DNA from: an uncultured delta proteobacterium
Lineage (GTDB): Bacteria > Desulfobacterota > RBG-13-43-22
Length of the DNA: 64,000 bases
Direction: 5' to 3'
Assembly (NCBI GenBank): GCA_963743305.1
Contig: CAVUPH010000026.1
Span: 1 to 64,000, forward strand
The position numbers were made by a program, and so were the translations under genes. The notes under the pieces are model-generated. The model made no database searches and had not been told where the DNA came from. It was given only the letters and a program-made list of their open reading frames with translations. Shown here one piece after another: positions 1 through 64,000 of this stretch (positions are counted from its first letter, which is position 1; the number at the start of each line of letters is the position of its first letter).

Positions 1-1007
1 GTCCCGGAAGAAATGATTCTGGCCGCCGGCGGCCAGCCCTTCCGCCTGGTGGATACGCCGGTCAAAAACGACCAGGCCCAGGCCTTTCTTCCGGCTTACT
101 GCTGCCATCCCGTTAAAATCCGATCTGCAGCATTTGTTGGCCGGAGACTTGGATTTCCTGAAAGGGGTGGTCTTTTCTCATAGCTGCGACGCCCATAAGG
201 GTCTTTCTGAAATCTGGATCAGACAGGGTCGCCTTCCTTTTCATTATAACTTGATGATCCCTACCCGGCTGCACTCCCCCTGGCCCGCACTTTTCTGCGA
301 GCGGAGTTCGGTTGCTTTCGGACGGAGCTGGAAAAGCATCTGGGACCGATTTCGGATGCTAAAATTAGAGAAGCCCTGGCCCTCTCTAAGGCTATTCGCG
401 ATCAACTGGCCGGATTGTATACGCTCCGGTTAGACTATTGGCACGAACTTCCGGCTGATTTTTTCGCCCGGCTGATACGGGCCGGTTTCTGGATGGATCG
501 CGAAGCCTACCTCCGGGTTCTTAAAGACCTGACCAAAGCGCTCCCGGAAACTCCCGAGTCGACACGCGACCGATCCCGGTTTTTGTCACCGGGAATATGA
601 ACCACGAACCTTACTGGCAGACACTTATTGAAGACAGCGGGGCCCGAATCGTCTGGGACGACTTGTGCAGCGGGGCCCGGACCTTTCGACTGAAATCCTC
701 GGATTTCGACGATCCCCTGGACACCCTGACCGACCGCTACTTCAGCAGCTTCTTCTGCCCCACCAAATACTACGGCCCCCTGGCCCGGCAAGAAACCCTG
801 GCTCAGGAAGTGAAAAGCTCCGGAGCCCAGGGGGTTATTTTTTTACTCTATAAATATTGTGAGCCCCACTTTTTTGATTATCCGGACCTGAAAACTTTTT
901 TTGAGGCGCAGGGGATTCCCACCTTGCTGCTCGAAGTCGAAGACCCCTCGCAATCCCGAGAGCAAAATAAGATTCGGATTCAGGCCTTTGTGGAGATGCT
1001 GGGATAA
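1..1007 (+). CDS. 2-hydroxyacyl-CoA dehydratase/benzoyl-CoA reductase subunit (HgdB/FldC/BcrC family), 5'-partial and frameshifted
   Basis: Frame 1 reads VPEEMILAAGGQPFRL...LPAYCCHP; later fragments read FSHSCD, DDLCSGAR and GVIFLLYKYCEPHFFD...TLLLEVE...IRIQAFVEML. Several frame changes occur between 120 and 600. Confidence 0.8.
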
Positions 1008-1118
1008 GACGCGGGGCGCGAGGCGCTGAGCGCTGAACGCAAGGGGCAATGGGGGAAGGGCATGGTACAAGACCTGGACCCGAAGACCCATACGGGTGTC
1101 CATTGAAGAATATGGCTT

Positions 1119-1196
1119 CAAATCCCCCTAAATCCCCCTTTGCAAAGGGGGACTTTAACTCCCCCCTTAGAAAGGGGGGGTCGGGGGGGGGATTTT
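1119..1196. repeat. Palindromic intergenic repeat (CCCCCTTT..AAAGGGGG type)
   Basis: aaatccccctaaatccccctttgcaaagggggact...ccccccttagaaaggggggg...gggggatttt forms nested inverted repeats. Confidence 0.75.
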
Positions 1197-1240
1197 CATG
1201 CTTCGGGGTACCCGCGCCGTCGAGCCTGGGGGTTTAATAC
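1191..1240 (-). repeat. ~50-nt dispersed module GTATTAAACCCCC...CCCCGAAGCATGAAAAT, copy 1
   Basis: Related copies lie at 10599-10646 (-), 19312-19356 (+) and 60863-60911 (+). Confidence 0.75.
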
Positions 1241-1263
1241 TTGAACATTGATATTTAAGGGCC

Positions 1264-2490
1264 ATGCCAGAACAATCCAAAGGATCCAAAAGCTATCGCG
1301 AAATCAAGTCCCTTTCGGCCTATCGGCGGCTGATGAAGAGCTATTATCTGGTCGCCAAAAATCCCGCTCGGTTCGGCAAAAAGGTGGCCTGGATCACCAG
1401 CGGCGGGCCGGTGGAACCTCTGTACGCCATGGGGGTCCTGCCCTTTTATCCTGAAAATTACGGGGCCATGTGCGGGGCCAGCCGCACGGCGGTGGGCCTC
1501 TGTGAAATAGCTGAGCAGCGGGGCTACTCCCGCGACCTTTGTTCCTATGCCCGCTGCGATATCGGCAGTTCCTTAAGCGGCCAAGGGCCTTTGGGCGCCC
1601 TGCCCCGGCCCGACTTCTTAGTTTGCGGCAACAATATTTGCGGGACCGTCATTAAATGGTATGAAATCCAGGCCCGCAATTACCGGGTTCCGCTATTTTT
1701 CTTGGACACTCCCTTCATCCACGACGAAATACCGGACCATGCCTTAACCTTCGTTCAGGCCCAATTGAAGGAATTCGTCGTCTTCCTGGAAACCCACCTG
1801 AAGAAATCGTTCTCCGTAAAACGGTTTGAAAGAGTTTCCGCCCGGTCGTTGGAGGCCATCACCCTCTGGAAGGATATCCTGGACCTCTCCCGCCATCGCC
1901 CGGCCCCCTTTGCCGCTTTCGACGCCTTTATCCATATGGCCCCGATCGTTACCCTGCGGGGGACCCGCTGGGCCGTCGCTTACTACCAAAAGCTCAAAAA
2001 AGAACTGGAAGAAAGGGTCCGCCAAGGAGAAGGGGCCTTCGCCCGGGAAGAGATCCGGCTGATTTGGGATAATATTCCCATCTGGTATGACATCCGGAAC
2101 CTGTCCAAAATGCTCTCCAGCCAGGGAGCGGTCCTGGTGGCCGACACCTATACCTCGGCCTGGACCTTGAAAGGGTTGGACCTGGAACGGCCTCTGGAAA
2201 GTCTGGCTCGGACCTACGCCACCGTTCACTTGAACCTGGGCTTGGACCATAAGATTCGTAAAATGGCTGCCTTGCTACAAGACTATCAGGCGGACGGCTT
2301 TATCATGCATTCCAACCGCAGTTGCAAAACCTACTCCCTGGGGCAATTCGATATCAAACGAAAGGTCTCGGAGATTACCGGCAAACCCGGTTTGATTATT
2401 GAAGCCGACCACACCGATGCTCGAAGCTATGCCCCCCAGCAGGCGGAAAATCAGATTCAGACCTTCATGGAAATGATTAAAAAGAATTGA
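1264..2490 (+). CDS. 2-hydroxyacyl-CoA dehydratase/benzoyl-CoA reductase subunit (HgdA/FldB/BcrB family)
   Basis: Motifs YPENYGAMC, YSRDLCSYAR, PRPDFLVCGNNICGT and HSNRSCK; adjacent to its partner subunit. Confidence 0.85.
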   Translation: MPEQSKGSKSYREIKSLSAYRRLMKSYYLVAKNPARFGKKVAWITSGGPVEPLYAMGVLPFYPENYGAMCGASRTAVGLCEIAEQRGYSRDLCSYARCDIGSSLSGQGPLGALPRPDFLVCGNNICGTVIKWYEIQARNYRVPLFFLDTPFIHDEIPDHALTFVQAQLKEFVVFLETHLKKSFSVKRFERVSARSLEAITLWKDILDLSRHRPAPFAAFDAFIHMAPIVTLRGTRWAVAYYQKLKKELEERVRQGEGAFAREEIRLIWDNIPIWYDIRNLSKMLSSQGAVLVADTYTSAWTLKGLDLERPLESLARTYATVHLNLGLDHKIRKMAALLQDYQADGFIMHSNRSCKTYSLGQFDIKRKVSEITGKPGLIIEADHTDARSYAPQQAENQIQTFMEMIKKN

Positions 2491-2705
2491 CAGACCGAGG
2501 GACGGTTGGTATTTAGTTAGAAGCCTTGGCCTTTGATAAAGTCGGGGAATCTGATCTCGCACTATTTCAGCCAAACATTGTTGGGGCACTCCTCCGAGGT
2601 TGCCCGCTCAAAAGAAGGGAGGGATGATTAAAACACGCCTGAGCCTCTTTCCAAAGTACTTAGTCGTTAATCATCATTAACCCCAATCCATTAAAGGAGA
2701 AAAAT

Positions 2706-3905
2706 ATGATCAGGAAAGCCGGTTGGATCGGAATAGGTAGTCTGGTGCTGTTACTGGGTTTCGTTTTTTCAACTCAGGCCGCCTCGGTATCAGGGGTGAC
2801 GGACACGGAAGTGACCGTCGGTATGACCACCCCCCTGTCGGGACCGGCCGCCCTCTGGGGCACCACGGCCCTTGGGGCTAAAGCCTGGGCCGACTATATT
2901 AATGATCAAGGCGGGGTTCACGGTCGCAAGATCAAAGTCATCATGAAGGACGATGGCTATAACCCGGCCCGGGCCATGGCCAACCTGACTGAAATGAAAG
3001 GTCAGGTCTTTGCCGTCAATGCCCTACTGGGCACGGCGATCATCAACGCCACCAAAGATTTTTTCGCGGAAAACAAAATCCCTTTGATTAATGCCTATGC
3101 CGATGTCCGCATTTGGGCCAAATATCCCAAGGACAAATTAAAATACGTTTTTATCGGCTACCCGGACTATGAAAATGAAGCCGAGTACCTGACTACCTAT
3201 GCCATCCAGCACTTGGGTGCTAAAAAAATCGCCCTTTTTTATCAGAATGATGATTATGGGAAAATGGCCATGGCGGGGGTTAACCTGGGGCTGAAGAAGC
3301 TGTCCGGGCAGGCCAGTCTGGTGGGCACCGTTCCTTATGAAGTAACGGAAAGGGCTCTAGCCACTCAGGCCCAGAAGCTCAAAGAAACGGGTGCCGATAC
3401 TCTGATCATGTATCCCACCATGACGCACGGGGCCTTAATCCTCAAGGAGATGGCTAAACTGGGCTACAAACCCAAAGTCCTGGTCACCTTTACCCTGGGC
3501 GATCCGATCATGTACAAAATTGCCGGACCGGAGGTCTGGGAAGGGGTTTATCCGGCCAGTCCGGCCAACTCCGGTGTCCCGGGGGAAAAAGAGGTGGATC
3601 GGGTGATCGAAATCCTGAAGAAATATGATCCCAAGCTGGCCGGTAAGGAATACCTGGCGGTTTTTGGGGCCACCTCCATGATGTACCTGGTGGAGGGCCT
3701 TAAAAATGCCGGCCGGAATCTGACCCCGGAGACCATGATCAAGGGTATGGAGATGATCAAAAACTGGAAACCGGAAGGGATCGGGGCCCCGGTGACTTTC
3801 ACACCGGACCGCCACCACGGGGTCAACGGTTCCCGGGTGATGCGAGCGGAAAAGGGCAAGCACGTCCCGATTACGGATTATACGCTTTTTAAACCGTTGT
3901 TTTAA
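2706..3905 (+). CDS. ABC transporter substrate-binding protein, LivK/Peripla_BP_6 family
   Basis: Signal peptide (AQA), PLSGPAA, INDQGGVHGRKI, DDGYNP and YQNDDYG; RBS aaggag. Confidence 0.9.
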   Translation: MIRKAGWIGIGSLVLLLGFVFSTQAASVSGVTDTEVTVGMTTPLSGPAALWGTTALGAKAWADYINDQGGVHGRKIKVIMKDDGYNPARAMANLTEMKGQVFAVNALLGTAIINATKDFFAENKIPLINAYADVRIWAKYPKDKLKYVFIGYPDYENEAEYLTTYAIQHLGAKKIALFYQNDDYGKMAMAGVNLGLKKLSGQASLVGTVPYEVTERALATQAQKLKETGADTLIMYPTMTHGALILKEMAKLGYKPKVLVTFTLGDPIMYKIAGPEVWEGVYPASPANSGVPGEKEVDRVIEILKKYDPKLAGKEYLAVFGATSMMYLVEGLKNAGRNLTPETMIKGMEMIKNWKPEGIGAPVTFTPDRHHGVNGSRVMRAEKGKHVPITDYTLFKPLF

Positions 3906-3919
3906 TGCCGAATGGAATG

Positions 3920-3985
3920 GTAGGGGCGGGGTCCCATCCTCGCCCTGGCTGGCAAAGGCGGGCGGGGATGGGACCCCGCCCCTTC
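3920..3985. repeat. GTAG-type REP doublet (REPIN-like)
   Basis: gtaggggcggggtcccatcctcgccc...gggcggggatgggaccccgccccttc is an inverted pair starting with GTAG. Confidence 0.75.
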
Positions 3986-4018
3986 AAAAAACCTATTCGT
4001 GGGCCAAATATTCTTCCA

Positions 4019-4771
4019 ATGTCTCTTTTAGAAATCAACGATCTATCGATCAGTTTCGGCGGAATCATGGCCTTGAGCGGGGTGGATCTTTCCGTCAAGG
4101 AAAATTCCATCCTGGGGATCATCGGCCCTAACGGTTCAGGCAAAACCACTCTTTTCAATTGTTTGACCGGCATCTACCATCCCAACCGGGGAGACATCCT
4201 CTTCCAGGGAAAAAGCGTTCGTCGGCTTTCTCCGGACCGTATCGCCGCCCGGGGGATGGCCCGCACCTTTCAGAACTTACGGTTGTTCATGAACATGAGC
4301 GTCCTGGACAATCTTTTGGTAGGACGGCATCTTCGTTTCAAGAAAAACCCGCTCTATCCCCTGTTCCGAATCCGTAAGGAGGAAATCCGCCACCGGGAGT
4401 GGGTGGAGGAGATTATCGACTTCCTGGATCTTCAAGCCTATCGCGGCGCCCGGGTTTCCGACTGCCCTTACGGCGTGCAGAAGCGGGTGGAGTTGGGCCG
4501 GGCCCTGGCCCTGGAGCCCAAGCTGCTCCTGCTCGATGAGCCCATCTCCGGGTTGACCTCTGAGGAAAAGGAGGAATCGGCCTACCGGATCAATGAAATC
4601 CGGGGGCGGTATCAAATGACCATCCTGCTGGTGGAACATGATCTACGGATTGCTTCCCGTTTGTCCGATTCCATGGTCGCCCTCTACTATGGACAAAAAA
4701 TGGCCGAGGGAACTCCCGCGGAGGTCCAGCGCAATCCCGAAGTGATCCGGGCCTACCTGGGGGATGACTGA
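4019..4771 (+). CDS. livG: Branched-chain-type ABC transporter ATP-binding protein
   Basis: GPNGSGKTT, ARTFQN, LLLDEP, LVEHD and VIRAYLG; likely start MSLLEI at 4019. Confidence 0.9.
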   Translation: MSLLEINDLSISFGGIMALSGVDLSVKENSILGIIGPNGSGKTTLFNCLTGIYHPNRGDILFQGKSVRRLSPDRIAARGMARTFQNLRLFMNMSVLDNLLVGRHLRFKKNPLYPLFRIRKEEIRHREWVEEIIDFLDLQAYRGARVSDCPYGVQKRVELGRALALEPKLLLLDEPISGLTSEEKEESAYRINEIRGRYQMTILLVEHDLRIASRLSDSMVALYYGQKMAEGTPAEVQRNPEVIRAYLGDD

Positions 4772-4868
4772 TGGGCTTCGAAGTCATCAGCAGGCCAGTG
4801 CGATTAGCCCCGTCCGGGTGAGGGTGGACAGTTGGCAAAAAGGTTTTAAATTTCTTGCGAGGTCATAA

Positions 4869-5644
4869 ATGATGGGCTTCCTGCAGATCGCCAATATCGA
4901 AACCCTTTATTTCGACCGGATTTACGCCCTGCACGGACTGACCCTGGAAATCAAGGAAAAGGAAATCTTCGCCGTCCTCGGGCCGAACGGCGCCGGAAAG
5001 ACCACCCTGCTCAAGACGGTAGCCGGACTGCTTAAGGACCAGCCCAAGAAAGGGAGCATCGAATTCGACGGGCATCGTATTCACCGGCTTCCGCCGGAAA
5101 AAGTCTCCTCCCTGGGAATCGTTTATGTGCCGGAAGACCGGGGCCTTTTCCGGGAATTGACCGTTCGAGAAAACCTGGAACTTGGCTGCTGGGGCCGGCA
5201 CGACAAGGGGATCAAGGACGATCTGGATTTTATTTACACCCTTTTCCCTATCTTAAAGGAACGCACCCACCAGCAATCGGAAACGCTGTCCGGCGGGGAA
5301 CAACAGATGCTGGCCATCGCCCGGGCCATCCTGCGCAGACCGCGGCTGCTGATGTTGGATGAACCCTCCCTGGGCCTGGCCCCTTTAGTGGCCCGCACGG
5401 TCTATGACGCCCTGGTTAAAATCAGCGAGTTGGGGACCACCATTCTGCTGGTCGAACAGAACGCCAAGCTGGCCCTGAAGATCGCCCATTACGGCTACAT
5501 CCTCGAGGCCGGCCGAATCGTGCTTAAAGGTACCGCGGAAGAACTCAAGAGCAACGAAGACGTGCAAGAATTGTATCTGGGCCTGGGCGGTCAAACGGAT
5601 TCTTCCAAAGGCTGGCGCCTGTACAAAAAAGGAGGCGCTGGTAA
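4869..5644 (+). CDS. livF: Branched-chain-type ABC transporter ATP-binding protein (probable 1-nt error in the terminal A-run)
   Basis: GPNGAGKTT, VPEDR, LSGGEQQM and DEPSLGLAP. Adding one A at ~5630 gives YKKRRRW* with TAA overlapping the next ATG. Confidence 0.88.
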
Positions 5645-7452
5645 TGGCCGCCGGGAACGGCAATTTTCCGGACCTTTTTTTCAGCCAGGTGGCCCGTTAT
5701 CAGGACCGGGTGGCCCTGCGCCACAAAGATTACGGCATCTGGAAACGGACCTCCTGGAAAGAATACGGGACCATGGTCCGCACCGTAGCCGCCGGGCTGA
5801 TTTCCCTGGGGGTGCAGCGGGGTGATAAAGTTTCCATCTTAGGGGAGAACCGCCCCGAATGGCTCTTCTGCGATCTGGGGAATATGAGTATCGGGGGGGT
5901 CTCGGTCGGGGTCTATCCGACTTCCGCCCCCGACCAGGTGGCCTATGTGGTGGGCCACTCGGAGTCCCAGGTCCTCTTTATCGAAAACGAGGAGCAGGTC
6001 GACAAGGTCCTGCAAATCCTTCCCGAACTGCAGGTGAAGCAAGTCATTATCTGGGACCCTAAAGGCCTCTGGGGGTTTTCCCAGGAACGGATTATCTTCT
6101 TCGACGAATTCCTTAAAAGGTCCCAAGCCTACCTGGAAGAAAATCCCGACTGTGTGGACCGGCGTTTGGCGGAAATCCAGCCGGAGGACACGGCGATGAT
6201 CATTTACACCTCGGGCACCACCGGAAGGCCCAAGGGCGCCATGATCAGCCATCACAACATCTTGAGCATGACCGAGTCGTATCTCCAGGCCAACCCCGGG
6301 TATGACACCGATGAAGCCTTGTCCTATCTGCCCCTGGCCCATATTTACGAAAATCTGATCTCCCTTTTCCAGGCCATCAAGGCCGGCGGCACGGTCAACT
6401 TTGTGGAAAGCATGGATACCCTGCCCCACAATCTGAAAGAAGTCTCCCCCACCATCTTTGCCAGCGTACCCCGGATCTGGGAAAAATTTGCTTCCCTGAT
6501 CGCCATCCGCATGGCCGATTCCACCCCTACCAAAAAATTGCTTTACCAATTAAGCATCGGGGTGGGCTTGAAGTACGTCCGGACCCCCGAGGGCTCCAGC
6601 CAGCGATTCTGGTGGAGCCTGCTTTACTGGCCCTTTTACGGACTGGTTCTCTACCATTTAAAAAAACAACTGGGATTGGAGCGGGTTCGGGTGGCCATCT
6701 GCGGGGCCGCACCGGCATCTCCGGAACTCTTTCAATACTACAATGCCATCGGGGTCCCTCTCCGGGAAGGGTACGGTCAGACCGAATCCACCGGGGTTAT
6801 CGCCCTCCAGCGTCTGGATCGCCCCCGCTGGGGTTATGTGGGTGAGGTAGTGCCCGGCGTGGAAGTCAAAATTGCCGAGGACGGGGAGATCCTGGCCAAG
6901 GGGCCCAACGTTTTCAAAGGATATTTCAAAAACCCGGAACTCACGGCCGAAACCGTGAAGGATGGCTGGCTTTATACCGGTGACGTGGGGACCCTGGAGG
7001 ACGGCTTCCTCAAAATCATGGATCGCAAAAAAGATATTCTCATCACGGCCGGGGGCAAAAATATCACCCCGGCCTTTATTGAAAACAAGCTCAAGTTCAG
7101 TTCCTATATCCAGGACGCCGTAGTCATCGGGGACGGGAGAAAATTTCTGTCGGCCCTGGTCCTGATCGACGAGGACAACGTCACCAAATATGCCCAGGAC
7201 AACCGCATCCCCTATACCACCTTTGAAGATCTGACCCAGAATCCGGATATCCTGAAATTGATCGATCAGGAGGTGGTCAAGGTCAACAAAACCCTTTCCC
7301 AGGTGGAGTCGATTAAAAAGTTTGCCCTCCTCCCGCGGAGGTTTTACGAGGAAGACGGCGATGTCACCCCCACTAAGAAAGTTAAAAGACGATTCCTGGA
7401 AAAGCGCTATGCCGACTTGATTGAGTCGTTGTATAAGGGAGGACGAGGATAA
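5644..7452 (+). CDS. Long-chain acyl-CoA synthetase (AMP-binding)
   Basis: YTSGTTGRPKG, YLPLAH, EGYGQTE, TGDVG and DRKKD. Confidence 0.92.
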   Translation: MAAGNGNFPDLFFSQVARYQDRVALRHKDYGIWKRTSWKEYGTMVRTVAAGLISLGVQRGDKVSILGENRPEWLFCDLGNMSIGGVSVGVYPTSAPDQVAYVVGHSESQVLFIENEEQVDKVLQILPELQVKQVIIWDPKGLWGFSQERIIFFDEFLKRSQAYLEENPDCVDRRLAEIQPEDTAMIIYTSGTTGRPKGAMISHHNILSMTESYLQANPGYDTDEALSYLPLAHIYENLISLFQAIKAGGTVNFVESMDTLPHNLKEVSPTIFASVPRIWEKFASLIAIRMADSTPTKKLLYQLSIGVGLKYVRTPEGSSQRFWWSLLYWPFYGLVLYHLKKQLGLERVRVAICGAAPASPELFQYYNAIGVPLREGYGQTESTGVIALQRLDRPRWGYVGEVVPGVEVKIAEDGEILAKGPNVFKGYFKNPELTAETVKDGWLYTGDVGTLEDGFLKIMDRKKDILITAGGKNITPAFIENKLKFSSYIQDAVVIGDGRKFLSALVLIDEDNVTKYAQDNRIPYTTFEDLTQNPDILKLIDQEVVKVNKTLSQVESIKKFALLPRRFYEEDGDVTPTKKVKRRFLEKRYADLIESLYKGGRG

Positions 7453-7457
7453 AGTAT

Positions 7458-7578
7458 CTCCCTCTCCCATCAGAGGGGGTTGGGGGGTGGGTGAACCTGG
7501 AATTTTCGACCATGCGGCTTCACCCCACCCTAACTTGGCTGAGCTCACGTGAAGCCCTACCCCGTCAAGGGGGAGGGA
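7458..7578. repeat. Palindromic intergenic repeat (CCCTCTCCC/GGGGAGGG type)
   Basis: ctccctctcccatcagagggg...gggtgggtgaa ... ttcaccccaccctaa...ccccgtcaaggggaggga. Confidence 0.6.
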
Positions 7579-7610
7579 ATCATTGGAATTTGGTCAGGTT
7601 TTTTAAAAAG

Positions 7611-8591
7611 ATGGATCTAATCGAAAGCTACAAACAAGAATTGCGGCTGATCCGCAAACCCTGGACCGGCTTCTGGATAGGCCTGTTGCTGGTTGCCCTG
7701 ATCCTCCTGCCCTGGTACGGCAAAGAGCACTGGGTCTACATCCTGACCCTGATCTTTGTCTTTTCCATCGGCGTCCAGGGACAGAACCTGCTTATCGGCT
7801 ATACCGGCCAGATCTCCTTCGGCCAAGCCGGGTTCCTGGCTCTGGGGGCCTTTACCTTCGGGCATTTGGTGCGTCTGGGGGTGCCGATACTCATGGCCCT
7901 GCTCGGTGCCGGTCTGTTGGCCGGCCTTTTCGGCTTATTGGTGGGGTTTCCCTCGCTTCGCCTGAAAGGACCTTACCTGGCTATCGCCACCTTGGGTTTC
8001 GGTATCGCGGTCTATCAGGTCTTTGTCAACTCGGAAGTACTTTCCGGGGGGCGCATGGGCCTGACGGTTCAAAAACTTCCCGCCCTTTTCGGGTTGAGCC
8101 AGGGGAACACCTATTATTATTTCAATCTGCTGCTGGCCACCCTTTTTACCCTGGCCTCCTACAACCTGGTTTCTTCGTTTCTAGGCCGGGCCTTCATTGC
8201 CATCCGCGACAACGACATCTCGGCGCAGGCCATGGGGATCAATCTTACCATTTACAAACTGCTGGCTTTCGCCATCAGCTCCTTCTATACCGGAATTCAG
8301 GGAGGGCTCTATGCTCTGCTCCTGGGCTACCTGGAACCCAACATGTTCACCTTTCTGGAAACGATCGGCCTTTTTGTAGCGGTCATCGTCGGCGGGCTGG
8401 CCTCAATAGAGGGATCCGTCCTGGGCGCCGCCTTTGTGATCCTGATTCCTCAAGTTTTCAGCAACGCCAAAAATCTGGTCCCGGTGGTTTATGGGGTGGC
8501 CATCCTGATCATCCTCATCTTTGAACCCTTAGGGCTGGCGGGCCGCTGGTTGAAATTCCGGTTGTATTTGAGAATGTGGCCCTTCCGGTAA
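7611..8591 (+). CDS. livM: Branched-chain-type ABC transporter permease
   Basis: GYTGQISFGQAGF, LRLKGPYLAIATLGF, GRAFIAIRDN and EPLGLAG. Confidence 0.9.
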   Translation: MDLIESYKQELRLIRKPWTGFWIGLLLVALILLPWYGKEHWVYILTLIFVFSIGVQGQNLLIGYTGQISFGQAGFLALGAFTFGHLVRLGVPILMALLGAGLLAGLFGLLVGFPSLRLKGPYLAIATLGFGIAVYQVFVNSEVLSGGRMGLTVQKLPALFGLSQGNTYYYFNLLLATLFTLASYNLVSSFLGRAFIAIRDNDISAQAMGINLTIYKLLAFAISSFYTGIQGGLYALLLGYLEPNMFTFLETIGLFVAVIVGGLASIEGSVLGAAFVILIPQVFSNAKNLVPVVYGVAILIILIFEPLGLAGRWLKFRLYLRMWPFR

Positions 8592-8760
8592 GGCGCAGAG
8601 CGGGAGCGTTGGGCGCGGAGCGTAAAAAAATTAAGATTTTCCATTCTGTGTGAAACGAAGGATTTCGGTTGTCGCTCAGGAAAAACTCCAATAAATGATA
8701 AGGTGTAAATTCTCGGTTTTTAACGCTAGGCGCTCGGCGCTCCGCGCTCCGCGTCTTTTC
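8592..8760. repeat. Inverted pair of short GCGC(A/T)G-type heptamer arrays
   Basis: ggcgcagagcgggagcgttgggcgcggagcgtaaaa...aacgctaggcgctcggcgctccgcgctccgcgtc; similar arrays at 1008-1045 and 60007-60193. Confidence 0.6.
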
Positions 8761-8772
8761 AAGGAACTATCT

Positions 8773-9657
8773 ATGAGTCAATTTCTGCAATACGCCGTAT
8801 CCGGTTTGTCCATTGGGGCCTTATACGCCCTGGTGGCCCTGGGGCTGGTCCTCATCTATCGCTCCACCCGCATCTTGAATTTCGCGCATGGGGACCTGGC
8901 CACGATCGGGACCTTTTTCGCTTTTACCCTTTTAAGTCATAATGTTTCCGGGATCGTTGCCTTCCCCCTGGCCCTGGTCATCGGCGCGGTCCTGGCCATG
9001 GTCTTTTATTTTGCCATTCTGATCCCGGCCCAGCGGCGCAATGCCACCCTCCTCGGCCAGATCATCCTCACCGTGGGCCTGAGCCTGATCATCCAGGGAT
9101 CGGTATCCCATTTTTGGGGCACTGAAACGCAGTCCTTTCCCTTTCCCCTCTCCGACACCAAGACCTGGAGGGTTTACCGGGACGTGGTCATCAGCGAACT
9201 CAGCTTGGGGGCCTTGGGCATAGGCCTTTTGGGTAGCCTGGCTCTCTTCCTCTTGGTTCAGAAAACCCGACTGGGCCTGGCCATGCGGGCTACCTCGGAA
9301 AACCTTTCGGCGGCCCAGACCCTGGGTATTCCCACCCGCCGGGTCCTTTCCCTATCCTGGGGCTTGGCCGCGCTCTTGGGCGTGCTGGCCGGGCTCTTCC
9401 TGGCCCCGGCTCTGCTGCTTGATCCTTTCTTTATGATGGAACCCTTCCTGAAAGGGTTTGCCGCCGCCATCCTGGGAGGCTTGAACAGCCTTCCCGGAGC
9501 TATTGTGGGGGGTCTCATTTTAGGGGTTGCGGAGAGTTTAGCCGGAGGCTACATTACCGTGGCCTTTAAGAATACCCTGGCCTTTGTGGTGATCATTGTG
9601 GTTCTGCTCATCCGCCCGGAGGGCCTCCTGGGCAAAGAATTTGTCGAACGGGTTTAA
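8773..9657 (+). CDS. livH: Branched-chain-type ABC transporter permease
   Basis: GALYALVALGLVLIY...LNFAHG, TRLGLAMRA, AAILGG and RPEGLLG. Confidence 0.9.
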   Translation: MSQFLQYAVSGLSIGALYALVALGLVLIYRSTRILNFAHGDLATIGTFFAFTLLSHNVSGIVAFPLALVIGAVLAMVFYFAILIPAQRRNATLLGQIILTVGLSLIIQGSVSHFWGTETQSFPFPLSDTKTWRVYRDVVISELSLGALGIGLLGSLALFLLVQKTRLGLAMRATSENLSAAQTLGIPTRRVLSLSWGLAALLGVLAGLFLAPALLLDPFFMMEPFLKGFAAAILGGLNSLPGAIVGGLILGVAESLAGGYITVAFKNTLAFVVIIVVLLIRPEGLLGKEFVERV

Positions 9658-9703
9658 CTTTTCTTAACTTTTCCGGAAAAAATTCGATATACTGACAAGG
9701 ACT

Positions 9704-10537
9704 ATGAGGAAACCCGTTCCCATTAAGAATTTTTTGATTTCGAGACTTATGTTTCCCGGAAAACTTCGTCCTTTCATCTGGCTTCTTTTTTGGGTTTTGG
9801 CCTTTGGGGGCCTCTTTCCCCCTGTCGGCGCCCAGGCTGCCATCGGCAAAAATAAATTGACCATCGTCAACCAGTCCGGGGAAGATACCGCCATTAAGCT
9901 CATCGGTCCACGGGAATGGCTTATCGAAATCCCGGCCGGCCAGGAACGGACCGTCCTGTTGCCCAGCGGAGATTACAGCTATGTGACCCGCTACGGCCAG
10001 GACCCGAATTTCCGGTATTCCCGCGGCACCCCCTTTCAGATTGAACAATCACGGATCGGCTTCACCGAAGCCACCTTGACACTCATTTCCGCTCCCAGCT
10101 CCACCTATATAGACCCGGCCCTGGTGGAAAAATTCAACCAACCGGTGACTCCCTCCCCCGAGTCCCCGGCCGCCAAACCACCCCAGGCAGAGAAGGCGCC
10201 GCCCGCACCGGCCTCTCCCAAAGACAAGCCCAAAGAAGATTTTATCCTTCACCGGGTATCCGCAGGGGAAACCCTGCCTGACATTTCCCAGTATTACTCG
10301 GGAGAAGCCGACTACTGGCCCGAGATAGCCAAGTATAATTCCAACCTGGACCCCTTTCGTTTGAAGCCCGGCACGACGGTTAAGGTCCCTATTTACCTGG
10401 CCATAATTCACAAAACCCCACCCGAGGCCAAACCTTCACCCCCGTCACCAAAGGCTCCCAAGAAAAAGACATCTAAGCCGTATTCCCCTCCTCCAGTTTT
10501 ACCCAAAGCCCCACCAGGCGGATTTGGGCCGAAATAA
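9704..10537 (+). CDS. Exported LysM-domain protein with Pro-rich linkers
   Basis: Signal peptide (AQA) and LysM pattern HRVSAGETLPDISQYYSG...WPEIAKYN...LKPGTTVKVP. Confidence 0.8.
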   Translation: MRKPVPIKNFLISRLMFPGKLRPFIWLLFWVLAFGGLFPPVGAQAAIGKNKLTIVNQSGEDTAIKLIGPREWLIEIPAGQERTVLLPSGDYSYVTRYGQDPNFRYSRGTPFQIEQSRIGFTEATLTLISAPSSTYIDPALVEKFNQPVTPSPESPAAKPPQAEKAPPAPASPKDKPKEDFILHRVSAGETLPDISQYYSGEADYWPEIAKYNSNLDPFRLKPGTTVKVPIYLAIIHKTPPEAKPSPPSPKAPKKKTSKPYSPPPVLPKAPPGGFGPK

Positions 10538-10542
10538 TAATA

Positions 10543-10646
10543 AGGGATTGCTCCGTCATCACGCCTAAGGCGTGACTCCTCGCCATGACTGGGGTCTGAT
10601 ATTTTCATGCTTCGTGGGTGCCCCGCCGGGCAAAGGGGTTTAATAC
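10543..10646 (-). repeat. GTCAT(T/G)GCGAG-type half palindrome joined to the 50-nt module (copy 2)
   Basis: Reverse strand reads gtattaaacccc...gaagcatgaaaatatcagaccccagtcatggcgagg...gcaatccc, the same layout as 60863-61020. Confidence 0.7.
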
Positions 10647-10689
10647 CAAATTAAAAACTAATTTCGAATGACGAAGTGGAAAGTGCGGA

Positions 10690-12198
10690 TTATCCGCGAA
10701 AAGAGGGTCCCGGACGGAAGCCCGGGACTTTTTTGGTTTCAGGAGTGGGTTTAGGCTTTTCTTCTTTGGAGGGAGCCAGCTTTTTGACTTCCTTTTCCAC
10801 CGTATCTTTCAGTTCCGGATCCTTGTCTAGATATTTCAAGGCAGTCTTAAAATGGAAAACCGCTTTATCGGTTTGACCCCGTCTTTGAAAAAAGAGCCCT
10901 AAATTGTAATGGGCCGGTCCCAGTTTACCAAGGTTCCCGTAGACCATCCCTAAATATTGGTAAACCTCGTCGTTTTCGGCACCCCGACTCAAGGCCCGCT
11001 GAAAATTCTCTAAGGCCAAGGGGTTATCGCCCTTTTCCAGGTAGGAGCGCCCCAGATAAAAGGCGGCATTGGAATCCCGGGGATTCATCAGCGAGGCCTG
11101 ACTCAAATATTGGATGGCTGAATTCAGGTCGTTTTTTAGCAGGTAGGTCTGACCCAGATCCCTCAAGATATAGGGGTCGTGTGGTTTCAGGCTCAACGCC
11201 TCTTGAAATTCCTTGACAGCCCCCTCCAGGTTCTTTTCCCGGAGGTCCACCCATCCCCAGGCATAGTGGATCAAGAAGGGCGGGGCGTTTTCCTGCTCCA
11301 TTTGTCGAAAACGATTCCGGGCTCTCTGAAGGTCCCCGTATTGGGCCAGAACGATAATCTGGAAACGCCGAAAATCTTCGGAACTGGCCCGGGTCCAGGG
11401 CCCCTTATTCTTATACTGTTTTTCCAGGGACTCGATTTGGGCAATCCGATCACCGGTGCCGGGATGGGTCAACATATAGGCCGGGATCAGATCGGAACCG
11501 AAAGACCCCCATTTTCGCAGCTTGTTCAGTAATTCTATCATTCCCTCCGGATTAAAATCGGCTCGAGTCATGGTTTTGAACCCGTAGTTATCCGCCTCGG
11601 TTTCATCTTCCCGGCTATATTTCAAGCCAAGCGATATCCCCGTGGCCAGGGAACTGGTAATCACCGCGCTGGCAATCCGGGGGTCGCCGGCGAAGATACT
11701 GGCCAGAACAGCCGCAACGGTTGCCAGGCTGATCTTCTTCTGTTGCTCCATCCGCTTGGCAATATGGCGAGAGGTTACATGCGCGATTTCGTGCCCCAGC
11801 AACCCGGCCAGTTCCGCTTCCGAATCCATAACCTCCAGAATACCCGTGGTAATGAAAACATGGCCCCCCGGTACCGAAAAGGCATTTAATTGGGGGTCTT
11901 TGATCAGGTAGAAGTGGAAGGGGTAAGCTATGGGCTGGGCGTCGCGCACCATTTCCTGGCCGATCCGATTCAAATAGTCCAGAAGCAGCGGATCGTGGAT
12001 AAGGGTAAAATGAGCCTCTACTTCCCGGAGTACCTGGTCCCCGAGCTTCTGTTCCTCTTCCAGCGTGATGGCATAAACCGGAGGAGTGGCGTTAAAGACC
12101 GGCGACCAAGAGGACACCCCGAAGAGGACCAGGAACAGGAGCCCCAGTCGTAAACAAAAAATAAACTTGGAGGTCATTATTACCTCGCAAAAAGTCAA
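10690..12198 (-). CDS. bepA: M48 metalloprotease with TPR repeats (BepA/YfgC-like)
   Basis: NAFSVPGG, HEIAH, YSREDETEAD, LTHP and C-terminal TPRs. Confidence 0.85.
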   Translation of the reverse strand: MTFCEVIMTSKFIFCLRLGLLFLVLFGVSSWSPVFNATPPVYAITLEEEQKLGDQVLREVEAHFTLIHDPLLLDYLNRIGQEMVRDAQPIAYPFHFYLIKDPQLNAFSVPGGHVFITTGILEVMDSEAELAGLLGHEIAHVTSRHIAKRMEQQKKISLATVAAVLASIFAGDPRIASAVITSSLATGISLGLKYSREDETEADNYGFKTMTRADFNPEGMIELLNKLRKWGSFGSDLIPAYMLTHPGTGDRIAQIESLEKQYKNKGPWTRASSEDFRRFQIIVLAQYGDLQRARNRFRQMEQENAPPFLIHYAWGWVDLREKNLEGAVKEFQEALSLKPHDPYILRDLGQTYLLKNDLNSAIQYLSQASLMNPRDSNAAFYLGRSYLEKGDNPLALENFQRALSRGAENDEVYQYLGMVYGNLGKLGPAHYNLGLFFQRRGQTDKAVFHFKTALKYLDKDPELKDTVEKEVKKLAPSKEEKPKPTPETKKVPGFRPGPSFRG

Positions 12199-12290
12199 AA
12201 AACGACTTTCTGCTCGGCGGGAGATTCCGCCTTAGGTGGGACTCCCCCGCCATTTGAAATGAATTCCAAAGGTGCCAACCCTACCTCGCC

Positions 12291-12692
12291 TTAAATCTCG
12301 CCTTCGCCGGAAAAGGATCCGGCCGGCAGGTCCAGCCGCGGGGCATCGATCCAGAGACCCTCGACATCGTAAAATTCCCGGACGGTCTCCAGAAAAATAT
12401 GGACGATCACTTCGTCGTAGTCCATAAGAATCCATTGCCCGGGTTCCTCTCCCTCCACCCCCAGGGGACGAATACCCTTTTTTCCCAAGGCCGTTCGCAG
12501 GTGCTCGGCTAAGGCCTGGGTTTGCCGGGTGGAATTCCCGCTTAAAATCAGAAAGTATTCGGAAAAGGAGCAAAAGCCCTCCACCTGCAGCGCAATCGGG
12601 TTAACCGGTTTCATTTGCAGAGCGGTTTGGATAATTAGCTGGGCCTTTTCACGGGCCGAGAGATTACTTCGCGGTTTTTTCTTGGGTTCCAT
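12291..12692 (-). CDS. rsfS: Ribosome silencing factor
   Basis: GNSTRQTQALA, WILMDYDEVIVHIF...REFYDVEGLW; follows nadD. Confidence 0.92.
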   Translation of the reverse strand: MEPKKKPRSNLSAREKAQLIIQTALQMKPVNPIALQVEGFCSFSEYFLILSGNSTRQTQALAEHLRTALGKKGIRPLGVEGEEPGQWILMDYDEVIVHIFLETVREFYDVEGLWIDAPRLDLPAGSFSGEGEI

Positions 12693-13329
12693 AGAGCCTT
12701 TTCTGGAGGATATATTCCTCCACGACCTCCGGGAGGAGGTAGGTGATGCTTTTCCCTTGCCGGCACAGTCCGCGGATGAAGGTGGATGAAATGTCCAGCC
12801 GGGTAATCGGTGCCCAGTGGACCGAAAATCCAGCGGGGTGAAGGAAACGATGTTCCCGAGGATAAGGAACGAAACCCGGGGATATTTCTCGATTGAGAAA
12901 TTCCGGCAAGCGGCGTCGCGAAACTCCCTGCCGGTCCAGGACGATGAAATGACAAAGTTCGAAAATTTGGAGATAATCCTTCCAGGAGGAAATTTCCAGG
13001 AAGGCATCCAAGCCGAGGATAAAAAAGAGCTCCACTCCTTGGGGGAAGGTTCGGTGAAAATGGCGCACGGTTTGGATGGAATAGGATTTTCCGCGACGCT
13101 TAATTTCCGCATCCGAGGCCTTTAAACGGGGTTGGCCCGCCACGGCCAACCGGACCATCTTCAGACGGTGGGCGAACGACAAGATCTCCCGGCTCGTCTT
13201 GTGCGGCGGGATGGCGGCCGGAAGGTAGAGGACCCGGTCCAAGTTAAAATGTTCCTGGATCTCCAACCCGGCCCGGAGATGACCGTGATGAATCGGATTA
13301 AAGGTCCCGCCGAAAAGTCCCAGTCGCAT
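12664..13329 (-). CDS. nadD: Nicotinate-nucleotide adenylyltransferase
   Basis: GGTFNPIHHGH, PPHK and ISSTFIR. Confidence 0.96.
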   Translation of the reverse strand: MRLGLFGGTFNPIHHGHLRAGLEIQEHFNLDRVLYLPAAIPPHKTSREILSFAHRLKMVRLAVAGQPRLKASDAEIKRRGKSYSIQTVRHFHRTFPQGVELFFILGLDAFLEISSWKDYLQIFELCHFIVLDRQGVSRRRLPEFLNREISPGFVPYPREHRFLHPAGFSVHWAPITRLDISSTFIRGLCRQGKSITYLLPEVVEEYILQKRLYGTQEKTAK

Positions 13330-13333
13330 CCAA

Positions 13334-14599
13334 CTAACTCCGGATTTGTCCCTGACCGAAGACGATGAACTTGGTGGTGGTTAATTCGTTCAGCCCCATG
13401 GGACCGAAGGCGTGCAGCTTGGACGTGCTGATGCCGATCTCGGCCCCCAAGCCTAATTGATTCCCGTCATTAAAACGGGTGGAGGCGTTCACCAGGACCA
13501 CCGAGGAATTAACCGCCTGGAGAAACTGCCGCGCCCGGGTATAATCCTGGGTGATGATGGCCTCCGTGTGTTGTGAACCGTAACGCTGGATATGCCGGAC
13601 GGCCTCTTCCAGATCCTTAACCACTCGAACGGCTAAAATCAAATCCAGGTACTCCGCGGACCAGTCCGCTTCCCGGGCCGGGATGATCCCCTTCCCTCCG
13701 CCCACTATCTTCAGAGTGGCCGGACAGCCCCGGATCTCCACGCCCGCTTCCCGAAAGCGTTTGATCATCTGTGGAAGAAACTTCGAAGCCGCTTGTCGAT
13801 GAACCAGCAGGGTTTCCATGGCGTTACAGACACCCGGCCGCTGCACCTTGGCATTGAGGCTGACGTTTTCCGCCAAAGCCAGGTCGGCGCCCTGGTCCAC
13901 GAAAATATGACAAACCCCCTTATAGTGTTTTAATACCGGGATCCGGGATTGGGCGGTCACCGTCCGGATCAGTCCCTCTCCGCCCCGGGGAATGATCAGG
14001 TCAATATACTCTTCCAGTTTGAGCAGCTCCGTGGTGGCCTCCCGGTCGGTGATCGGGACGAGCTGAATGGCGCCCGGATGGACCTCTTCCCGGATCAGCA
14101 CTTCCTGGAGAATTTGAGCCAATATCCGATTGGATTGCAGGGCTTCGCTTCCCCCCTTGAGGATCACGGCGTTGCCCGATTTTAAACAGAGTCCGGCGGC
14201 ATCCACCGTCACATTGGGCCGAGCTTCATAAATAAAGCCGATGACCCCCAAAGGGATGCGCATCCGCCCCACCTGCAATCCGTTGGGCCGAAGCCGTAAG
14301 CCGGTAACTTCTCCGACCGGATCGGGCAGTTGAACCACCTCCCGCAGCCCCCGAGCCATTTCAGCCAAGGTTTTTTCGGTAAGCTGCAGTCGATCTAAAA
14401 AAGCCCGGGGCCGGCCGGCCCGGTGCGCCAGAGTGAGGTCTTTTTTGTTCTCTTTGAGGATGGTCCTGGTTTTTTTCTCCAAGGCCTCGGCCATGGCCGA
14501 AAGGCAACGATTCTTTTGGCTGGTGTTCAGGAGAGGCAGGGTATGCGCAGCCGCCTTGGCTTTTTCAGCCAGTTCCAGGACCATTTTTTGAATGTCCAT
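13334..14599 (-). CDS. proA: Gamma-glutamyl phosphate reductase
   Basis: [31 protein letters not shown] and HAFGPMGL. Confidence 0.97.
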
Positions 14600-14646
14600 A
14601 TTGATATCCTTCTTCATTTGATCCGTGGTAGCAAAAAAAGGTTAAA

Positions 14647-15804
14647 TTAGAGATCATCCGAGACCAGCACCAGATTGTCCCGGTGGATGGCTTCGTCGGA
14701 CTGCTTGAACTCTAAGCGTTTTTCGATTTCAGAAGACTTCAGCCCTTTGATCTTCTCCAGATCGGAAGAGGAGTAATTCACCAGGCCCTTGGCCACCCGT
14801 CTACCCTCCTGATCCAGACAACCGACACAGGAGCCTACCCCAAAACGGCCCTGCACGGCGATGATACCCGAAGGCAAGAGACTCTTTCCTTTTTCGACCA
14901 GTGCTTTTCGGGCCCCTTCATCAAGAATGATTTCGCCGCGAGGTTTAAGGGTATAGGCAATCCAATGTTTCTTGCGACTTAACGATTGTTTCTGGGGGAG
15001 GAAAAGCGTCCCCCAGGGCTGGCCTTTAATAATCTCCTTCAAAACCCCTTCCCGGCGCCCGTTGGCAATGATGACCGGCGTACCTTGGAAGGTTACCTTA
15101 CGGGCGGCCTTGATTTTGGTCCGCATTCCCCCCAGGCCCCATTCACCGGAACTAAGGGAGGTGAAGCGTATGACCTGACTGTCCACCTTCTCTACTACCG
15201 GGACCAATTCAGCCTGGGGATACTGCCGGGGGTCCCGGCTGTAAAGTCCGTCCATATCGGTTAGGATGATCAACAAATCTCCATCAATGAGATGGGTAAT
15301 CAGGGCCGAGAGATTGTCGTTGTCGCCGAATTTGATCTCCTCCACGGCCACGGTATCATTCTCGTTGATGATGGGGATAATCCCCCAGTTCAGCAAGATA
15401 GTCAGGGTATTGCGGGCATTGAGGTATCTGCCCCGATGGGTCAGATCGTCCCGGGTAAGCAGGATCTGAGCGACTTTCAGGTCGAAACGGTCGAAGGCTT
15501 CCTCGTAGACCTGAATCAGACGGCCTTGGCCGATGGCGGCCACGGCCTGTTTCTCGGGAATGGTTTCCGGTTTTTTCCTGATCCCCAGCTTTCCCATCCC
15601 GGAGGCGATCGCCCCGGAAGAAACCAGGGTCACCTTCAACCCCTTTTTCTCCAGGAAGGCCATTTCTTCGGAGAGTCGCAGGATGGTCGGCCGGTGTAAA
15701 GCCCCATTTTCCGTGAGGACCGCGCTCCCCACCTTGATGACTACCCGATTGACTCCTTTAAGAAGTTCTTTCCGCTGTACCGTCAGTGATTCCTGGGGAG
15801 TCAT
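14647..15804 (-). CDS. proB: Glutamate 5-kinase with PUA domain
   Basis: VIKVGS, VSSGAI, NENDTV, FGDNDNL and GGMRTK. Confidence 0.97.
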   Translation of the reverse strand: MTPQESLTVQRKELLKGVNRVVIKVGSAVLTENGALHRPTILRLSEEMAFLEKKGLKVTLVSSGAIASGMGKLGIRKKPETIPEKQAVAAIGQGRLIQVYEEAFDRFDLKVAQILLTRDDLTHRGRYLNARNTLTILLNWGIIPIINENDTVAVEEIKFGDNDNLSALITHLIDGDLLIILTDMDGLYSRDPRQYPQAELVPVVEKVDSQVIRFTSLSSGEWGLGGMRTKIKAARKVTFQGTPVIIANGRREGVLKEIIKGQPWGTLFLPQKQSLSRKKHWIAYTLKPRGEIILDEGARKALVEKGKSLLPSGIIAVQGRFGVGSCVGCLDQEGRRVAKGLVNYSSSDLEKIKGLKSSEIEKRLEFKQSDEAIHRDNLVLVSDDL

Positions 15805-16795
15805 TTTGGATTTCAACCTTTAGAAAAATTTGAGCGACCAACTCTTCCAACCCCTCTCCGGTCAGCGCTGATATCCCCAAGGGGGCCGCCCCCTGTTCCC
15901 GAAAGCGCGCTGCCGTTTTCAGAAACTCCTTCCGGACCGGAGGTAAATCTATTTTGTTGATCACCACCAGGGAGGGCTTCTCCAGTATCCGGGGGTTAAA
16001 AGCTTGTATTTCCTGCCTAATGATCTGCCATGATCTTAGGGGATGGGCATCGGCTCCGTCAACCAAATAAATAAGCAGCCGGGTCCTTTCAATGTGGCGT
16101 AGAAATTTCAACCCCAGCCCGGAACCCGAACCGGCCCCCTCGATGAGCCCGGGTATGTCGGCCAGGGTCAATCGTCGACCACGCGGGTCTTCAACGACTC
16201 CCAGATTGGGGGTTAAGGTGGTAAAGGGATAATCGGCGATTTTTGGTTTAGCCGCGGAGATCTTCGAAAGCAGTGTGGATTTTCCGGCATTGGGGAGGCC
16301 GATCAGTCCCACCTGGGCTAAAAGTTTCAGTTCCAGGCGCAGCCATCGTTCTATTGCGGGTTCCCCGTCTTGGGCAAATCGGGGTGTCCGCTGGGTGGCC
16401 GAGGCGAAATGTTTATTCCCCTTTCCGCCGCGTCCCCCTGCTGCGGCAACCCAGATCTGGCCGTCCGCAACCAAATCCGCAAAAATTTCTCCGGATTCGG
16501 GATCCCGAACCAGGGTCCCCAGAGGAACCGGTATCCGAATGTCCTCGCCGTTCTTGCCGTGGCGGTCATTTCCCTGGCCTTGTCCGCCCTTGGTGGCCTT
16601 AAAATGTTGCTGGTATTGAAAGTCAAGAAGGGAATGGATCTTCGAAGAGGCAATGAAGAGTACGTCTCCCCCTCGGCCGCCGTCCCCGCCATCGGGGCCG
16701 CCAAAGGGTTTAAACCGCTCCCGCCGGAAACTGACACAGCCCTTCCCCCCGGCTCCGGAGCGAACAAATATTTTGGCCTCATCAACAAACTTCAA
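15758..16795 (-). CDS. obgE: GTPase Obg
   Basis: FVDEAKI, GGPDGGDGG, GLPNAGKST, DYPFTT, DIPG and NKID. Confidence 0.97.
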   Translation of the reverse strand: MKFVDEAKIFVRSGAGGKGCVSFRRERFKPFGGPDGGDGGRGGDVLFIASSKIHSLLDFQYQQHFKATKGGQGQGNDRHGKNGEDIRIPVPLGTLVRDPESGEIFADLVADGQIWVAAAGGRGGKGNKHFASATQRTPRFAQDGEPAIERWLRLELKLLAQVGLIGLPNAGKSTLLSKISAAKPKIADYPFTTLTPNLGVVEDPRGRRLTLADIPGLIEGAGSGSGLGLKFLRHIERTRLLIYLVDGADAHPLRSWQIIRQEIQAFNPRILEKPSLVVINKIDLPPVRKEFLKTAARFREQGAAPLGISALTGEGLEELVAQIFLKVEIQNDSPGITDGTAERTS

Positions 16796-16811
16796 CGATG
16801 ACCAGGATTGA

Positions 16812-16856
16812 CGGGCGTCGACCGCCCTGGAGGGCGGCCGACGGGCGCTTTATTTT
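16812..16856. terminator. Stem-loop between rpmA and obgE (possible terminator/attenuator)
   Basis: cgtcgaccgccctggagggcggccgacg forms a GC-rich hairpin. Confidence 0.45.
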
Positions 16857-16898
16857 AGAGGATTGGCTGTTCGTGAGATCAACGATTGGGTCGGCAAA

Positions 16899-17147
16899 TT
16901 AGCGGATGCTTATTCTTTTCCGGTCCTGGCCGAAGGCTTCAAAGGACACGACCCCCTCCACCTTGGCAAAAAGGGTATAGTCTTTGCCCATGCCCACATT
17001 TTCACCGGGGTGAAACTTGGTCCCAATCTGGCGGACGAGGATATTCCCCGCTTTAACCCGCTGCCCGGAATAGCGCTTGACCCCCAGCCGCTGTCCGCCG
17101 CTGTCTCGCCCGTTTCGAGAGCTGCCTCCCGCTTTTTTATGTGCCAT
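16899..17147 (-). CDS. rpmA: 50S ribosomal protein L27
   Basis: [16 protein letters not shown]...RLGVK. Confidence 0.98.
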
Positions 17148-17173
17148 ATTCGTTACTCCTTTTAACCGAAAAT

Positions 17174-17500
17174 CTAACTATTTTCGGTCAGGCCTTGGAT
17201 GGCCTTGATCTTTAGCGCCGTGAACGGCTGGCGGTGCCCCACCATCTTTCGATAGCCCTTGCGGCGTTTATGCTTAAATATTAATACCTTTCGTTGGCGT
17301 CCCTGCTGGAGGATTTCGCCCTCCACCGAGACCTCTTCCAAAAAAGGATGTCCCACCAAGACCTTTTCATCCTGGGCAATAAACAAAACCTGCGGGAGTA
17401 CCACGTTTTCCCCCACTTGTCCGCTTAATTGCTCCACCTGAATGATATCGCCCGGAGCTACCTGATACTGTTTTCCGCCGGTTTGGATGATGGCATACAT
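17174..17500 (-). CDS. rplU: 50S ribosomal protein L21
   Basis: [12 protein letters not shown]...GHRQPFT. Confidence 0.98.
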
Positions 17501-17558
17501 AAGCTTTTCCTTTGAAAAAAATTATAAAAAGAGTATTAAACCACAATTTTATTTTTTG

Positions 17559-19091
17559 TCAACTATAAATTTCAAATTGCTCGATATGAATATTCTCTCT
17601 CGATTCCACCGAAATGCGCTTACTGATCCGCTCCTCGAGTTCCTCCATGGCCGGTCGTTCCTCGTCCAAAAGCAGGTGGGCGATATCCGGGTGAACCCGC
17701 GCGACGACGTTCTCCCGATTCGACTCCCAGGCCTCCCTTTCAATCTGACGCAGGACCTGGTAGCAGATGGAACTACGTGACTTCAACCACCCTTCCCCCT
17801 CGCAATAGAAGCAGGGTTCCCGGAAAATCCGATTCAAATTTTCTCGGGTCCGTTTTCGGGTCATCTCGATCAAACCCAATTCGGACATTTTCAGCACGTT
17901 GGTCTTGCTTTTATCCCTTTTCAAGGCCTCTCTCAGGGCGTTGAAGACCTTTTCGCGATCATTCTTTTTTTCCATATCGATAAAATCGATGACCACCAGC
18001 CCTCCGATGTTACGCAGGCGCAACTGATAGGCGATCTCCTTGACCGCCTCCAGGTTGGTCTTGAGGATGGTTTCCTCCAGGTTGCGCTTCCCCACATATC
18101 TGCCGGTATTCACGTCGATGGAAGTCAAGGCCTCGGTCATTTCGATGACAATATAGCCGCCGGATTTCAGCCAGACCTTTCTTCCCAAGGCCCGTCCCAA
18201 TTCCATCTCGATCCCGTGGGCGTCAAAAAGGGGCTCCGGCTCCTCATATAAATGAACCAGATTCTTGAGCTTGGGATTGAAGGTATCAATAAAATTGAGG
18301 ATCTGCTCGTATTCCTTTTTTCCGTCGATCACCAGGCGGTCCACTTCCTTGGTGAACAGGTCCCGGACCGAACGGAGGGTGACGTTTAAGTCCTGATAAA
18401 TCAAACTGGAGACCGGTGCCCGGGACATCTTCTGTTGGATGTTATTCCAAAGTTTGATCAGGAAATCCATCTCGGTTTTGATCTTGTCTTTGGGCGCGCC
18501 CTCCCCGGCTGTCCGGGCAATCAAACCAAACCCGTCGGGTTTGATGCCGGTTAACAAGTCCCGAAGGTTCCGTCGTTCCTCTTCGTCTTCAATCCGTCGG
18601 GAAACCCCTACGTGATCCATGGTGGGCATCAAGACCAGGTGCCTCCCGGGCAGGGAAATGTGGGTGGTAATCCGCGCGCCTTTGGAGCCGATCGGTTCCC
18701 GCATGATCTGAACCAGAAGTTCCTGGCCTTCCTTCAAGAGGTCTTCGATATTGTTGAAGTAAAGGGGGCGAACCTTTTCTTCCAACTCCTCAGCGGCGTC
18801 GCCGAAAGTCTCTTCCAGGTCGCCCTCTTCTTCTTCGTGCATCAGGGCTTCAAATTCTTCAAAATTATCGGCCACGTCACTGACATATAAAAAACCGGCC
18901 CTTTCCAAACCGATATCCACAAAAGCCGCCTGCATCCCGGGCAAGACCCGGACCACTCGTCCTTTGTAAATATTGCCCGCCAGGCTGTTTCGCTGAGGCC
19001 GTTCCAAATGGAACTCGGTTAAGATGTTATTCTCAACCAGAGCGACCCGGGTTTCATAGGAGCGGGCGTTGATCAATAGTTCAATGGACAT
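17559..19091 (-). CDS. rng: Ribonuclease G (Rne/Rng family)
   Basis: GNIYKGRV...PGMQAAFVDIG, IDVNTG, GGLVVIDFIDM and CFYCEG; 510 aa with no long C-terminal scaffold. Confidence 0.93.
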   Translation of the reverse strand: MSIELLINARSYETRVALVENNILTEFHLERPQRNSLAGNIYKGRVVRVLPGMQAAFVDIGLERAGFLYVSDVADNFEEFEALMHEEEEGDLEETFGDAAEELEEKVRPLYFNNIEDLLKEGQELLVQIMREPIGSKGARITTHISLPGRHLVLMPTMDHVGVSRRIEDEEERRNLRDLLTGIKPDGFGLIARTAGEGAPKDKIKTEMDFLIKLWNNIQQKMSRAPVSSLIYQDLNVTLRSVRDLFTKEVDRLVIDGKKEYEQILNFIDTFNPKLKNLVHLYEEPEPLFDAHGIEMELGRALGRKVWLKSGGYIVIEMTEALTSIDVNTGRYVGKRNLEETILKTNLEAVKEIAYQLRLRNIGGLVVIDFIDMEKKNDREKVFNALREALKRDKSKTNVLKMSELGLIEMTRKRTRENLNRIFREPCFYCEGEGWLKSRSSICYQVLRQIEREAWESNRENVVARVHPDIAHLLLDEERPAMEELEERISKRISVESRENIHIEQFEIYS

Positions 19092-19311
19092 GCCGTATTT
19101 TCCTTTGGCCGAGGGTTAAAGGAACCGTATCCGGGAAATTAATTTTTATTTGAAATTATTACTCTTTTAGTTTACACCATTGACGGGTCCATGTCAAAAA
19201 CGATTCCCGGTTTCTCGGTTTTGGACCTTCTTTAAATATCGCTTCGGCCTATTTTCGGTGGGTACCCACCGGATCTGGTAGGGCCGCCGGGTCTCGGAGC
19301 TTCGATTCCAG

Positions 19312-19356
19312 ATTAAACCCCCATGCCCGGGGCGGGCACCCCAAAGCATGAAAATA
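19312..19356 (+). repeat. 50-nt dispersed module, copy 3 (stand-alone)
   Basis: attaaacccccatgcccggggcgggcaccccaaagcatgaaaata. Confidence 0.75.
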
Positions 19357-19528
19357 AAGGGGCAGACATAAGCCTAAGTTTTTGACATTAATAATTAATA
19401 ATCAATTGTTCATTATTCATTATTAATGAATGTCCGAGTGGCGCCGGGTTCTATTTTCGTATTAAGCTACCCCATATTACCCTATACCCAAATGGGCGAA
19501 CAACCGACCATTAGCCCCGCAGACGACC

Positions 19529-21226
19529 ATGAAACTGGTTCTAATACAACCTCCGATCGAAGATTTCTATCATACCCCGGTACGGTTGGTCCCCCTGGGC
19601 TTAGGATATTTAAAAGCGACGGTTAAGAAATACCTGCCCCAAGTGGAAGTGGTCATCAAAGATTACCACCAGGGTTGGGGTCGCCGAACCATCCCCCTCC
19701 CCCACGACCTGGCTTACTTGAAGGAGTATTACGCCTGGCCGGACCAGAGCCCCTTTTCCACCTTTTTTCACTATTACCATTTCGGGGCTGACTATAAAAC
19801 CCTGACCTCGGAAATCATCCGGGAAAAACCTGATCTCGTCGGGATTTCTTCCCTGTTTACTCCCTACCATCGTGAAGTCTGGCAAAGCGCCGAGGCCCTG
19901 AAGAAAAGGCTGAACATCCCGATTTTATTGGGCGGGGCGCATGTTTCCGCCGCCCCGGAATTGATGCTCGCTCATCCCGCGGTGGATTGGGTGATCCGGG
20001 GAGAGGGCGAAAAACCACTGGTCGAATTGCTCCGGGCCATCCTTCAGGGACGAGCCTTATCCGGAATCCCGAACTTGGGATTTAAACAAGAAGGGCGGAT
20101 AATTCTCAATCCCATCGAGGAAAACTATCCCCTGGAAGAGATCCCCTGTCCGGATCTCTCGGACCTGCCGCCGGATTACTATTTATACGATCGAAAACCC
20201 CTCTGTTTCCTGATGACCTCCAGAGGGTGCCCTCACCGTTGCGCTTTTTGCTCGGTTCATCTGACCTTCGGCCGAGGGCATCGTCGCCGCCGACCCGAGG
20301 CCGTTTTTGAAGAGATCCAAGAAAGGTATCGCCAGGGTTACCGGATTTTTGATTTTGAAGACGACAACCTGACCTTCTCCCGGGAGGACATGATCACCCT
20401 GGCCGAACAGCTCAGCCGGACCTTTGCCCCGGGGGAAGTGCAGTGTCTGGCCATGAATGGGATCTCCTATCAGAGTTTGGATCCGGAGTTGTTGGCGGTA
20501 ATGAAGAAAGCTCATTTCACCCAGCTAAACTTATCCTTGGTCAGCCTGGATCGTGAAACCCGGAATCGCGCCCAGCGGCCTCATACCTTGAACCGCTACA
20601 TCACCGTGGTCCAAGAGGCCCATCGATTGGGTTTCAAACTGGTTTCCTACCAGATTTTAGGCCTGCCCGGGGAATCCCTGGAGTCCATGATCCGGACCCT
20701 GGTCCTGGCCTCCGGCCTGCCCGTCCTGATCGGGGCCTCACCCTTTTACTTGTCCCCCCAAACCCCTTTATCCCTGAATTTTCCCGCGCCTGAAGCCGGC
20801 GATTTATTTCGCGCCCGGCTTACCGCGCTGGCCCTGGAGACCGACTCCTGTAAACGGGAGGACCTCTACACCCTTTGGGTGGCCACCCGAATCATCAATT
20901 TCCTGAAGGGCCTGCGCTTCAGCCCGGCCTGCATTTCTTTCTCGGAAGCCCTGGACCTGGCCCTGAAGCAAGGCCGCCGAGCCGCCTCGGGAGTGGAGAT
21001 CCTCTCCCGACTGCTGACGGAAAAAACGTTTTACGCCGCCACCCCGGACGGTTTAAGGCCCCTGCCCAAATTTCGCACCTCCCTCTTTTTCAAACTCTGG
21101 ACTCAATTGCGACAAATTGTCACTACGGAAGGGAAAGGAATAACTTTAGATAAATTTGATCTTGAAGAAAACGTTCTGCAGGTACTGGGCGTAGAGGTCG
21201 GCCATTCCGGTATTGAGAACCCATAA
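19529..21226 (+). CDS. B12-binding domain radical SAM protein
   Basis: PLGLGYL, PDLVGIS, LGGAH, GEGE, SRGCPHRCAFC and FEDDN. Confidence 0.9.
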   Translation: MKLVLIQPPIEDFYHTPVRLVPLGLGYLKATVKKYLPQVEVVIKDYHQGWGRRTIPLPHDLAYLKEYYAWPDQSPFSTFFHYYHFGADYKTLTSEIIREKPDLVGISSLFTPYHREVWQSAEALKKRLNIPILLGGAHVSAAPELMLAHPAVDWVIRGEGEKPLVELLRAILQGRALSGIPNLGFKQEGRIILNPIEENYPLEEIPCPDLSDLPPDYYLYDRKPLCFLMTSRGCPHRCAFCSVHLTFGRGHRRRRPEAVFEEIQERYRQGYRIFDFEDDNLTFSREDMITLAEQLSRTFAPGEVQCLAMNGISYQSLDPELLAVMKKAHFTQLNLSLVSLDRETRNRAQRPHTLNRYITVVQEAHRLGFKLVSYQILGLPGESLESMIRTLVLASGLPVLIGASPFYLSPQTPLSLNFPAPEAGDLFRARLTALALETDSCKREDLYTLWVATRIINFLKGLRFSPACISFSEALDLALKQGRRAASGVEILSRLLTEKTFYAATPDGLRPLPKFRTSLFFKLWTQLRQIVTTEGKGITLDKFDLEENVLQVLGVEVGHSGIENP

Positions 21227-23311
21227 GTTATAAATTCGATCGTAGGGGAAATTATTGTTTTTGAGGTAATCGGAGGGAAGGACCATAATAGGCATTTGCT
21301 GCACCGGATAATGGCTGCCCAACCAGGTCAGGACCTTAAGAAAAACATCAAAAGGCAAATGCTGATGGTCCAGGATGAACAGGCTGGCCGAATTGGTTAA
21401 TTCCGAGAGGTTCAACCCCATATTGGTCCTGGTGATGGACAGCACGAGGTAGAGATCTTTATTTTTTCTTAGGGCGAGAACATCTCTCTCCCGATAGAGA
21501 CCGGCTCGGGTGTAAGCTGGGCTCAGCGTATCCACGCCGATCCGGGAAGGCTTCAAGTCCAGGGCTTCCAAAAGCAACCCTCCGGAATAATCCTGGTAAA
21601 ATTCAGCCAATCTTTCCATATCCTCGGGTTCAGCCTTTTCAATCACCCACGAGTCCGGCAGGGCTTCCGGTCTTAAGTAGGAGGGGTAGTTCAAAAAAGC
21701 CAGGCCGTCTTGAGATATGGCAGCCAGGTTTTTAATTTTTCTGACCGCGCCGCCGAAAATCAGGTTGGAAAATTTATTGGTGGACTGGAAATAGCAGATG
21801 ATATATTTCATCCGCGATTGCGTTAAATTCAAGGAGTCGTTGATATACCGGTGGAGTTGGTAAAGCAGGGTCAAACCCACTTTTTTATATCGAAATTCAG
21901 GGTCGGCCGCGTAATGATGGATCATCCAGGCATTCTCATACACCCGCAACATCCCGATGTGGCCCTGGATTTCTCCACGCTCCTGGTAGGTGAAATGGCG
22001 GGCGATTTCGGGGTGATTCATATAAACGTTTTTATAAATCTCCGGCAGGTGCTGCTTGTTCTTTAAAATCTGTTGATATTTCTGGGGATAAATAAAACCC
22101 GACCGAAAAAACAAAGACCATAAGGATTCAAAATCGATCGGGCCACCCATCTCCACGTTTTGGTTGACGGTTTTATTTAAAAGATTGGACAGCCTTAAAT
22201 GGTCCTCCGTGGAAATATCCAAGATAAAAAAACCGAATTGCACCCTGGTCCCATGGGGTTGTTTGCGGTAAATAATCTGCCCTCGACATTTCAGGCAGGA
22301 TAAATCGGGAAATTCAATTTTAATCTCCGGGAGGATCAGACCGGGAATCAGGTTGGCGTTTTCCGTCTCTTCTTGCTCCACCGAAAACCCGGTGATGGAT
22401 ATATCCTGGGCCGGGAATTTAATCAGTTTTTTAATGAGGGGATGTTGAAAGATGATGTTGGGCGGCGGGGACAGTCTGAAGCGATCGGTTCGGAGTTCCC
22501 TTTTTTTGACCCGCTCGAAGCCATCCTCCAAAAGCCGCAAGACCACGACCCGGTCCCGCTGCTGGTCCCATTCCTTTAAAAGGGTGGCCCTGCCCGAATA
22601 AACGACCTCACCCTCTTCGGTGCTGAGCTGGATAGTCAACGGCTTGTCGGGATTGATCCAATTCCATTGGGATAGTTCGGCTTCGGGAATCAAAATCCGC
22701 AGGCTGGTGATACTGAATTCGTTTAAGCGACCCCGGCAACTGAACCCGTCTTGAAAGAAGTGCCCCCGCATCGACTGGCAGACAAACCGCCGGTTTTTTC
22801 GGGAGGCGACCTCAACCCCTTTAAGGGGAATTTTCAGAAACAGATGATCCTCTTCCAGCCGGATATCCTCCGGTTTGGCGATGACCACCGACCGGCCTTC
22901 ATCGATCAATAAACAAACCAGACGGGCATCCCGGGGAATGGCCGGGGATCCCTGGCTTCCTTCAAAGAGGAAATCAACTCGATCATTTTGAACGGGAGAA
23001 GGTTTGACCGGGGACAAAAGAAGTTTTTTATATCGCGGGTGACTGAAGACTAAGAAAACATCCTTTTCAAAAAAATTATTAAAATTGACCAGGTTAACCA
23101 ACTGGTTATGATGAAGGATTTTGATATTGGCCGGCAGGTTGTGGCCTTCCGGCCCCGCCTCCTGCAGCCACTCTTCCGTCAAATCCAAGAGACTCAACAG
23201 GTCTTTATATTGCAGGGGCTCCCTTTCAGGATGAGGGTCTTCACTCCCGTTGGGTATCGGTTTCTCTTCCCTGGAATTTGGAATTGAAAAAGGGCGATCG
23301 GATTCCGGCAT
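21146..23311 (-). CDS. Multi-PilZ-like protein with a probable C-terminal GNAT-like region
   Basis: RKNRRF/NEFS and RTDRF/DISITGFS resemble RxxxR and DxSxxG motifs; C-terminal GHIGMLRVYENAWMIHH. Confidence 0.6.
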   Translation of the reverse strand: MPESDRPFSIPNSREEKPIPNGSEDPHPEREPLQYKDLLSLLDLTEEWLQEAGPEGHNLPANIKILHHNQLVNLVNFNNFFEKDVFLVFSHPRYKKLLLSPVKPSPVQNDRVDFLFEGSQGSPAIPRDARLVCLLIDEGRSVVIAKPEDIRLEEDHLFLKIPLKGVEVASRKNRRFVCQSMRGHFFQDGFSCRGRLNEFSITSLRILIPEAELSQWNWINPDKPLTIQLSTEEGEVVYSGRATLLKEWDQQRDRVVVLRLLEDGFERVKKRELRTDRFRLSPPPNIIFQHPLIKKLIKFPAQDISITGFSVEQEETENANLIPGLILPEIKIEFPDLSCLKCRGQIIYRKQPHGTRVQFGFFILDISTEDHLRLSNLLNKTVNQNVEMGGPIDFESLWSLFFRSGFIYPQKYQQILKNKQHLPEIYKNVYMNHPEIARHFTYQERGEIQGHIGMLRVYENAWMIHHYAADPEFRYKKVGLTLLYQLHRYINDSLNLTQSRMKYIICYFQSTNKFSNLIFGGAVRKIKNLAAISQDGLAFLNYPSYLRPEALPDSWVIEKAEPEDMERLAEFYQDYSGGLLLEALDLKPSRIGVDTLSPAYTRAGLYRERDVLALRKNKDLYLVLSITRTNMGLNLSELTNSASLFILDHQHLPFDVFLKVLTWLGSHYPVQQMPIMVLPSDYLKNNNFPYDRIYNLWVLNTGMADLYAQYLQNVFFKIKFI

Positions 23312-23611
23312 GGCCTCTTCTTTATAATAAATCAGGGGACGGATTGGGATGAAAAGGGATAATGACGCCAGAGTGTAATGGGGAATTACTAGTATGTCAA
23401 TCAAAATTTACCACTACATCTTGTATATTTTATTAAATAAATTGGCCGCGGGGGAGACGGGAATTACTAAAAATTCAACCATAAAAATAGCAATCCGGCC
23501 CTGCTCCCTCCCGGGGACCGGTCGACGATCCGCCGCTTCGGCTCATACCCTGCGGCACCGCTTTTTATTGCAGGACCTGAGGGAGAAGCATTACCTGAAA
23601 TGGAACTGCTG

Positions 23612-23711
23612 AGGGCTTCAACCGGACCCGAACCACGCGGGACACTTAGCGTGGCATTCCAGGTAAGCTTGTCGGCCGCGTGGCTTGGGCCGGTTAAGCT
23701 CTTGATTGGGC
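23612..23711 (+). other. attC-like site
   Basis: The arms agggcttCaaccggAcccgaaccacgcgg and ccgcgtggcttgggccggttaagctct pair with two unpaired bases. A 6-nt spacer leads to R' ATTGGGC, which matches GCCCAAC at 24374-24380 after mazF. Confidence 0.75.
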
Positions 23712-23736
23712 AGTGAAATCACAAACTATTGAATCC

Positions 23737-23765
23737 TTGACTTATAAAATAGATGTAATTACAAT
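23737..23765 (+). promoter_or_regulatory. Sigma70 promoter and operator palindrome of mazEF
   Basis: TTGACT-17 nt-TACAAT, overlapped by the palindrome TGTAATTACA. Confidence 0.7.
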
Positions 23766-23797
23766 GTAGTCACTAATAGGTTTAGGAGGTCAAGACA

Positions 23798-24052
23798 ATG
23801 AGAGCACGAATTGTTAAAATAGGAAATTCCCAAGGAATCCGTATACCAAGACCATTACTTGATCAAACTGGAATTATGGATGACGTTGAGCTTGAGGTAG
23901 AGAAAACCCAAATCATTATTCGCCCGGTCACAAATCCACGGTCAAATTGGGACAATGCTTTCAAAGCAATGGCCAAGAACGGTCATGACGCGTTGATAGA
24001 CGGAAACGATAGTATTTTACATTCCTGGGATGATAAGGAATGGCAATGGTAG
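23798..24052 (+). CDS. mazE: AbrB/MazE-family antitoxin
   Basis: IVKIGNSQGIRIP...IIIRP, C-terminal EWQW; overlaps the toxin gene. Confidence 0.9.
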   Translation: MRARIVKIGNSQGIRIPRPLLDQTGIMDDVELEVEKTQIIIRPVTNPRSNWDNAFKAMAKNGHDALIDGNDSILHSWDDKEWQW

Positions 24053-24369
24053 TGAACCGATTCGATGTGTATTTGATCAATCTCGATCCTACTGTTGGTT
24101 CTGAAATTCAGAAAACACGACCCTGCGTTATTATTTCACCGGACGAAATGAACCGGCATATCCGCACCGTCATCATTGCCCCGCTGACGACCGCAGGGAA
24201 AGAGTATCCCACACGAATACCGTGTGAATTTAAGAAGAAAAAGGGACATATCGTCTTAGACCAGATACGAACGATCGACAAAAAAAGACTGATAAAAAAC
24301 CTCGGCGTACTTGATGCGGAAACCCAGTTAAAGGTTGTTTCCGTCTTACAGCAGCTATTTGCATTTTAA
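24040..24369 (+). CDS. mazF: PemK/MazF-family toxin
   Basis: LDPTVGSEIQKTRPCVIISP...APLTT...DQIRTIDK. Confidence 0.93.
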   Translation: MAMVVNRFDVYLINLDPTVGSEIQKTRPCVIISPDEMNRHIRTVIIAPLTTAGKEYPTRIPCEFKKKKGHIVLDQIRTIDKKRLIKNLGVLDAETQLKVVSVLQQLFAF

Positions 24370-24490
24370 AATTGCCCAACTATTTGAACCCTCCCACAAT
24401 GGTCCGCCGCCCCAGCCCCATATCCTGCGGCACCGCTCTTTATTAGACAGGACTTGCCGGATCGACCGGAACCGTTGGCCCGGCCGGATG

Positions 24491-24634
24491 CCGGGACAAA
24501 AGAGTCCTCTCCGCCTCCGGCGGATAAAGGTTGCCCCCTTCCTTCCGGGATGAGAGCAATAATCATGGATATGCTGTTAATCCTGTTTAAATTTTAGGCA
24601 TATATTGACATTTGAAATGATTTAATTAGGATAT
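24491..24634 (+). repeat. ~140-nt repeat ending in a TTGACA-16-TAGGAT promoter-like sequence, copy 1
   Basis: ccgggacaaaa...ccgcctccggcggataaaggttgc...aatcatg...atcctgt recurs at 25713-25853. Confidence 0.75.
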
Positions 24635-24673
24635 CTTTAGAATAACTTGAACGGACATGTGGTGGGGGGTCGT

Positions 24674-25174
24674 ATGACGGCTAAAGTGAACTTCGTCCGG
24701 CAGCAGGGCTTTAGGGACGCCTCGTCGGCTACCGGTGTGCACCAGTACCCAGCCTTGATGTGGCAGCCGCGCGCCATCGGGATTCTCGTCTTGGTTGGCC
24801 TGGCGGTCCAGGCCTGGCCCTACTTCCTGGCTCTGTCGGCGCTCCTCTGGTGGAACGTGGCCTTGCCACATCTCAATCCCTTTGACGCCCTCTATAACAC
24901 CCTGGTGGCGAAACCCAAGGGCCTGCCGCGGTTGGGCCCAGCGCCGGGCCCCCGCCGGTTCGCGCAAGGCATGGCGGGGACCTTCATGCTCGCCATCGGG
25001 CTGACGCTCTTCTCTGGCTGGCACACCTTTGCCTGGGCGCTCGAGGCACTCCTGCTCGTCGCTCTGGGAGCCCTGATCTTCGGCCGTTTTTGCCTGGGCT
25101 CCTACCTCTTTCTCCTCTTCACCGGGCAGGTTAGGTTTGCGAACCGAACCCTTCCGTGGACCCGTACCGAGTAG
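24674..25174 (+). CDS. DUF4395-like membrane protein
   Basis: PRRFAQGM and FGRFCLG motifs with hydrophobic segments. Confidence 0.75.
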   Translation: MTAKVNFVRQQGFRDASSATGVHQYPALMWQPRAIGILVLVGLAVQAWPYFLALSALLWWNVALPHLNPFDALYNTLVAKPKGLPRLGPAPGPRRFAQGMAGTFMLAIGLTLFSGWHTFAWALEALLLVALGALIFGRFCLGSYLFLLFTGQVRFANRTLPWTRTE

Positions 25175-25255
25175 CCTCTCGCCGGTCTGGGGGAATGGCG
25201 AGGACCGTCGAACAAGGGAATGAAGCGGATGAAACATAAGTGTACCGGAGGAACA

Positions 25256-25681
25256 ATGTATAAACTGTTTGGCGTTTTGATCGGGATCCTGGTTTGCACT
25301 TCCGTCGCAGCGGCGGATGAAAACGACTTTAGATGCCTTAAATCAATGGGGGTAAAGACGCCTCTCAGGCTTCAGTTTGTGTTCCAAACGGACAAGCCCG
25401 ACGTGGGCTCCGTTATCTACCAAAATGGCAGCAGGCCTATCGCGGTGAAAAAATTAAAAGAACGAGAAGTGCGGGGAGTACCGGGCGGAAGACCGTCGGT
25501 AACTGAAACCCAATGGGAAGAAATTACTTCAGACGGTACCGGTGGAAAATATATTATTGTCAGTCAAGGTGCACGAATATCTGAATTTCGATACATTCGA
25601 AAAAAAGATGGAAAACTATTTAAATTCGAAGAAGACGTGGAGGCATCCACTGAGAAGGGATGCGAGTGGAACAAAAAATAG
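25256..25681 (+). CDS. Exported hypothetical protein
   Basis: RBS ggagga, signal peptide ending VAAA and two Cys residues. Confidence 0.7.
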   Translation: MYKLFGVLIGILVCTSVAAADENDFRCLKSMGVKTPLRLQFVFQTDKPDVGSVIYQNGSRPIAVKKLKEREVRGVPGGRPSVTETQWEEITSDGTGGKYIIVSQGARISEFRYIRKKDGKLFKFEEDVEASTEKGCEWNKK

Positions 25682-25712
25682 AACCGATTAAAAAACGAGG
25701 CACTCTCTTATT

Positions 25713-25853
25713 CCGGGACAAAAAGCGTCCTCCCCGCCTCCGGCGGATAAAGGTTGCTCCCTTCATTCCGGAAAGGAGCAAAAATCATGTATATCCTGTT
25801 GATCCTGTCTGTCAGGAGATTTGTTGACAATTTCAATAAATTAAGTAGGATAT
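25713..25853 (+). repeat. ~140-nt repeat with promoter-like end, copy 2
   Basis: Matches 24491-24634; TTGACA at 25824 and TAGGAT at 25846. Confidence 0.75.
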
Positions 25854-26021
25854 GACAAGTTTGGCAACGAAAGGGGTATGGGTTTTCTTTTTTGGACCCG
25901 TGGAAATCATCTGGTTGCTGTAGTTCAAAATAAACAACAGAATAATTTGATGGGCCGGCGGCCCATCGGCTAGGCTGCGGAGCGCCCCATCAACAAGATT
26001 ATTAGGCCCGCGGGTCCCCCG

Positions 26022-26080
26022 GACCATCAAACGGATCGAGCAGACGCGCCAAGGAGCGCTCCTCATCCTGGGGGTTAGTC
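26022..26080 (+). other. attC-like site upstream of tcmP
   Basis: Arms ggatCgagcagacgcgc and gcgctcctcatcc; R' GTTAGTC; degenerate R'' GACCATC. Confidence 0.6.
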
Positions 26081-26155
26081 GCCAACGCAAATCTAGCCGA
26101 ACCGATATCCTTCGATGTCAGCCTCGGCAGCTACAATCATTTGGAGGAGGAGAGC

Positions 26156-27078
26156 ATGCGCAAGTTCGGGGGAGCTGGAGCGAATCGAAGCTGGGCTGCG
26201 TCGAGGACTACACGCGCGGCTACCTTCAGGTGATGCAAAACCAGCGCTGGTACGCATTGGACTACGTTGACGCTTTCGCTGGACGTGGCAAGCAAGCGCT
26301 CAAGTCAGACTCTGACCCAGGGGCAGACGCTCCGGAGCTGGAGTCCTTCTTTGGGGACGAGTCTGATAGGGGCGACACCGAGGAGTTCTTGGTCGGGTCA
26401 GCAATTCGGGCGCTTCGCGCCTCCACCGGATCGGCTCGTGGGTTCGATCGGTTCATCTTCATCGACGCTGACAAACCGTCATGTTGCGAGCTCGAGTCAG
26501 TCGTCCTGTCCGACTTCCGAGGAATTCAGCACGCAGTCAATGTGGTCTGCGGCGACGCAAACAAGAAATTGGACGAGTACGTCGCGACGGTCGACTGGAA
26601 TCGCACGCGCGCCCTTGTCTTCCTCGATCCGTACGGACTCGAGGTCGACTGGGACCTGATCATGCGCCTCGCAGAGACTGGGGCATGCGACGTCTGGTAC
26701 CTGTTCCCGCTGGGCGGAGTAATCCGCATGATGACTAAGGACGGCCAGGTACCAGATGCCTGGAGGGCTCGGTTGAATCGGGTGTTCGGAACAGACGAGT
26801 GGTATGAGGAGTTCTACAAGCCCAGTAGACAACAATCCCTGTTCGAAGAGGAAGAGGACCGCCTCTTCAAGGATGCAACAACGCAGCACGTGGTCGATTA
26901 CGTTCGTACGCGTCTGCAGACCACCTTTCCAGCGGTCTCCAACGCTGGGATACTCAGGAACGGTAAGGGCGCTCCGCTGTTCGCGCTGGTGTTAGGCGTT
27001 TCGAATCCAAGCCAGCCAGCGCAGAAGGCCGCACTCGCAATCGCAAACCATCTGGTCAAGGACTTGAGTCAGCAATGA
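26156..27078 (+). CDS. tcmP: Three-Cys-motif partner protein (TcmP family), one frameshift near the 5' end
   Basis: [30 protein letters not shown] and FLDPYG; adjacent to DUF5131. Confidence 0.85.
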
Positions 27079-27794
27079 GCACAACGACGATAGAGTGGAC
27101 GGAGGCAACCTGGAACCCCGTGACCGGGTGCTCCAAGGTGTCGCCAGGTTGCCAGAACTGCTACGCGGAGCGCATGGCCAAGCGACTGCAGGCGATGGGG
27201 CAACCCAACTACCGTGACGGGTTCGCTGTGCGTGTTCACGACCACATGCTTGCGTTGCCTGCGCATGGGTGAAACCACGGATGGTTTTCGTCAACTCGAT
27301 GGGCGACCTGTTCCACGAGGAGGTCCCTGTCGACTTCATCCAGCGGGTCTTCGAGGTGATGCAGGGTACGCCTCGCCACACCTACCAGCTGCTCACCAAG
27401 CGCGCAGACCGGCTCGCTGAGGTTGCTCCGCTCTGCCGTGGCCCGAGAACGTGTGGATGGGGGTCACAGTCGAGGACAACGAGCGGCTCTGCCGCGTGGA
27501 GCGGCTCCGGGAGGTTCCGTCCTCCGTCAGGTTCCTGTCCGTCGAGCCGCTGCTCGGACCACTACCGGATCTGAATCTCGATGGGATTGACTGGGTGATC
27601 GTCGGTGGCGAGTCGGGCCCCGGGCACGTCCGATGCAGCGGGATTGGGTGTTCGACATACGCGATGCCTGTGGCGATCGGGCGGTGCCTTTCTTCTTCAA
27701 GCAGTGGGGCGGAGTACGCAAGAAGGCGGCTGGCAGAGAACTCGAGAATCGAGTTGGAGTCAGATGCCGGGCGTAGCGGTATGCGTGGCCTAAC
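27075..27794 (+). CDS. DUF5131 / phage Gp37Gp68-family three-Cys protein, frameshifted
   Basis: [54 protein letters not shown] and FFFKQWGG spread over several frames. Confidence 0.88.
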
Positions 27795-27844
27795 CCCGGC
27801 ATCCAGCAGACAGCCGGCTGCATCTGACGCCGAACACGTTGCCC
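27788..27844 (+). other. attC-like site closing the tcmP-DUF5131 cassette
   Basis: R'' GCCTAAC at the gene end, an imperfect stem and R' GTTGCCC. Confidence 0.6.
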
Positions 27845-27976
27845 AGCGGAATTGGGGTTTGTGGTCGGACCAGACAAACCGATTGAATTTTCATGAATTA
27901 TGTTGAATCAGGCAGACATTTGAAGTCTTAAAGTGCACTTTTTATCCCCAAAAAGAGGCTTCTAAGCTAGCAACCC

Positions 27977-28465
27977 ATGCCCAGAGCCAATCAATATTTC
28001 GTCCCCGGCCAGGTCTGGCATATTATCCATCGCTGCCACAAAAGAGATTTCTCTCTTCGATTTGAACATGGTGCGGGCGGGGGTTGTGGTTCATCCGCAG
28101 GAATGGCCCCATTATGAATACAACAGAGTTCAAAAGACCCGGGAGGATACGGCCTGATTGACCACGACAAACTGATGGGTTTGGCCGGACTGAAAAGTCG
28201 CCAGGACCTGGAGCAACTCCATAAAGAATGGATTGACGAAGGATTGGCAAAGGGGAATCCCTTCAGAGAAGACCAATGGACGGAAAGCCTGGCGGTGGGT
28301 GGAGAGGACTTTGTAAAAGAAATTCGGGACGCCTTAGGGGTCAGGGCCATGGGCCGTTCGATAATCGATGATGGTGAACAACAGCAGCTTCGGGATGTTC
28401 TACAGCCTTATAACGGCAATTTTGCCCCCGAAAAGGACCGTTTAAACAAGAATATTGGTCTGTAA
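27977..28465 (+). pseudogene. REP-associated tyrosine (Y1/RAYT-like) transposase remnant with internal deletions
   Basis: MPRANQYFVPGQVWHIIHRCHKRDF is joined to NMVRAGVVVHPQEW and to WTESLAVGGEDFV; the HUH core is missing. Confidence 0.75.
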
Positions 28466-28519
28466 AGAGGAACGTTCTTCATTTCATTCAGTTATTTTGG
28501 TTGAATCGGGGTGGGACCA

Positions 28520-28792
28520 TTTGCAGTGGCAGGTGGTTGCGATGCAATTATAACGTACAATAAACGTCAATTCAAAAACGTCTATAAATATGGAATTTCC
28601 ATTAATCAATTTGTAGCCTCTGCTGCCGCCGAAAAAATGTCCGCACTATTGACTGAAGAATACATTGAAGCAAGGGCCAAAAGGGCAAGTTTGAAAAAAT
28701 TTCAGAAAATACTCAAAAAGATTCCTGATTCAGAACCGGAAGATTACGACCGGATAAAAATAACAAATTCCGCAAAACCTGTGCCTGCATAA
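28520..28792 (+). pseudogene. Chimera of a PIN toxin C-terminus and a CopG/HicB-like antitoxin C-terminus
   Basis: AVAGGCDAIITYNKRQF..YGI runs directly into ISINQFVASAAAEKMSAL...ARAKRAS. Confidence 0.65.
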
Positions 28793-28832
28793 GACCGCGC
28801 AGGAGTCGCCGCTGGTCAGGGCGGCGTTGCCC
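28772..28832 (+). other. attC-like site
   Basis: GCAAAAC, 5 nt, cctgCataagAccgcg paired with cgccgctggtcagg, then GTTGCCC. Confidence 0.6.
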
Positions 28833-28870
28833 CTATCGGGTCCATGTCCAGGCCGGCGACGTCGCAGCGG

Positions 28871-28962
28871 CGCCAACCAAGCCATTGGACACCGATGTCA
28901 CTCGCTTGCACGGGCCTTCGGCCCCGCAAACTGCGTGCCACGGGTCAACGCCGCAATCAGGC
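28871..28962 (+). other. attC-like site upstream of hicBA
   Basis: CGCCAAC...ttggacaccg / cgggtcaa with an inner stem gggccttcggccc; degenerate R' ATCAGGC. Confidence 0.55.
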
Positions 28963-28983
28963 TTGCAAAAAAAGGAGAATTTT

Positions 28984-29193
28984 ATGAGGTCATTTACTGC
29001 TGTTATTGAAAGATGTCCGGATACCGGGTTTTATGTTGGTTATATACCTGGCTTCCCTGGCGCCCATTCCCAGGGGGAAAGTCTGGAGGAATTGAATCGC
29101 AACCTCAAAGAAGTCATTGAATTGCTTCTTGAGGAAGGTGAACCTAGGTTGGAAGCCGAGTTTGTGGGGACGCAAAACGTGGTGGTGGCATAA
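28984..29193 (+). CDS. hicB: HicB-family antitoxin (short)
   Basis: YVGYIPGFPGAHSQGESLEELNRNLKEVIEL. Confidence 0.9.
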   Translation: MRSFTAVIERCPDTGFYVGYIPGFPGAHSQGESLEELNRNLKEVIELLLEEGEPRLEAEFVGTQNVVVA

Positions 29194-29195
29194 CC

Positions 29196-29420
29196 GTGGG
29201 CGACATCCCAGTTCTCAAACCATCGGAAGTCATCGCCCTCTTGGAAGCAATGGGATTCTTCGAGGCACGGCAGAAGGGTGGGCATAAGCAGTTCAGACAT
29301 GCCGACGGAAGGGGTACCACAGTCCCTTTCCACCAAGGCCGTGACATCTCCCCTATCATTCTGCGGAGGATCGCCAAGGACATCGGATTGACGGTGCGAG
29401 AGCTCCTGAAGGTCAAATAG
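29196..29420 (+). CDS. hicA: HicA-family toxin
   Basis: RQKGGHKQFRHADGRGTTVPFH...ILRRIAKDIGL. Confidence 0.9.
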   Translation: MGDIPVLKPSEVIALLEAMGFFEARQKGGHKQFRHADGRGTTVPFHQGRDISPIILRRIAKDIGLTVRELLKVK

Positions 29421-29517
29421 GTTTCGCCGACAATAGGCTGGACAAGGAATTGAGGAATTGGGGTCCGACCCAATACCGTTAACTTAACAGATTTAGTCCT
29501 GAAATTAAGTCGTTGCG

Positions 29518-29646
29518 GTCATTCCGGCGAAAGCCCTTCGGCTTACTCAGGGCCATGAGCTTAGTCGAATGGCCGGAATCCAGGTTTTTCACGCTTTCTG
29601 GACCCCGGCTGGAGTCTATCCCGCGGACGGCGGGACCGGGGTGACG
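29518..29646. repeat. GTCATTCCGGC-type palindromic repeat with a nested second hairpin
   Basis: gtcattccggcgaaagcc[cttcggcttactcagggccatgagcttagtcgaat]ggccggaatccag...ctggaccccggc...ccggggtgac. Confidence 0.7.
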
Positions 29647-29661
29647 CTTAGGAATCCCTAG

Positions 29662-30552
29662 ATGAACGGAGAATCTGAGAATTGGCCCAGCGACCGTCAA
29701 CCCCCATAAGCGCAAGATTTCCGTGGCTTTTTTTTGGTCTGACCTATGGTCTTTCTTGGGCTATTTGGGTTCCCTACATACTATCCGGTAATGCCGTAGA
29801 CGGTCCGGTCCCTGCGCTGATTATGGCCTGCTCCGTACCGAGCCTGGTGGGGATTCTGCTGACCCATTTAACCTCAGACCACGCTGGTAGAAATGACTTC
29901 TGGAAGCGCGTTGTCAGCTTCAAGCTGATTGGGTTGAGGTGGTTCGCTGTCATTATTTGTCTGTTTCCCTTTTTGTTGGCTCTAGGTCTGCTGGCGAATA
30001 ACCTGTTCGGAGGTGCGCTTCCGCCACTCCGAGGGGCGGCGCAGACTCTCACGCGGCCCGCTGCCCTGATGCTCTTTATTGGCGCCAATATTATCGGCGG
30101 TCCCCTCGGTGAAGAACTCGGCTGGCGTGGTTTCGCCCTCGACCGCCTTCAGAACAAATGGAACGCGCTGGTTGCGAGCCTGGTTCTTGGTATTATCTGG
30201 GCGGCCTGGCACCTCCCGCTTTTCTTTATCAAAGGCACTCCTCAACAAGGAATGGGATTTGGGCACCTTTCTTTTCTGGCTTTGGAGTCTCCAGGTTGTG
30301 TCTCTGTCGGTATTTACTACCTGGGTTTACAACAATACCCATCGCAGCATCTTATCAGCGGTCTTCATGCATTTCATGTTCAATTCAACCTATGGAATCA
30401 TTCAGCAAGATGGACTCCCATTGCCGCTAAGCACATTTGCAGCCAATACGGGGATTATTGCCGTCGCCGTGGTGATTGTTATCGGCTTGTGGGGATCCAA
30501 AACCATGATGTTCCACGGTGACGGCCAGGAGGACGTGACAGACGCCCATTGA
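29662..30552 (+). CDS. CPBP (CAAX/Abi) intramembrane metalloprotease, one frameshift
   Basis: GEELGWRG and WAAWHLP; then YNNTHRSILSAVFMHFMFN in another frame. Confidence 0.88.
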
Positions 30553-30617
30553 ACTATCAAATTCGGGGGGGGGGAGATATGAGAACTCCCCCAACGAATA
30601 AGGATTGAGATGACCAA

Positions 30618-31899
30618 ATGGCGTTTCTGCATTTAAATAACATGGCATTCAGTGTTGAAAAGCAAAGCCCTATCACCATAACTAAAGCGACTTTTCCGCT
30701 CCGATATGGAACATACTCAGAGATTAAAACCTCCGAATTCGAATTCATTTTTAATCTAAATGGTGAAATAAAATTTATTCGAGGACTAAATGCAAACTGG
30801 CCTCATCCTGCCGCGCAGCTCAAACGGGAACGGCACTGGCAATGATTGGGTGTACTATTCTCGTCGGCGACGTTAGCGGGGATAGCGGCATTATTTCCAT
30901 GGATGGGCGAGTATTATCTACCTTGTCTTCCCTTATCCCAGCAACGTAGTATGGGAGGTCAACGTATTCCACAAACCCGGTATAATGAAGGCGTTCGCAG
31001 CATGGTCCCAATTGTATGCCGACCTTTATGGCGCGCAAAAAGCTGGACTGCATCCCAAAACCAATGATTTGATAAGGCGGATTTTGCAGAACCACGATGG
31101 TGTACTTTATGAGCGATCTCAGAAATTGAATACATCATCGGCGAACGGTGACCGTTCTTCCGCCAGATACGCGACACGTCGATTACGAGATCATTCCAAT
31201 TATTATCGCAGATGGATGTCTCTATCACTGTGATTTTTGCTGCGTCAAATCCGGACAAAATTTTCATAAACGTGCCATAAGCGAGATCCTCGTGCAGATA
31301 CAACAACTTAAAGTCCATTATGGACGCAATATTCAGAACTTAAATGCACTATTTTTAGGAAATCACGATGCACTTGCGGCTGGGGATGAATTAATATGTT
31401 TCACTGCATCTGAAGCCTTTAAATCTTTTTATCTTGAAAACGCACGAGTTATGACTCCTTTCCTTTTTTTGTTTGGAAGCGTGGATTCCCTACTCAATTC
31501 TAAAGAGGAGCTATTTAAGAAACTCAGCCAACTTCCTTACTATACCTACGTTAACATTGGATTCGAGTCTGTTGATACATCAACTTTGAGTTTCATTCAA
31601 AAACCTGTCGATGCATCTAAAGTCGGGCCGCTTTCCAGAAAATGCTCGAAATTAATGATAATTATACAAACATTGAGATTACAGGCAATTTTCTCGGTGG
31701 AGAACAACTTTCGTCTGAACACTACCAATCCCTTACCAAGTTGCTTCGAGACCTATCAAGTCCATCAAAGGGAAGGGGCGCAATTTACCTGTCCCCATTA
31801 AAGGATAGCCCCAAAAGGCGTGAATTATTACCTCGCTTTTTTGAAATAAAGAACCAAAGTAAACCGCCGGTTGATATTTATTTGATTCAGCGATTATAA
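30618..31899 (+). CDS. Radical SAM protein, multiple frameshifts
   Basis: VLPPDTRHVDYEIIPIIIADGCLYHCDFC (CxxxCxxC) and NIGFES; low GC; pieces in about 5 frames. Confidence 0.75.
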
Positions 31900-31929
31900 T
31901 GAGGGCGAGGGAGATAATAGGACGAACAC

Positions 31930-31992
31930 TTTACCGGGCCAGGCACCGGAACGGCAGGAAACGGTTCTTGCCTCCCGGTGATGGCCCAACCC
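31930..31992 (+). other. attC-like stem with eroded R boxes
   Basis: gggccaggcaccggaacggcagga pairs with tcttgcctcccggtgatggccc, with bulges. Confidence 0.5.
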
Positions 31993-32011
31993 AAAAGAAA
32001 GGATCTTATTT

Positions 32012-32566
32012 ATGCTGAGAACACGAATTTTGTTGGTTGTCGTTTTTTGCTTGGCCTCCACGGTAGTCTACGCGGGCGCCTTTACCCTTACCAGTCCAAC
32101 CATTAAATCCGGGGCTCTTCTTACCGAGGAACAGGTGTTTAATGGATTCGGGTGCACGGGAAAGAATCAATCCCCAGCGCTTCAATGGACGGCAGGTCCA
32201 ACGGGAACGAAAAGCTACGCGCTTACCGTTTATGATCCTGACGCGCCGACGGGGTCGGGCTGGTGGCATTGGGTCGTCTACAATATCCCGGCTAATGTTA
32301 CCGAACTCCCGGTGGGCGCCGGCGATCAAGCGGGGAAGTTGTTGCCTGCGGGCGCCGTTCAAGGGCGCACGGATTTTGGGACCCACGCTTTTGGCGGCGC
32401 CTGCCCGCCACAAGGAGATAAGCCCCACCGCTATATTTTTACGGTTTATTCACTCAAGATCGAAAAAATAGACGTTCCCTCTGATGCGACCGCTGCCTTA
32501 ATCGGCTTCATGATTAATGCCAACTCCCTGGGGAAAGCCAGCTTTACGGCCAGGTATGGTCGCTGA
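32012..32566 (+). CDS. YbhB/YbcL (PEBP/Raf kinase inhibitor-like) exported protein
   Basis: YDPDAPTGSGWWHW, GACPP..PHRYIFTV and a signal peptide. Confidence 0.92.
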   Translation: MLRTRILLVVVFCLASTVVYAGAFTLTSPTIKSGALLTEEQVFNGFGCTGKNQSPALQWTAGPTGTKSYALTVYDPDAPTGSGWWHWVVYNIPANVTELPVGAGDQAGKLLPAGAVQGRTDFGTHAFGGACPPQGDKPHRYIFTVYSLKIEKIDVPSDATAALIGFMINANSLGKASFTARYGR

Positions 32567-32667
32567 CCATTGGGGCGAATTATTTTTGCCCAAATACCGG
32601 CCTGCCCGATGAAAAGAAAGCCTGACGGTGGAGGGAGCGACGTTTCAAAAAGCAAGGAGGGGAAACA

Positions 32668-33190
32668 ATGATTGAAATTTTAAGGTCCCGGCGGAGCATC
32701 CGGAAATACGAGAAGAGAACCCATCGACGAAAAATCTTTGGAGACGTTAAAAGAAGCCTTGCTGCGCTGTCCGTCTTCGCGGGGGATCAATCCCTGGACA
32801 TTCATATTCGTCGATGAGGTCGATCTGCTCGCCGGGCTATCCAAGGCTAAGGAGCACGGTTCGAACTTTCTCAAAAATGCCGCCCTGGCCATTGTGGTCT
32901 GCGGTGACGAGTCCGAATCCGATGTTTGGGTGGAAGATTGTTCCATCGCCGCCATCGTGGCCCATCTTACCGCCCACTCCCTGGGGCTCGGAAGCTGCTG
33001 GGTCCAGATCAGGAAGAGGAGCTATTCCATCGAAAAGACCGCCGAAGAGTATGTCCGGGACCTTCTCGGCATTCCTTCGAACCTGCGGGTGGAATCGATC
33101 ATCAGTATCGGTTTCCCCGGGGAGACCAAGACACCGGTTCCGGCGGAAAAACTACCCTATGAAAAGATAAAGGTCAATCGTTACGAATAA
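32668..33190 (+). CDS. Nitroreductase family protein, one frameshift near the start
   Basis: MIEILRSRRSIRKY, then PSSRGINPW and LGLGSCWVQ. Confidence 0.88.
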
Positions 33191-33204
33191 AGGGATACAG
33201 ACCC

Positions 33205-33390
33205 GCCTGGCACTCCCCTATGAATGGAAGGGAAAGACGATCGACAGTGGGGCCAGCATCGGCGTCGTCATGAACCTAACCGGATATGAACAGACAGATG
33301 ACATCATCCGGGATGCCGATATCGCCATGTATCGCGCCAAGGGCGACGGCGGCAATGCGTTTAGAGTATTTGAAGATTGGTCTCATGAAT
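33205..33390 (+). pseudogene. C-terminal remnant of a GGDEF domain
   Basis: GASIGV...DDIIRDADIAMYRAKGDGGNAFRVF, with no N-terminal part. Confidence 0.7.
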
Positions 33391-33579
33391 CGGAGAGGCC
33401 CTAGGGGGGGCAATCTGATGAAGACGGACTATGGATCAATCAATCGTTATATTAGCGATTTTCTAAATTCCGATTGATCAACCTATCCCCCTCGATCTCA
33501 TCACAAAGATCGTAAAATTCAGAGTCGAAGAAAATTCCGTCGGGTTTCGGGGGACGGGGCGTGAAAGCAGGTTCGGCGA

Positions 33580-34230
33580 TTAGGCGGCGATCCGGCCTTG
33601 TTCGATCCGAATGACCCAGTCGGTGATCCGCTTGACCTGCTCCATATCGTGGGTGGCCATGATCACCAGGGTCCGAGCCTCCCTTCGGAGTTTCAGGATG
33701 ATCTCCTCGATCACCGCGGTATTATGGGGATCGATGGAGGCCGTGGGTTCATCCAGGAAGAGGACTTCCGGTTCCACCACCAAAGCCCGGGCCAGGCCCA
33801 GACGCTGGGTTTCCCCGCTGGAAAGGGTCAGGGCATTCTGATCCTTCTTATGGGCTATCCCCACATAGTCCAGGGCCTCCGAGACTTTATCTTTGATCAG
33901 ACGGGCTGTCCCGCCCCTGATCTTCAGCCCGAAGGCCACATTCTTAAAAACCGAGGTATTAAAAACCCCGACCTTGGGCAAGACCAGGGTGATTCGCCTT
34001 CTGAGTTCCATGTTGGGCGCTATCATCCGGCCCGCGGACTCATAGGTAACGGCTCCCTGGTCAGGACTTTCCAGGAGAGCGCAAATCCTCAGAAAAGTGG
34101 ACTTCCCTCCCCCATTCGGCCCGATCAGACCATAAATCCCGGCCTGTCCAAAGGAATAGGAACAATTTTTGAGAATAGGCTTCCCTTCATATTGCTTGGA
34201 TACGTTGGTTACTTCCAGGGCAAGGCTCAT
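33580..34230 (-). CDS. tupC: Tungstate ABC transporter ATPase
   Basis: GPNGGGKST, LSSGETQR and LDEPTAS; follows tupB. Confidence 0.85.
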   Translation of the reverse strand: MSLALEVTNVSKQYEGKPILKNCSYSFGQAGIYGLIGPNGGGKSTFLRICALLESPDQGAVTYESAGRMIAPNMELRRRITLVLPKVGVFNTSVFKNVAFGLKIRGGTARLIKDKVSEALDYVGIAHKKDQNALTLSSGETQRLGLARALVVEPEVLFLDEPTASIDPHNTAVIEEIILKLRREARTLVIMATHDMEQVKRITDWVIRIEQGRIAA

Positions 34231-34934
34231 CCTTTGCCCCCCAAATCCCCTCGTTTTTGAATCAACCGCAGCGCGAAATTGATCAGCAGGGAGATGGTCA
34301 GCAGAATAGTCCCCAGGGCCAAGGCCAGCTCAAAGTTCCCTTTGTCGGTTTCCAGGGCGATGGTGGTGGTCATGACCCGGGTATAGCCGGCGATATTCCC
34401 CCCCACCATCAGGATCGCGCCTACCTCGGCCATGACCCGTCCGAACCCGGCGATGATCCCGGCCATGATCCCGTAGCGGGCTTCCCTGACCACTAAGATC
34501 GCCTCCTGGGAGGGAGTGGCGCCCAGGGTCTTGGCCGCCTGTCGGATCATGGTCGGAACATTCACAATGGCCGAGTGGCAGAGGGCGCTGACGATGGGAA
34601 AGGCCAGAATGGTCTGGGCAATCACCATCGCCGAGGGAGTATAGAGCAACCCCAGGAACCCGAAAGGTCCTCTCCGGGATAAAAGTAAATAAACAAAAAG
34701 GCCCACCACCACCGGCGGCAGGCCCATAAAGGTATTCAGCAGGTTGATGATCAGACCCCGGCCGGGGAACCTTTTAAGCCCCAACCAGGCGGCCAGGGGA
34801 AGCCCCAGAAGGGTGGCGAGAATCAAGGCCGATCCGGAGACTTTGAGGGACATCCAGATGATCCTCAAGAGTTCCCGGTCCAGATCTCCGATCAGGATCA
34901 AGGCCGCTGAAAAACTATTAAGAATGGAGTCCAC
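34227..34934 (-). CDS. tupB: Tungstate ABC transporter permease
   Basis: MGLPPVVVGL, FGRVMAEVGA and TRVMTTTIALET. Confidence 0.9.
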   Translation of the reverse strand: MDSILNSFSAALILIGDLDRELLRIIWMSLKVSGSALILATLLGLPLAAWLGLKRFPGRGLIINLLNTFMGLPPVVVGLFVYLLLSRRGPFGFLGLLYTPSAMVIAQTILAFPIVSALCHSAIVNVPTMIRQAAKTLGATPSQEAILVVREARYGIMAGIIAGFGRVMAEVGAILMVGGNIAGYTRVMTTTIALETDKGNFELALALGTILLTISLLINFALRLIQKRGDLGGKG

Positions 34935-34993
34935 TCTTGCCTAGCACCCTGAACAGAAACCCGACATTGAAAAAAGGGGTATCCGAAAAATTC

Positions 34994-35833
34994 CTATTTC
35001 GTTTGACCCGCGTTGGGGAAGAAGAGCACGTTCCCGAACTTGTCCTTATAGGAGCCGATGGCCTGCTGTCCCTCTTTGGAGATCAACCAGTTGACAAATT
35101 CCATCGCTTCTTTAAACTTGGCGTGTTTGTATTTTTCCGGGTTGACCGCCATGACGCCATACTGATTGAAGAGCGCCGGGTCCCCCTCCAGGACGATGGT
35201 CATTTCCAGTTTATCTTTGTCCTTGGTGGCCAGCCAGGTGCCCCGGTCGGTCAGGGTATAGCCCTTCTTTTCATTGGCGATCCGCTGTGTCTTTTCCATC
35301 CCCTGTCCGACCTCCAGGTACCAGTCCTGGCCTTTGGGATCCAGTCCCACCTTTTTCCAGAGGGAAAGCTCCATGGTGTTGGTCCCGGATTTATCCCCCC
35401 GGGAGATAAACGGTCCTTTGCCGGCAGCAATTTTGGAGAAGGCCTCGGTGGCCTGCTTCAGCCCCTTTATTTTCAAGGGGTCATTGGCCGGCCCGATAAT
35501 GACAAAATCGTTGTACATGACGTCATGCCGGTTGACGAAATAGCCTTCGGCCGCCGCCTTGAGCTCCAATTCCTTGGCGTGAACCAGGACCACGTCGCAG
35601 TCGCCCCGTTTGCCGATTTCAATGGCCGCTCCGGTGCCCACGGCTACCACATCGACTTTGATCCCGGTCTTTTTCTCAAACAAGGGCAGCAGGTATTCGA
35701 ATAATCCGGAATTCTGGGTGCTGGTGGTCGAGGCGCAACGGATGCGCGTCTGGGCCTGGGCTGTACCATTCAGCAGCAGGGAGCCCGTCATAAAAACAGA
35801 TAAAAACAAAATCATCGCTTTTCTCATCTTCAA
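34994..35833 (-). CDS. tupA: Tungstate-binding periplasmic protein
   Basis: Signal peptide (AQA), STTSTQNSGL, VGTG, VMYNDF, SRGDKSGT and LTDRGT. Confidence 0.92.
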   Translation of the reverse strand: MKMRKAMILFLSVFMTGSLLLNGTAQAQTRIRCASTTSTQNSGLFEYLLPLFEKKTGIKVDVVAVGTGAAIEIGKRGDCDVVLVHAKELELKAAAEGYFVNRHDVMYNDFVIIGPANDPLKIKGLKQATEAFSKIAAGKGPFISRGDKSGTNTMELSLWKKVGLDPKGQDWYLEVGQGMEKTQRIANEKKGYTLTDRGTWLATKDKDKLEMTIVLEGDPALFNQYGVMAVNPEKYKHAKFKEAMEFVNWLISKEGQQAIGSYKDKFGNVLFFPNAGQTK

Positions 35834-35871
35834 CCCTCCTTAATGCTTAACCAGAAAATTCTCCGACAGAA

Positions 35872-35918
35872 GAAAATGCCAAGGCGCGGGGTGGGGTTTC
35901 CCGGCCTTGGCATTTTTT
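35872..35918. terminator. Hairpin between the porin gene and tupA
   Basis: aaaatgccaagg...ccttggcatttttt. Confidence 0.55.
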
Positions 35919-35943
35919 CAGGAAATAGTAAACAGAACCCGGG

Positions 35944-37380
35944 CTACCAGACCACTTCAAAGCGGGTCAAAATGGCCTGTTCATTATCCATTTTTTTACC
36001 GCTGACGGTAATGGGGTCATCGAACTTGGTATAATAATAATTGACCATGAAGCGCAGCATGTCGTTCGGGTACCAGGTCAGACCCAGGGTATAGCCGGAG
36101 GCTTTGGCGGTGTATTTCTTGGGATCGGCAAATCCCAGGTTCAGGATATCCGGGTCCATATCGATCCACTCATATCGGCCCAGGAGCTGGAAGGCGCCAC
36201 AGTATCCCGATTTCCCCAAAACAAAGGGTTTTTTGGGGGTGATTTGCCCCGGCAGCCCGTTCCGCCAGGGTTCCTCTTCACCGGTCAGAAACCATCCCAA
36301 TGAAGCGTAGCCGGCCGTGTTGTCAAAACTGGCCTTCTTCTTGTTGAAGGTCAAATCATTCAACTGCATTTTCATATATTCGGACTTCAGGGAAACCGGA
36401 CCGACCATCCAGGCCAGTTCACCTCCCAAGCGATTGCGGCTGCCGTCCTGGGTCACCGTATCATTAAACTGCAGAAAGGTCGTTCCGCTTTCGGTTTTGT
36501 ATTGAGACCGCCACCAGTCCGTTGCCGGGGTGGTGGTATGCTGGATCCCGGTGGTGAAGGCCCCGCCAATATGGAAGCCTTTTAAGAATTTGTTGTCCAT
36601 CTTGGAGAAGGGCGCCAGGGTAACCCGACCGGCCACGTCTTTCTGGTCGTCCACATCGCTGGAATTGAGCTTCCGGCCGTTGAAGACCCCCAACTGATAA
36701 TAGAGGAGATCTTTGCTGATATTGCCGTGAAGCATGACGCCCACATCCCGGGAAGGAGCAAAATTATCGGACAGGGAGCGTTCCACGAAATCGATCCAGT
36801 TGTCCGAACTCAATTCTTCCAGACTGAAAGGGACCTTGTATTGCCCGAACATCAATTGGGCATAAGGAATGTAATTGATATTCAAAAAGGCATCGTTGAG
36901 CTGGGCGTTCCCCTGGCCCATCTCGTATTCCACGCTGAAATTATAGTGTTTGTAGAAAGTACCGATGGCGGCCAGCCGGGCCCGCCGGATCAGAAAGGTG
37001 TCGTTATTGGGATTGTCGTTCAGAAATTGTCGGTAGTCGGCATGCAGCCGTCCGGATAGTCGAAGCTTATTTTCACCATCCGCCGACTCCATGGTAAAAC
37101 CCTTTTTGAAATCCACCTTGGCATTTCCCGCCGGGGCCTTTTCTTCCTTGACCTTCTTTTCCAGTGCCCGCAGTCGGGTCAATTCCGCCTCTTCGGCCTC
37201 GGCCTGCTTCTTCATTTCCTGGTACTTTTCCGGGGTAACCATCTTGCTGTTCAGCAGAATTTCCAGGATCTGTTCATTGAGCGATTTGGCCTGGACCCCT
37301 TGGGGCAGGGCCCATATAAAAATTCCGGTCAGTAAGATGAATCCAATAGACCTGCCAAAGGTTCGCACGTTCCCCTTCAT
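35944..37380 (-). CDS. OprO/OprP-family anion-selective porin
   Basis: Signal peptide, coiled coil, IRRARL, GQYKVPFSLEEL, ERS, RDVG, WFLTGE and terminal W. Confidence 0.88.
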   Translation of the reverse strand: MKGNVRTFGRSIGFILLTGIFIWALPQGVQAKSLNEQILEILLNSKMVTPEKYQEMKKQAEAEEAELTRLRALEKKVKEEKAPAGNAKVDFKKGFTMESADGENKLRLSGRLHADYRQFLNDNPNNDTFLIRRARLAAIGTFYKHYNFSVEYEMGQGNAQLNDAFLNINYIPYAQLMFGQYKVPFSLEELSSDNWIDFVERSLSDNFAPSRDVGVMLHGNISKDLLYYQLGVFNGRKLNSSDVDDQKDVAGRVTLAPFSKMDNKFLKGFHIGGAFTTGIQHTTTPATDWWRSQYKTESGTTFLQFNDTVTQDGSRNRLGGELAWMVGPVSLKSEYMKMQLNDLTFNKKKASFDNTAGYASLGWFLTGEEEPWRNGLPGQITPKKPFVLGKSGYCGAFQLLGRYEWIDMDPDILNLGFADPKKYTAKASGYTLGLTWYPNDMLRFMVNYYYTKFDDPITVSGKKMDNEQAILTRFEVVW

Positions 37381-37415
37381 ATCTCCCTCCTTCATTTTGT
37401 AATTTCTCTGCCATA

Positions 37416-37442
37416 TATGTCAACAAAGGCATATCTGTCAAG
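37416..37442 (-). promoter_or_regulatory. Promoter -35 (TTGACA) with adjacent operator TATGTC-N6-GGCATA for porin-tupABC
   Basis: tatgtcaacaaaggcatatctgtcaag is 23/27 identical to 48302-48328. Confidence 0.75.
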
Positions 37443-37601
37443 TTATTTTTCGATTTCCAGAAATATGAGAAGGACGGATTTTGGGGAGTCGTTGGGGGGA
37501 AGAGGAATAACAACGTCGGATGAAGAAATCCGACCAAAGAAATTATAGAATCAAGGGGATAACCACGGGGAAAAAATTATCAGCACAATGGATGCAAGCA
37601 C

Positions 37602-38106
37602 CTAATCGGGCCGGCCCCGAGGTCCCGCGGCACCCCGGTACAGACCCTCCCCATACCGGTCTTTTCCAAAATCGCCGATGATCTGCTGTCCGCGATCCGA
37701 GGCTAAAAAATTCAGGAACTGTGCCCCCAGCTCCGCCCCGGGGGTGGCCGCGGAAGGCTGGACTAGACCATGGTAGGTATTAACCAGGAAGGGATCTCCT
37801 CGGAAGAGAACCCGTAATTGAGGTAAGCTGCTTTTCTCCATCACCCAGGTGCTGCTGTCGGTGCAGGAGACGCAACGACTCACCGGAACCGGCCTTAATC
37901 CAGCAAAGGGAGGCCCCCGCCTCTTTGGCAAAGGCCTCCCCCAGGACTTTCAGCAACCCTAATTCACCGGGGCTTCCGGTGGCTACCGAAAATGTACGCT
38001 TCCCTGCTCCAAATTCCCCGGTGCAGGCCGCTTGGGCTGATGGTTGAGGCCAGGCGGTAGCCAGTACCAGAGATACCCATAGAGTTATACCGCCGGCTCT
38101 ACGCAT
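37602..38106 (-). pseudogene. TupA-like binding protein with a large internal deletion
   Basis: N-terminal ATGSPGELGLL..KAGSGESL is joined out of frame to TDSSTW..LFRGDPFLVNTY; the SRGD segment is absent. Confidence 0.75.
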
Positions 38107-38115
38107 TTCCCTTGA

Positions 38116-38895
38116 TTACTTGCCCTTGATTACCGAGGGTATGGCCTCGGGATAAAACAAGTTGGTCCCATGCTTCTTATAGCCGGCAATCAGCTTTTGC
38201 CCTTCCAGGGAAGTGACGAAGGTGATAAATTCCATGGCCGCCAGATAATTGGCCTGGGGGAACTTATCCGGACAAACCGCCATGACGCTATAGAAATTCA
38301 GCAGCAAGGGGTCTCCCTTGAAAAGGATCTTCAAATCCAGCTTGGGTTCATATTTCAAGAAAGTCCCTAGATCGGTCAAGGTATAGGCCCCCTGACGATC
38401 CGCCGCGATCAGGGTATCGGCCATATTGGCCCCGGCCTCCTGGTACCAGCTCTTGCCTTTCGGAGTCAGCCCGGCATCGTCCCAGAGGTCCAATTCCCGG
38501 ATGTTGGTCCCCGAATCATCCCCTCGAGAGACAAACAGGCTGCCTTTCTCCGCGATCTCTTCCAAGGCTTCGATGACGGTTTGGGCCTTTTTCACCTTGG
38601 CCGGATCCTTGGCCGGGCCAACAATGGCAAATTCGTTGTACATCACCTCCCGGCGATTTACCCCATACCCTTCAGCAATGAATTTTTCTTCACGAAAGGG
38701 GTCATGGACAAAAAGCACATCGGCTTCTCCCTTTTTGGCCAACCGGATGGCCTTGCCCGTACCCACGGCAATAACCTCCACCTTGACCTGGTATTTCGAA
38801 AATTTCTCATAGGCCGGAATCAAGATGTCAAAAAGGCCTGAATTCTGGGTGCTGGTGGTTGAGGCAACGATCAGCTTGTTTTTTGCTTTAGCCAT
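38116..38895 (-). CDS. TupA paralog lacking a signal peptide
   Basis: MAKAKNKLIVASTTSTQNSGL, VGTG and SRGDDSGT; RBS aaggag just upstream, with AT-rich non-coding DNA before it. Confidence 0.85.
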   Translation of the reverse strand: MAKAKNKLIVASTTSTQNSGLFDILIPAYEKFSKYQVKVEVIAVGTGKAIRLAKKGEADVLFVHDPFREEKFIAEGYGVNRREVMYNEFAIVGPAKDPAKVKKAQTVIEALEEIAEKGSLFVSRGDDSGTNIRELDLWDDAGLTPKGKSWYQEAGANMADTLIAADRQGAYTLTDLGTFLKYEPKLDLKILFKGDPLLLNFYSVMAVCPDKFPQANYLAAMEFITFVTSLEGQKLIAGYKKHGTNLFYPEAIPSVIKGK

Positions 38896-38981
38896 AAGGG
38901 TCTCCTTTTTTGCAGGGTAGTTAAAATATTTATTCTATTAAATTAATACTTTAACCTGGAATGTCAATGGCCTTCCCGTTG

Positions 38982-39905
38982 TTATTTCCCCCCCGGATCA
39001 TCCCCGTGCTGTTTCTTGATAAAATTGTGGTGGGTGGCCGTACCTTCTTTTCGGGCCTGCCCGACGGTCAGGAACTTACCCACCAGGAGCATATGCATTT
39101 CCGGGGGCAGGTTCTGATAATCGATCTCTTTCAAAAACAGGCCGACCGTACTCCGCAGGACTTTTTCTTTTTCCCGGTCTCCGGCGTAAAGCACCACCGC
39201 CACCGGGGTGTTTTTGGAATAATGTTTTTTAAGCTGATCAAACAGCTTGGGATAGTCCAGCTTCATGGTATAAAAAACCATACTGGTTTTATGGGTCATC
39301 AGTTCCCTGTTTCTATCCCGCCGGCCCGGCCAGTCGGTCATGGTTAAAATAACCGAGCTGGTGTCCCAACCATAGGGCGGGCTCATCTTGACCGCGGCGC
39401 TGGAGGCCTGAAAGGCCCCGATCCCGGGGATGATTTCAGAGGGGAAATCCTTGGGCAGCATCTCCAGATAAAAGGTGGTTCCATACATCATGGGGTCCCC
39501 CCACTGGAGGGCCGCCACTTTTTTTCCCTGGGCCACCGCTTCTTTGATCTTGCCGATCATCGACTTTCGGGCTTCGGCGTTCCGGATGGCCTTGGCCCTG
39601 ACTTCGGGGTCTTTCAAGGTCTGCGGATCAATTCCATAATACACCCGGGCGACATGTCCCAGGTACCAGACCGGTTTGTCGCCGATCCACTGTTTCCAAG
39701 CCTCCAGATCCGACTGGTCTTCCAGGATGAAGATATCGGCCTGCTTAACCGTCTCGAGCCCCCGGAGGGTGATCAGGTCCGGGCTGCTGCCCATGCCGAC
39801 GATATAGAATTTTCCTTCGCCGGCCAGCAGAGAGCCGGGAAGAGCCAGCAACAATACCAGCAGGACGCCACTCAGTAACTTTATTAGACGCTCTTCTTTA
39901 AACAT
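38982..39905 (-). CDS. Tetrapyrrole (CobM/CbiF-like) methyltransferase-fold protein with an N-terminal signal peptide
   Basis: LLSGVLLVLLLALPGSLLA precedes FYIVGMGSSPDLITLRG, GDPMMYG, IPGIGAF and TPVAVV. Confidence 0.82.
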   Translation of the reverse strand: MFKEERLIKLLSGVLLVLLLALPGSLLAGEGKFYIVGMGSSPDLITLRGLETVKQADIFILEDQSDLEAWKQWIGDKPVWYLGHVARVYYGIDPQTLKDPEVRAKAIRNAEARKSMIGKIKEAVAQGKKVAALQWGDPMMYGTTFYLEMLPKDFPSEIIPGIGAFQASSAAVKMSPPYGWDTSSVILTMTDWPGRRDRNRELMTHKTSMVFYTMKLDYPKLFDQLKKHYSKNTPVAVVLYAGDREKEKVLRSTVGLFLKEIDYQNLPPEMHMLLVGKFLTVGQARKEGTATHHNFIKKQHGDDPGGK

Positions 39906-39924
39906 ATATCCTTTCCTTTCCAAT

Positions 39925-40698
39925 TTAATTTAATCGGTACACCACCGGGATCGTGATCTGGGCTTCCACGGGGGGACGTGGAAAAGGGGCGCTTTCCATT
40001 AAAGACTCCAGAGCTTTCTGATCCAGGAGTTCATAACCGGAACCCCTGGCCACCCGGGGATCTTTTATCAAGCCATTGGTCGTGATGATAAACGAGAGGA
40101 CGACTTTCCCCTCCCAGCCCAGGCGCCGCGCTATTGCCGGATAGTTGACATTTTTCAGAATCTTGTCCCGAATGTAGGCGAATTGTTCAGCCAGATAACG
40201 GTTTTTGGCCTTCTCGGCGGCACCGCTTTCTAAGTTGGATCCTCCACCACTTCCGCCTTTTCCAATGACCGGTCCGCTCCCGGAAATCCCGGATATACCC
40301 GTTCCACCGGCCTGCCCGTCTGGTTTTCCCGACCCTCCCGGCACATTCGGGACACCCGGCTCTTCCACGGGTACGCTCAAATCCGAAGTGGAATGAATCC
40401 AGGTGGGGGAGGTTCCCGGGACTTTCGGTGCTGCCGGAGGGGGAGGGAGTTTGACCTCTTCCCGGGGAACCGGGGCGGGAACGGCCTGGGATAGTTTTTT
40501 TGATGCCGGCTGGAATGATTTTTTTAGCGGGGTCTCCCGGATTTCTTGAACCGGGGCCGGAGTTGGTTTTTCCAAGTCAAAATCGATGATCACCGGGTGA
40601 TGTTTTTTTATTTCCAGCGTGCTGAGACCCAACACCCCGGCAATCACCACCGCGTGAATGATCAAAGAATATTGGACCCCTCTGGCTTGCGGTTTCAC
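39925..40698 (-). CDS. tonB: Energy transducer TonB
   Basis: SLIIH transmembrane segment, Pro/Gly linker and YPAIARRLGWEGKV...SGYELLD. Confidence 0.92.
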   Translation of the reverse strand: MKPQARGVQYSLIIHAVVIAGVLGLSTLEIKKHHPVIIDFDLEKPTPAPVQEIRETPLKKSFQPASKKLSQAVPAPVPREEVKLPPPPAAPKVPGTSPTWIHSTSDLSVPVEEPGVPNVPGGSGKPDGQAGGTGISGISGSGPVIGKGGSGGGSNLESGAAEKAKNRYLAEQFAYIRDKILKNVNYPAIARRLGWEGKVVLSFIITTNGLIKDPRVARGSGYELLDQKALESLMESAPFPRPPVEAQITIPVVYRLN

Positions 40699-41075
40699 GG
40701 CCGTTCTTCGGTCTGGAGACTGACCCGTTTAAACTGAAGTCCTTTGACCAGATCCAGGACATCGACAAACCCCTGTAGGGCGATCTGCCGATCCGCCCGG
40801 ATCAGGATCGGGATATTCCTATTCTGCCCCTCCAGGCCCTGTCTCAACCCATCCAGGGCCACCGCTTTAGCGTTCAAGAACAGCCCCCCCTGACGGTCGA
40901 TCGCAATGGTCTGGGTCCGCAGCATCTCCCCCTGGCTTTTGACCACTTTGGGCAGATCGATAGGAATCATCCCGGTGGCGATAAAGGATGAAGTGGTCAA
41001 AACGATCGCCAGCAGAACCAGCATGACGTCCACCAGCGGGATTACATTGATATAATCAAACTCTTTTTCTTCCAT
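40695..41075 (-). CDS. exbD: Biopolymer transporter ExbD
   Basis: INVIPLVDVMLVLL and IRAD. Confidence 0.93.
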   Translation of the reverse strand: MEEKEFDYINVIPLVDVMLVLLAIVLTTSSFIATGMIPIDLPKVVKSQGEMLRTQTIAIDRQGGLFLNAKAVALDGLRQGLEGQNRNIPILIRADRQIALQGFVDVLDLVKGLQFKRVSLQTEERP

Positions 41076-41490
41076 TCAGAACGTCCCAGTCCAGGAGCAA
41101 CACCTTGACCTTGCGCAACAGGAAATTATACAAGGTCACCGAGGGAATGGCCACCAGCAATCCCACGGCCGTGGCCTTCAGGGCCAGGGCCAGGCCCACC
41201 ATGATCTTACCGGTATCCATGAACCCTTCCAACCCGATGGTATAAAAGGTCAGCATGATCCCTAAAACGGTCCCGAGCAGGCCGATATAGGGCGCGTTGC
41301 TTCCAATGGTGGCGATCAGGTAAAGTTTTCCGGTCAGTTCCTTTTCCAGACCGGGTTTGTCGGGGAAGTCTTCTAAGCGTATACGCCGATAAACCAGGTG
41401 GCGTTCCAGGGCTACGCTCAGGGCCACGATGCTCAGCAGAATCAGGAACCCGATGATCCCGTAATCGACCGCAATTTTCACCCATTCCAT
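41056..41490 (-). CDS. exbB: TonB system ExbB (short type)
   Basis: NAPYIGLLGTVLGIM and ALKATAVGLLVAIP. Confidence 0.93.
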   Translation of the reverse strand: MEWVKIAVDYGIIGFLILLSIVALSVALERHLVYRRIRLEDFPDKPGLEKELTGKLYLIATIGSNAPYIGLLGTVLGIMLTFYTIGLEGFMDTGKIMVGLALALKATAVGLLVAIPSVTLYNFLLRKVKVLLLDWDVLNGRKRV

Positions 41491-41496
41491 AATTCG

Positions 41497-43568
41497 CTAG
41501 AACTTTCCGGTAACACCTGCCCAGAAAGCCCGTCCAGGACCGGGAAACCCGAATTCCGGCTCGTAGTTGATGTCAAAAATATTGTTCACCGCCACGTACA
41601 CCTCGAACCATTTCAGGATCGGCTGGGTGACCTTGAAGTTGGTCAGGAAATAGTCCCCGGTTTTCAGCGTGGGCACGGTCTTATTCTGGGGTGTGGGAAG
41701 CTGGGAATAGGCCTCGCCCACATACAATCCGATCAGGTCCAGCTTGGTTTTAACCTGAGGGATGACATATTGTACCCCGAGGTCCAACTTGTGCTGGGGG
41801 GAGAAGGTTACGTCGTCGGTGACCCGTCCGTCACTTTCATTCTTAGAATCGATATAGGCGTAATCACCCCGCAGGAGTCAGACCGTCCAACGGATATACG
41901 GCACCGCCCACTTCGATACCCATCCGCTTCACGTTCCCGTAGTTTTGATAGTTGCCGAGAATGCCAGGGGCATCGCGGGAGATCAGGTCGGTGACGTCAT
42001 GATAGAATAAGGCGAACTCCAATTGGCCCACCTTGCCCAGGGCCTGATCCACACCCACCGTATAGTTGATGCTTTTTTCCGAGGCCAGGTCGGTATTGCC
42101 GCCTTTGCTGGAGTAAAGCTGTTGCAGGGTCGGGAAGCGGGATTTACGGGCGATGCGAACCGAAGAGTTTGGTCCCGTCGGCCACCTGGTAATTCAACCC
42201 GATCATGGGATTGAATTCGCTGGTGTTGGGTTGGGGGTTGGAGATCTGGCGCACGAAGTTACCCGTTTTGGAGTCCGTGACGTTCTTCTGGGCCTGAGTC
42301 ACGTCGAACCAGTCGTAGCTGACTCCGCCCACCAGAGATAGATTTTTTACCAGGGTGAATTCGTCTTCCAGACCCCAGGATCCGGTGTAAGACTTGGACT
42401 CCGCAAAGGGCAGATAGGCATCGTCCCGCTCCTGGTGGTTGTCCTCCTTGTAATGCAAGGACATTCGCAGGTTGTTCCATTTCACCGGCTGGTAATCGAC
42501 AAAATAGGAGCCGCCCAGTGATATAATCCTCATAGCGGCTGACGGCGATCTGTTTGGTCAGGGCCGAATCGGCATAAGAAACGTAATCGTCGTTATGATG
42601 GTGATAAAAGAGCTTGGCCTTCATATTCCACTGGTCGTTCAACCGGTGCCTCCCGTCCAGGTCGACCCCCCAATCCTCATAATTCTGGATCCGGACGTTG
42701 GCCGTGGAAAACGCCGGACGGTTGGTAAACACCGGTTGCTATCAGGTGGAGGCCGGCGACCCTTTGTCTCGGTTCAGGTAGTGGAAATTGGCGAAAAATT
42801 CGAATCCTTTATGGGGGTCGCTCCGATTTTGGCCCAGAAGTTTTTGCTGGTTATGTCGGAATTGTCCCGTTTTCCCCCGTCTTCAAAGACGACGGTGCTT
42901 TTCCCCGCCCGGGCTGCGGGTCAGAGTCCCTTTTCTGGGCTTATAATCGTCCGAGAGATTCCAACCGTCCGACTTCAGGTAGCTGGCACTCAGCCACCAG
43001 TTCCAGATACCGGTCTTCATGCCGTGGGTGGCCGAGAGGCGGTAGGTGTTGTTTTCGCTGAATTCCATGGTGGCGCTGGTGAACGGTTTTTCCGAGGGTT
43101 GCCGGGTGATGATGTTGATCACCCCGGCCAGGGCATTGGCCCCGTACAGGACCGAGGCGCCGCCCTTGATGATCTCGATGCGGGCTACGTTGTCGGTGGG
43201 AATCTGGTTTAGGTCCAGTTTCCCGACATTGGTTTCGTAGTAGGGGACCCCGTCCATCAGGATCAGCGCCTCGGATTGATCGAACCCTCGAATCGAGATA
43301 TTGGGTTCGTTCTTTCGACCGGTGGTCACCGGATCCCCGGCGCATAGCTTAGGGCCTCGGCTACGGTTTTGCTGTTGGTCGCCGGGATGTCTTCGGCGGT
43401 GATCTCGGCGATCACCGTCGTCTCCCGGACCTTGTCCCCCGGCACCACGATCTCACCCAGGGTGTAGGTCTCGAATTCCTTGGGCATCTTTCCCTCGGCC
43501 CAGACCAGACCGGTCCCCCAAAAGAAGAACAGCGTTAACAGCAAACCCATCTTTTCTCTCTTCCTCAT
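41497..43568 (-). CDS. TonB-dependent receptor, multiple frameshifts
   Basis: Signal peptide, TonB-box-like LGEIVV, plug ISIRG..DGVP..RIEIIKGGASVLYGANALAGVINII and C-terminal NNIFD..PGPGR..GKF. Confidence 0.9.
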
Positions 43569-43574
43569 TTTCTC

Positions 43575-44901
43575 CTCCTCATTTTTGGTATTGGCTCTTT
43601 TCAATTTTCGCGACCAGAAAAAATAAAACGGCAACCCCGATAAGGCGATGACCAGCCCCAACAACGAGGTCTGGGGCTTCTCCCAGGAAATCTGCCAGGC
43701 AATCCAGCCGTAGGTCCCGACAAACAGAAGCGGCGTCAGGGGATAACCCCAGGTCCGGTAAGGTCGAAATAGGGCCGGCCTCCTGGCCCGGAGAGTCAAG
43801 TGCGCCAGACCCGTCGCCATCGAGGACACCAGCATGATGAGCACCACATAGCTCAAAAGCTGGTCGAAGCTTCCCCAAAGGACCATACCGGCCGCCAGCA
43901 GTCCCGTGGGTCAAAATCGATCCGTAGGGCGTCCGGTGCCGGGGATGAAGTTTTTTCAAGAACGACCAAAATAGACCGTCCTCGGCCATGGCGTAAAAAA
44001 TCCGTGAGCAGGCCAGGAGGGTGGCATTGATCCCGGAGGCGATGGCCAGTACGATCACCAGGGAGATCGAGTCCGGCGTAAGGCCTGCTGAACAGGGTTT
44101 CCGCCGCCAGTTGACCTACGTTGACCACCCCCTGAAGTTGCGGGATCGGGACGGCATACAGGTAGGTAATGTTCATCAAGGCGTACAATACGGTTACGAT
44201 CAGGGTCCCCGAGAGCAGCGATCCGGGGAACGTTTTTCTCCGGGTCCTTGACTTCACTGCCCACATAGGCCGAGGCGAACCAACCGCTGTAGGTAAAAAT
44301 GACGGCGATCATCGGCGAGGCGAAGAGTTTGGTCCAGGATAGGGTCCCGCCCGGGTCCCCGGAAAAATGTTGCCAACTCCCCTTCCCCAATAGTAGCCCA
44401 CCCAAGACGAACCGACCGATGAGCAACAGGGCGCCCAGGGTAAGATATCCTGGGTGGTGCTGCCCCAGCGTATCCCGCGGTAATTGATCCAGGTAAACAA
44501 GGCGATCACCGCCAGGGCCGGTACCTTTTCCGAACCCGAGCCAATCCCCGGCAGAAACGGTTTCAGGTAACTGACCAGCGCCAAGGTCAAGGCGGCCATT
44601 GAACCCGGAATAATGATCCAAAAGTTGACCCAGCCAAGCAAAAAACCGGCCCAGGACCCGTAGGCCTCCTTGAGGAACTGATAGTCGCCGCCGGCTCGGG
44701 GAAACAAACCGGCCAGTTCGGCATAGGTCAGGGCCCCGCAAAGCGTGAGCAACCCCCCGATGATCGGGATGCCGACAACCAGAAGGGCTGGGGCAGCTCA
44801 CCGGCCAGAAATCCGCTGGTGGTGAAGATGCCGGCGCCCACCACGTTGCCCACCACCAGCAATATGGCATCCGACAGTCTAATGTTTCGATTGAGCGGCA
44901 A
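43575..44901 (-). CDS. APC-family amino acid/polyamine permease, frameshifted
   Basis: GNVVGAGIF, GALTYAELAGLFPRAGGDY, FTYSGW, SRIFYAMAEDG and RPYRTWGYP. Confidence 0.88.
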
Positions 44902-44916
44902 GGATCGGTTTCCCGG

Positions 44917-46702
44917 TTAATGGTGGCGATCCAAAGTCTTGGCCTCCAGGCAGGCCCCGATGTGGGAAATCATGCCCAGCCACTTTTCCTTTTCTTCCCA
45001 GGCGATGGACAGGGCCTTGTCCAGCGTGGTCTTCACCAGGCGCTCGCTGTCGGCAAAGCCCACCCGATAGGCAAAATAAACCGGGTGGCCGGCGGGTAAT
45101 AGCCGCCCAACAGATCCAGCAGGCCTTTTAAATCCTTCAACCCCATGAACAGGGCCAGGGTGTCCCCCTTCTCGACCGCCGCCTTAAGCAACGCCGGGTT
45201 GTCCTTAAGGCCCAGGAGGTGGACAGGAACAACCGCCCTCCCGGCAGGCCAGCTCCTTCCCGATGAGCGCGTTGGCGGCATTGAAGGCGCTGATCCCCGA
45301 GATGAACTCCTTTTCCTGATCTCCCAACCGGGCGGCGATCTGGCGCAGACTCCCATAGATAAAGGGATCCCCGTATTCCAGCAGGGCCACGTTCTTCCCC
45401 TGTTGCAGTTCAGCCTGAATCAGTTTTACCGCTTCTCGATCTTTTTTTCCAGCAGGGTCTCTTTTTCCTTCGGGGACAGCTTGCCCAGCTCCTTTCCATA
45501 AATGGGCTCCGGCATCAAATACTTGAAAGGATCAAACAGGACCGGGCGCCCTCCGATGTAAGCGGACAGACGTTTTTTCAGATCGTCGCTGCAGACGAAG
45601 ACATCAGCCCGGCCCAGGGCCGACAAGGCCTGCTGGGTCAACAGGTCCGGATCGGCGCAGCCCATACTGATCAAGATAGGCCTTGGGTTTCCGGAGCAGG
45701 TTGATGACCTCGATCCGGGAAACGGCCTTCACCCAGCGATCGGCCGACAGGTCGTCGGGGATCACCAGTTTAAACTTGCCGTCCGCCTGAATGGGCTTTC
45801 CTTCCTTGCGGTCGGCGATGATGATTCGCCGGCCCAGGGGATTGAGCAACAGCTCCCCCATGGAGATCAGGGACCGGTACCCGTCCGGTGCCGAAATGAC
45901 CACGGCCAAATTCAGGTCCTTGGTTACCCCGGCCCGGGTGAGCACCTCCATCAAGGGGACCCCTTCAAATCGGAGCAGACCGTGATAGCCTCTCCCCTCG
46001 CCCGCGACCTTGCCCGTCACCTCCACCCGGGGATAGGCCGATAAATCGGTCACGGTCAGCGGGGGTTTGCGGCTCCTGAACCACCGTCAGATCGGGGGCA
46101 AAAAGCTCCTTCATCCGTTTCACCGGCATTTCGAAATGCAGGTCGACCACCTCGATACTGGTCACGTTTTCCAGAGACCGCTCGGTATAGAAATCGTTGG
46201 CCACCACCAGCCTGGGTAAGCCCACCTTTCTTTTCAAGGGATCGTGCCAGACCCGGTAAACCTCCGCTGGGTGACAGGCAGCGCAGTCTCTGAGAGGCAT
46301 GACCGGCTCCGTCTGGAAGGCCACGACGATGTCCGCCGGGTTGCGATAAAACACCTCCCCCCAGACAAGGCCGCCTGTTTCTCCCTCCCGGTTACGGACC
46401 ACGATGGCCATATCCAGCGGTTTACTAAAGGCCGATTCCCCTTTTTGGACCACCGCGGTCTCCAGCAGCTTCCTTCAACGACACCCCCCGGTAGTTGAAA
46501 ACCCCGTGAAAAGTCTTGTCCCGGGTCAGTTCATTCAGGCGCACCGGAATCGATTGGAAGCGAGCCAGATCGGAGAGGCTGAATTGAAGCGGTTGTTTGA
46601 CGGCGCCAATGATATGCAGGCTTTCCAAGGTACCGGCCTCCACCCCGGGAAGCGATCAACAGGAGACTCAGACCAATAAACGACCCATTTCATCTTCTTC
46701 AT
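44917..46702 (-). CDS. Exported multidomain protein: molybdopterin-oxidoreductase-like domains, CxxCH and C-terminal tetrapyrrole methylase fold (frameshifted)
   Basis: Fragments read GLSLLLIAS..VEA; GAVKQPLQFSLSDL..YRGVSL; DCAACHP; FEGVPL..APDGY..LVIPDD..RWVKAV; MGCADPDLLT; GDPFIYG; ISGISAFNAA. Confidence 0.72.
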
Positions 46703-47481
46703 AAAACGATACTCCTTTTTTAAACGGATTTTCGCTGCGGAAAGTACCAGACCAGGGCCAGGATCAGGACAATGAACCCCCAGAAAATGAAGGTGCCGGC
46801 CGGGATCCTGTTTGATGACCACCTTCAACTCCTGACCCGGTTGGGCCTTTTTGGCCATATCCAGATGAAAGGTATATCCCTTCCAGGAGACCGGTTGCAT
46901 GATCTGGAGCTCCCGGGATTTCAGGCTGCCGGCGGCGTCAAACAGCAGAACCGCCCGGCATTGTTTGTAGCATCCCCCGGATAGGTTCCGGACCCGGATA
47001 GCGCTGACAATCTTGACTGATCAACCGGACCATCCCGACGCCCGGAAGCTGGATACCGGTTTTCGGTTTGTTCGGAACGACCCCGTTGAAGCCCACGACC
47101 AGGCTGATCCAGTGCCCGGAAAGGATGACCAGGAAACATAAATGGATCAAGGAAGGGCTGAGTCGGAACGGAAAACGTTCGGACACCGATCTGTCTCCTT
47201 AAAGGCCATAAATGGATCAGTCGTTTCAAAGCGCAGACCACGGTATTGACGCCTAGAAAGAACAGCAGGAGAATAAGACTTCCCAGCCACCAGAGTTGGT
47301 TGATCTGGGAACGACCCACCTGTTGAACCCACTCTTGAATCAACATCTGGTTCAGCGGATTGAAGAAAGTAAAATTAAATTTCAAATAATAGGAACCGAT
47401 CCCCAGGTTGGCAGAAATCAACAAGAGCAACCAGAAGTTGACTTTGACCTCGCCGCAGAAATCCCAAATCTTTTGAAACAT
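46700..47481 (-). CDS. ResB/CcsB-like cytochrome c biogenesis protein, frameshifted
   Basis: N-terminal transmembrane segments, NTVVC, SLIHLCFLVILSGH and terminal QDPG plus a transmembrane segment; follows the ccsA-like gene. Confidence 0.7.
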
Positions 47482-47485
47482 TCCG

Positions 47486-48246
47486 CTATCCCCCGATCCG
47501 TGGCGGCAGGTTGGTTTCGGTCAAGAACCCTAAGTAGCCGTAAAGCAGGATCATTGCCAGCCCGACCAGCGAGAAGCGGGCTTCGGTCCGCAGATTCCAG
47601 ACCGGAAGATAGCGAAGATGCAGCAAAGCCGCATAAAAACACCAGAGTGAAGCGGATTGCAGATGACGGGCGCTCCAGTGCAAAGGGGTGGCCCAGCCTA
47701 GAAAGGCCCAGTAGGCGCCCACCACCTGGGCGCCGCTGAAAAAGATAAACCCCCAGACCAGGAAGGAATGGAAAAGGCGGGCCGTTTCGTCCTGCCGCAA
47801 GTAGATCAGGCCCAACATGCTCCCCGCGATAAAACAGGCGTGGCTGATAACCTCCAGCATAAAGAACAGCCAAGAAAACAAGGTCTGGGTTTTCGGATTG
47901 GGCGGAACCACCCCCAGGGGAAAAAGAAAAGCCAATACCGAGAAGACCACCAGGGGAATCAGTAGCCCGCCGGCGAGAGAGGCTTTCCCGGGAATGAATC
48001 TGAACCCCAAAGCCAGCGCCGCCAGGCACCAGGGCAGGAAAAAACTTTCTTCAAAAAGGGCATAGGGGGACCAAATCCCGACAAGCCCTCCCCGGTTGAC
48101 CAGAAAGACGGTGTGTCCCAGGAAACCGAGCACCAGGCAAGACGAATGGGAATGTATCTCCGCCGGAATAGCCAGGCGACCATTGAAGCGGCATAAAAAC
48201 CCGTTACGAGCGGAAACCCGTTATTTATTGTTATCGAGATCATCAA
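47486..48246 (-). CDS. ccsA: CcsA/ResC-like cytochrome c assembly protein (variant WWD motif), one frameshift
   Basis: GAYWAFLGWATPLHWSARH...WCFYAALLHLR with multiple transmembrane segments. Confidence 0.78.
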
Positions 48247-48283
48247 TTAAAAATTTCCCGGAAACGGGATGAGCGAGAAGAAC

Positions 48284-48328
48284 TATGTCTTTTTCGACAT
48301 GTATGTCAAAACAAGCATATATGTCAAG
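48284..48328 (-). promoter_or_regulatory. Tandem operators ATGTC-N6-GACAT / TATGTC-N6-AGCATA with a TTGACA -35
   Basis: tatgtctttttcgacatgtatgtcaaaacaagcatatatgtcaag; shared with 37416-37442. Confidence 0.75.
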
Positions 48329-48361
48329 AATTTTTTCCGGGGGATCGCAAAAAAATCAATT

Positions 48362-50566
48362 TTACTGGAATCGAGTCTGAAGCGCCTTATAGTTCCAGCC
48401 GAAGGAGACCAGCAGCTCCTCCCCGGCCTTGAGGAGCAGTTCGAGGTATTTCTTTCGATCGTAGGGTTCCTGGCCGGTCAGGAAGGGGGCGGGGACCACC
48501 CGCTCCTCGGGCAGGGCCGCCCCGCTGTCCCGCAGGAGAAAGGACACCCGCTGGCCGGGATGGAGGGTCAACCCCTCGGCCTCCAGTTGCTGGAGGGTCA
48601 GGGCCGACTGGGTAGCCACCCGGTACTGGTCCAGGGGACGGCTGGATCGGCGGGTGATGATCAGTTCCGTGGGGTGGACCCGTCCGTCTTTCAGCAGTCC
48701 GGCGTATTCGCCCAGACGGGTCAGCATTTCCGGCACCTGCTTTTCCAATGTCTGCCGGTCCCCGGCCCGGGCCATCCAACCCAGGAGTTCCTCCTGCACC
48801 TCCCGGACGAAGCGGGGGACGTCCTTGCGGCAGCGGGCGATCCCCCGGGTCTTGAGGGTCCCGTTTTGAAAGGCCCCGAAGTAGCGGTTGGCCACCGGAC
48901 GGCGCGGCTGGACCTTGGAAGGCAGGAAGACGATCCAGTGATAAATTCCCTCCAGACTTATGGGAACCTGGGTCTTTCGCTCGATTTCCTCAAGCAAAAT
49001 GTTAATGTCCCCTTCCGTCAGCCGCTCCCCCTGGAGCCAGAGGGAATCGGTCAGCCCGTGGAGGACCTGGTAGCCCCGGATCTCGGCGCACTCCTTGGCG
49101 ATCAGCAGCTTGTCCCGGCCGAAGGCGGTGATGGCCTCGTGGGCCTCGATCCGACCGAAGCGGGCGTTCTTGTAGCCCAGGTAGCCGAAGCAGGTGACCA
49201 GCACCCACTTCAACCCTTTCTGCAGGGCCTGATAAACGGCCTTCCGCGGATGCCCCTCCTTGATCCGGGCCTTGAGCTCGGTCCGCAGCTTCAGGATCGG
49301 CTCCAAGGTTTCAGGCACCAGGCCTCGACGGCGCCGACAGATATTGTAGCCCGCCTCCGGGACCACCGGTTCTGGGCAGCAGGAACATAGCATGGTTTCG
49401 GGCGAGATATTGTGCCGGACCATGATGGTGGGATACATGGAGGCATAGTCGATCTCGGCCACCCGCTCTCGGAGTCCGATCGGCGGCTGGAAGACCAGCC
49501 CTCCCTTGTCCGCAACCAGAAGGTCCCAGGCGGTCTTGAAGTCCTCGGGCCGCCCCTTTTTCCAGGGGATCAGGATTCCTTTTTGCACCGCCCGGTCGAG
49601 CTGCATGGAGGTGATGGCCGTGCCCGGCGAGGTCCGGGCCAGGGTCTGAACCGGGATCTTGGTCAGTCGCGCCAGAAAGATGGTTCCCTCCAAGCCGCAC
49701 TCCCCCTGGGTGAAGAAAAAGGAATTGTTCCGGTCGATGTGGAAGCGCCCGAAGAGGGGGAAGGCCGCGCCCTGGTAGGCAATCTGCCCGTAAGTAAAGT
49801 AGGAGCGCCCTTCCCCCACCCGCCGGCGCGGCGGAGGGTGGGGGTCCCGGTCCAGGACCAAAGGGATTTTCTCCTTCTCGGACCAGTGCCAGAGACAGGG
49901 AAAGATGCGTCCGTCCCCGTGTTGGGAGAGGAGGCAGTCGGGATCCAGGCGGGCTACGAGTTGGTTGAATTCGGTCAGCAGTTCGGCGGGAGTCAGGCCG
50001 TCCAGTTCGAAGACCCGGTCCTCATAAGTCACCTGCAGGCTGTTGCCCCGCTCCAAAGGGATCTGGGGGTGTTTAGCCAGGGTGAGCTCAACAACTTTTA
50101 GAGAAGGAATCGGAGCATCCGGGTCCCAGGGGGAATGGAGGACCTTGAGACCCCGGAGCTGATTGCGCTCCCATTCGAACTCGCAGAAGGCCAGGGGGAA
50201 GAGGCCCCGCTCGTAGGCGTAGTATTGGGGAACGGCCAGGTCGCAGTTGTAAAAGGTGATCCCGCCGGCCCAGTCGGCCAGGCGCCGCTGGATCTCCGGG
50301 AGCTTCTGCAGGGCCCGGACCTCCAGCTCGAAAACCGGCATTGCTTTGCCGCTCCAGAACTCAGTCCGCCTGGTCCAGCCCGTGCGCCGCAGATACCGGC
50401 CAAGCCCTCTTTCCAGGGCGCTCAGGGCGGACCGGGTCCCCTGGGCGTAAAAGCGGTAGTCGAAATAATCGGTCAGGCAGAGCATCTCCCCGCCCGTTAA
50501 TCGAAACCAGAGGACCATCACGTCCTCGCGCACGTACAAGTCGAAAAGCCAGCCTTTGGCGATCAT
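48362..50566 (-). CDS. polB: Family B DNA polymerase, PolB2-like
   Basis: Motif A DYASMYP, motif B KWVLVTCFGYLG, motif C HGLTDSL (first Asp of DTDS replaced), NRYFG and KTRG; exonuclease motifs look eroded. Confidence 0.9.
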   Translation of the reverse strand: MIAKGWLFDLYVREDVMVLWFRLTGGEMLCLTDYFDYRFYAQGTRSALSALERGLGRYLRRTGWTRRTEFWSGKAMPVFELEVRALQKLPEIQRRLADWAGGITFYNCDLAVPQYYAYERGLFPLAFCEFEWERNQLRGLKVLHSPWDPDAPIPSLKVVELTLAKHPQIPLERGNSLQVTYEDRVFELDGLTPAELLTEFNQLVARLDPDCLLSQHGDGRIFPCLWHWSEKEKIPLVLDRDPHPPPRRRVGEGRSYFTYGQIAYQGAAFPLFGRFHIDRNNSFFFTQGECGLEGTIFLARLTKIPVQTLARTSPGTAITSMQLDRAVQKGILIPWKKGRPEDFKTAWDLLVADKGGLVFQPPIGLRERVAEIDYASMYPTIMVRHNISPETMLCSCCPEPVVPEAGYNICRRRRGLVPETLEPILKLRTELKARIKEGHPRKAVYQALQKGLKWVLVTCFGYLGYKNARFGRIEAHEAITAFGRDKLLIAKECAEIRGYQVLHGLTDSLWLQGERLTEGDINILLEEIERKTQVPISLEGIYHWIVFLPSKVQPRRPVANRYFGAFQNGTLKTRGIARCRKDVPRFVREVQEELLGWMARAGDRQTLEKQVPEMLTRLGEYAGLLKDGRVHPTELIITRRSSRPLDQYRVATQSALTLQQLEAEGLTLHPGQRVSFLLRDSGAALPEERVVPAPFLTGQEPYDRKKYLELLLKAGEELLVSFGWNYKALQTRFQ

Positions 50567-50595
50567 GGGATTGAGGATAGAGTACTTGTCGGGAC

Positions 50596-50749
50596 TTAGA
50601 ACCCGTCAAGAAATAAGCTGTACAATACCGCTAATATCTCCGTTCATGCTGAGCCTGTCGAAGCATGGCCGTATCGTTCACCCTTCGACCAGCTCAGGGC
50701 GAACGGTTGTAGGGCCGCTTTGTCAAGGTTATTTGTTTACAGATCCTTA
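50596..50749. mobile_element. MITE-like element, copy 1 (imperfect ~21-nt TIRs, internal hairpin)
   Basis: Left end ttagaacccgtcaagaaataa versus reverse-complemented right end taaggatctgtaaacaaataa; internal ccgttcatgctgagcctgtcgaag...cttcgaccagctcagggcgaacgg. Confidence 0.7.
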
Positions 50750-50826
50750 GTACTTTGTTGTCAATTGGAAGATAATCTTCCAATTGACAGGGAAAGATTT
50801 AGGTAACCTAACCGATCTGGAGTCGG

Positions 50827-50979
50827 TTAGAACCCGTCAAGAAATAAGCTGTACAATACCGCTAATATCTCCGTTCATGCTGAGCCTGTCGAAGCATTGC
50901 CGTATCGTTCACCCTTCGACAAGCTCAGGGCGAACGATTGTAGGGCCGTTTGTCAAGGTTATTTGTTTACAGATCCTTA
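50827..50979. mobile_element. MITE-like element, copy 2 (near-identical direct repeat)
   Basis: Differs from copy 1 at about 4 positions. Confidence 0.7.
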
Positions 50980-51023
50980 TCGGCAGAAAGCCTGAAGCCA
51001 ACTATTTCCCTCCTAAAGCCTGG

Positions 51024-51649
51024 TTAATTCTTCTTTACCGGTTGCCGGATGATCGTCCTTAGCTTTTCCGGGGCGGTCTTGCGGGGATCGCTCAAATAAA
51101 TCTCGTGGTGTTTGCCGGCCAACCGGTAGCCGTGGTCCCTGACGAAAGCATGGATTCTTTGAATAGTCGCATGTTCTTCCGCAAAAGGCCCGACATACAA
51201 TATCTGGGCGGACAGCCCCTCGGCCAGGCTTTCCCAGCGAACCCGGGCCAGATGGGGGAGAGGCTTTTTCTTTTTCACCTGCTCCAGCGCCGGACCGAAT
51301 AGCTCCGGGCTGACCATGCTCCGGCTGCCGAATCATCAGCGTCCACTGCCAGCGGTCTTTATCCAATCTCTCCGGATTGAAGGCCTCCATATCCTCGGCC
51401 CACCAGAGCCCTTCCAGGGGCAGCACGGCATAGTCGATCCCCTGCCCTTTCTTGACCATAAACTTGAGCGTATAGGACAGGCTGTACAGAGCCTCCACCG
51501 CCGCCTGGAAATCCGGTGACGGTGTTGGGATCCCCGGCCCCGTCGGCCATGAGGAAGTTCATGCCCGGCACCTCCACCAGCGCCACTTCTTTGGCGGACG
51601 GGGCGTAGAGGTGCTTTTGGTCCTTTTTTAGGTCTATCTTTAAACCCAT
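51024..51649 (-). CDS. GyrI-like small-molecule-binding protein, frameshifted
   Basis: KIDLKK..DGAGDPN, PLEGLWW, WTLMIRQP and HHEIYLSDPRK..LRTIIRQP. Confidence 0.85.
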
Positions 51650-51662
51650 CTAATGCCCCCCA

Positions 51663-52571
51663 TTATTGGAGCCGTTTTCTGGCCGGTTTGACCGAATACA
51701 GGGCCTGTTCTTCCTTGATCAGGCAAGCTTTTTCAGTCTCGATCTTTTCAAAAATAAACTGGGTCTTCAAAAATAAATTCATATCCTCCGCTTTCAAGTA
51801 CCCGGCCGCCATTCGACAATATTCCGGATCAATTTCCACACCGATACTGTGGCGGGCATTTCGAAGAGCTGCCACCATAGTGGTGCCGGAACCGCAAAAA
51901 GGATCCAAAACGGTATCCCCCGTGAAAGAAAACATCCGCACCAGTCGGGAGGCCAGTTCAAACGGAAAGGGGGCGGGGTGATTACGAGTTGAGGCGCCGG
52001 GAACATTCCAGATTTGTTGAAACCAGCGGTCGAATTCATCCTTATTGATCCGACTGGCCTCGCGCTGGGCATTGGTCGGTTTCCGGCATCCTCCCGGTTT
52101 CCGCTGCATGAGAATGAACTCCATGTCGTTTTTAATGATGGCGTTCGGCTCGTAGGGTTTACCGAGAAATTTGGACCCGTTTGTCACCTCGTAGGAGGCA
52201 TTGGCGATTTTATGCCAGACAATCGGGTTCAAGTTATCAAAACCAATCCGTCGGCAACTGACGCAGATATCCGCGTGGAGCGGAAAAACGAGGTGCCGGC
52301 CGAAATTCCGCCGGGCTACACACACGTCGCCGACCACACAGACCAGTCGGCCTCCGGGGACCAGGACCCTATAAATATGTCGCCAGACCTTCTCCAATTC
52401 TCCCAAAAACGCTTCATAATCCTCGATGTGTCCGAGTTGATCTGAATTTTCGTTGTAGCGCTTGAGGTTCCAATAAGGTGGGGAGGTGACCACCAGATGC
52501 ACCGACTCGTCTTCAATAAAAGATAAATCGCGCGCATCGCCGTTGATTAACCGGTGGATCGTCTTTCCCAT
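51663..52571 (-). CDS. Site-specific DNA methyltransferase (N4-C/N6-A, beta class)
   Basis: VTSPPY near the N-terminus, HPAPFP and DPFCGSGTT. Confidence 0.92.
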   Translation of the reverse strand: MGKTIHRLINGDARDLSFIEDESVHLVVTSPPYWNLKRYNENSDQLGHIEDYEAFLGELEKVWRHIYRVLVPGGRLVCVVGDVCVARRNFGRHLVFPLHADICVSCRRIGFDNLNPIVWHKIANASYEVTNGSKFLGKPYEPNAIIKNDMEFILMQRKPGGCRKPTNAQREASRINKDEFDRWFQQIWNVPGASTRNHPAPFPFELASRLVRMFSFTGDTVLDPFCGSGTTMVAALRNARHSIGVEIDPEYCRMAAGYLKAEDMNLFLKTQFIFEKIETEKACLIKEEQALYSVKPARKRLQ

Positions 52572-52580
52572 AGTTTTAAA

Positions 52581-52636
52581 CTAGACTCGCCTGGCTGGCT
52601 TGACCAAAGCCTGTTCTTCTTTGCCCAGACAAGCCC
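52581..52636 (-). pseudogene. Stub matching the 3' end of the adjacent methyltransferase
   Basis: ACLGKEEQALVKPARRV* versus ACLIKEEQALYSVKPARKRLQ*. Confidence 0.65.
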
Positions 52637-52644
52637 GTATGGAC

Positions 52645-53072
52645 GTCGCCAGTCGAGTCGTAATCTTGTCGTAAGTTGTGTCACAAGATTGTCGCAAGTT
52701 CAGTCCTTATCCTTCGCCCGGTAAACGAGCTTGTTGGTCGCTCCCTCCGAAACCAACAACTCCATTTTCAAGGTATTCGGAGACCAATTCGAACGCCTTC
52801 CGATAGTTCAACAGCTCCCGCACGTCGTCCGGATGGGCCTCGGGAACCGAGTCCCCCGCAAGCAATCGTTCGGCTTGGTCCAGGGTCAGGCACGTTCCCT
52901 CGATGTGCGTGGTATGGTGCGCTTCCAGGATCAAAGCCCGACGGCCCATTTCACGCACCCAGGCTTCGGACAATGCCGCGGCCTCCAGGAATCCCCGAGC
53001 CCGCTCGATACGGGTCAACCCGGCGGTGATCCGGTTGGAGATCGTAAAAATAGGTTTGAAGTTCTTCTTCAT
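52645..53072 (-). pseudogene. Fic-family protein remnant (N-terminus only, catalytic HPFxxGNG absent)
   Basis: [34 protein letters not shown], then breaks off. Confidence 0.75.
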
Positions 53073-53120
53073 TTCACGCCTCCGAGGATTCCTAATATCG
53101 CCGAACCGACCCTTCCCTTT

Positions 53121-53255
53121 CTATCTTCTCCGGCATTTTTGTAGATTTCGATAAGCAATCCCTGGCCGCCACCCAAACCGCTGATGTGCCGGCATGATCT
53201 GCCGGTAGTCCTGCTGGATCTGCTTCTCCCGCAGCGCCAGATCGGAGATGCCCAT
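53121..53255 (-). pseudogene. Stub matching the 5' end of the DUF1156 methylase
   Basis: MGISDLALREKQIQQDYRQIMPAHQRFGWRPG versus IADLALREKQIQQNYRPIIAVHKWFARRPG. Confidence 0.75.
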
Positions 53256-53482
53256 CAAGCGGAAACGGCCTGACAAATGACCGGCCGGTACTTGGGCGGT
53301 GGAATGGGTTTCCCTTCAGCACGGGCCGCCTGCAGCCACAGCGCCTTGGCCTTCTGCACCTCCCGCAAGGCATCGTCCGGCGTTTCTCCGAAGGCGGAAC
53401 AGGCATCGAGATCGGGAATATCCGCGATATATCCGCCATCATCTTCCGAATAGAAAATATGGTATGTGGGGTTAATCATCAT
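53255..53482 (-). CDS. hicB: Orphan HicB-family antitoxin
   Basis: YSEDDGGYIADIPDLDACSAFGETPDDAL...GKPIPPP. Confidence 0.85.
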   Translation of the reverse strand: MMINPTYHIFYSEDDGGYIADIPDLDACSAFGETPDDALREVQKAKALWLQAARAEGKPIPPPKYRPVICQAVSA

Positions 53483-54195
53483 ATGGCCCGAGGAACCGCT
53501 CCCCGTTGAAATGGATCAAATGGGTCGGAGACTCGGCAATCCAGACCTCCGTTTCCCATGAAATATCATCAAGATATCTTACCATGGCGTGTCGATCAAG
53601 AAATGCGGTGACATAAACCAGCCCGACATTAGATCCGGAAAATAATTTCTTTAGTTCTTGTCGCCGTTTGGGGTTAACGGGTCCATGGCTGGTCACGGCT
53701 TCGATCAATACGAGCCATTTTCTTCGTATGTGGTATACGACGACATCCGGCATCTTACCGTGTTCCTCGATCCGGATTCCGAAATTTCTGAACGAATCCG
53801 AATCGAAATAGGCCCATTTCCTTTGGGTGTCACCAACATAAATAATCTGTCCGCCGGGAGTAAAAAGCGGACAGAACTCATCAATTATCTTCTTAACCAG
53901 TATATTATGCCCACCCGCTGAAAGCCGGATCTCTTTCCCGTGTGCCAGTACGATTGGGATACGATGCATTTCCCGCTCACGGGCATGCGGCGAAAAACTC
54001 CATCATTGGGGTAATTCCCATCAACGGGCTACCCGCCTTGTCCCATGGATCCCCAGGTTTTAGATCCAACAACGACAACAATGTCAATGCCGAACGTTCG
54101 TTTTGCTGCTGCCTGGGAAGTCCGAGAGCTTTTAAAATTTCAAGGGCTTCCCGCAGTTTCTGCTCAGCTTTGTCGACTTTTCCCCTTCTACCCAT
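53472..54195 (-). pseudogene. BsuBI/PstI-family restriction endonuclease with an internal deletion
   Basis: N-terminal QQNERSALTLL..GITPMMEF abuts IRLSAGGHN..YVGDT..HGKMPDVV..EAVTSHGP..WETEVW out of frame; the middle segment is missing. Confidence 0.8.
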
Positions 54196-55710
54196 TAGGT
54201 CCGCACTCCTTATCTAAAATTGCATCTATTGCCTCTTGGTCAGGGAGCCGTTGGTCAACATGATTGCCCATCCGGATCAACTGTTCACGAGTTGGATACC
54301 GCATCTTCCGCAGGTCCGTAGCATTTACCTGGGTATGCCCACTGAATAGCCGAAAGTACCGGTCAAATAAAGAGGAGTTAAGATAAACAGCCAGTCCCTT
54401 CGCCAACCTTGGAGACAAACCGATACCTCCGGTATGGAAGTAGTTTAAATGGTTCTCGAAAGCCACCAGCGGCGATTGAACCCGGTGGGGGTCGTAGATG
54501 GCCGCTACCACCCGTCGCCGCTCTTCCTTGGACGTAAATCGTTTGGTTAACACGTAATACCCACTTTCAATCAACAGATCACGAGTTCGATCGGATAATG
54601 CTACCGCATTCGGCTTTTTTCCTGATTGGCTCGGCCAACGTATAAAACCGTTTTCAAAATGACACGAAAAAATCAACGGCATCGTTCCTTCTTCTGGCAT
54701 AGCCCGCAGGTATTCTCGCGCCCGAAAATCTACCAAGCGCCCGGTAGAGACCTCTATCCCCAATTCGGGGAGTGAAGTCCGAAAGCCCCTCATCAGCTCT
54801 ATGACCTGATCATCGGTGTCGGCAAGGACGAGATGGATAAAAGCATCTTTGTCCTCGGGCATAACGAGACGTTCGTATAAAATCCGCCGCGGCTTTGTGT
54901 TGTCAAAATCCAACCCTTCAGAGACAGAAACGTTTACCTGCTTTGGTTTGCGTCTGTTCCTCGTAGCATAGAAAATAATATTTTCTTGAAGAACTTCATC
55001 GTCGCCAAAAGCTTTTTTCCTCGACTCGAAAACGTGAAGCCGTCGTAGGGCCATAAGTTCCAAAAAGGCCATGCGAAAACGCCGGAAATAAGGGCCGTTG
55101 CAGAAACTTCGAGGAGTGATCGCCACCAGTTCGCCATTCGGTTTCAGCATTCGTGCAGCCAACCACACAAACGCCGCGTATAAGTTCGATACCTCTATTC
55201 CCGCGGCATTTAACAGCCTTCGTGTAACCGAATCACCATTGATTTTCCTGTAGGGTGGATTAAGTATCGCGTGGGTAAACTTTTCTTTTTGGACAGCAAA
55301 CAGGCCTTCGTCAATCGCCTCCACACCGGCAACGATAAAATCTTCATCTAAAATAGATCCATGAAATGGAACGTTAACCAGATTTACAGGACAGTTCACA
55401 TCGTAGCCATCGTATCCTTAAGGTACGGAATTATCTGGGCATCGTTCTCGTAAGCAACGACTTCAATCTTCTTGGGCTTTGACTTTCTCGAAATTAGCGA
55501 CTCTATAGCCGCCGCGAGCAGAACCCCTGCACCTGCACCTGGATCCAAAATTCGCGCCTCTTCTACCTCTTTCTCAAACAAAGAGCCCATGAACTGAGCG
55601 ATAGCGGTTGGGGTGAGAAACTGGCCAATTGGGGATCGCTCGGACTTGCACTTCCTCCCATTAAAGGACGTTCGCACGTCATCAAGTATATTTGTGACCA
55701 CTATTCTCAT
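54188..55710 (-). CDS. BsuBI/PstI (Eco57I-like) N6-adenine methyltransferase, one frameshift
   Basis: GQFLTP, LDPGAGAG, NPPY, PRSFCNGPYF, ENHLN and GHTQVNATDL. Confidence 0.9.
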
Positions 55711-55734
55711 ATTTTATAGGACCTTTAAACCATC

Positions 55735-57869
55735 AAGCGGTAAAACTTCTCCCCTGGTCGTCAGGATCATTTTCTTCATATCCCCCGAATTTCCGAAGCC
55801 ATTCGACGATCGCCAGCATCTTTTAGGCCACTGGAGCTTTTTTGTCCCACTCTTTTCTCAAATGCCAAACGGCCAGGCGAATCAGATGGCCGTAGGTGAC
55901 ACAACGGGCGTCTCCGGGGGTAGGCTTTACCCCGCCCTCCCTGAGTCGGGCCAGGTCCTCGGCAACCAGATCGGCAACCCCTTCGATCGAATCGGGCAGC
56001 CATTTTCTGGAAATGGTTCCGGTAGACCGGCAGACAAAAACGGTGTCGATGATAGACGACCCCGTGCCGTTGATGTGAATGGACGCCCCCATTTCCGCCG
56101 GGCAGGGCAGTGAAGCGGAGCAGGTCAACCCGGCATCGAGTATGGCGACGGCTACCGGGGAATAGGCGTTGAGGTCATTGTGGTGGTACGTGAAAGCCAG
56201 GGGGGACCCCGGCTTCAAGGCCGCTGCCATGCGCTGATAAACGACGGAAAGACCCTGGGTAAAATGCTCCAGGCCCCGACCCATATCCTCGTTTCCGGTG
56301 AGTTCCTGGGAATTCCGGGTCGATTCCCGCTCGAAGGCCTTAACCTTTTCGCCCACCAGACGCCGCAGCCAGACATAGCAGAAATCCATCAGTTCCGCAT
56401 ATTGCACATTACCAAAATACGGAGGATCGGTGAAAACGGCATCCAGGGAGGCCTTCGGCAGCTTGACATCAGCCGCATCCCGACATTGGATGTCCACCAG
56501 TCGTCGCCCCTGGTTTGATCGCCGTTAGGATGATCACCGATCCATTCGCCTTTGATGGGCACCATTTCCTTTCGAAATCCATGGTGCCTGATCTCAAAAG
56601 GGGCATCACAGTAGGCCTTGGCCTTACGAAACTTATCGGTGATGTTGGCCCAGCCGCCGCTTCCCACACACATATTCTTGTTGGGATCCCGAATACCCAT
56701 AAAATTGGACTCACATTGAATAAGCCCCACCGGAAAGCCGTGGACGGAGAATATATCCAGTGATTTCAAGACCATCGTGTCGTAGCGGCACAGCATGTTC
56801 TGATAGCGCAACAAGTCGGAGAGATTCGTTGCTAGGGCATTACGGACGCGTTCATTCGCTGTTTTGGAAATAATCCGCGCCGAAAGTTCAAGCCCCAGGA
56901 GCTGTCGGGCGTTGAACATCTCCCGGTAGTGTCGGTATCCCCACCGATGCAGGCGATTGGTTTCATCGCCCGACGGAATTTCATCGTCCGGGACGAATCG
57001 CGGGCGCAATCCCTTCCATCGTTCCTCGGCTTCCGCCACCCGCTTCAGGTCTGATCCATCGGGGACCTTAAAGAACCGTCCCGCGTGACCTTTTTTGCAG
57101 GACGGACAGTGATATTCCATGGCGAAAAGCCGGTGCCGCGGCGCTCCCAGGCTGCTGTTCGGGTAAAGATTGTCGGTTTCACAATGAGGGCAACGGCACC
57201 GGTTTCGGCCGGCAGGACCATGCATCGACAGCCCGGTGCCGCAATGCCGGCAGTTGCCCGGATTTATCCGGTCTCCGGTCTCCGTCAATTGACCGCAAGC
57301 AGAGCAGACAAACACATTTTTGGGATGCCGTCTGATCGGCGGAAAGCAGGTAGCCAGGGAAAAGATCGATGTCCTTCCGACACTTACGACAGGAAGTCAC
57401 TTTGACCCACAAAAAGTATTTTACGGGCGTCCTGCTTTCCACAAAGAACGCATTCCGTTTGATACAGATGTCCGATTTCGTTTTCCAGCCTTCGGTTCAG
57501 CGATTCGACGGCATGATCATAGGCCCCCAGGTCCAGATGCTCGATTTCCTGTTTGACGATCCAATACGACATGGGGTTGATATCGAAGCCGGTCACGTGA
57601 CAACCCAAGCGGTTCGCTTCCAGAAGAGGCGTCCCGCCTCCCATGAAAGGATCGGCAACCCGGAGGTCTTTCAAATCGTTCGCCCGGTAAAAGGCCTCGC
57701 GAAGCGGACGGTCCGAGAATTCGGACAGCAACAGCCCTCGGAAGAGGGTCCCCGGCCGCCGCGCGAACCACTTGTGCACCGCAATGATCGGCCGGTAGTT
57801 CTGCTGAATCTGCTTCTCCCGCAAGGCCAGATCGGCGATGAAGGGTATGTCGAAGTTTTTTTCTATCAC
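55735..57869 (-). CDS. DUF1156-type adenine-specific DNA methylase with Zn ribbons, frameshifted
   Basis: HKWFARRP, DPFMGGGT, several CxxC motifs and TDPPYFGNVQYAEL. Confidence 0.85.
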
Positions 57870-58303
57870 TGCAGGTTCTCCAGATCAGCCAGGTCCTGCA
57901 GTCTCCCAGCCGCCCTCTTGGTTTTCTTCAGATTTTCCAGATCGATGAAATATACGGGGACGTCGTCGATTGTCACTACCACCCGGGCCGCGTAGGAACG
58001 GCCAAAATCAACGCCCGGCGGCGAAGTGATCAGGTCGATGCGGTTGGGCGGGTAGCCCAGTTGGATAATCTGTTCCGGTTCCAGGAAATCCCCCGCCGTC
58101 AGGTCCAGGGACCCGAAACCGAACTGGACCAGTGCCCGCATCAGCTTTGCCGCGTTATCCGGGTCCCGCTCGACCCACACGTCCAGGTCCTTGGTGTAGC
58201 GGGGATAGCCGTGCAGCGCCACCGCGTAGGCACCGATCACCAGGTAACGGACGCCGTTATCGTTTAACGACCGAATAAACTCTTTGAAATCCGGGTTCAG
58301 CAT
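57866..58303 (-). CDS. Nucleotidyltransferase-family protein (DUF6036-like)
   Basis: YLVIGAYAV..PRYTKDLD..K.AAGRLQDLADL. Confidence 0.85.
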   Translation of the reverse strand: MLNPDFKEFIRSLNDNGVRYLVIGAYAVALHGYPRYTKDLDVWVERDPDNAAKLMRALVQFGFGSLDLTAGDFLEPEQIIQLGYPPNRIDLITSPPGVDFGRSYAARVVVTIDDVPVYFIDLENLKKTKRAAGRLQDLADLENLQ

Positions 58304-58454
58304 CGTATTTCCACCTGTGGAATTCCTGCCGGATCTGCTCCAAGGCGGCCAGCCGGCGGGCATAGGGCTGGGTCTGCCAGTAATCAAAATCGGTCTTTTG
58401 TTCGCCGATTTTCACTTTGGTACAGACCTTGGCAATGGAGGGAGACGGTTCCAT
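58257..58454 (-). CDS. Small partner protein of the nucleotidyltransferase (putative TA pair)
   Basis: DFDYWQTQP..RLAALEQIR..FQRVYSVVKR; overlaps the downstream gene. Confidence 0.7.
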   Translation of the reverse strand: MEPSPSIAKVCTKVKIGEQKTDFDYWQTQPYARRLAALEQIRQEFHRWKYDAEPGFQRVYSVVKR

Positions 58455-58567
58455 ATTTAATTTCCTGATACTTCTTTTCTTTGTTTATAACTATCACATT
58501 TTACAAAAATAATCCAATAGACTCCCAAGGCAACCATTCCCTAAAAGCGGGGGATATGCACTCTTGA

Positions 58568-58600
58568 TTTTATCAAAATTATGTGCTAATTTTGATAAAA
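58568..58600 (+). promoter_or_regulatory. Perfect 14-bp inverted repeat, probable Phd autoregulatory operator
   Basis: TTTTATCAAAATTA-tgtgc-TAATTTTGATAAAA lies just upstream of the antitoxin RBS. Confidence 0.7.
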
Positions 58601-58617
58601 AAAGCGAGGGAATAAAT

Positions 58618-58887
58618 ATGCCCATTATCAAACCCATCTCCGCCCTGCGCAACAAGACCCGGGAAATCGCTTCTCTCTGTCATCAAGAAGATGAGCCGGT
58701 CTACCTGACCACCAACGGGGAAGGCGACCTGGTAGTCATGAGCATGGAACACTACGAGCACCTCCGGGCACGGGTGGATCTCTTCGAAAAACTAGCCGTC
58801 GCCCAGGGGCAATCGGCCTCCGACGACAAGGGGTTTACCCACACTCAGGTGATGAAAAAGCTTCGGCAGCGTCTGCATGGCCGGTAA
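58618..58887 (+). CDS. Phd/YefM-family antitoxin
   Basis: IKPISALRNK..EPVYLTTNGEGDLVVMSMEHYE. Confidence 0.88.
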   Translation: MPIIKPISALRNKTREIASLCHQEDEPVYLTTNGEGDLVVMSMEHYEHLRARVDLFEKLAVAQGQSASDDKGFTHTQVMKKLRQRLHGR

Positions 58888-58987
58888 GGTTTCCCTTCGT
58901 TATCTGCCGATAGCCGTTGATGATTTGACGGCCATCGAAATTCACCGCGTCGTCCACGGCTCCCGCAATCTGACCGATATCATCTAA
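58877..58987 (+). pseudogene. RelE/ParE toxin reduced to 36 aa by an in-frame internal deletion
   Basis: MAGKVSLRYLPIAVDDLTA/IEIHRVVHGSRNLTDII*: both termini kept, core absent. Confidence 0.75.
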
Positions 58988-59253
58988 AAAGCAGTCCCTT
59001 CTTTTCGTACCACTTCAAGTTTCCCCCGCAGCTCCGCCAGTTCTTTCTCCTGCTCCAAAAGAATGGAGACCAGAATGGTCTCCAGGGGCCAGGGCCGGGA
59101 GGCGTAGCTGCCGGCCTGGACGTGGATCCGGGCCCGGTCGAAGAGCCGGTCCAGGACCCGCTGGTCTTCCCGGCGCAGGGCCCGGCGGAATTTCTTCCAG
59201 TCCTCATATTCCCGCTCCAGGGCCTGGCTGAATGGCAGTACCGTCCTTCCCAT
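58984..59253 (-). CDS. Small helical PolB2-associated protein (PPB2-like)
   Basis: MGRTVLPF..W.KFRRALRREDQ..DRLF..AR.H..P.ETILVSILLEQ; follows the RadA-like gene. Confidence 0.75.
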   Translation of the reverse strand: MGRTVLPFSQALEREYEDWKKFRRALRREDQRVLDRLFDRARIHVQAGSYASRPWPLETILVSILLEQEKELAELRGKLEVVRKEGTAF

Positions 59254-59276
59254 ACACTCCTCAAAGTCGAAATTGC

Positions 59277-59374
59277 CCGCAAAGACGCAAAGGACGAAAA
59301 GAAGGAATTTTCTCCGGCTGTCGCCGGAGAAAAAATTCCTTTGCGCTCTTTGCGCCTTGAGCGAAGCGGGCGGT
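59277..59374. repeat. Inverted CGCAAAG-type repeat with an inner hairpin
   Basis: ccgcaaagacgcaaaggacgaaaag...tttgcgctctttgcgccttgagcgaagcgggcggt. Confidence 0.6.
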
Positions 59375-59410
59375 AAAAATTTTCGTCCGCGGATGTCTGC
59401 GGCTAAAAAA

Positions 59411-60001
59411 CTACCCTCTGCGGGGCACCACGGCGGCTTGGTGCTGCAGCATCCCCTCGATGCCCTGCTCGCCGTAGCGCACCCGGATCACCATTTCCAC
59501 CCGGGCGGCCAGTTCCCGGCCGTAAAAAAGGTTCTTGACCCGCGACGACACCGGCCCCTGGAAAAGGAATACCCCCCTCCCCCGCCGCCCCAGAACGGCC
59601 AGGGAGGCCGCCACTCGTTTAAAAAGGTTCCGGCGCTCCGTCAAGGCCACCTGATCGTCGTAGAACAGGGCGCAAGGGCCGAGGACGAAGAGGGGTTCCC
59701 CCGGCCCGGTCGCGGGCAGGGTCTCACAGAGCAGGGTGACCAACTGATGGCAGGTAAAGGCCCGGCTCAGACGGATACGCTCGAGCAGCGCCCGGGGGTC
59801 CAGCTCCCGGTAGCGGCTCATGCGGGCCACCAGGTAAGGGTCGAAGGACTGGGCGGCATCCACCAGGGTCACGGGACTCCCCTGCAGGGCGACCCGACCG
59901 ATGAGGTAGGCGGCCAGGCGGGGCATGGCCTCCCCGAAAAAAAGGATGCTCCGGCCGGTAAGGGCCAGACGGGTAATTTTTTGGAAAGGCAGTAAATCCA
60001 T
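59411..60001 (-). CDS. Inactive RadA/RecA-like protein (iRadA/ImuA-like)
   Basis: VDAAQSFDPY..LERIRLSRAFTCHQL matches a RadA core pattern; no Walker A GKT. Confidence 0.8.
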   Translation of the reverse strand: MDLLPFQKITRLALTGRSILFFGEAMPRLAAYLIGRVALQGSPVTLVDAAQSFDPYLVARMSRYRELDPRALLERIRLSRAFTCHQLVTLLCETLPATGPGEPLFVLGPCALFYDDQVALTERRNLFKRVAASLAVLGRRGRGVFLFQGPVSSRVKNLFYGRELAARVEMVIRVRYGEQGIEGMLQHQAAVVPRRG

Positions 60002-60192
60002 GGCTCAAAAGACGCGGGGCGCAGAGCGCAAAAAAAACTCCAAAGCTGTCGAGAACGAAACAAGAAATCTCGTTGAAGCTTCCAAAAACCGAGATCCTAC
60101 GCGGAGTCTACCCCGCGCCGAGATCGTCTTCTCTTCGCCAGGATGACTTCCGGCAGTTACGCTCTGCGCCCTGCGCTCAGCGCTTTGCGTCT

Positions 60193-60798
60193 TTATGGTA
60201 CCGGCCGGTAGATCCCGATCACCTGCCCGACGACCCCCAAATCGGCCAGATTTTTCCGTTCGATGGTCAAGGGCTCGAATTCCGGATTGTCTCCTTTGAG
60301 GACCACCCGATCCCCTTCCCGGTGCCAGCGCTTCAAGGTCACCTCGTTATCCAGGCGGAAGACCCCCACCGCCCCTTCAGGTAGGCGCTCCTGGCGGCGG
60401 ACGATCACCTGGTCTCCCGAGAGAATGGTGGGACGCATACTCTCGCCCTGGACTCGCAACAGAAAGACCTCCTCCCCTTTGGCCCAGTCCGCCGGCAGGG
60501 TTACCTGGTCTTCCGCTTCTTCGAGGACCAGCCGGGGGCCGCCGGCGGCAACGGCCCCGTACCGTGAAATGGTGCGCAGCGGACCAGGAACCGGCTTCAA
60601 GCTCAGGCCCCGGGAGCGGTTCGGCTCCCGCTTCAGACGGCCCTTCCGAATCAGGGCCTTCAGGTGGTCCTGGACAGAGCCCGGGTAGATCCGGAAGTGG
60701 GCGGCCACCTCCCGCCGTGAAGGCGGATACCCGTGCCGTTCCTGGAAATCCCGGAGGTAATCCAGGATCTCCTGCTGGCGGGAAGTCAATTCATCCAT
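60193..60798 (-). CDS. lexA: LexA repressor
   Basis: LTSRQQEIL..GYPPSRREV, VAAG cleavage site, GESM (Ser) and TLKR (Lys). Confidence 0.93.
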   Translation of the reverse strand: MDELTSRQQEILDYLRDFQERHGYPPSRREVAAHFRIYPGSVQDHLKALIRKGRLKREPNRSRGLSLKPVPGPLRTISRYGAVAAGGPRLVLEEAEDQVTLPADWAKGEEVFLLRVQGESMRPTILSGDQVIVRRQERLPEGAVGVFRLDNEVTLKRWHREGDRVVLKGDNPEFEPLTIERKNLADLGVVGQVIGIYRPVP

Positions 60799-60810
60799 GG
60801 GTTATCCGAT

Positions 60811-60834
60811 ACCATACATTTGTATGGTTGTCAA
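60811..60834 (-). promoter_or_regulatory. Candidate LexA box ACCATACA-N2-TGTATGGT directly after a TTGACA -35
   Basis: Perfect 8-bp inverted repeat, 12 nt upstream of the lexA ATG. Confidence 0.75.
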
Positions 60835-60862
60835 GGAGAAATCAAATTTTTCTGGAGGGCGC

Positions 60863-61020
60863 GTATTAAAACCCCCCAGGCCCGGGGCGGGAACCCCGAA
60901 GTATGGAAATAACAGATCCCCAGTCATTGCGAGGAGAGAAGCGACGAAGCAATCCCCGAGGCAGTTTACAAACCTTTCCTATACTCGACCGGGGGATTGC
61001 TTCGCTTCGCTCGCAATGAC
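60863..61020 (+). repeat. 50-nt module (copy 4) plus a GTCATTGCGAG...CTCGCAATGAC palindrome
   Basis: gtcattgcgaggagagaagcgacgaagcaatcccc...ggggattgcttcgcttcgctcgcaatgac. Confidence 0.78.
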
Positions 61021-61068
61021 ATCGGTCTTGGAGACCGAGTCGGTCGGAGTGCTTATTGGCCTGGAAGG

Positions 61069-61905
61069 CTATTTTTGCATTAACCAGTCGATGATCAGCC
61101 CGGCGGTTTCTTCGGGGAGTTCTTCCTGAGGGGCATGGCCGCAATGGGGGATAATGCGCAGGGTGGAATGGGGGAGATCCCGGTCCAAACGCCGGCCGAC
61201 GGGGAGTTTTACCCAGGGGTCATCCTCCCCCCAGATCAGCAAGGTGGGGATATCAATGGCGGGAAGACGTTGGTCGTACCGGCTCAAAATTTTGAAATCC
61301 AGAGAACGAACCAGTGCGATCTGGGCCTCCAGGCAGCCGGGGGACTTCAGCCGTTCATAATAGGCATCGATCCTTTCATCGCTGACCCGCTCCTGGTGGC
61401 AAAAGGCCTGTTTCATGGCCAGCTTGATCAGCCAGCGTTTGAAAACGATTCTGGACAATTCCTTCGAAAAAGGCAGTTTGGCCAAGCGAAAAACCCAGGG
61501 AAGTTTTTTTAAATAGGCCGCCGCGTCGATCAAAACCAGCCGATTGATCCGGTCCGGGTTTTCCAGGGCCAGGAGCAGCGCCAGCGAGCCTCCCAGCGAA
61601 TTGCCCACAAAAATAACCGTCCGCAGTTCCAAGGTTTCCAGCCAGCGATCGATCTCGTCTCTCAGGGTAAACAAATCATATTCGGAAGCGGCCGGCTTGT
61701 CCGACCAGCCGGAACCCTTCAGGTCGAGGGCATAGACCCGGTAGCCTGCCGCCTGTAGCAGCGGGGCCAGCGCTTCCCAGGAGTAGGTCGAGGAACCCAG
61801 GCCATGCAGCAGGAAGATCGTTTGCCCCGCTGCCGGGTATTTCAGGTAGTGATAGTTCACTCCCCGGATGGTAATAAATTGACTTTGGGGATGGTTCTTT
61901 TTCAT
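61069..61905 (-). CDS. Alpha/beta hydrolase
   Basis: LLHG, DLKGSG, GNSLGG, WGEDD and CGHAPQEE. Confidence 0.92.
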   Translation of the reverse strand: MKKNHPQSQFITIRGVNYHYLKYPAAGQTIFLLHGLGSSTYSWEALAPLLQAAGYRVYALDLKGSGWSDKPAASEYDLFTLRDEIDRWLETLELRTVIFVGNSLGGSLALLLALENPDRINRLVLIDAAAYLKKLPWVFRLAKLPFSKELSRIVFKRWLIKLAMKQAFCHQERVSDERIDAYYERLKSPGCLEAQIALVRSLDFKILSRYDQRLPAIDIPTLLIWGEDDPWVKLPVGRRLDRDLPHSTLRIIPHCGHAPQEELPEETAGLIIDWLMQK

Positions 61906-63603
61906 TTCTGACGCAGGGCTTTCTTGTCCACCTTCCCCACCGGGGTCAGCGGGAGGGAATCAACGAATTCAATAATCTTGGGCACCTTGTAGGGAGACAG
62001 GTTCTCCCGAGCGAAATTCAGGATTTCCTGTTTGAGCGTCTCTTCCGGCCGGTCTTTGGCAGCCGGGGATCTTTGAACCACCAGCTTGACCAGTTCACTG
62101 CCCGGCCGCTGGGGATTGGGAACACCGACGATGGCGCACAGGTCCACCGCCGGGTGGTCATAGAGTTTTTCTTCCACTTCCCGGGAGAAGACCTTAAAGC
62201 CCCCCACGTTGAGCATATCCTTGGCCCGGTCCACCAGGGTGAAATACCCGGCTTCATCCATGCGGGCCACGTCGCCGGTATGCATCCAGACTTCTCCCTG
62301 AAATTCACGCAGGGCATGGGCGGTTTCCTCCGGCCGGTTGAGATAGCCTTTCATCACCTGCGGGCCTTGAATGATAAGCTCCCCTTCCTCCCCGATGGGC
62401 ACCTCCCGGCTCCCGGTTTCCAGGTCGGCCAGCTTCACGCGCGTATTGGGCAGAGGCAGTCCGATGGTGCCGATTTTCTTTTGGCCCAAATGAGGGTTGC
62501 AGGTGATCAGCGGACTGGTTTCCGTCATCCCGTACACTTCCACGACTTTCCCGGTGCCCACGATTGCTTCCAGCGCCCGGATGGATTCCACAGGAAAAGG
62601 AGCGGCCCCGGACAGACAGAAAGTCAATTGGCTGAAATCGAGTTTCCGAAACTTCGGGTTCTCCATCAACATCAAATAGAGGGTCGGTACATTGACCAGG
62701 ATGGTGGGCCGGTACCGGCCGATTTCCCGACAAAGGTGGTCCGTATCCCGGGGGTTGGGGATCAGGACCTGGGTGCCGCCCAGGGCCAGGGTGGTCATGG
62801 CCAGCATTAATCCCGCCAGATGGAAAAAGGGGAATCCGGATAAAATGATCTCTCCCCCCGAACCCATATGCAACCAGGTTCTGGCCTGTATGATATTGGC
62901 CACCAGGTTGCGATGGGTCAGCATGGTCCCTTTGGGGAGACCGGTGGTGCCCCCCGTGTATTGAATCAGACAGACGGCCTCCGCGGGGATTTTTGAATCT
63001 ATCGGTAACGAGGGGTACCGGTCCATGACCCTCATGAAAGGGATCACGGTTTTATCAGGCAGGTCGAAGACCCTTCCCGTGGGGACTTTTTTAATTTTTT
63101 TCCCCAGGAACTGTTTCCAGCGGGGGAGGAAATCCAGGATCCCGGTCGGGCAAATCGTCCGGAGGTCCGGCAGTTCCTGGTGGATGGGGACCAGGCGTTT
63201 TTCAAAGATGGCATCCAGCGTCACCAGCACCTTGGCGCGGCTGTCTTTCAATTGGTAGGCCATCTCTTTCCCGGTATGAAGGGGCGAAAGGCCGGTGACG
63301 GCACACCCGGCCAGGATGGCGCCGATATGGGCGATGAGGTACTGGGGGATGTTGGGCAAATTGACGGCCACCACGTCCCCGGGTTGGCAGCCCTGCCCCC
63401 GGAGCATATGGGCGAATTTCAAGGCCCGGTTTTGGAATTCCTGGAAAGTGGTGGTCAGACCCATAAAATGATAAGCGGTTTTCTTGGGGAAACGCTGGAA
63501 GGTTTCCTGAAGCAGATCCGGATAGGATTGATCGGGGATGGGGATTTCAGGTCGAACATCCGCGTCATAAGAAGACAGCCACGGTCGGTCGTCGTAGTTC
63601 ATA
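61902..63603 (-). CDS. Long-chain fatty acid-CoA ligase (FadD-like)
   Basis: QYTGGTTGLPKG, YGMTE, HTGD, DRAKD and VGKV. Confidence 0.92.
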
Positions 63604-63725
63604 ATGGCCCTCCTGGGAAAAGGGAAGCGGTTGACTACGAAAAAAACGGGTTGACTTTTGAAATGACGGCTAAGATTAGACACGTTTTGAATAGGTTATC
63701 AAGAGAAATTATTCCCTGATACTAT

Positions 63726-63754
63726 TTGACATACGAAAAACTAACCCCTATAGT
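63726..63754 (+). promoter_or_regulatory. Sigma70-type promoter upstream of the hydrogenase gene
   Basis: TTGACA-17 nt-TATAGT. Confidence 0.6.
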
Positions 63755-63899
63755 CGCGAATTAAATAGTATTCTGTATGCAATTAAATCCACATTCGCTG
63801 AACCTGCTCTTACTCGGGTTCCGTGGCAACATAATTGCTTTGCAAGATAATAGCAGGGACCGTTGACGAGGCTTACTATCGTTCTCAGGAGGGTGAACA

Positions 63900-64000
63900 A
63901 TGAAATTAGACTTAAAAGGAAAAATGGAGAAACAAGGCCTAACCAGACGGGATTTTTTAAAATTCTGTAGTGTTATGGCGGCTACGCTCGGCCTGCCGGC
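63900..64000 (+). CDS. Tat-exported [NiFe] hydrogenase small subunit, 3'-partial
   Basis: MKLDLKGKMEKQGLTRRDFLKFCSVMAATLGLP; RBS aggagg. Confidence 0.75.
   Translation, partial: MKLDLKGKMEKQGLTRRDFLKFCSVMAATLGLP

Follow-up and report, generated by a model that had tools for sequence, protein, structure and literature searches.

The closest described systems are the tungstate and molybdate importers TupABC and ModABC, which need no TonB receptor and no exported methylase-fold, PruR-like or haem proteins. TonB-dependent metallophore systems (for siderophores, haem, B12 or pseudopaline) have a receptor with dedicated ExbBD-TonB, periplasmic handling and an ABC importer. Uptake of the catecholate "molybdophores" of Azotobacter is also of this type. 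In the 64,000-nucleotide stretch of DNA analysed here (the window) we identified a locus with features of both. Its downstream half is an ordinary porin with TupA-, TupB- and TupC-like proteins (in other phyla, ModABC with a TOBE-domain ATPase), and it shares with the metallophore systems the receptor with its own ExbBD-TonB, periplasmic proteins and an ABC importer. Unlike in those systems, genes for metallophore biosynthesis were not recognised here, and the periplasmic protein families are not known from any of them. The best explanation is a conserved envelope system in which a TonB-powered gate and periplasmic processing proteins have been added to an ordinary tungstate ABC importer.

Gene content and order of the locus

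All genes listed in the initial annotation are present, on the minus strand and in the order given there (33580-48246). Pfam searches bear this out, except that the ResB-like gene was recognised only through intact homologues. The features are:

47489..48246, minus strand: CcsA-like divergent membrane protein (PF01578 at 47489-48220; frameshift near the 5' end)
46723..47481, minus strand: short ResB-like membrane protein (tblastn with the L005 protein; frameshifted)
44920..46702, minus strand: exported fusion of a signal peptide, two PruR-like domains, CxxCH and a C-terminal TP_methylase-fold domain (TPM1); Pfam Oxidored_molyb and TP_methylase pieces at 45036-46474, with many frameshifts
46271..46285, minus strand: haem-c attachment site of CxxCH type (CAACH), located within an insertion of the first PruR-like domain
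43584..44901, minus strand: APC-superfamily permease, about 440 aa, frameshifted (Pfam AA_permease pieces at 43329-44969)
41497..43570, minus strand: TonB-dependent outer-membrane receptor, frameshifted (Plug, E 2e-19, and beta-barrel pieces at 41500-43452)
41059..41490, minus strand: ExbB (Pfam MotA_ExbB, E 1.5e-27)
40698..41075, minus strand: ExbD (Pfam ExbD, E 2e-22)
39925..40698, minus strand: TonB (Pfam TonB_C, E 1e-17)
38982..39905, minus strand: TPM2, exported class III (tetrapyrrole-methylase-fold) protein, intact (TP_methylase, E 2.4e-34; Pfam-scanned protein 38985-39929)
38116..38895, minus strand: TupA-like tungstate-binding protein 1 (PBP_like_2, E 1e-38)
37605..38115, minus strand: remnant of a third TupA paralog with internal deletion and frameshift (partial match to the L006 paralog)
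35944..37395, minus strand: Porin_O_P-family anion-selective porin (Pfam, E 7e-47)
34994..35833, minus strand: TupA-like tungstate-binding protein 2 (PBP_like_2, E 9e-46)
34227..34934, minus strand: TupB-like ABC permease (BPD_transp_1, E 2e-14)
33580..34230, minus strand: TupC-like ABC ATPase (ABC_tran, E 1.5e-25)

The same gene order was found in a 92%-identical locus (L005) and, fully intact and including tup, in a locus of another genus (L103). Thus, the junction with the tup genes is genuine, and the misassembly that had been considered for it is ruled out.

The components of TonB-dependent transport are all present: ExbB, ExbD, TonB and a receptor, which is intact in L103 (683 aa, Pfam Plug and barrel). 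The receptor resembles solved TonB receptors only in the plug domain; its best PDB sequence match is a weak one to BtuB (83 bits), followed by CirA and haem receptors. A BtuB-like plug would equally suit a tetrapyrrole cargo. The APC permease is intact in L103 (AA_permease_2, E 1e-56) and reached no NCBIfam equivalog.

Two TupA paralogs had been proposed ahead of the porin. One is intact (38116..38895); the other is an internally deleted remnant, whose match to the intact paralog in L006 (286 aa) is confined to residues 5-85 and 201-278. This third paralog is also intact in L103 (287 aa). The sole NCBIfam match of the TupA copies is tung_bind_TupA, and their permease and ATPase partners are present, although the L005 orthologues of TupA-like 1 and 2 score 227 and 254.8 bits, below the 400-bit equivalog cut-off. 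Homologues of tupA and tupB in the source genome (G000) were found in the window locus alone. A porin paralog (84.5% identical) lies on another contig (C14) beside ModA-like genes.

The CcsA-like protein (97% amino acid identity to the L005 gene; intact homologues have about 252 aa) matches PF01578 with E 5.5e-10 and 39.7 bits (cut-off 29.9), but reaches only 45.5 of the 187.6 bits required for the ccsB equivalog. Its Trp-rich loop is degenerate, and its His residues are invariant in six homologues. ResB-like homologues (252-297 aa) have conserved SPS..H and GH motifs in all eight sequences compared; one (L010:2163-2954) has a weak Pfam ResB match below the cut-off (E 7e-4). The pair shares with System II CcsBA the Cytochrom_C_asm match, the conserved histidines and the adjoining ResB-like partner. 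It differs in its proteins, each of which either diverges strongly or has only about half the size that is usual for ResB, in its degenerate WWD motif, and in that the genome has a canonical CcsA elsewhere (C13, 190 bits). A role for the pair in dedicated haem-c maturation, as first suggested, is unproven, because it accompanies the TPM family in only 8/80 loci and is present, too, beside fused proteins devoid of CxxCH.

Comparison with L005 revealed 38 indels of non-triplet length at window positions 41878-48343. A few are intergenic, and most fall in five genes, from the ccsA-like gene through the fused gene and APC permease to the receptor, all of which are broken in the window assembly. 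No frame-breaking indels relative to L005 were identified within exbB, exbD, mature TPM2, tupA1, the porin gene, tupA2, tupB or tupC.

Exported methylase-fold and PruR-like proteins

TPM2 (307 aa) belongs to a conserved family without a name, with 684 database relatives at E<=1e-3. It has a Sec-type leader, the A-x-A end of which directly precedes the GKFYIVGMG strand. Leaders occur in all 21 aligned sequences from several phyla, which have 70 invariant columns and 57% mean column identity. The match to Pfam PF00590 is strong (119.6 bits; gathering score 27.8). The structural model (pLDDT 75.8) matches 1cbf in Foldseek with E 1.7e-16, although global TM is only 0.33-0.47. On these matches TPM2 is assigned the class III (TP_methylase) methyltransferase fold; any binding of SAM or transfer of methyl groups by it is putative. 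The periplasm is not known to contain SAM, and thus methyl transfer there by exported proteins is doubtful.

With CbiF/CobM and other class III methyltransferases, TPM2 shares the Pfam family, the fold, and the GDP and PG(I/V) motifs, which are invariant in its alignment. Unlike CbiF/CobM, the precorrin-4 C11-methyltransferase, which is a cytoplasmic enzyme encoded with other cob/cbi genes, it is exported and has an insertion of about 40 residues, and the canonical GxGPGD loop, the first glycine loop, is one residue short and lacks the Asp. In TPM1 this loop keeps its canonical length and Asp. TPM2 falls far below every equivalog cut-off and was never found in cob operons. Identification as CbiF/CobM was rejected for TPM2 (80.4 bits against the NCBIfam TIGR01465 cut-off of 259.65) and for the fused homologue (69.8 bits against the same value). 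The genome's true CbiF is encoded separately (C30, 332 bits), and a tree separates the TPM2 clade from the cob methylases of this genome (support 98/97).

The fused protein is a single ORF of 582-635 aa in seven loci, and of 592 aa in L103 as well. CxxCH, on the same polypeptide as TPM1, occurs at the position of the window motif in 3/7 aligned intact homologues. The two domains initially described as MPT-oxidoreductase-like are present as a pair (Pfam Oxidored_molyb), but their identity had to be revised. SUOX-family molybdoenzymes (sulfite oxidase, YedY/MsrP) have a Mo-coordinating cysteine and are exported by Tat as cofactor-loaded proteins. We rejected this assignment because no invariant Cys exists in the alignments of seven fused proteins and nine proteins of a small family (c10), and the leaders are non-Tat, with no twin-arginine motif in 6/7 fused homologues. 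The c10 family matches repeat 2 of the fused protein (hhalign, 98.8%). It has leaders, and its model (pLDDT 82.5) is best matched by PruR (7kom; target TM 0.76, rmsd 3.0), with further matches to 7rkb, 7kos and 7kp2.

PruR, from Agrobacterium and other Proteobacteria, is described as a Sec-exported periplasmic pterin binder without the Mo-ligating Cys, with a pocket too short for whole Moco (PMC11194511). Proteins of the PruR type carry a conserved Pro-Trp in place of that Cys. The c10 proteins are likewise small and Sec-exported with a truncated SUOX fold, and the domains of the locus are better called PruR-like, with putative pterin binding as judged from the modelled fold. Identity to PruR is 12-18%. 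Unlike PruR, the domain occurs here alone (c10), in two copies, or joined to a methylase fold and haem motif, and it has TonB receptors and Mod/Tup genes as neighbours instead of a DcpA-type partner. Among the cargoes first considered, the predicted fold favours a pterin cofactor.

Genomic neighbourhood across phyla

We compared neighbours within 6 kb at 80 TPM2-homologous loci, which represent seven or more phylum-level groups. As the initial annotation had anticipated, TonB receptors recur across phyla together with mod/tup genes, and so do c-type cytochromes. Cytochromes c are the commonest class (31/80), followed by any Mo/W gene (30), TonB receptors (25), Mod/Tup binding proteins (20), PruR-like domains (17), APC permeases (12) and HTH+PBP_like regulators (11). 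Mo/W genes are near TPM2 in six of the seven named phylum-level groups. The concern that homologs occur mostly without tup or mod genes is correct in number, as 50/80 loci lack a Mo/W gene inside the 6-kb limit; the link is enriched rather than universal. No linked gene class was found at 19/80 loci, some of which are short contigs. The Mo/W neighbours include FmdE (Pfam-confirmed) and genes named only from reading the sequences (XdhC, MobA-like, formate dehydrogenase and ModE-like).

In Planctomycetota, TPM2 is within an operon (ModA-TPM2-pseudopilin-x-ModB-ModC). Two loci of Spirochaetota, L055 and L063, each have TPM2 together with tupCBA, a resB-like gene and genes for a TonB receptor and a PruR-like protein; the ccsA-like gene is a called ORF in L063 only, with a 35% tblastn match in L055. 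TPM2 adjoins the best or only modA genes in 3/5 other genomes checked. Chance adjacency of TPM2 and Mo/W genes is unlikely, because the adjoining SBP_bac_11 genes are the sole copies in two genomes (G002 and G005) and the best in another (G003), all of 4-7 Mb, and because the tupA and tupB homologues of the source genome occur only here. The family is patchy among relatives (8/41 genomes searched, including the source genome).

The loci lie outside cobalamin operons (0/80 in a cob operon). Using eight cob-cluster ORFs as queries against the 80 loci, six had no match, CbiF matched only TPM genes, and one matched ABC ATPases. No cobalamin riboswitch was found in the window or in seven of the loci.

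Proposed function and alternatives

We propose, with moderate confidence, that this is a TonB-dependent accessory system that takes up bound W or Mo, perhaps pterin-bound, and liberates the oxyanion in the periplasm, from where Tup/Mod would import it. Driven by its dedicated ExbB-ExbD-TonB, the receptor would import W (Mo in other phyla) on an organic ligand that the porin/TupA route could not handle because of its size or its tight binding. The PruR-like domains would hold the ligand in the periplasm, where TPM1 and TPM2 would then work on it with the c-type haem as redox partner. TupA would capture the freed oxyanion for import by TupBC, and the APC permease may move either what is left of the organic ligand or a small-molecule co-substrate. 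We infer a bound-metal cargo, a pterin-like ligand, every chemical step and the role of the permease. In humans, the catabolism of Moco to urothione is reported to require thiopurine methyltransferase (PMC9607355), a precedent for methyl transfer in molybdenum cofactor breakdown. The parallel goes no further than analogy, as that enzyme is cytosolic, eukaryotic and unrelated in fold to the TPM proteins.

Uptake or handling of haem or corrinoid, with tup as a mere neighbour, is an unlikely alternative. The receptor would import the tetrapyrrole, the CbiF-like proteins bind or carry it, and the CcsA/ResB-like pair traffic haem. The ranking of BtuB, CirA and haem receptors among the receptor matches is consistent with this, as are CbiF as the closest solved relative of TPM2, the ccsA/resB-like pair beside TPM genes at 8/80 loci, and the prevalence of cytochromes c. 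However, the receptor matches are confined to the plug domain, cob genes and the riboswitch were absent from the loci searched, and the ABC systems in recurrent neighbour clusters are of Mod/Tup type, with no BtuCDF- or Hmu-type importer among them. TPM2 also lies inside modABC operons and adjoins the sole modA genes of two genomes. Slightly less likely again is a purely inorganic cargo (thiometalates, or reduced or mineral-bound W/Mo) in sulfidic anoxic habitats, with the haem and exported methylase-fold proteins stripping sulfur or oxidising the metal for TupA or ModA. The carriers are mostly MAGs with record titles that suggest anoxic settings (groundwater, fen, sediment), the neighbours of TPM2 include di-haem peroxidase-like proteins and multihaem c7-type cytochromes, and Mo acquisition by anaerobes in sulfidic habitats is a stated open paradox (PMC11484787). 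Yet a TonB receptor should be superfluous for small inorganic anions, the PruR-like fold indicates a ligand that is organic and of pterin type, and methanogen transport-gene transcripts are reported to be similar on thiomolybdate and molybdate (PMC11484787).

It is very unlikely that the upstream half, from the ccsA-like gene to the receptor, consists of pseudogenes in decay that lie by chance beside a working tup operon, with no joint function here. All 38 frame-breaking indels do fall in 41878-48343, where long-ORF coverage is 0.24 (genome median 0.73). Against decay, nucleotide identity to L005 is not reduced there (92.3% and 93.1%), changed codons alter the amino acid in 29-47% of cases for the broken genes and in 12-50% for their intact neighbours, two such breaks occur in L005 itself and none in L103, and the arrangement is kept across genera and phyla. 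As the substitution pattern still looks selected, we read the breaks in the five genes as assembly error or very recent decay. If they are real, the system is dead in the source genome. Finally, a pterin-sensing accessory, with PruR-like domains that report periplasmic pterin and only modulate the receptor or transporter, and non-catalytic TPM partners, is highly improbable. It would fit the fold match and the signalling of PruR itself, by binding a periplasmic partner domain (PMC11194511), but the recurrent neighbour clusters included no recognisable partner of DcpA or sensor-kinase type, and fusion of PruR-like domains to a methylase fold and haem motif looks enzymatic.

For the proposed TonB-dependent accessory system, a literature search identified no description of W/Mo uptake of this kind. 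Its occurrence as a cluster across several phyla hints at an undescribed route by which anaerobes acquire W and Mo.

Organization and integrity of the locus

We identified a minus-strand locus (33580-48246) on contig C26 (CAVUPH010000026.1) of a 4.9 Mb MAG (G000; 43 contigs, completeness 90%, contamination 5.7%). It encodes, in order, a ccsA-like protein, a resB-like protein, an exported fusion protein, an APC permease, a TonB-dependent receptor, exbB, exbD, tonB, an exported TP_methylase-fold protein (TPM2), tupA, a tupA remnant with an internal deletion, a Porin_O_P porin, tupA, tupB and tupC. This gene list, made initially from the sequence alone, is correct, as genes were assigned using Pfam, the resB-like gene was identified via intact homologues, and the fusion protein contains one CxxCH motif. 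Features of the locus and its borders are as follows:

46271-46285, CxxCH motif (single copy) in the fusion protein
48365-50566, minus strand, family-B DNA polymerase gene, directly upstream of the locus
51666-52571, minus strand, N6/N4 DNA methylase, beyond the polymerase gene
54191-55399, minus strand, Eco57I-type restriction-modification methylase, beyond the polymerase gene
32012-32563, strand opposite to the locus, PEBP gene bordering its other end

The DNA polymerase and the two DNA methylase genes may constitute a mobile or defence island. The region from 24500 to 35000 contains short ORFs only (long-ORF coverage just 0.13-0.28, compared to a genome median of 0.73). A promoter scan identified 8 sites (7.9 expected), and terminator-like sites numbered 38 (21.7 expected), none convincing between genes. 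An Rfam scan of the window returned no match.

Several genes of the locus are broken. Relative to L005, a 92%-identical locus with the same gene order, there are 38 indels of length not divisible by three, all within 41878-48343; none falls in exbB, exbD, mature TPM2, tupA1, the porin, tupA2, tupB or tupC. Long-ORF coverage at 42-49 kb is 0.24, near the genome's 1st percentile (0.21) and far below its median, and thus G000 is not frameshift-ridden overall. Non-synonymous changes make up 29-47% of changed codons in broken genes and 12-50% in intact neighbours, and nucleotide identity of the broken genes to L005 is not reduced. Evidently, these genes were under selection through most of their divergence, and we take the breaks for errors in the local assembly or for decay that set in very recently. 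L005 has two frame breaks of its own. In L103 (same family, other genus) all genes are unbroken, including those for a 592 aa fusion protein, a 683 aa receptor and three full TupA paralogs. Misassembly at the tup junction, raised in the initial annotation, is ruled out; the junction is genuine, as it was found again in L005, L103 and a further homologous locus (L006).

The genome seems to have a plain porin and Mod locus besides the TonB-linked Tup locus. This second locus (contig C14:86596-94195, outside the window) encodes a Porin_O_P protein 84.5% identical to the window porin, adjoining ModA-like (SBP_bac_11) genes.

Exported methylase-fold and PruR-like proteins

Database searches yielded 684 TPM2 relatives (E<=1e-3), mostly ~300 aa, and those given names by their sources are called precorrin-4 methylase. 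The closest solved relative is CbiF, compared to which TPM2 has a ~40-residue insertion and a shortened first glycine loop. The candidate assignment of TPM2 as a true CbiF paralog is ruled out by the membership test (80 bits against cobM_cbiF; cut-off 260). A cob cluster on contig C30 encodes the genome's true CbiF (332 bits), and contig C13 a canonical CcsA; thus, the TPM and ccsA-like copies in the locus are extra paralogs. TPM2 forms a clade (support 98/97) apart from the cob methylases of G000 and from TPM1, the C-terminal TP_methylase domain of the fusion protein (99/99). An alignment of 21 TPM2 sequences drawn from several phyla shows 57% mean column identity; all members carry a basic-hydrophobic leader whose terminal A-x-A lies immediately ahead of the first strand (GKFYIVGMG). 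Matches in the Protein Atlas are to unnamed TP_methylase clusters only. Judged from its sequences, the TPM2 set is a large unnamed family of predicted exported class III methyltransferase-fold proteins. It is currently mislabelled as precorrin-4 methylase by automated annotation, and cobalamin biosynthesis will therefore be overpredicted in MAGs.

A search for longer TPM2 fusions returned a single tandem-like protein (595 aa), besides 10 true CbiF-CbiG fusions. In the complete genome G042, two TP_methylase domains stand in tandem in one protein of 565 aa, whose gene precedes that of an APC permease (L102:6240-12480); multihaem cytochromes (4 and 8 CxxCH) are encoded 4.5-6.6 kb upstream. At another site in this genome, the gene for a TonB receptor that includes an STN signalling domain precedes one for an exported TPM homologue of 274 aa (L101:7353-10561).

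Intact homologues of the fusion protein are single ORFs of 582-635 aa, with a Sec-type leader, two repeats matching Oxidored_molyb and the TP_methylase domain, which has a canonical loop length and retains its Asp. The CxxCH motif occurs in an insertion in 3/7 homologues, as well as in the window, L005 and L103. Because this haem-c motif shares its chain, the methylase fold is placed in the periplasm. The same domain as in the repeats (hhalign 98.8%) forms a stand-alone exported protein of 165-204 aa, c10, that adjoins TPM2 in Acidobacteriota. The top match to the AlphaFold model of c10 (pLDDT 82.5) is PruR (7kom; target TM 0.76, rmsd 3.0), followed by further PruR structures (7rkb, 7kos, 7kp2), then sulfite oxidase, YedY and nitrate reductase. 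PruR itself is a periplasmic protein of small size, exported by Sec, whose truncated SUOX fold lacks the Mo-ligating Cys; its ligands are non-Moco pterins, and its pocket is described as too short for whole Moco (PMC11194511). The domain is probably a PruR-like binder of a pterin-type ligand, based on the modelled fold. The initial description of two MPT-oxidoreductase-like domains holds for the Oxidored_molyb matches, but the closest fold is PruR and the repeats have no invariant Cys; given the c10 match, the domains are better termed PruR-like.

Gene neighbourhoods of TPM2 relatives

A pattern scan in which each GTDB species was represented by one genome identified 123 TPM2 relatives, and the best 80 of the 123 loci were used for a census. 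This involved ORF calling, clustering, naming of clusters with Pfam, and counting of classes at most 6 kb from TPM2. These 80 loci derive from Acidobacteriota (41), Smithella/Syntrophaceae-type deltaproteobacteria (13), Spirochaetota (8), Armatimonadota (6), Planctomycetota (6), Desulfatiglandales (3) and Myxococcota (2), plus one further record. Among relatives TPM2 is patchy, present in 8 of 41 genomes searched (G000 counted).

Gene classes at most 6 kb from TPM2 (best 80 of 123 loci)
Any Mo/W-related gene: 30/80
Mod/Tup binding protein: 20/80
TOBE-type ModC: 16/80
HTH+PBP_like regulator: 11/80
TonB receptor: 25/80
Any CxxCH protein: 31/80
Hexahaem c7-type cytochrome: 14/80
Di-haem CCP/MauG-type: 5/80
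PruR-like domain: 17/80
APC permease: 12/80
DUF1559 pseudopilin: 9/80 (Planctomycetota and Armatimonadota)
None of the counted classes: 19/80 (several on short contigs)

Association of TPM2 with TonB receptors and Mo/W genes thus recurs across phyla (25/80 and 30/80 of the best 80 of 123 loci). Cobalamin operons were considered as an alternative setting, and cob genes occur in 0 of the best 80 of 123 loci. Neither the window nor the 7 loci searched with Rfam gave a cobalamin or Moco riboswitch, and the only Rfam matches in these loci were one tRNA and one group II intron. A group II intron domain (RF02001, 66 bits) is located at L010:16944-17115, downstream of a Smithella-type locus.

Gene orders include ModA-TPM2-pseudopilin-x-ModB-ModC in Planctomycetota and receptor-c10-TPM2 with an adjacent regulator in Acidobacteriota. 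HTH+PBP regulators are reportedly tungstate-responsive (TunR). Two spirochaete loci, L055 and L063, encode tupCBA, a receptor, a PruR-like protein, a resB-like protein and TPM2; a ccsA-like gene was called as an ORF in L063 only, and is a 35% tblastn match in L055. When the flanks are extended to the full 10 kb, the ccsA/resB-like pair is present at 8 of the best 80 of 123 loci (five deltaproteobacterial, three spirochaetal).

We estimate that a random 13-kb neighbourhood would include a Mo/W locus by chance in ~1% of cases, at one to a few such loci per 4-7-Mb genome. The observed value is 25-38% (best 80 of 123 loci, in which kin are not independent). The genome's sole SBP_bac_11 genes adjoin TPM2 in G002 and G005, as does the best-scoring one in G003; G004 has tupA rather than an SBP_bac_11 gene beside TPM2, and the only tupA and tupB homologues of G000 are those of the locus. 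G001, a ~6 Mb Bryobacterales genome with a regulator-c10-receptor-TPM2-cytochrome c7 cluster (L017), has no strong ModA (best SBP_bac_11 match 29 bits). The proposed coupling to tup/mod genes is thus an enrichment, detected in 6/7 named groups with differing gene orders, but it is not universal, as 50 of the best 80 of 123 loci have no Mo/W gene within 6 kb.

Possible function in tungsten and molybdenum acquisition

The locus resembles TonB-dependent uptake feeding an ABC importer. The superfamilies of its parts are all known (TonB, Tup/Mod, class III methyltransferases, PruR/SUOX, CcsBA), but several parts do not pass the membership tests for the named families. Comparison of the receptor to PDB sequences gave matches confined to the plug, which are uninformative as to specificity. 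G000 has MoaC and MoeA and makes its own cofactor, so the locus most likely supplies metal. The most economical reading is a TonB-gated route for bound W or Mo. The metal would enter in bound form, the ligand would be held by the PruR-like domains and processed by methylase-fold proteins and c-type haems, and the freed oxyanion would be taken by TupA/ModA. The modelled fold favours a pterin-type ligand, and human Moco breakdown to urothione, which needs a methyltransferase (PMC9607355), is a chemical precedent for methylation as a step in demetallation or degradation. As the ccsA/resB-like pair also occurs where the fusion protein lacks CxxCH, it may deliver haem or a tetrapyrrole rather than serve attachment to that protein. 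Three points count against the TonB-gated reading: SAM is not known to occur in the periplasm, TPM2 has an altered first loop, and the pocket of PruR is described as too short to take whole Moco. All of this chemistry is thus inferred. Import and periplasmic processing of bound W/Mo, as initially proposed, thus gains from the multi-phylum linkage and the PruR-like fold, but its chemistry is inferred and its Mo/W link is not universal.

A more specific version, which we consider unlikely, is that W/Mo is scavenged from pterin-dithiolene cofactors or related pterin complexes shed by other cells. The TonB receptor would import the cofactor, and PruR-like domains would hold its pterin. Exported methyltransferase-fold enzymes would then alkylate the dithiolene sulfurs, with haem c setting the redox state and the APC permease supplying the methyl donor, before the oxyanion is set free for Tup/Mod entry. 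Three hints are consistent with this. Exported class I methyltransferases (Methyltransf_11) with clear signal peptides occur in five loci (L016, L027, L032, L033, L077), where their neighbours are TPM2, hexahaem cytochrome c7 and APC permease. An exported calcineurin-like metallophosphoesterase, which could cleave a nucleotide-linked or phosphorylated ligand, is predicted in four loci (L009, L041, L055, L063; Pfam-confirmed in L063). Urothione, as noted above, is made from Moco with the help of a methyltransferase (PMC9607355).

L016:13031-13741, exported Methyltransf_11 protein
L016:13859-14581, exported Methyltransf_11 protein
L033:10970-12037, exported Methyltransf_11 protein with three fused CxxCH motifs
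L063:10854-11939, exported metallophosphoesterase beside TPM2 and tup/mod genes
L055:11031-12098, exported metallophosphoesterase beside TPM2 and tup/mod genes
L009:5534-6622, exported metallophosphoesterase beside TPM2 and tup/mod genes

The three CxxCH motifs in the L033 protein place a second methyltransferase fold in the periplasm, and the position of such proteins beside TPM2 hints that methyl transfer outside the cytoplasm may be real. If the salvage version were true, it would be without precedent both as a periplasmic SAM-type methyl-transfer pathway and as a W/Mo cofactor-salvage route. That a categorically new cofactor-salvage or periplasmic-methylation pathway is encoded here strikes us as equally improbable. 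In the literature we found no account of this gene combination and no link of exported TP_methylase or PruR-like proteins to TonB receptors or Mo/W uptake, although supplementary datasets (e.g., the PruR homologue list) might contain them; a 2026 review of periplasmic pterin signalling has 0 mentions of TonB, methyltransferase or molybdate.

W and Mo enzymes power the formate, CO2, aldehyde and nitrogen metabolism of anaerobes. To our knowledge, the only accepted entry route for these metals is as molybdate or tungstate via a porin and an ABC importer. How cells acquire them in sulfidised or organically bound form has been called a paradox (PMC11484787). The conserved TonB-dependent module, found in Smithella-type syntrophs, Acidobacteriota, Planctomycetota, Armatimonadota and Spirochaetota and wired to Tup/Mod, gives this paradox concrete, testable genes.

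What the first reader, a model, noticed from the sequence alone, without database searches (positions are those of the whole stretch)
38982..39905. SAM-dependent tetrapyrrole methylase fold carrying a Sec-type signal peptide
Seen in an intact ORF: a charged n-region and the hydrophobic LLSGVLLVLLLALPGSLLA precede the methylase motifs (GMG..PDLIT, GDP..YG, IPGI), which look retained. Known: SAM is made in the cytoplasm and this family normally acts there. Inference: the protein is either a repurposed periplasmic binding protein for SAM/SAH or a tetrapyrrole, or an extracytoplasmic methylase. It may heterodimerise with the methylase domain of the CxxCH protein, since the family is dimeric.
Basis: partly seen in the sequence, partly recalled or inferred. 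Interest (0 to 1): 0.8.

Follow-up and report, generated by a model that had tools for sequence, protein, structure and literature searches.

The report
Exported methylase-fold protein in tungsten/molybdenum uptake locus
This gene encodes a protein with the fold of a vitamin-B12-pathway methyltransferase that carries a conserved export signal and sits in a tungstate/molybdate uptake locus, which points to an undescribed periplasmic step in how bacteria acquire these trace metals.

Summary
ORF 38982-39905 (-) is intact. It has a ribosome-binding site, a tripartite signal peptide ending in an AxA-type cleavage site, and a TP_methylase (class III methyltransferase) domain that starts immediately afterwards. 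The signal peptide is conserved: 109 of 115 alignable homologues have Ala at -3 before GKF. The family is about 300 aa long, 55-90% identical across seven diderm phyla, and nested in a larger, mostly signal-bearing clade. It is not CbiF: it scores 80 bits against a 260-bit cut-off, and the genome has a true CbiF elsewhere.

Context changes the interpretation. In this genome the gene follows TBDR-ExbB-ExbD-TonB and lies among the genome's only TupA-like genes. Within 10 kb of the homologue, 24 of 74 loci carry ModA/TupA/ModB or a molybdate-sensor regulator, 27 carry a TonB-dependent receptor, and 17 carry an exported SUOX-fold domain resembling the pterin-binding protein PruR, sometimes fused to a paralogous methylase.

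Best reading (about 0.45): a periplasmic enzyme or ligand handler in TonB-dependent Mo/W acquisition, acting on a pterin- or sulfur-type ligand. Catalysis, ligand and SAM supply are all inferred. Only a 2012 genome paper remarks on such genes. Interest 0.7.

The parts
38982..39905 (-). Target ORF: exported TP_methylase-fold protein, 307 aa plus stop (P0001)
   Evidence: PF00590 at 119.7 bits; best NCBIfam hit cobM_cbiF at 80.5 bits against a 259.65 cut-off. AF2 model pLDDT 80.6, and CbiF/CobM are the top Foldseek hits.
39822..39905 (-). Signal peptide, residues 1-28; predicted cleavage LLA|GEGKF
   Evidence: n-region, h-region and AxA-type site conserved in 109 of 115 motif-bearing homologues.
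39925..40698 (-). TonB
   Evidence: TonB_C, E 1e-17.
40695..41075 (-). ExbD
   Evidence: PF02472, E 2e-22.
41056..41490 (-). ExbB
   Evidence: PF01618, E 1.5e-27.
41497..43886 (-). TonB-dependent receptor, read in five frame-shifted pieces in this assembly
   Evidence: tblastn with the intact Smithella orthologue. Searches give the orthologue's Plug and barrel domains.
43579..44901 (-). APC-family amino-acid/organocation permease, frame-shifted here
44944..46702 (-).
46726..48133 (-). ResB-like (46726-47481) and CcsA/CcsB-like (47486-48133) pair
38116..38895 (-). TupA-like binding protein directly downstream, with no signal peptide in the ORF
   Evidence: PBP_like_2; TupA 230 bits (cut-off 400).
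37602..38106 (-). Fragments of a further, signal-bearing ORF between the TupA-like genes. No Pfam match; its identity as a binding protein is inferred only from position and a blast cluster
   Evidence: (0 Pfam families for both fragments).
35944..37395 (-). Anion-selective porin (Porin_O_P)
   Evidence: E 7e-47.
33580..35833 (-). TupA-like binding protein (34994-35833), permease (34227-34934) and ATPase (33580-34230)

Best explanation
The ORF encodes a Sec-exported periplasmic protein with the class III (tetrapyrrole-methylase) methyltransferase fold. It belongs to a tightly conserved family that has left cobalamin biosynthesis.

It is a component of TonB-dependent molybdenum/tungsten acquisition modules. 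A TonB-dependent receptor imports a Mo/W-bearing species. In the periplasm, PruR-like SUOX-fold domains (free, or fused to a paralogous methylase) and this protein bind that species and chemically process it, most likely by methyl transfer to a pterin/dithiolene- or sulfur-type ligand. The freed oxyanion is then taken by TupA/ModA and the ABC transporter.

Shown: the fold, the conserved export signal, the distinction from CbiF, and the genomic linkage.
Inferred: periplasmic location (about 0.9), a role in Mo/W acquisition (about 0.7), actual methyltransferase activity (about 0.35), the identity of the ligand, and the source of SAM (possibly the operon's APC permease).
For: Fold:
- PF00590 at 119.7 bits.
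- AF2 model pLDDT 80.6; top PDB folds are CbiF and CobM.

Export:
- Signal peptide conserved in 109 of 115 motif-bearing homologues.
- Named source records for all 74 loci are from diderm phyla.
- The family sits in a 99% SH-aLRT clade of 53 rows, most of them signal-bearing, and 67 of 98 full-length representatives have a crude signal peptide.

Not CbiF:
- 80.5 bits against a 259.65 cut-off.
- A true CbiF (332 bits) lies in a four-methylase cob cluster on another contig.

Mo/W link:
- The genome's only two TupA-like matches lie within 4 kb of the gene.
- 24 of 74 loci have ModA/TupA/ModB or an HTH+PBP_like regulator within 10 kb, across at least five phyla.
- modA and modB score above the NCBIfam cut-offs.
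- 27 of 74 loci have a TonB-dependent receptor.

Pterin-type partner:
- 17 of 74 loci have an exported SUOX-like domain. In L015 it lies between the receptor and the methylase.
- 12 of 35 long representatives are SUOX-like-methylase fusions.
- The partner model (pLDDT 85.4) matches PruR pterin-binding proteins at TMt 0.70-0.77 and has no conserved Cys.
- PruR is a Sec-exported pterin binder (PMC11194511, passages read).

Other fusions point to periplasmic metal or sulfur handling: DUF4198 in 3 representatives and rhodanese in 1.

Possible SAM pocket:
- The GDP Asp is invariant in 75 of 75 sequences and the PGxxA Ala is present in at least 90%.
- The equivalent residues are vital for AdoMet binding in RsmI (PMC5053481 abstract). 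The equivalence is by motif position only and was not aligned here.
Against: - 21 of 74 loci show none of the linked genes, and Mo/W genes are present in only 24.
- Motif 1 has lost the Gly-Asp of GxGPGD and motif 3 is altered, so SAM binding or catalysis may be changed or lost.
- No periplasmic SAM pool or SAM exporter is known (established knowledge). A search for 'periplasmic methyltransferase' plus S-adenosylmethionine found 0 papers.
- The receptors' nearest curated families are heme/hemoglobin receptors, far below cut-off.
- No Moco riboswitch was found in the window or in 7 loci.
- The genome makes Moco itself: moaA at 383 bits and MoeA are present. Cofactor salvage is therefore not a necessity.
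- In this assembly the receptor, permease and fusion genes are frame-shifted.
Confidence: 0.45

Rival explanations
1. Non-catalytic periplasmic ligand-binding protein (pseudo-enzyme). The methylase fold is kept as a binding scaffold for a pterin, tetrapyrrole, nucleoside-like compound or oxyanion, and the protein acts as a chaperone or shuttle between the receptor and the ABC transporter.
For: - Motif 1 is one residue shorter and lacks the Gly-Asp, and motif 3 is altered. Sister exported clades keep the canonical motifs.
- The family sits on a long stem (0.89) in the tree, consistent with a shift of function.
- No periplasmic SAM source is known.
- Many invariant Lys/Arg/His residues (K32, K71, K77, R113, K173, R195, H271, K277, R285) could bind an anionic ligand.
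Against: - The GDP motif, the PGxxA Ala and the overall two-domain cleft are retained.
- Conservation of 55-90% identity across phyla is more typical of an enzyme with a precise active site.
- An APC permease that could carry SAM-like organocations lies within 10 kb in 12 of 74 loci.
Confidence: 0.3
2. Periplasmic tetrapyrrole handling. The receptor imports, or the CcsBA-like pair exports, a heme, corrinoid or novel porphyrinoid that this protein binds or methylates. [quoted passage not shown]
For: - The closest characterised relatives all act on tetrapyrroles.
- The receptors' best curated hits are heme/hemoglobin receptor subfamilies.
- A ResB/CcsA-like pair is present in 8 of 74 loci, even where the fusion has no CxxCH.
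- A cytochrome c7-like gene is present in 18 of 74 loci.
- PMC3543383, section 17 (passage read).
Against: - No cobalamin riboswitch in the window or in 7 loci.
- No heme- or B12-type binding protein or FecCD-type transporter among the recurrent neighbour clusters, whereas Mod/Tup genes recur.
- The receptor hits are far below cut-off (174 against 317 bits).
- The fusion partners are SUOX-like, DUF4198 and rhodanese domains, not tetrapyrrole-binding domains.
Confidence: 0.12
3. Obligate subunit of a heterodimer with the methylase domain of the SUOX-like/CxxCH fusion protein. The stand-alone protein would supply one half of a composite active site.
For: - Class III methyltransferases are dimers. 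RsmI is described as homodimeric in PMC5053481, and the CbiF/CysG structures are listed with two chains.
- The two paralogues share one operon in the Syntrophales loci L001, L005, L007, L008 and L009 and in the window.
Against: - Most loci (57 of 74) have no SUOX-like gene or fusion nearby, so the family cannot depend on it in general.
- The two domains are only about 25% identical.
- The idea was not tested here.
Confidence: 0.1
4. Ordinary cytoplasmic CbiF-like paralogue whose start codon is miscalled. The hydrophobic stretch would not be translated, or would be an artefact.
For: Source pipelines annotate homologues as 'precorrin-4 C11-methyltransferase'.
Against: - The only downstream start (M38) removes the invariant first strand.
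- A ribosome-binding site precedes ATG 39905.
- The signal peptide is conserved in 109 of 115 homologues.
- The score is far below the CbiF cut-off, and a true CbiF lies elsewhere in the genome.
Confidence: 0.03

Closest known systems
CbiF / CobM, (cobalt-)precorrin-4 C11-methyltransferase (PDB 1cbf, 2cbf, 3ndc, 4e16)
   Same: Same two-domain class III methyltransferase fold. These are the best sequence and fold matches. The GDP motif and the PGxxA Ala are retained.
   Different: - Carries a signal peptide.
- Has about 25 extra residues between strand 2 and helix 100-125 (query 65-112 against CbiF 39-61).
- Motif 1 is shortened and has no Gly-Asp.
- Scores 80 bits against a 260-bit cut-off.
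- Lies outside the cob cluster, in a Tup/TonB locus.
PruR, periplasmic pterin-binding SUOX-fold protein of Agrobacterium, Vibrio and Klebsiella (PDB 7kom, 7rkb, 7kp2, 7kos; PMC11194511)
   Same: This concerns the partner domain, not the target. It is small, Sec-exported, has the SUOX fold, lacks the Mo-ligating Cys, and matches PruR at TMt 0.70-0.77.
   Different: - PruR pairs with the DcpA diguanylate cyclase and controls biofilm formation.
- Here the domain pairs with, or is fused to, an exported methylase and lies beside receptors and Mo/W transporters.
- Sequence identity to PruR is only 12-19%.
- Pterin binding was not tested.
Three 'tetrapyrrole methyltransferases' beside ligand-gated channels in Pelobacter carbinolicus (PMC3543383, 2012)
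   Same: The same kind of gene context was noted: methyltransferases similar to cobalamin-pathway enzymes, one of them also a c-type cytochrome, next to TonB-dependent channels and molybdopterin-binding proteins (passage read).
   Different: It is only a genome-annotation remark. The passages I read do not mention export or periplasmic location, and the proposed role was novel porphyrin synthesis. Table S4, which holds the gene list, could not be seen. I did not check orthology to the present family.
TupABC / ModABC tungstate and molybdate ABC transporters
   Same: They are encoded beside the target in this genome and in 24 of 74 loci.
   Different: Classical Tup/Mod systems are described without a TonB-dependent receptor or any periplasmic enzyme (recalled, no call). 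The window's TupA-like proteins score below the equivalog cut-off (230-245 against 400 bits).
CbiK(P), the periplasmic paralogue of cobaltochelatase in Desulfovibrio (recalled from memory, no call)
   Same: It is a precedent for a cobalamin-pathway enzyme fold that gained a signal peptide and a new periplasmic role.
   Different: It has a different fold (chelatase) and binds heme. It was not examined here.

Membership tests
Pfam TP_methylase (PF00590) / class III methyltransferase fold | Profile match above the gathering score | tested here: met
   119.7 bits against 27.8, residues 32-255.
Pfam TP_methylase (PF00590) / class III methyltransferase fold | Two-domain alpha/beta fold like CbiF, CobA or CysG | tested here: met
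   AF2 model pLDDT 80.6. Foldseek top hits are 2cbf, 3nei, 1cbf and 4e16, E about 1e-15, TMt 0.71-0.75.
Pfam TP_methylase (PF00590) / class III methyltransferase fold | Canonical AdoMet-contacting loops: GxGxGD, GDP, PG[IV][ST][SA] | tested here: inconclusive
   GDP is invariant (D137 in 75 of 75) and A164 is present in at least 90%. Motif 1 is GMG[ST]xPD, one residue shorter and without Gly-Asp, and motif 3 is PGIGA. Sister exported clades keep the canonical motifs.
Pfam TP_methylase (PF00590) / class III methyltransferase fold | SAM binding and methyl transfer | not testable with these tools
   Needs ITC or an enzyme assay.
CbiF/CobM precorrin-4 C11-methyltransferase (TIGR01465) | Score above the equivalog cut-off | tested here: not met
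   80.5 bits and 68.8 bits against 259.65.
CbiF/CobM precorrin-4 C11-methyltransferase (TIGR01465) | Cytoplasmic enzyme encoded with other cob/cbi genes | tested here: not met
   The protein has a signal peptide. The genome's true CbiF (332 bits) lies in a four-methylase cluster on contig C30. The target lies in a TonB/Tup locus.
Sec/SPase I-exported periplasmic proteins | Positive n-region, hydrophobic core of 10-20 residues, small residues at -3/-1 | tested here: met
   My own heuristic on 121 proteins: 115 alignable, Ala at -3 from GKF in 109, A/V/L at -5 in 106, median core 17 residues, net positive n-region in 109. SignalP was not available.
Sec/SPase I-exported periplasmic proteins | Demonstrated extracytoplasmic location | not testable with these tools
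   Needs a PhoA fusion, cell fractionation, or the N-terminus of the mature protein.
Mo/W acquisition locus (Tup/Mod) | Conserved adjacency to Mo/W binding proteins, permeases or Mo-sensing regulators | tested here: met
   Both TupA-like genes of the genome lie within 4 kb of the target. 24 of 74 loci have such genes, and 20 of the 49 loci of at least 15 kb. modA scores 213/62.5 and modB 227/182.6. The remaining 50 of 74 loci show no such gene.
Mo/W acquisition locus (Tup/Mod) | Mo/W-dependent regulation or phenotype | not tested
   No Moco riboswitch in the window or in 7 loci. No RNA run holds the stretch.

The most novel reading that the evidence does not exclude
Exported class III methyltransferases form a periplasmic 'ligand-stripping' step of trace-metal acquisition. 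Mo/W arrives through a TonB-dependent receptor bound to sulfur or dithiolene ligands, either as thiomolybdate/thiotungstate in sulfidic habitats or as molybdopterin-type cofactor released by dead cells. It is held by a PruR-like SUOX-fold domain. The methylase then S-methylates the ligand, in analogy to urothione formation from molybdopterin (recalled from memory), and this frees the oxyanion for TupA/ModA. SAM is supplied to the periplasm by the operon's APC permease. Sister fusions to DUF4198 and rhodanese would extend the same logic to other metals and to sulfane sulfur.
Probability: 0.12. Interest if true: 0.9.

Novelty: new variant of a known kind. Interest (0 to 1): 0.7.

Why it matters
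All characterised class III (tetrapyrrole-type) methyltransferases are cytoplasmic and SAM-dependent. A large, strongly conserved, signal-bearing clade implies one of two things: SAM-dependent chemistry outside the cytoplasm, which would need a so far unknown SAM supply, or re-use of this fold as a periplasmic binding module.

The repeated linkage to TonB-dependent receptors, Mod/Tup transporters, molybdate-sensor regulators and PruR-like pterin-binding domains bears on an open question. How do anaerobes and soil bacteria with a high demand for W/Mo enzymes (syntrophs, Acidobacteria of peat) obtain these metals when they are complexed or sulfidised? Is there an energised outer-membrane route for Mo/W? 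The finding names concrete genes to test. It would also correct the automatic annotation 'precorrin-4 methylase', which inflates predictions of B12 synthesis in metagenomes.

Tried and rejected
- Complex prediction of the Acidobacterial methylase (P0102, residues 25-301) with its adjacent PruR-like protein (P0272, residues 25-179). Result: no answer, score 0.00, controls not run. This gives no information either way.
- Sequencing runs: no RNA holder was listed. Three DNA runs of one study hold only 0.00-0.10 of the sampled words. The laid contigs cover small pieces only. I used them only to compare indel positions, not for expression or habitat.
- Rfam scans of the window and of 7 related loci for cobalamin or Moco riboswitches: none found.
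- Earlier notes of this scan, searched by place, by sequence and by words: nothing to show.
- ESM Atlas: only the family's own TP_methylase clusters came back, with no new lead.
- Literature:
  - 'tetrapyrrole methylase' + signal peptide + periplasmic: 0 papers.
  - TonB-dependent / molybdate / modABC / methyltransferase: 69 papers, none relevant among the 20 listed.
  - periplasmic / precorrin-4 / TonB / signal peptide: nothing relevant among the 15 listed.
  - 'tetrapyrrole methylase' / molybdopterin / periplasm: only the PruR papers were useful.
  - 'periplasmic methyltransferase' + S-adenosylmethionine: 0 papers.
  - TunR / tungstate-responsive: no relevant paper in the library, so the comparison of the HTH+PBP_like regulator with TunR is recalled only.
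  - The Geobacter metallireducens genome paper had nothing on this family.
- A miscalled start codon was considered and rejected (see the rivals).
- A lipoprotein was considered and rejected for this family. There is no Cys at the cleavage site. Some sister clades do have a lipobox-like LLSAC.
Full report
**The object.**
On the minus strand, 38982-39905 is an intact ORF of 307 codons plus stop (P0001). A GGAAAGGA ribosome-binding site lies 6 nt upstream of the ATG at 39905. A TTG at 39923, directly after the TonB stop, would add six residues. Residues 1-28 form a charged n-region, a hydrophobic core and ...LLA. The methylase fold begins at G31-K-F-Y-I-V-G-M-G. Pfam TP_methylase matches residues 32-255 (E 2.2e-34, 119.7 bits against 27.8). 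An AlphaFold2 model built on 75 family sequences has mean pLDDT 80.6 and pTM 0.67. It has a helical N-terminal segment (residues 2-20) and the expected alternating strands and helices. Its best PDB matches are CbiF (2cbf, 1cbf), CobM (3nei, 3ndc) and 4e16, followed by CysG, NirE and SUMT (E about 1e-15, TMt about 0.7).

**Is the signal peptide real?**
A word-indexed search found 592 proteins of about 300 aa, 56-90% identical among the 120 listed. I examined 121 proteins (query plus those 120).
- 115 carry the GK[FL].. start of the fold.
- In those 115, Ala stands three residues before the Gly in 109, and A/V/L five residues before it in 106. This gives an AxA|xxGKF site.
- The uncharged core has a median of 17 residues with mean hydropathy 2.2.
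- The 12 residues before the core are net positive in 109 of 115.
- Six proteins lacked the motif and three had truncated or weak N-termini.

The sequence of this region varies while its signal-peptide properties are kept. The first in-frame start after the hydrophobic stretch is M38, inside the GMG motif. Using it would delete the invariant first strand. The source records of 74 related loci come from Thermodesulfobacteriota/'Deltaproteobacteria' (Smithella, Desulfatiglandales), Acidobacteriota, Armatimonadota, Spirochaetota, Planctomycetota, Myxococcota and Pseudomonadota. All are diderm phyla. No SignalP run was possible, so export is a strong inference and not a demonstration.

**Not CbiF.**
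The best NCBIfam model is cobM_cbiF, but at 80.5 bits against a cut-off of 259.65. All other cobalamin and siroheme methylase models score lower. The window's genome (4.9 Mb, 43 contigs) has eight PF00590 matches. Four lie in tandem on contig C30 and one lies on C29. The other three are on the window's own contig: the target itself and two pieces of the broken fusion. One of the C30 matches is a true CbiF at 332 bits. Compared with CbiF:
- the protein has about 25 extra residues (query 65-112 against CbiF 39-61);
- its glycine-rich loop is one residue shorter and lacks the Gly-Asp (GMG[ST]xPDL against GAGPGDPDL);
- its third motif is PGIGAF rather than PGV[TS]S.

The GDP Asp (D137) is invariant in 75 of 75 sequences and A164 is present in at least 90%. 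Residues at these motif positions are vital for AdoMet binding in RsmI (abstract and passages of PMC5053481). The equivalence is by motif position and was not aligned here.

**A large exported clade.**
An exhaustive HMMER search of 1.84 billion cluster representatives gave 880 clusters at E<=1e-3, 171 at E<=1e-10 and 25 at E<=1e-30. The family itself collapses to one 50% cluster. It is followed by relatives at 30-39% identity. Of the 149 listed representatives other than the family's own cluster, 98 look full-length, and 67 of those have a crude signal peptide. The relatives I read keep the canonical GxGPGD and PG[IV]S[SC] motifs. I built a quick maximum-likelihood tree (77 rows, LG+G4, SH-aLRT only). 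Representatives under 230 aa, over 340 aa or without an initial Met were left out. In it the family is a 100%-supported clade on a long stem (0.89). That clade is nested in a 99%-supported clade of 53 rows dominated by signal-bearing proteins. The genome's own CbiF falls outside. Among the 35 representatives of at least 400 aa:
- 12 are SUOX-like-methylase fusions; 8 of these carry CxxCH, as does one of the unknown-domain fusions listed below;
- 3 are DUF4198-methylase fusions;
- 1 is a rhodanese-methylase fusion;
- 3 have an unknown N-terminal domain;
- 11 are tandem methylases;
- 5 have no recognised extra domain.

DUF4198 includes a periplasmic zinc-capture protein (PMC12663993, search listing only).

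**Context in the window.**
The minus-strand order runs as follows.
- CcsA-like and ResB-like genes (46726-48133).
- A signal-bearing fusion of two SUOX-like domains, CAACH and a TP_methylase domain (44944-46702).
- An APC permease.
- A TonB-dependent receptor (41497-43886).
- ExbB, ExbD and TonB.
- The target.
- A TupA-like protein without a signal peptide (38116-38895).
- Fragments of a further signal-bearing ORF without a Pfam match.
- An anion porin.
- A TupA-like binding protein, a permease and an ATPase.

The only two TupA-like matches in the whole genome lie within 4 kb of the target. ModA is on another contig. Random placement would put a gene this close to the single Tup locus about 0.2% of the time (my estimate: 8 kb out of 4.9 Mb).

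**Context elsewhere.**
I called ORFs in 74 loci (three of them distant relatives at 26-31% identity), clustered them, and then searched each cluster back with tblastn. Representatives were named with Pfam and NCBIfam.

| Feature within 10 kb | Loci (of 74) |
|---|---|
| ModA, TupA, ModB/TupB or HTH_3+PBP_like regulator | 24 |
| TonB-dependent receptor (including Oar-like) | 27 |
| Cytochrome c7-like gene | 18 |
| Exported SUOX-like domain, free or fused | 17 |
| APC permease | 12 |
| ResB/CcsA-like pair | 8 |
| CbiQ/EcfT | 5 |
| Any feature in rows 1-6 (CbiQ/EcfT not counted) | 53 |
| None of those | 21 |

The Mo/W genes occur in at least five phyla, and in 20 of the 49 loci of at least 15 kb. 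modA (213 against 62.5 bits) and modB (227 against 182.6) pass their curated cut-offs, and modC (275 against 285) just misses. The regulator's C-terminal part matches the PBP-like domain of MoeA-type 'molybdopterin biosynthesis protein'. In L015 the order, all on one strand, is receptor, SUOX-like protein (179 aa), methylase, regulator. Since a genome holds only a few Mo/W transporter loci, I estimate that about 1% of random 20-kb windows would contain one. That compares with 32% observed.

**The partner domain.**
The small protein of L015 belongs to a family of at least 113 proteins of about 180 aa, all with signal peptides in the alignment and with no conserved Cys. Pfam Oxidored_molyb matches some members above the cut-off (45.1 and 26.6 bits against 24) and others below it. 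Its model (pLDDT 85.4) matches the Moco domains of nitrate reductase, YedY and sulfite dehydrogenases. At comparable size it matches the PruR pterin-binding proteins 7kom (TMt 0.77), 7rkb (0.70, solved with neopterin), 7kp2 and 7kos. PruR is a Sec-exported SUOX-fold protein that lacks the Mo-ligating Cys and binds pterins in the periplasm (PMC11194511, passages of the introduction and of sections 7, 10-12, 14 and 15). The fusions and adjacencies therefore couple an exported methylase domain to a probable periplasmic pterin- or Moco-type binding domain.

**Prior mention.**
The Pelobacter carbinolicus genome paper says three things. [quoted passage not shown] These channels lie near molybdopterin-binding proteins or Moco/cobalamin riboswitches. 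The enzymes may make novel porphyrins (PMC3543383, section 17 passage). Its Table S4 could not be opened. The other searches found no functional study and no statement that such proteins are exported.

**What it most likely does.**
Shown: the fold, the conserved export signal, the distinction from CbiF, and the linkage to TonB-dependent import, Mo/W ABC transport and sensing, and SUOX-like domains.

Inferred: the protein works in the periplasm on whatever the receptor brings in, upstream of TupA/ModA. I commit to a ligand-processing role, methyl transfer to a pterin/dithiolene- or sulfur-type Mo/W ligand, at about 0.35 for catalysis, within a Mo/W-acquisition role at about 0.7. The APC permease may be the SAM route. 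This rests on two points: yeast Sam3 and E. coli MmuP are APC-type carriers of SAM and S-methylmethionine (recalled from memory), and the operon's permease gives only a weak 29-bit hit to the MmuP model.

Arguments against:
- the altered motif 1;
- the absence of any known periplasmic SAM pool;
- the 21 of 74 loci without any linked gene;
- receptors whose nearest, weak, curated relatives are heme receptors;
- no Moco riboswitch;
- a complete-looking Moco pathway in the genome.

The main rival is a non-catalytic binding protein (0.3). A tetrapyrrole role is less likely (0.12).

**State of the partner genes in this assembly.**
Between 41.5 and 48.2 kb the window differs from its 91.5%-identical relative L001 by 39 gap openings, mostly single bases. 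These break the receptor, the permease and the fusion into pieces. From ExbB to the TupA-like gene the only length differences inside ORFs lie in the signal-peptide region. Small short-read contigs from two other runs agree with L001 and against the window at nine of these places (44222, 44776, 45082, 45209, 45229, 45235, 45239, 45673, 46792). These contigs are low-depth and partly from related strains. Consensus errors are therefore the likelier explanation, but real decay is not excluded.

Noticed in passing
window 41497-48200: There are dense single-base indels relative to the 91.5%-identical locus L001 (39 gap openings in 6.7 kb). They break the TonB-dependent receptor, the APC permease and the SUOX-like/CxxCH/methylase fusion. 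The adjacent 38010-41493 has none inside ORFs apart from the signal-peptide region. Short-read contigs from other runs side with L001 at nine positions. This is probably local consensus error.
   Followed up: partly
window 38116-38895 (-): The TupA-like protein directly downstream of the target starts at MAKAKNKLIVASTTS... with no signal peptide, and the 86-nt gap upstream leaves no room for one. It may be a cytoplasmic tungstate-binding protein or a sensor. Fragments of a further, signal-bearing ORF without a Pfam match follow at 37602-38106.
   Followed up: no
L009:609-3911 (also L005, L007, L008): The ResB-like/CcsA-like pair is kept upstream of the fusion gene even in Smithella loci whose fusion protein (P0122) has no CxxCH motif. 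The pair may therefore do something other than attach heme to that protein.
   Followed up: no
representatives P0136, P0156, P0159, P0252: Signal-bearing TP_methylase domains also occur fused to DUF4198 (a periplasmic metal-capture family) and to a rhodanese domain. This suggests a wider role of exported methylase domains in periplasmic metal or sulfur handling.
   Followed up: partly
L013, L032, L043, L049, L069: A CbiQ/EcfT-like ECF-transporter component, in L069 together with a fused double ATPase, lies near the receptor and the methylase. An organic micronutrient may also be imported.
   Followed up: no
L063:8974-11638 and L030:8713-9903: Stand-alone family members are flanked in L063 by DUF364/DUF4213 ('putative heavy-metal chelation') and a metallo-beta-lactamase-fold gene, and in L030 by a Nitro_FeMo-Co domain protein and DUF1847.
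   Followed up: partly
L010, L020, L022, L027, L059, L061, L068: In Armatimonadota and some other loci a DUF1559 protein with a prepilin-type N-terminal methylation motif sits directly beside the methylase gene. It may be chance, since this family is abundant in those phyla.
   Followed up: no
window 48362-55399 (-): Upstream of the operon lie a family-B DNA polymerase (734 aa), an N6/N4 DNA methylase and an Eco57I-like methylase. This may be a mobile or defence island.
   Followed up: no
L005:16944-17115 (+): A group II intron D1-D4 domain match (66 bits) lies downstream of the operon in a related locus.
   Followed up: no

Follow-up and report, generated by a model that had tools for sequence, protein, structure and literature searches.

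The DNA analysed here is a stretch of 64,000 nucleotides from an uncultured delta proteobacterium (contig CAVUPH010000026.1, positions 1 to 64,000; hereafter the window). Positions 44917-46702 on its minus strand had been read in a preliminary description as an unusual fusion, in which a signal peptide, two MPT-oxidoreductase-like domains, a CAACH haem site and a precorrin-methyltransferase fold are spread over several reading frames. This raises the question of whether these pieces belong to one functional protein and, if so, what a protein of such a composition would do.

A conserved fusion protein with an interrupted reading frame

Three-frame translation of the minus strand gave a single path with ~9 frame hops, which begins at an ATG near 46702, ends with the stop codon at 44917 and reproduces the stitched protein of ~590 aa proposed before. 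The interval is a broken copy of a conserved protein of ~585 aa, and the original observation is thus upheld. The features of the fusion gene are as follows.

44917..46702 (-): whole fusion gene, ~590 codons, interrupted by ~9 single-base indels
46631..46702 (-): Sec-type signal peptide, ~aa 1-24, crossed here by two frame breaks
46136..46628 (-): SUOX/PruR-like domain 1, whose insert bears the haem site; model range 26-287 matches 2blf (Z 16.3)
46271..46285 (-): predicted haem c attachment motif CAACH; C139, C142 and H143 invariant in 57/57 sequences
45700..46059 (-): SUOX/PruR-like domain 2 with conserved GxGxGYHG, DGYR and DR motifs; PF00174 29.6 bits
44920..45680 (-): class III methyltransferase (TP_methylase) domain; motif I GCAD, motif II GDPFIYG, motif III ISGISAF

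An intact orthologue (P0001, 593 aa) is 89% identical to the window copy. The objection that the pieces could be separate genes is answered by the intact relatives, which encode the fusion as a single ORF; the fused architecture was found in 47 of 80 loci from other genomes. Among the 120 matches listed, 79 contained both Pfam domains, 40 contained PF00174 alone and 1 contained neither. P0001 matched PF00590 with 133.7 bits (E 1.1e-38) and PF00174 with 51.1 bits over two stretches (cut-off 24). When the 8 frame pieces of the window copy were searched separately, PF00174 was detected on 45604-46053 (29.6 bits) and under its cut-off on 46425-46643 (13.1 bits), PF00590 was detected on two pieces (28.5 and 34.6 bits, cut-off 27.8), and four of the 8 pieces gave no Pfam match. 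The motifs MGCADPDLLT, GDPFIYG and ISGISAF were all found in the window translation. AF2 models reached pLDDT 82.7 (pTM 0.74) and 84.8 (pTM 0.82). The protein is widely conserved, uncharacterised and, by prediction, secreted. A literature search, with subscription journals mostly outside its range, found neither this architecture nor any link of secreted TP_methylases to W/Mo uptake in print.

Origin of the frameshifts

The region of 41.5-48.5 kb contains ~38 frameshifting indels against none in the flanking coding bins, and its mismatch rate is normal. This 7-kb patch also breaks four genes beside the fusion. Judged from this pattern, the breaks are probably confined to the assembly, the organism itself carrying an intact gene. 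Alternatively, the frameshifts may be present in the organism, and its five genes running from the receptor gene through the ccsA-like gene would then be a decaying, non-functional operon in this copy only. Indeed, the patch covers exactly five consecutive genes forming one functional unit, the ExbBD-TonB and PolB flanks are intact, and the copy in the same-genus genome G002 also carries one frameshift. The genome is not uniformly rich in errors either: the long-ORF coverage of the 6-kb segment here was 0.37, between the 1% and 5% quantiles, against a median of 0.81. Natural decay, however, would bring nonsense and missense changes, whereas the ~38 indels in 7 kb came with no excess of substitutions, the identity to the intact protein remained 89%, and in the orthologue's frame the number of in-frame stops was 0 against the G005 copy and 2 against the G007 copy. 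Several indels lie beside short homopolymers, as in long-read consensus errors. Decay of the operon is, in our judgement, unlikely.

Signal peptide and haem site

The signal-like N-terminus noted before was recovered in intact homologues, where it is Sec-like and not Tat-like. K or R was present within the first 10 residues in 55 of 57 homologues and a hydrophobic run in 44 of 57, and the run is followed by A-x-A-type ends. A crude regex for an RR-type motif matched 1/57 fused and 0/34 unfused homologues, which does not indicate a Tat signal. In the model, a helix at residues 2-19 is followed by a linker of low pLDDT.

The CAACH motif is located at 46271-46285, exactly where it had been placed. 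Its conservation was borne out among close relatives (57/57 fused and 30/34 unfused homologues carry CxxCH), but only 54 of 113 representatives of the wider family retain it. Since the haem site is absent from the other 59, some fused proteins among them, redox cannot be essential to the core function of the family. On sequence, the features of a c-type cytochrome are present together: CxxCH, an exported protein and a maturation system in the genome. We infer that haem is attached covalently and that the fusion protein is located in the periplasm.

Two SUOX-fold domains without the Mo-ligating Cys

The two repeats reported before do stem from a duplication within the protein, as domain 2 of P0001 could be aligned with domain 1 of the G002 orthologue (205 columns, 26% identity, E 6e-9), but the elements 'A.DGY' and 'RWVK.V' occur in domain 2 only. 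The N-terminal module matched the structures of SorAB (2blf, Z 16.3), SoxCD (2xts, Z 16.1) and YedY/MsrP (1xdq, Z 12.3). Domain 2 (model range 203-333) was superposed on PruR (7rkb) with Z 14.9 and an rmsd of 1.8 over 120 aligned residues, and a second PruR structure (7kp2) matched with Z 14.1. A phmmer search of PDB sequences with the domain-2 piece (149 aa) gave 0 matches at E up to 10.

The domains designated before as MPT-oxidoreductase-like have the SUOX fold, with PF00174 above its cut-off, but the designation needs correction in that the Mo-ligating Cys is missing. The only invariant Cys residues of the N-terminal module are those of CxxCH. When the domains were aligned by hhalign with the genome's own SUOX protein, which bears the Tat signal SRRTFL, the Cys of CVTGW was opposite a Thr in domain 1 (E 1.1e-5) and, in a weak alignment, a Gly in domain 2 (E 0.012). 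Since the Mo-ligating Cys is missing and the match to PruR is about equal to that of the enzymes (Z 14.9 vs 16.3), the domains are not molybdoenzymes; with neither the Cys nor a Tat signal, a true molybdoenzyme is ruled out. In its truncated SUOX fold of ~130-150 aa, its predicted secretion and its lack of the Mo Cys, domain 2 agrees with the PruR type. The Tyr of DGYR is invariant; DRW varies at its Trp.

The methylase-fold domain and a second secreted relative

The precorrin-methyltransferase fold of the C-terminal domain was confirmed by Foldseek (structure 4e16, E 1.5e-12) and by a PDB profile search (E 4.5e-20). The residues of SAM motifs II and III (G443, D444, P445, S470, F472, N473) are invariant, and motif I is altered to GCAD. 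The SAM motifs are kept, and the domain is putatively SAM-binding and a candidate methyltransferase. The best equivalog was cobM_cbiF with 76.2 bits against a cut-off of 259.65, and none of the 25 families listed reached its cut-off. An orthologue of any methylase of the cobalamin pathway is ruled out by these scores, which are far under the cut-offs. The source names currently given to the family are only 'SAM-dependent methyltransferase' or 'precorrin-4 methylase'; such naming misleads the reconstruction of cobalamin synthesis in MAGs.

The cluster contains a further gene of this fold.

38982..39923 (-): TPM2, a second, stand-alone secreted TP_methylase-like protein, intact

Among 30 metagenome loci of at least 9 kb with a member of the TPM2 family, 13 have ModA-like, Mo_ABC permease, WtpC-like or PBP_like-regulator genes as its neighbours, and 11 contain neither a W/Mo gene nor a receptor. 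In 14 of 80 TPM2 loci the gene directly precedes one for a cytochrome c7-like protein; this adjacency in independent lineages echoes the pairing of haem and methylase that the fusion protein is predicted to have. An APC permease was present in 4 of the 80 TPM2 loci. Its absence from most of them weakens the idea of catalytic methylation, and SAM is not known from the periplasm.

Gene neighbourhood

The fusion gene lies in a 15-kb cluster of genes on the same strand. The preliminary description overlooked the decisive part of this context, namely the TonB-dependent receptor, the APC permease and the Tup-like tungstate transporter genes.

46723..47481 (-): ResB-like short membrane protein, ~257 aa in relatives, frameshifted here
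47486..48246 (-): divergent CcsA-like haem-handling protein, one frame break near the 5' end
43584..44901 (-): APC-family (LAT-like) permease, frameshifted here; AA_permease_2 193 bits in the orthologue
41500..43565 (-): TonB-dependent receptor, frameshifted here
39925..41496 (-): ExbB, ExbD and TonB genes, intact
33580..38895 (-): Tup-like genes and a porin, namely
38116-38895 (-): TupA-like binding protein
35944-37395 (-): porin
34994-35833 (-): second TupA-like gene
34227-34934 (-): TupB-like permease
33580-34230 (-): ABC ATPase

Adjacent ccsA and resB genes had been named before. The ccsA-like assignment holds (PF01578 39.7 bits, and 57.3 bits in the intact orthologue, cut-off 29.9), but the resB label falls short in Pfam (PF05140, ResB, 18.3 bits, under 24.6); the ResB-like protein aligned with the canonical ResB of the genome over 106 aa by BLASTP (E 1e-6). 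A canonical pair of ResB (298.9 bits) and CcsA (189.1-190.1 bits) is encoded elsewhere in the genome, on contig C13. Among the 80 loci from other genomes, the CcsA-like gene was adjacent in 27 (tblastn) and the ResB-like cluster was present in 36.

The Tup-like genes were aligned over their full length with the NCBIfam models of TupA (230 and 244.7 bits, cut-off 400), TupB (169.4 bits, cut-off 320) and TupC (121.2 bits, cut-off 400), these being the best or only specific matches, and ABC_perm1 scored 258.9 bits (cut-off 100) among them. Because the Tup matches are all under the NCBIfam cut-offs, the transported oxyanion is uncertain. The only two TupA-like genes of the genome both sit in this cluster.

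The 80 loci comprise 47 fused, 23 unfused and 10 contig-cut ones. A TonB-dependent receptor was found in 33/47 fused, 21/23 unfused and 9/10 contig-cut loci, and the APC permease in 32/47 fused vs 0/23 unfused loci; the permease was directly downstream of the fusion in 21 of 36 fused loci with room for it. TupA-like, TupB-like or HTH_17+PBP_like regulator genes were present in 35 of the 80 loci and in 24 of the 37 loci of at least 15 kb, whereas W/Mo markers were lacking within 10 kb in the remaining 13 long loci. Because related loci share their descent, they do not count as independent, and these co-occurrence counts overstate the support. The best family scores of the receptor were to siderophore, haem and B12 types, all under cut-off, and W/Mo is neither backed nor excluded by them. 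Rfam searches gave no match at the gathering score within the window, and for 6 loci related to this one the single match was an unrelated c-di-AMP riboswitch; none of these searches turned up a Moco riboswitch.

Proposed role in W/Mo acquisition

The cluster with Tup-like genes hints at an unrecognised step in the acquisition of W/Mo by anaerobes. The fusion protein is best read as a haem-linked processing factor in the periplasm that belongs to a TonB-dependent system for W/Mo acquisition. This reading builds on what has been demonstrated: the architecture and its conservation, the loss of the Mo-ligating Cys, the SAM motifs that were kept and the genes around the fusion. More specifically, we tentatively regard the fusion as a Sec-exported periplasmic monohaem c-type cytochrome, composed of two Cys-less, PruR-like SUOX-fold domains and a putatively SAM-binding domain of the class III (precorrin-methylase) fold, in a TonB-dependent W/Mo operon with a probably intact window copy, and give this proposal a chance somewhat short of even.

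From these observations we infer W/Mo as the cargo and every chemical step described here. The conserved operon would consist of the receptor, ExbB, ExbD, TonB, the APC permease, often the CcsA/ResB-like pair, and the TupABC-like importer genes. The receptor would carry a W or Mo species, not the free oxyanion, into the periplasm, where the pocket of domain 2, rich in glycine and arginine, may bind it. The haem would pass electrons to or from the bound species, and the methylase-fold domain, where present, might modify the ligand with SAM possibly delivered by the co-occurring APC exchanger. The released oxyanion would then be captured by TupA-like proteins for import by TupBC.

The problem that such a cluster would address is the W/Mo supply of strict anaerobes without free oxyanions. 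According to PMC11484787, molybdate is the sole known bioavailable source of Mo, and euxinic habitats hold thiomolybdate and molybdenite. A wider proposal is that anaerobes of anoxic or sulfidic habitats possess an undescribed TonB-dependent route for W/Mo in forms such as thiometalates or organic complexes, as opposed to the free oxyanion. A haem-wired Cys-less SUOX-like module would process the imported species chemically in the periplasm, together with a secreted enzyme of the methyltransferase fold to which a LAT-type APC exchanger feeds SAM. We consider this full scheme quite improbable; if true, such organisms would have the first TonB-dependent pathway for W/Mo, and their secreted enzyme would be the first SAM-dependent one of the class III fold in the periplasm. 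The cluster yields testable candidates in the receptor, the periplasmic cytochrome with SUOX-like domains and the secreted methylase-fold proteins.

The gene content may instead reflect scavenging of a tetrapyrrole (haem or corrinoid), which the receptor would import, the secreted methylase-fold domains would bind or modify, and the CcsA/ResB-like pair would, in the case of haem, move across the inner membrane. CcsA-family proteins are haem channels, and CbiK-P of Desulfovibrio, a periplasmic haem-binding paralogue of a cobalamin enzyme, is a precedent. The C-terminal domain and TPM2 are nearest to CbiF/CobM and CbiL. On the TonB-hemin and TonB-B12 models the receptor scored 154.6 and 139.3 bits, but the respective cut-offs of 316.85 and 599.7 are far higher. 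Genes of the BtuF/BtuCD, Hmu and haem-oxygenase types were absent from the 16 most frequent neighbour clusters of the 80 loci, and the neighbours that do recur are genes of the Tup/Mod type and regulators of the W type. An APC permease is, moreover, too small a carrier for a tetrapyrrole. Tetrapyrrole scavenging is thus rather unlikely.

The superposition of domain 2 on PruR, which was in its neopterin-bound form, could also point to sensing or handling of pterins. The tandem domains would then bind an excreted pterin, on which the haem and the methylase-fold domain act or report, and the link to W/Mo would be indirect, for example through pyranopterin or Moco fragments. In PruR, as described in PMC11194511, a PW motif stands where the Cys used to be and the pterin is sandwiched between a Tyr and a Trp; the pterin-stacking Tyr, conserved in SUOX proteins, appears to be equivalent to the invariant Y of DGYR. 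On the other hand, the PW motif has given way to a Gly-rich loop, the RW position that would supply the second stacking Trp is not conserved, and a DcpA-type partner was absent from the 16 most frequent neighbour clusters of the 80 loci. A PruR-like protein that senses or handles pterins is very unlikely. A membrane-anchored cytoplasmic methyltransferase, with the N-terminal stretch as a signal anchor, the bulk inside the cell and CxxCH as a metal site, would suit the well-kept SAM motifs and the cytoplasmic location of SAM, but is highly improbable in view of the A-x-A-type ends, the CxxCH invariant in close homologues, the adjacent CcsA-like (27/80) and ResB-like (36/80) genes, and partners that are all periplasmic or outer-membrane proteins.

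Comparison with known systems

PruR (7rkb, 7kom, 7kp2; PMC11194511) resembles domain 2 in being a secreted, truncated SUOX fold of ~130-150 aa without the Mo-ligating Cys. The fusion protein differs from it by the tandem arrangement of the domains, the haem c insert and the added methylase-fold domain, as well as by the Gly-rich GxGxGYHG loop in place of the PW motif, and a TonB-dependent receptor and Tup genes lie beside it instead of DcpA-type neighbours.

In the SUOX molybdoenzymes SorAB and SoxCD, a subunit of the SUOX fold is combined with a c-type haem partner, and the fusion protein is predicted to show the same pairing. In contrast to these enzymes, it lacks the Mo-ligand Cys, a Tat signal and the dimerisation domain, and its haem is predicted to be covalently attached in the same chain.

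The occurrence of a divergent CcsA/ResB-like pair beside one cytochrome gene, with the canonical pair elsewhere, is reminiscent of dedicated System II cytochrome c synthases; the extra CcsBA isoenzymes of Wolinella serve special haem sites. The locus differs from those systems in that the ResB-like partner has ~257 aa and is under the Pfam threshold, and in that the target is an ordinary CxxCH.

TupABC/ModABC importers with TaoR/TunR-type regulators are like the locus in that TupA-, TupB- and TupC-like genes and HTH_17+PBP_like regulators recur. On TunR, the other of these regulator types, the literature search found nothing. The tungsten regulator TaoR itself has the HTH_17+PBP_like architecture (PMC11980592). 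The known TupABC/ModABC systems, however, take up the free oxyanion via porins and are not known to include a TonB-dependent receptor, cytochrome or methylase-fold component.

The C-terminal domain shares its fold and the motifs GDPxxYG and PGISAF with the class III SAM methyltransferases (CbiF/CobM, 4e16 and 2cbf; CbiL, 2qbu; CysG, 1pjq), whereas it has GCAD instead of GPGD as motif I and an insert of ~40 aa. It also differs from them in being predicted to be secreted, fused to a cytochrome and encoded in a metal-uptake operon. Export and wiring to haem c would widen the range of roles that have been supposed for the class III methyltransferase fold.

Reading frame and architecture of the fusion gene

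No single frame is open throughout from the ATG near 46702 to the stop at 44917 on the minus strand, and combining the three minus-strand frames gives an unbroken protein-like path from 46702 to 44917. The CAACH site and the MGCADPDLLT, GDPFIYG and ISGISAF motifs, named in the preliminary description, were all found as described in the three-frame translation:

46285-46271, minus strand: CAACH site (translated frames)

When the frame pieces were compared separately with Pfam, PF00174 (Oxidored_molyb) matched the piece 45604-46053 at 29.6 bits and the piece 46425-46643 at 13.1 bits, under the cut-off. PF00590 (TP_methylase) matched two pieces at 28.5 and 34.6 bits, and four of the eight pieces had no Pfam match.

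Searched against longer proteins, the 162-aa CAACH piece gave 195 matches. Among the 120 listed, 79 contained both PF00174 and PF00590, 40 contained PF00174 alone and one contained neither; their usual lengths were ~585 and ~337 aa. The top match, P0001 (593 aa, 89% identity to the window copy), is continuous across all breaks of the window copy, and Pfam detected in it a TP_methylase domain at 133.7 bits and Oxidored_molyb in two stretches. Unbroken frames of 520-632 aa, some of them 589-592 aa, were present in relatives from the same family of genomes, and the ESM Atlas contained two clusters with the fusion architecture (58 and 137 members), mostly from Thermodesulfobacteriota. The fusion architecture is real: the domains said to be joined form a single ORF in intact relatives, and the two-family homologues bear this out.

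The fusion gene shares 88.9% DNA identity with that of a same-genus genome (G002). Within it the two copies differ by nine indels of a single base and by two longer gaps, of 4 and 3 bases, and the alignment also has gaps at both ends. The G002 orthologue (L016 8909-10694) itself has one frameshift inside domain 2, giving 316 and 282 aa. Relative to G002, ~38 frameshifting indels lie within window 41.5-48.5 kb, the flanking coding bins (40-41.5 and 48.5-50.5 kb) have none, and mismatch rates inside this patch resemble those of the flanks. The genes broken by the patch are exactly five in a row: those for the receptor and the permease, the fusion gene itself, and the ResB-like and CcsA-like genes. 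Set in the frame of the intact orthologues, the fusion gene has no in-frame stop against one genome (G005) and two against another (G007). Long-ORF coverage of the 6-kb window at the patch is 0.37 versus a median of 0.81, and comparably closed 6-kb windows are rare genome-wide. Because the damage consists of indels alone and the gene is otherwise well conserved, the patch is probably a badly polished stretch of the assembly.

Domains of the fusion protein

The N-terminus has a basic start followed by a hydrophobic run. In the full-length AF2 model of P0001 (pLDDT 82.7, pTM 0.74), residues 2-19 are helical and lead into a linker modelled with low confidence. A crude regular expression detected an RR-type motif in 1 of 57 homologues with the C-terminal methylase-fold domain (fused) and in 0 of 34 without it (unfused). 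Since RR-type motifs are few and the N-terminus is signal-like, Sec export of the protein appears likely. The c-type cytochromes need export via Sec.

The two oxidoreductase-like domains of the preliminary description were recovered as two SUOX-fold domains in the confident AF2 models, which include that of an unfused homologue, P0051 (pLDDT 84.8, pTM 0.82), and in structural searches. An all-against-representatives search matched the modelled N-module to sulfite dehydrogenase (2blf, Z 16.3) and SoxCD (2xts, Z 16.1), and domain 2 to PruR (7rkb, Z 14.9, rmsd 1.8 over 120 residues); Foldseek concurred with the SUOX-fold matches. Domains 1 and 2 are an internal duplication (E 6e-9). The two Cys of CxxCH are invariant, and no other Cys of the N-module is. 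In hhalign comparisons, the CVTGW Cys of the genome's own Tat-signal SUOX protein aligned to Thr in domain 1 and, in a weak alignment (E 0.012), to Gly in domain 2. Both domains lack the Mo-ligating Cys. The GxGxGYHG, DGYR and DR motifs of domain 2, a pocket-like set, are kept throughout the wider family.

The CxxCH motif lies in the insert of domain 1, and its proposal as a haem site agrees with its conservation in close homologues (57/57 fused, 30/34 unfused). A profile search for the wider family covered 1.84 billion representatives and found 1427 matches at E <=0.001 and 120 at E <=1e-30. Of the best 150 of the 1427 (P0121-P0270), 113 proteins reach 320 aa or more, and 54 of these 113 have one CxxCH; the motif is optional in the wider tandem-domain family. 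The haem-less members in this set number 59 of 113. Variants in the wider family carry HHD--KAH in place of CxxCH, and one subfamily has an insert before CxxCH longer by ~25 aa.

For the C-terminal domain, the precorrin-methyltransferase fold suggested earlier was matched by structure (4e16, E 1.5e-12) and by profile (E 4.5e-20), and the domain has a class III methyltransferase fold. SAM motifs II and III are invariant in the fused homologues; motif I reads GCAD, not GPGD, and the domain has an additional insert. C347 and C583 are invariant in the fused family, at least 90% of which also has C485. NCBIfam placed the domain in no named methylase equivalog (top score 76.2 bits versus a cut-off of 259.65), and no specific NCBIfam model for the fusion protein was found. 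The source names are generic or misleading ('SAM-dependent methyltransferase', 'precorrin-4 methylase', 'siroheme synthase').

Gene cluster around the fusion

Every gene from 48246 down to 33580 is on the minus strand.

Gene order of the cluster
From 48246, minus strand: genes 1-4, CcsA-like, ResB-like, fusion, APC permease
Minus strand: genes 5-8, TonB-dependent receptor, ExbB, ExbD, TonB
38982-39923, minus strand: gene 9, TPM2 (second, stand-alone secreted TP_methylase-like protein), intact
To 33580, minus strand: genes 10-14, TupA-like, porin, TupA-like, TupB-like, ABC ATPase

The two TupA-like genes are the only ones in the whole genome, and the Tup matches score under the cut-off. The short and much-diverged CcsA/ResB-like pair adjoins the fusion gene (46723-48246, minus strand). 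Because a canonical pair of ResB (298.9 bits) and CcsA (189.1 bits) is encoded on another contig of the source genome (C13, locus L100), the local pair is probably an extra, divergent set, for which the ResB label is weak. The porin weakly resembles ExtI of the selenite/tellurite-operon type (41.9 bits, cut-off 150). Just upstream of the cluster are an intact 734-aa family-B DNA polymerase gene (48362-50566, minus strand; 95% identical to the G002 copy) and a DNA adenine methyltransferase-like gene (51663-52571, minus strand).

Scanning a single genome per species yielded 80 loci, all from MAGs of Thermodesulfobacteriota, Nitrospirota/Thermodesulfovibrionales and a few others. We classified 47 as fused, 23 as unfused and 10 as cut by contig ends; these loci are kin, and their counts are non-independent trials. 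The receptor gene was present in 33/47 fused, 21/23 unfused and 9/10 cut loci. The APC permease gene was present in 32/47 fused and 0/23 unfused loci, and lay directly downstream in 21 of the 36 fused loci with room for it. CcsA-like genes occurred in 27/80 loci and the ResB-like cluster in 36/80. Genes for TupA-like, TupB-like or HTH_17+PBP_like regulator proteins were found in 35/80 loci and in 24 of the 37 loci that span 15 kb or more (29/37 when molybdopterin oxidoreductase and DUF364 genes are added to this W/Mo set). The tungsten regulator TaoR has this HTH_17+PBP_like architecture, according to PMC11980592.

Other genes accompany the module. A LysR regulator gene is near it in 6/80 loci (e.g. 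L021 5067-5972), and the protein scores 259.4 bits on the NCBIfam 'selenium metabolism-associated' model, above its cut-off of 250. DUF364/DUF4213 'putative heavy-metal chelation' proteins are encoded beside it in some of the loci L015 (genome G021, 11093-16064), L022, L034, L053, L054 and L067. The same set contains a class I methyltransferase-like ORF and a protein named FmdE-like from sequence reading, for which NCBIfam gave 0 matches.

The TPM2 family has at least 613 members (E <=1e-5), each with PF00590; signal peptides are kept, and mean column identity is 57% across phyla. In a sample of 80 metagenome loci, 30 of them at least 9 kb long, ModA-like, Mo_ABC permease, WtpC-like ATPase or PBP_like-regulator genes occurred in 13 of the 30; these or a receptor were present in 19, and neither in 11. 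The gene right after TPM2 encodes a cytochrome c7-like multihaem protein of ~235 aa in 14/80 loci. Downstream of the TPM2 gene of L022 is a c-di-AMP riboswitch (17849-17982, plus strand, 104 bits). Taken together, the fusion and TPM2 loci therefore provide two independent lines that connect a secreted methylase fold with c-type haem and W/Mo transport genes.

Possible function and comparison with known systems

The fusion is a conserved, exported-looking, predicted monohaem protein that combines Cys-less SUOX/PruR-like domains with a SAM-motif-bearing class III fold. It is embedded in a TonB-dependent uptake operon in which Tup/Mod-type genes recur. The protein may act in the periplasm upon the receptor cargo, with its haem giving or taking electrons. 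The APC permease, which has LAT-type similarity, could serve the methylase domain, for example by SAM/SAH exchange. Members of the LAT-type APC family are exchangers by habit.

The cargo could be a W/Mo species. Against this interpretation of the protein and its cluster as a whole stand the sub-threshold Tup scores, the absence of W/Mo markers from about one third of the long loci, the optional haem of the wider family, the Moco riboswitch, which was not found in the window or six related loci, and SAM itself, which to our knowledge is not known from the periplasm. A link of the fusion, a new combination of known parts, to W/Mo acquisition by anaerobes is plausible; if true, the cluster bears on how anaerobes acquire these metals, an open question according to PMC11484787. 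No description of the fusion protein was found in the accessible literature.

According to PMC11194511, the Mo-ligating Cys is required by SUOX enzymes and absent from PruR. The fusion protein resembles PruR in having the SUOX fold without this Cys and differs in this from SUOX enzymes.
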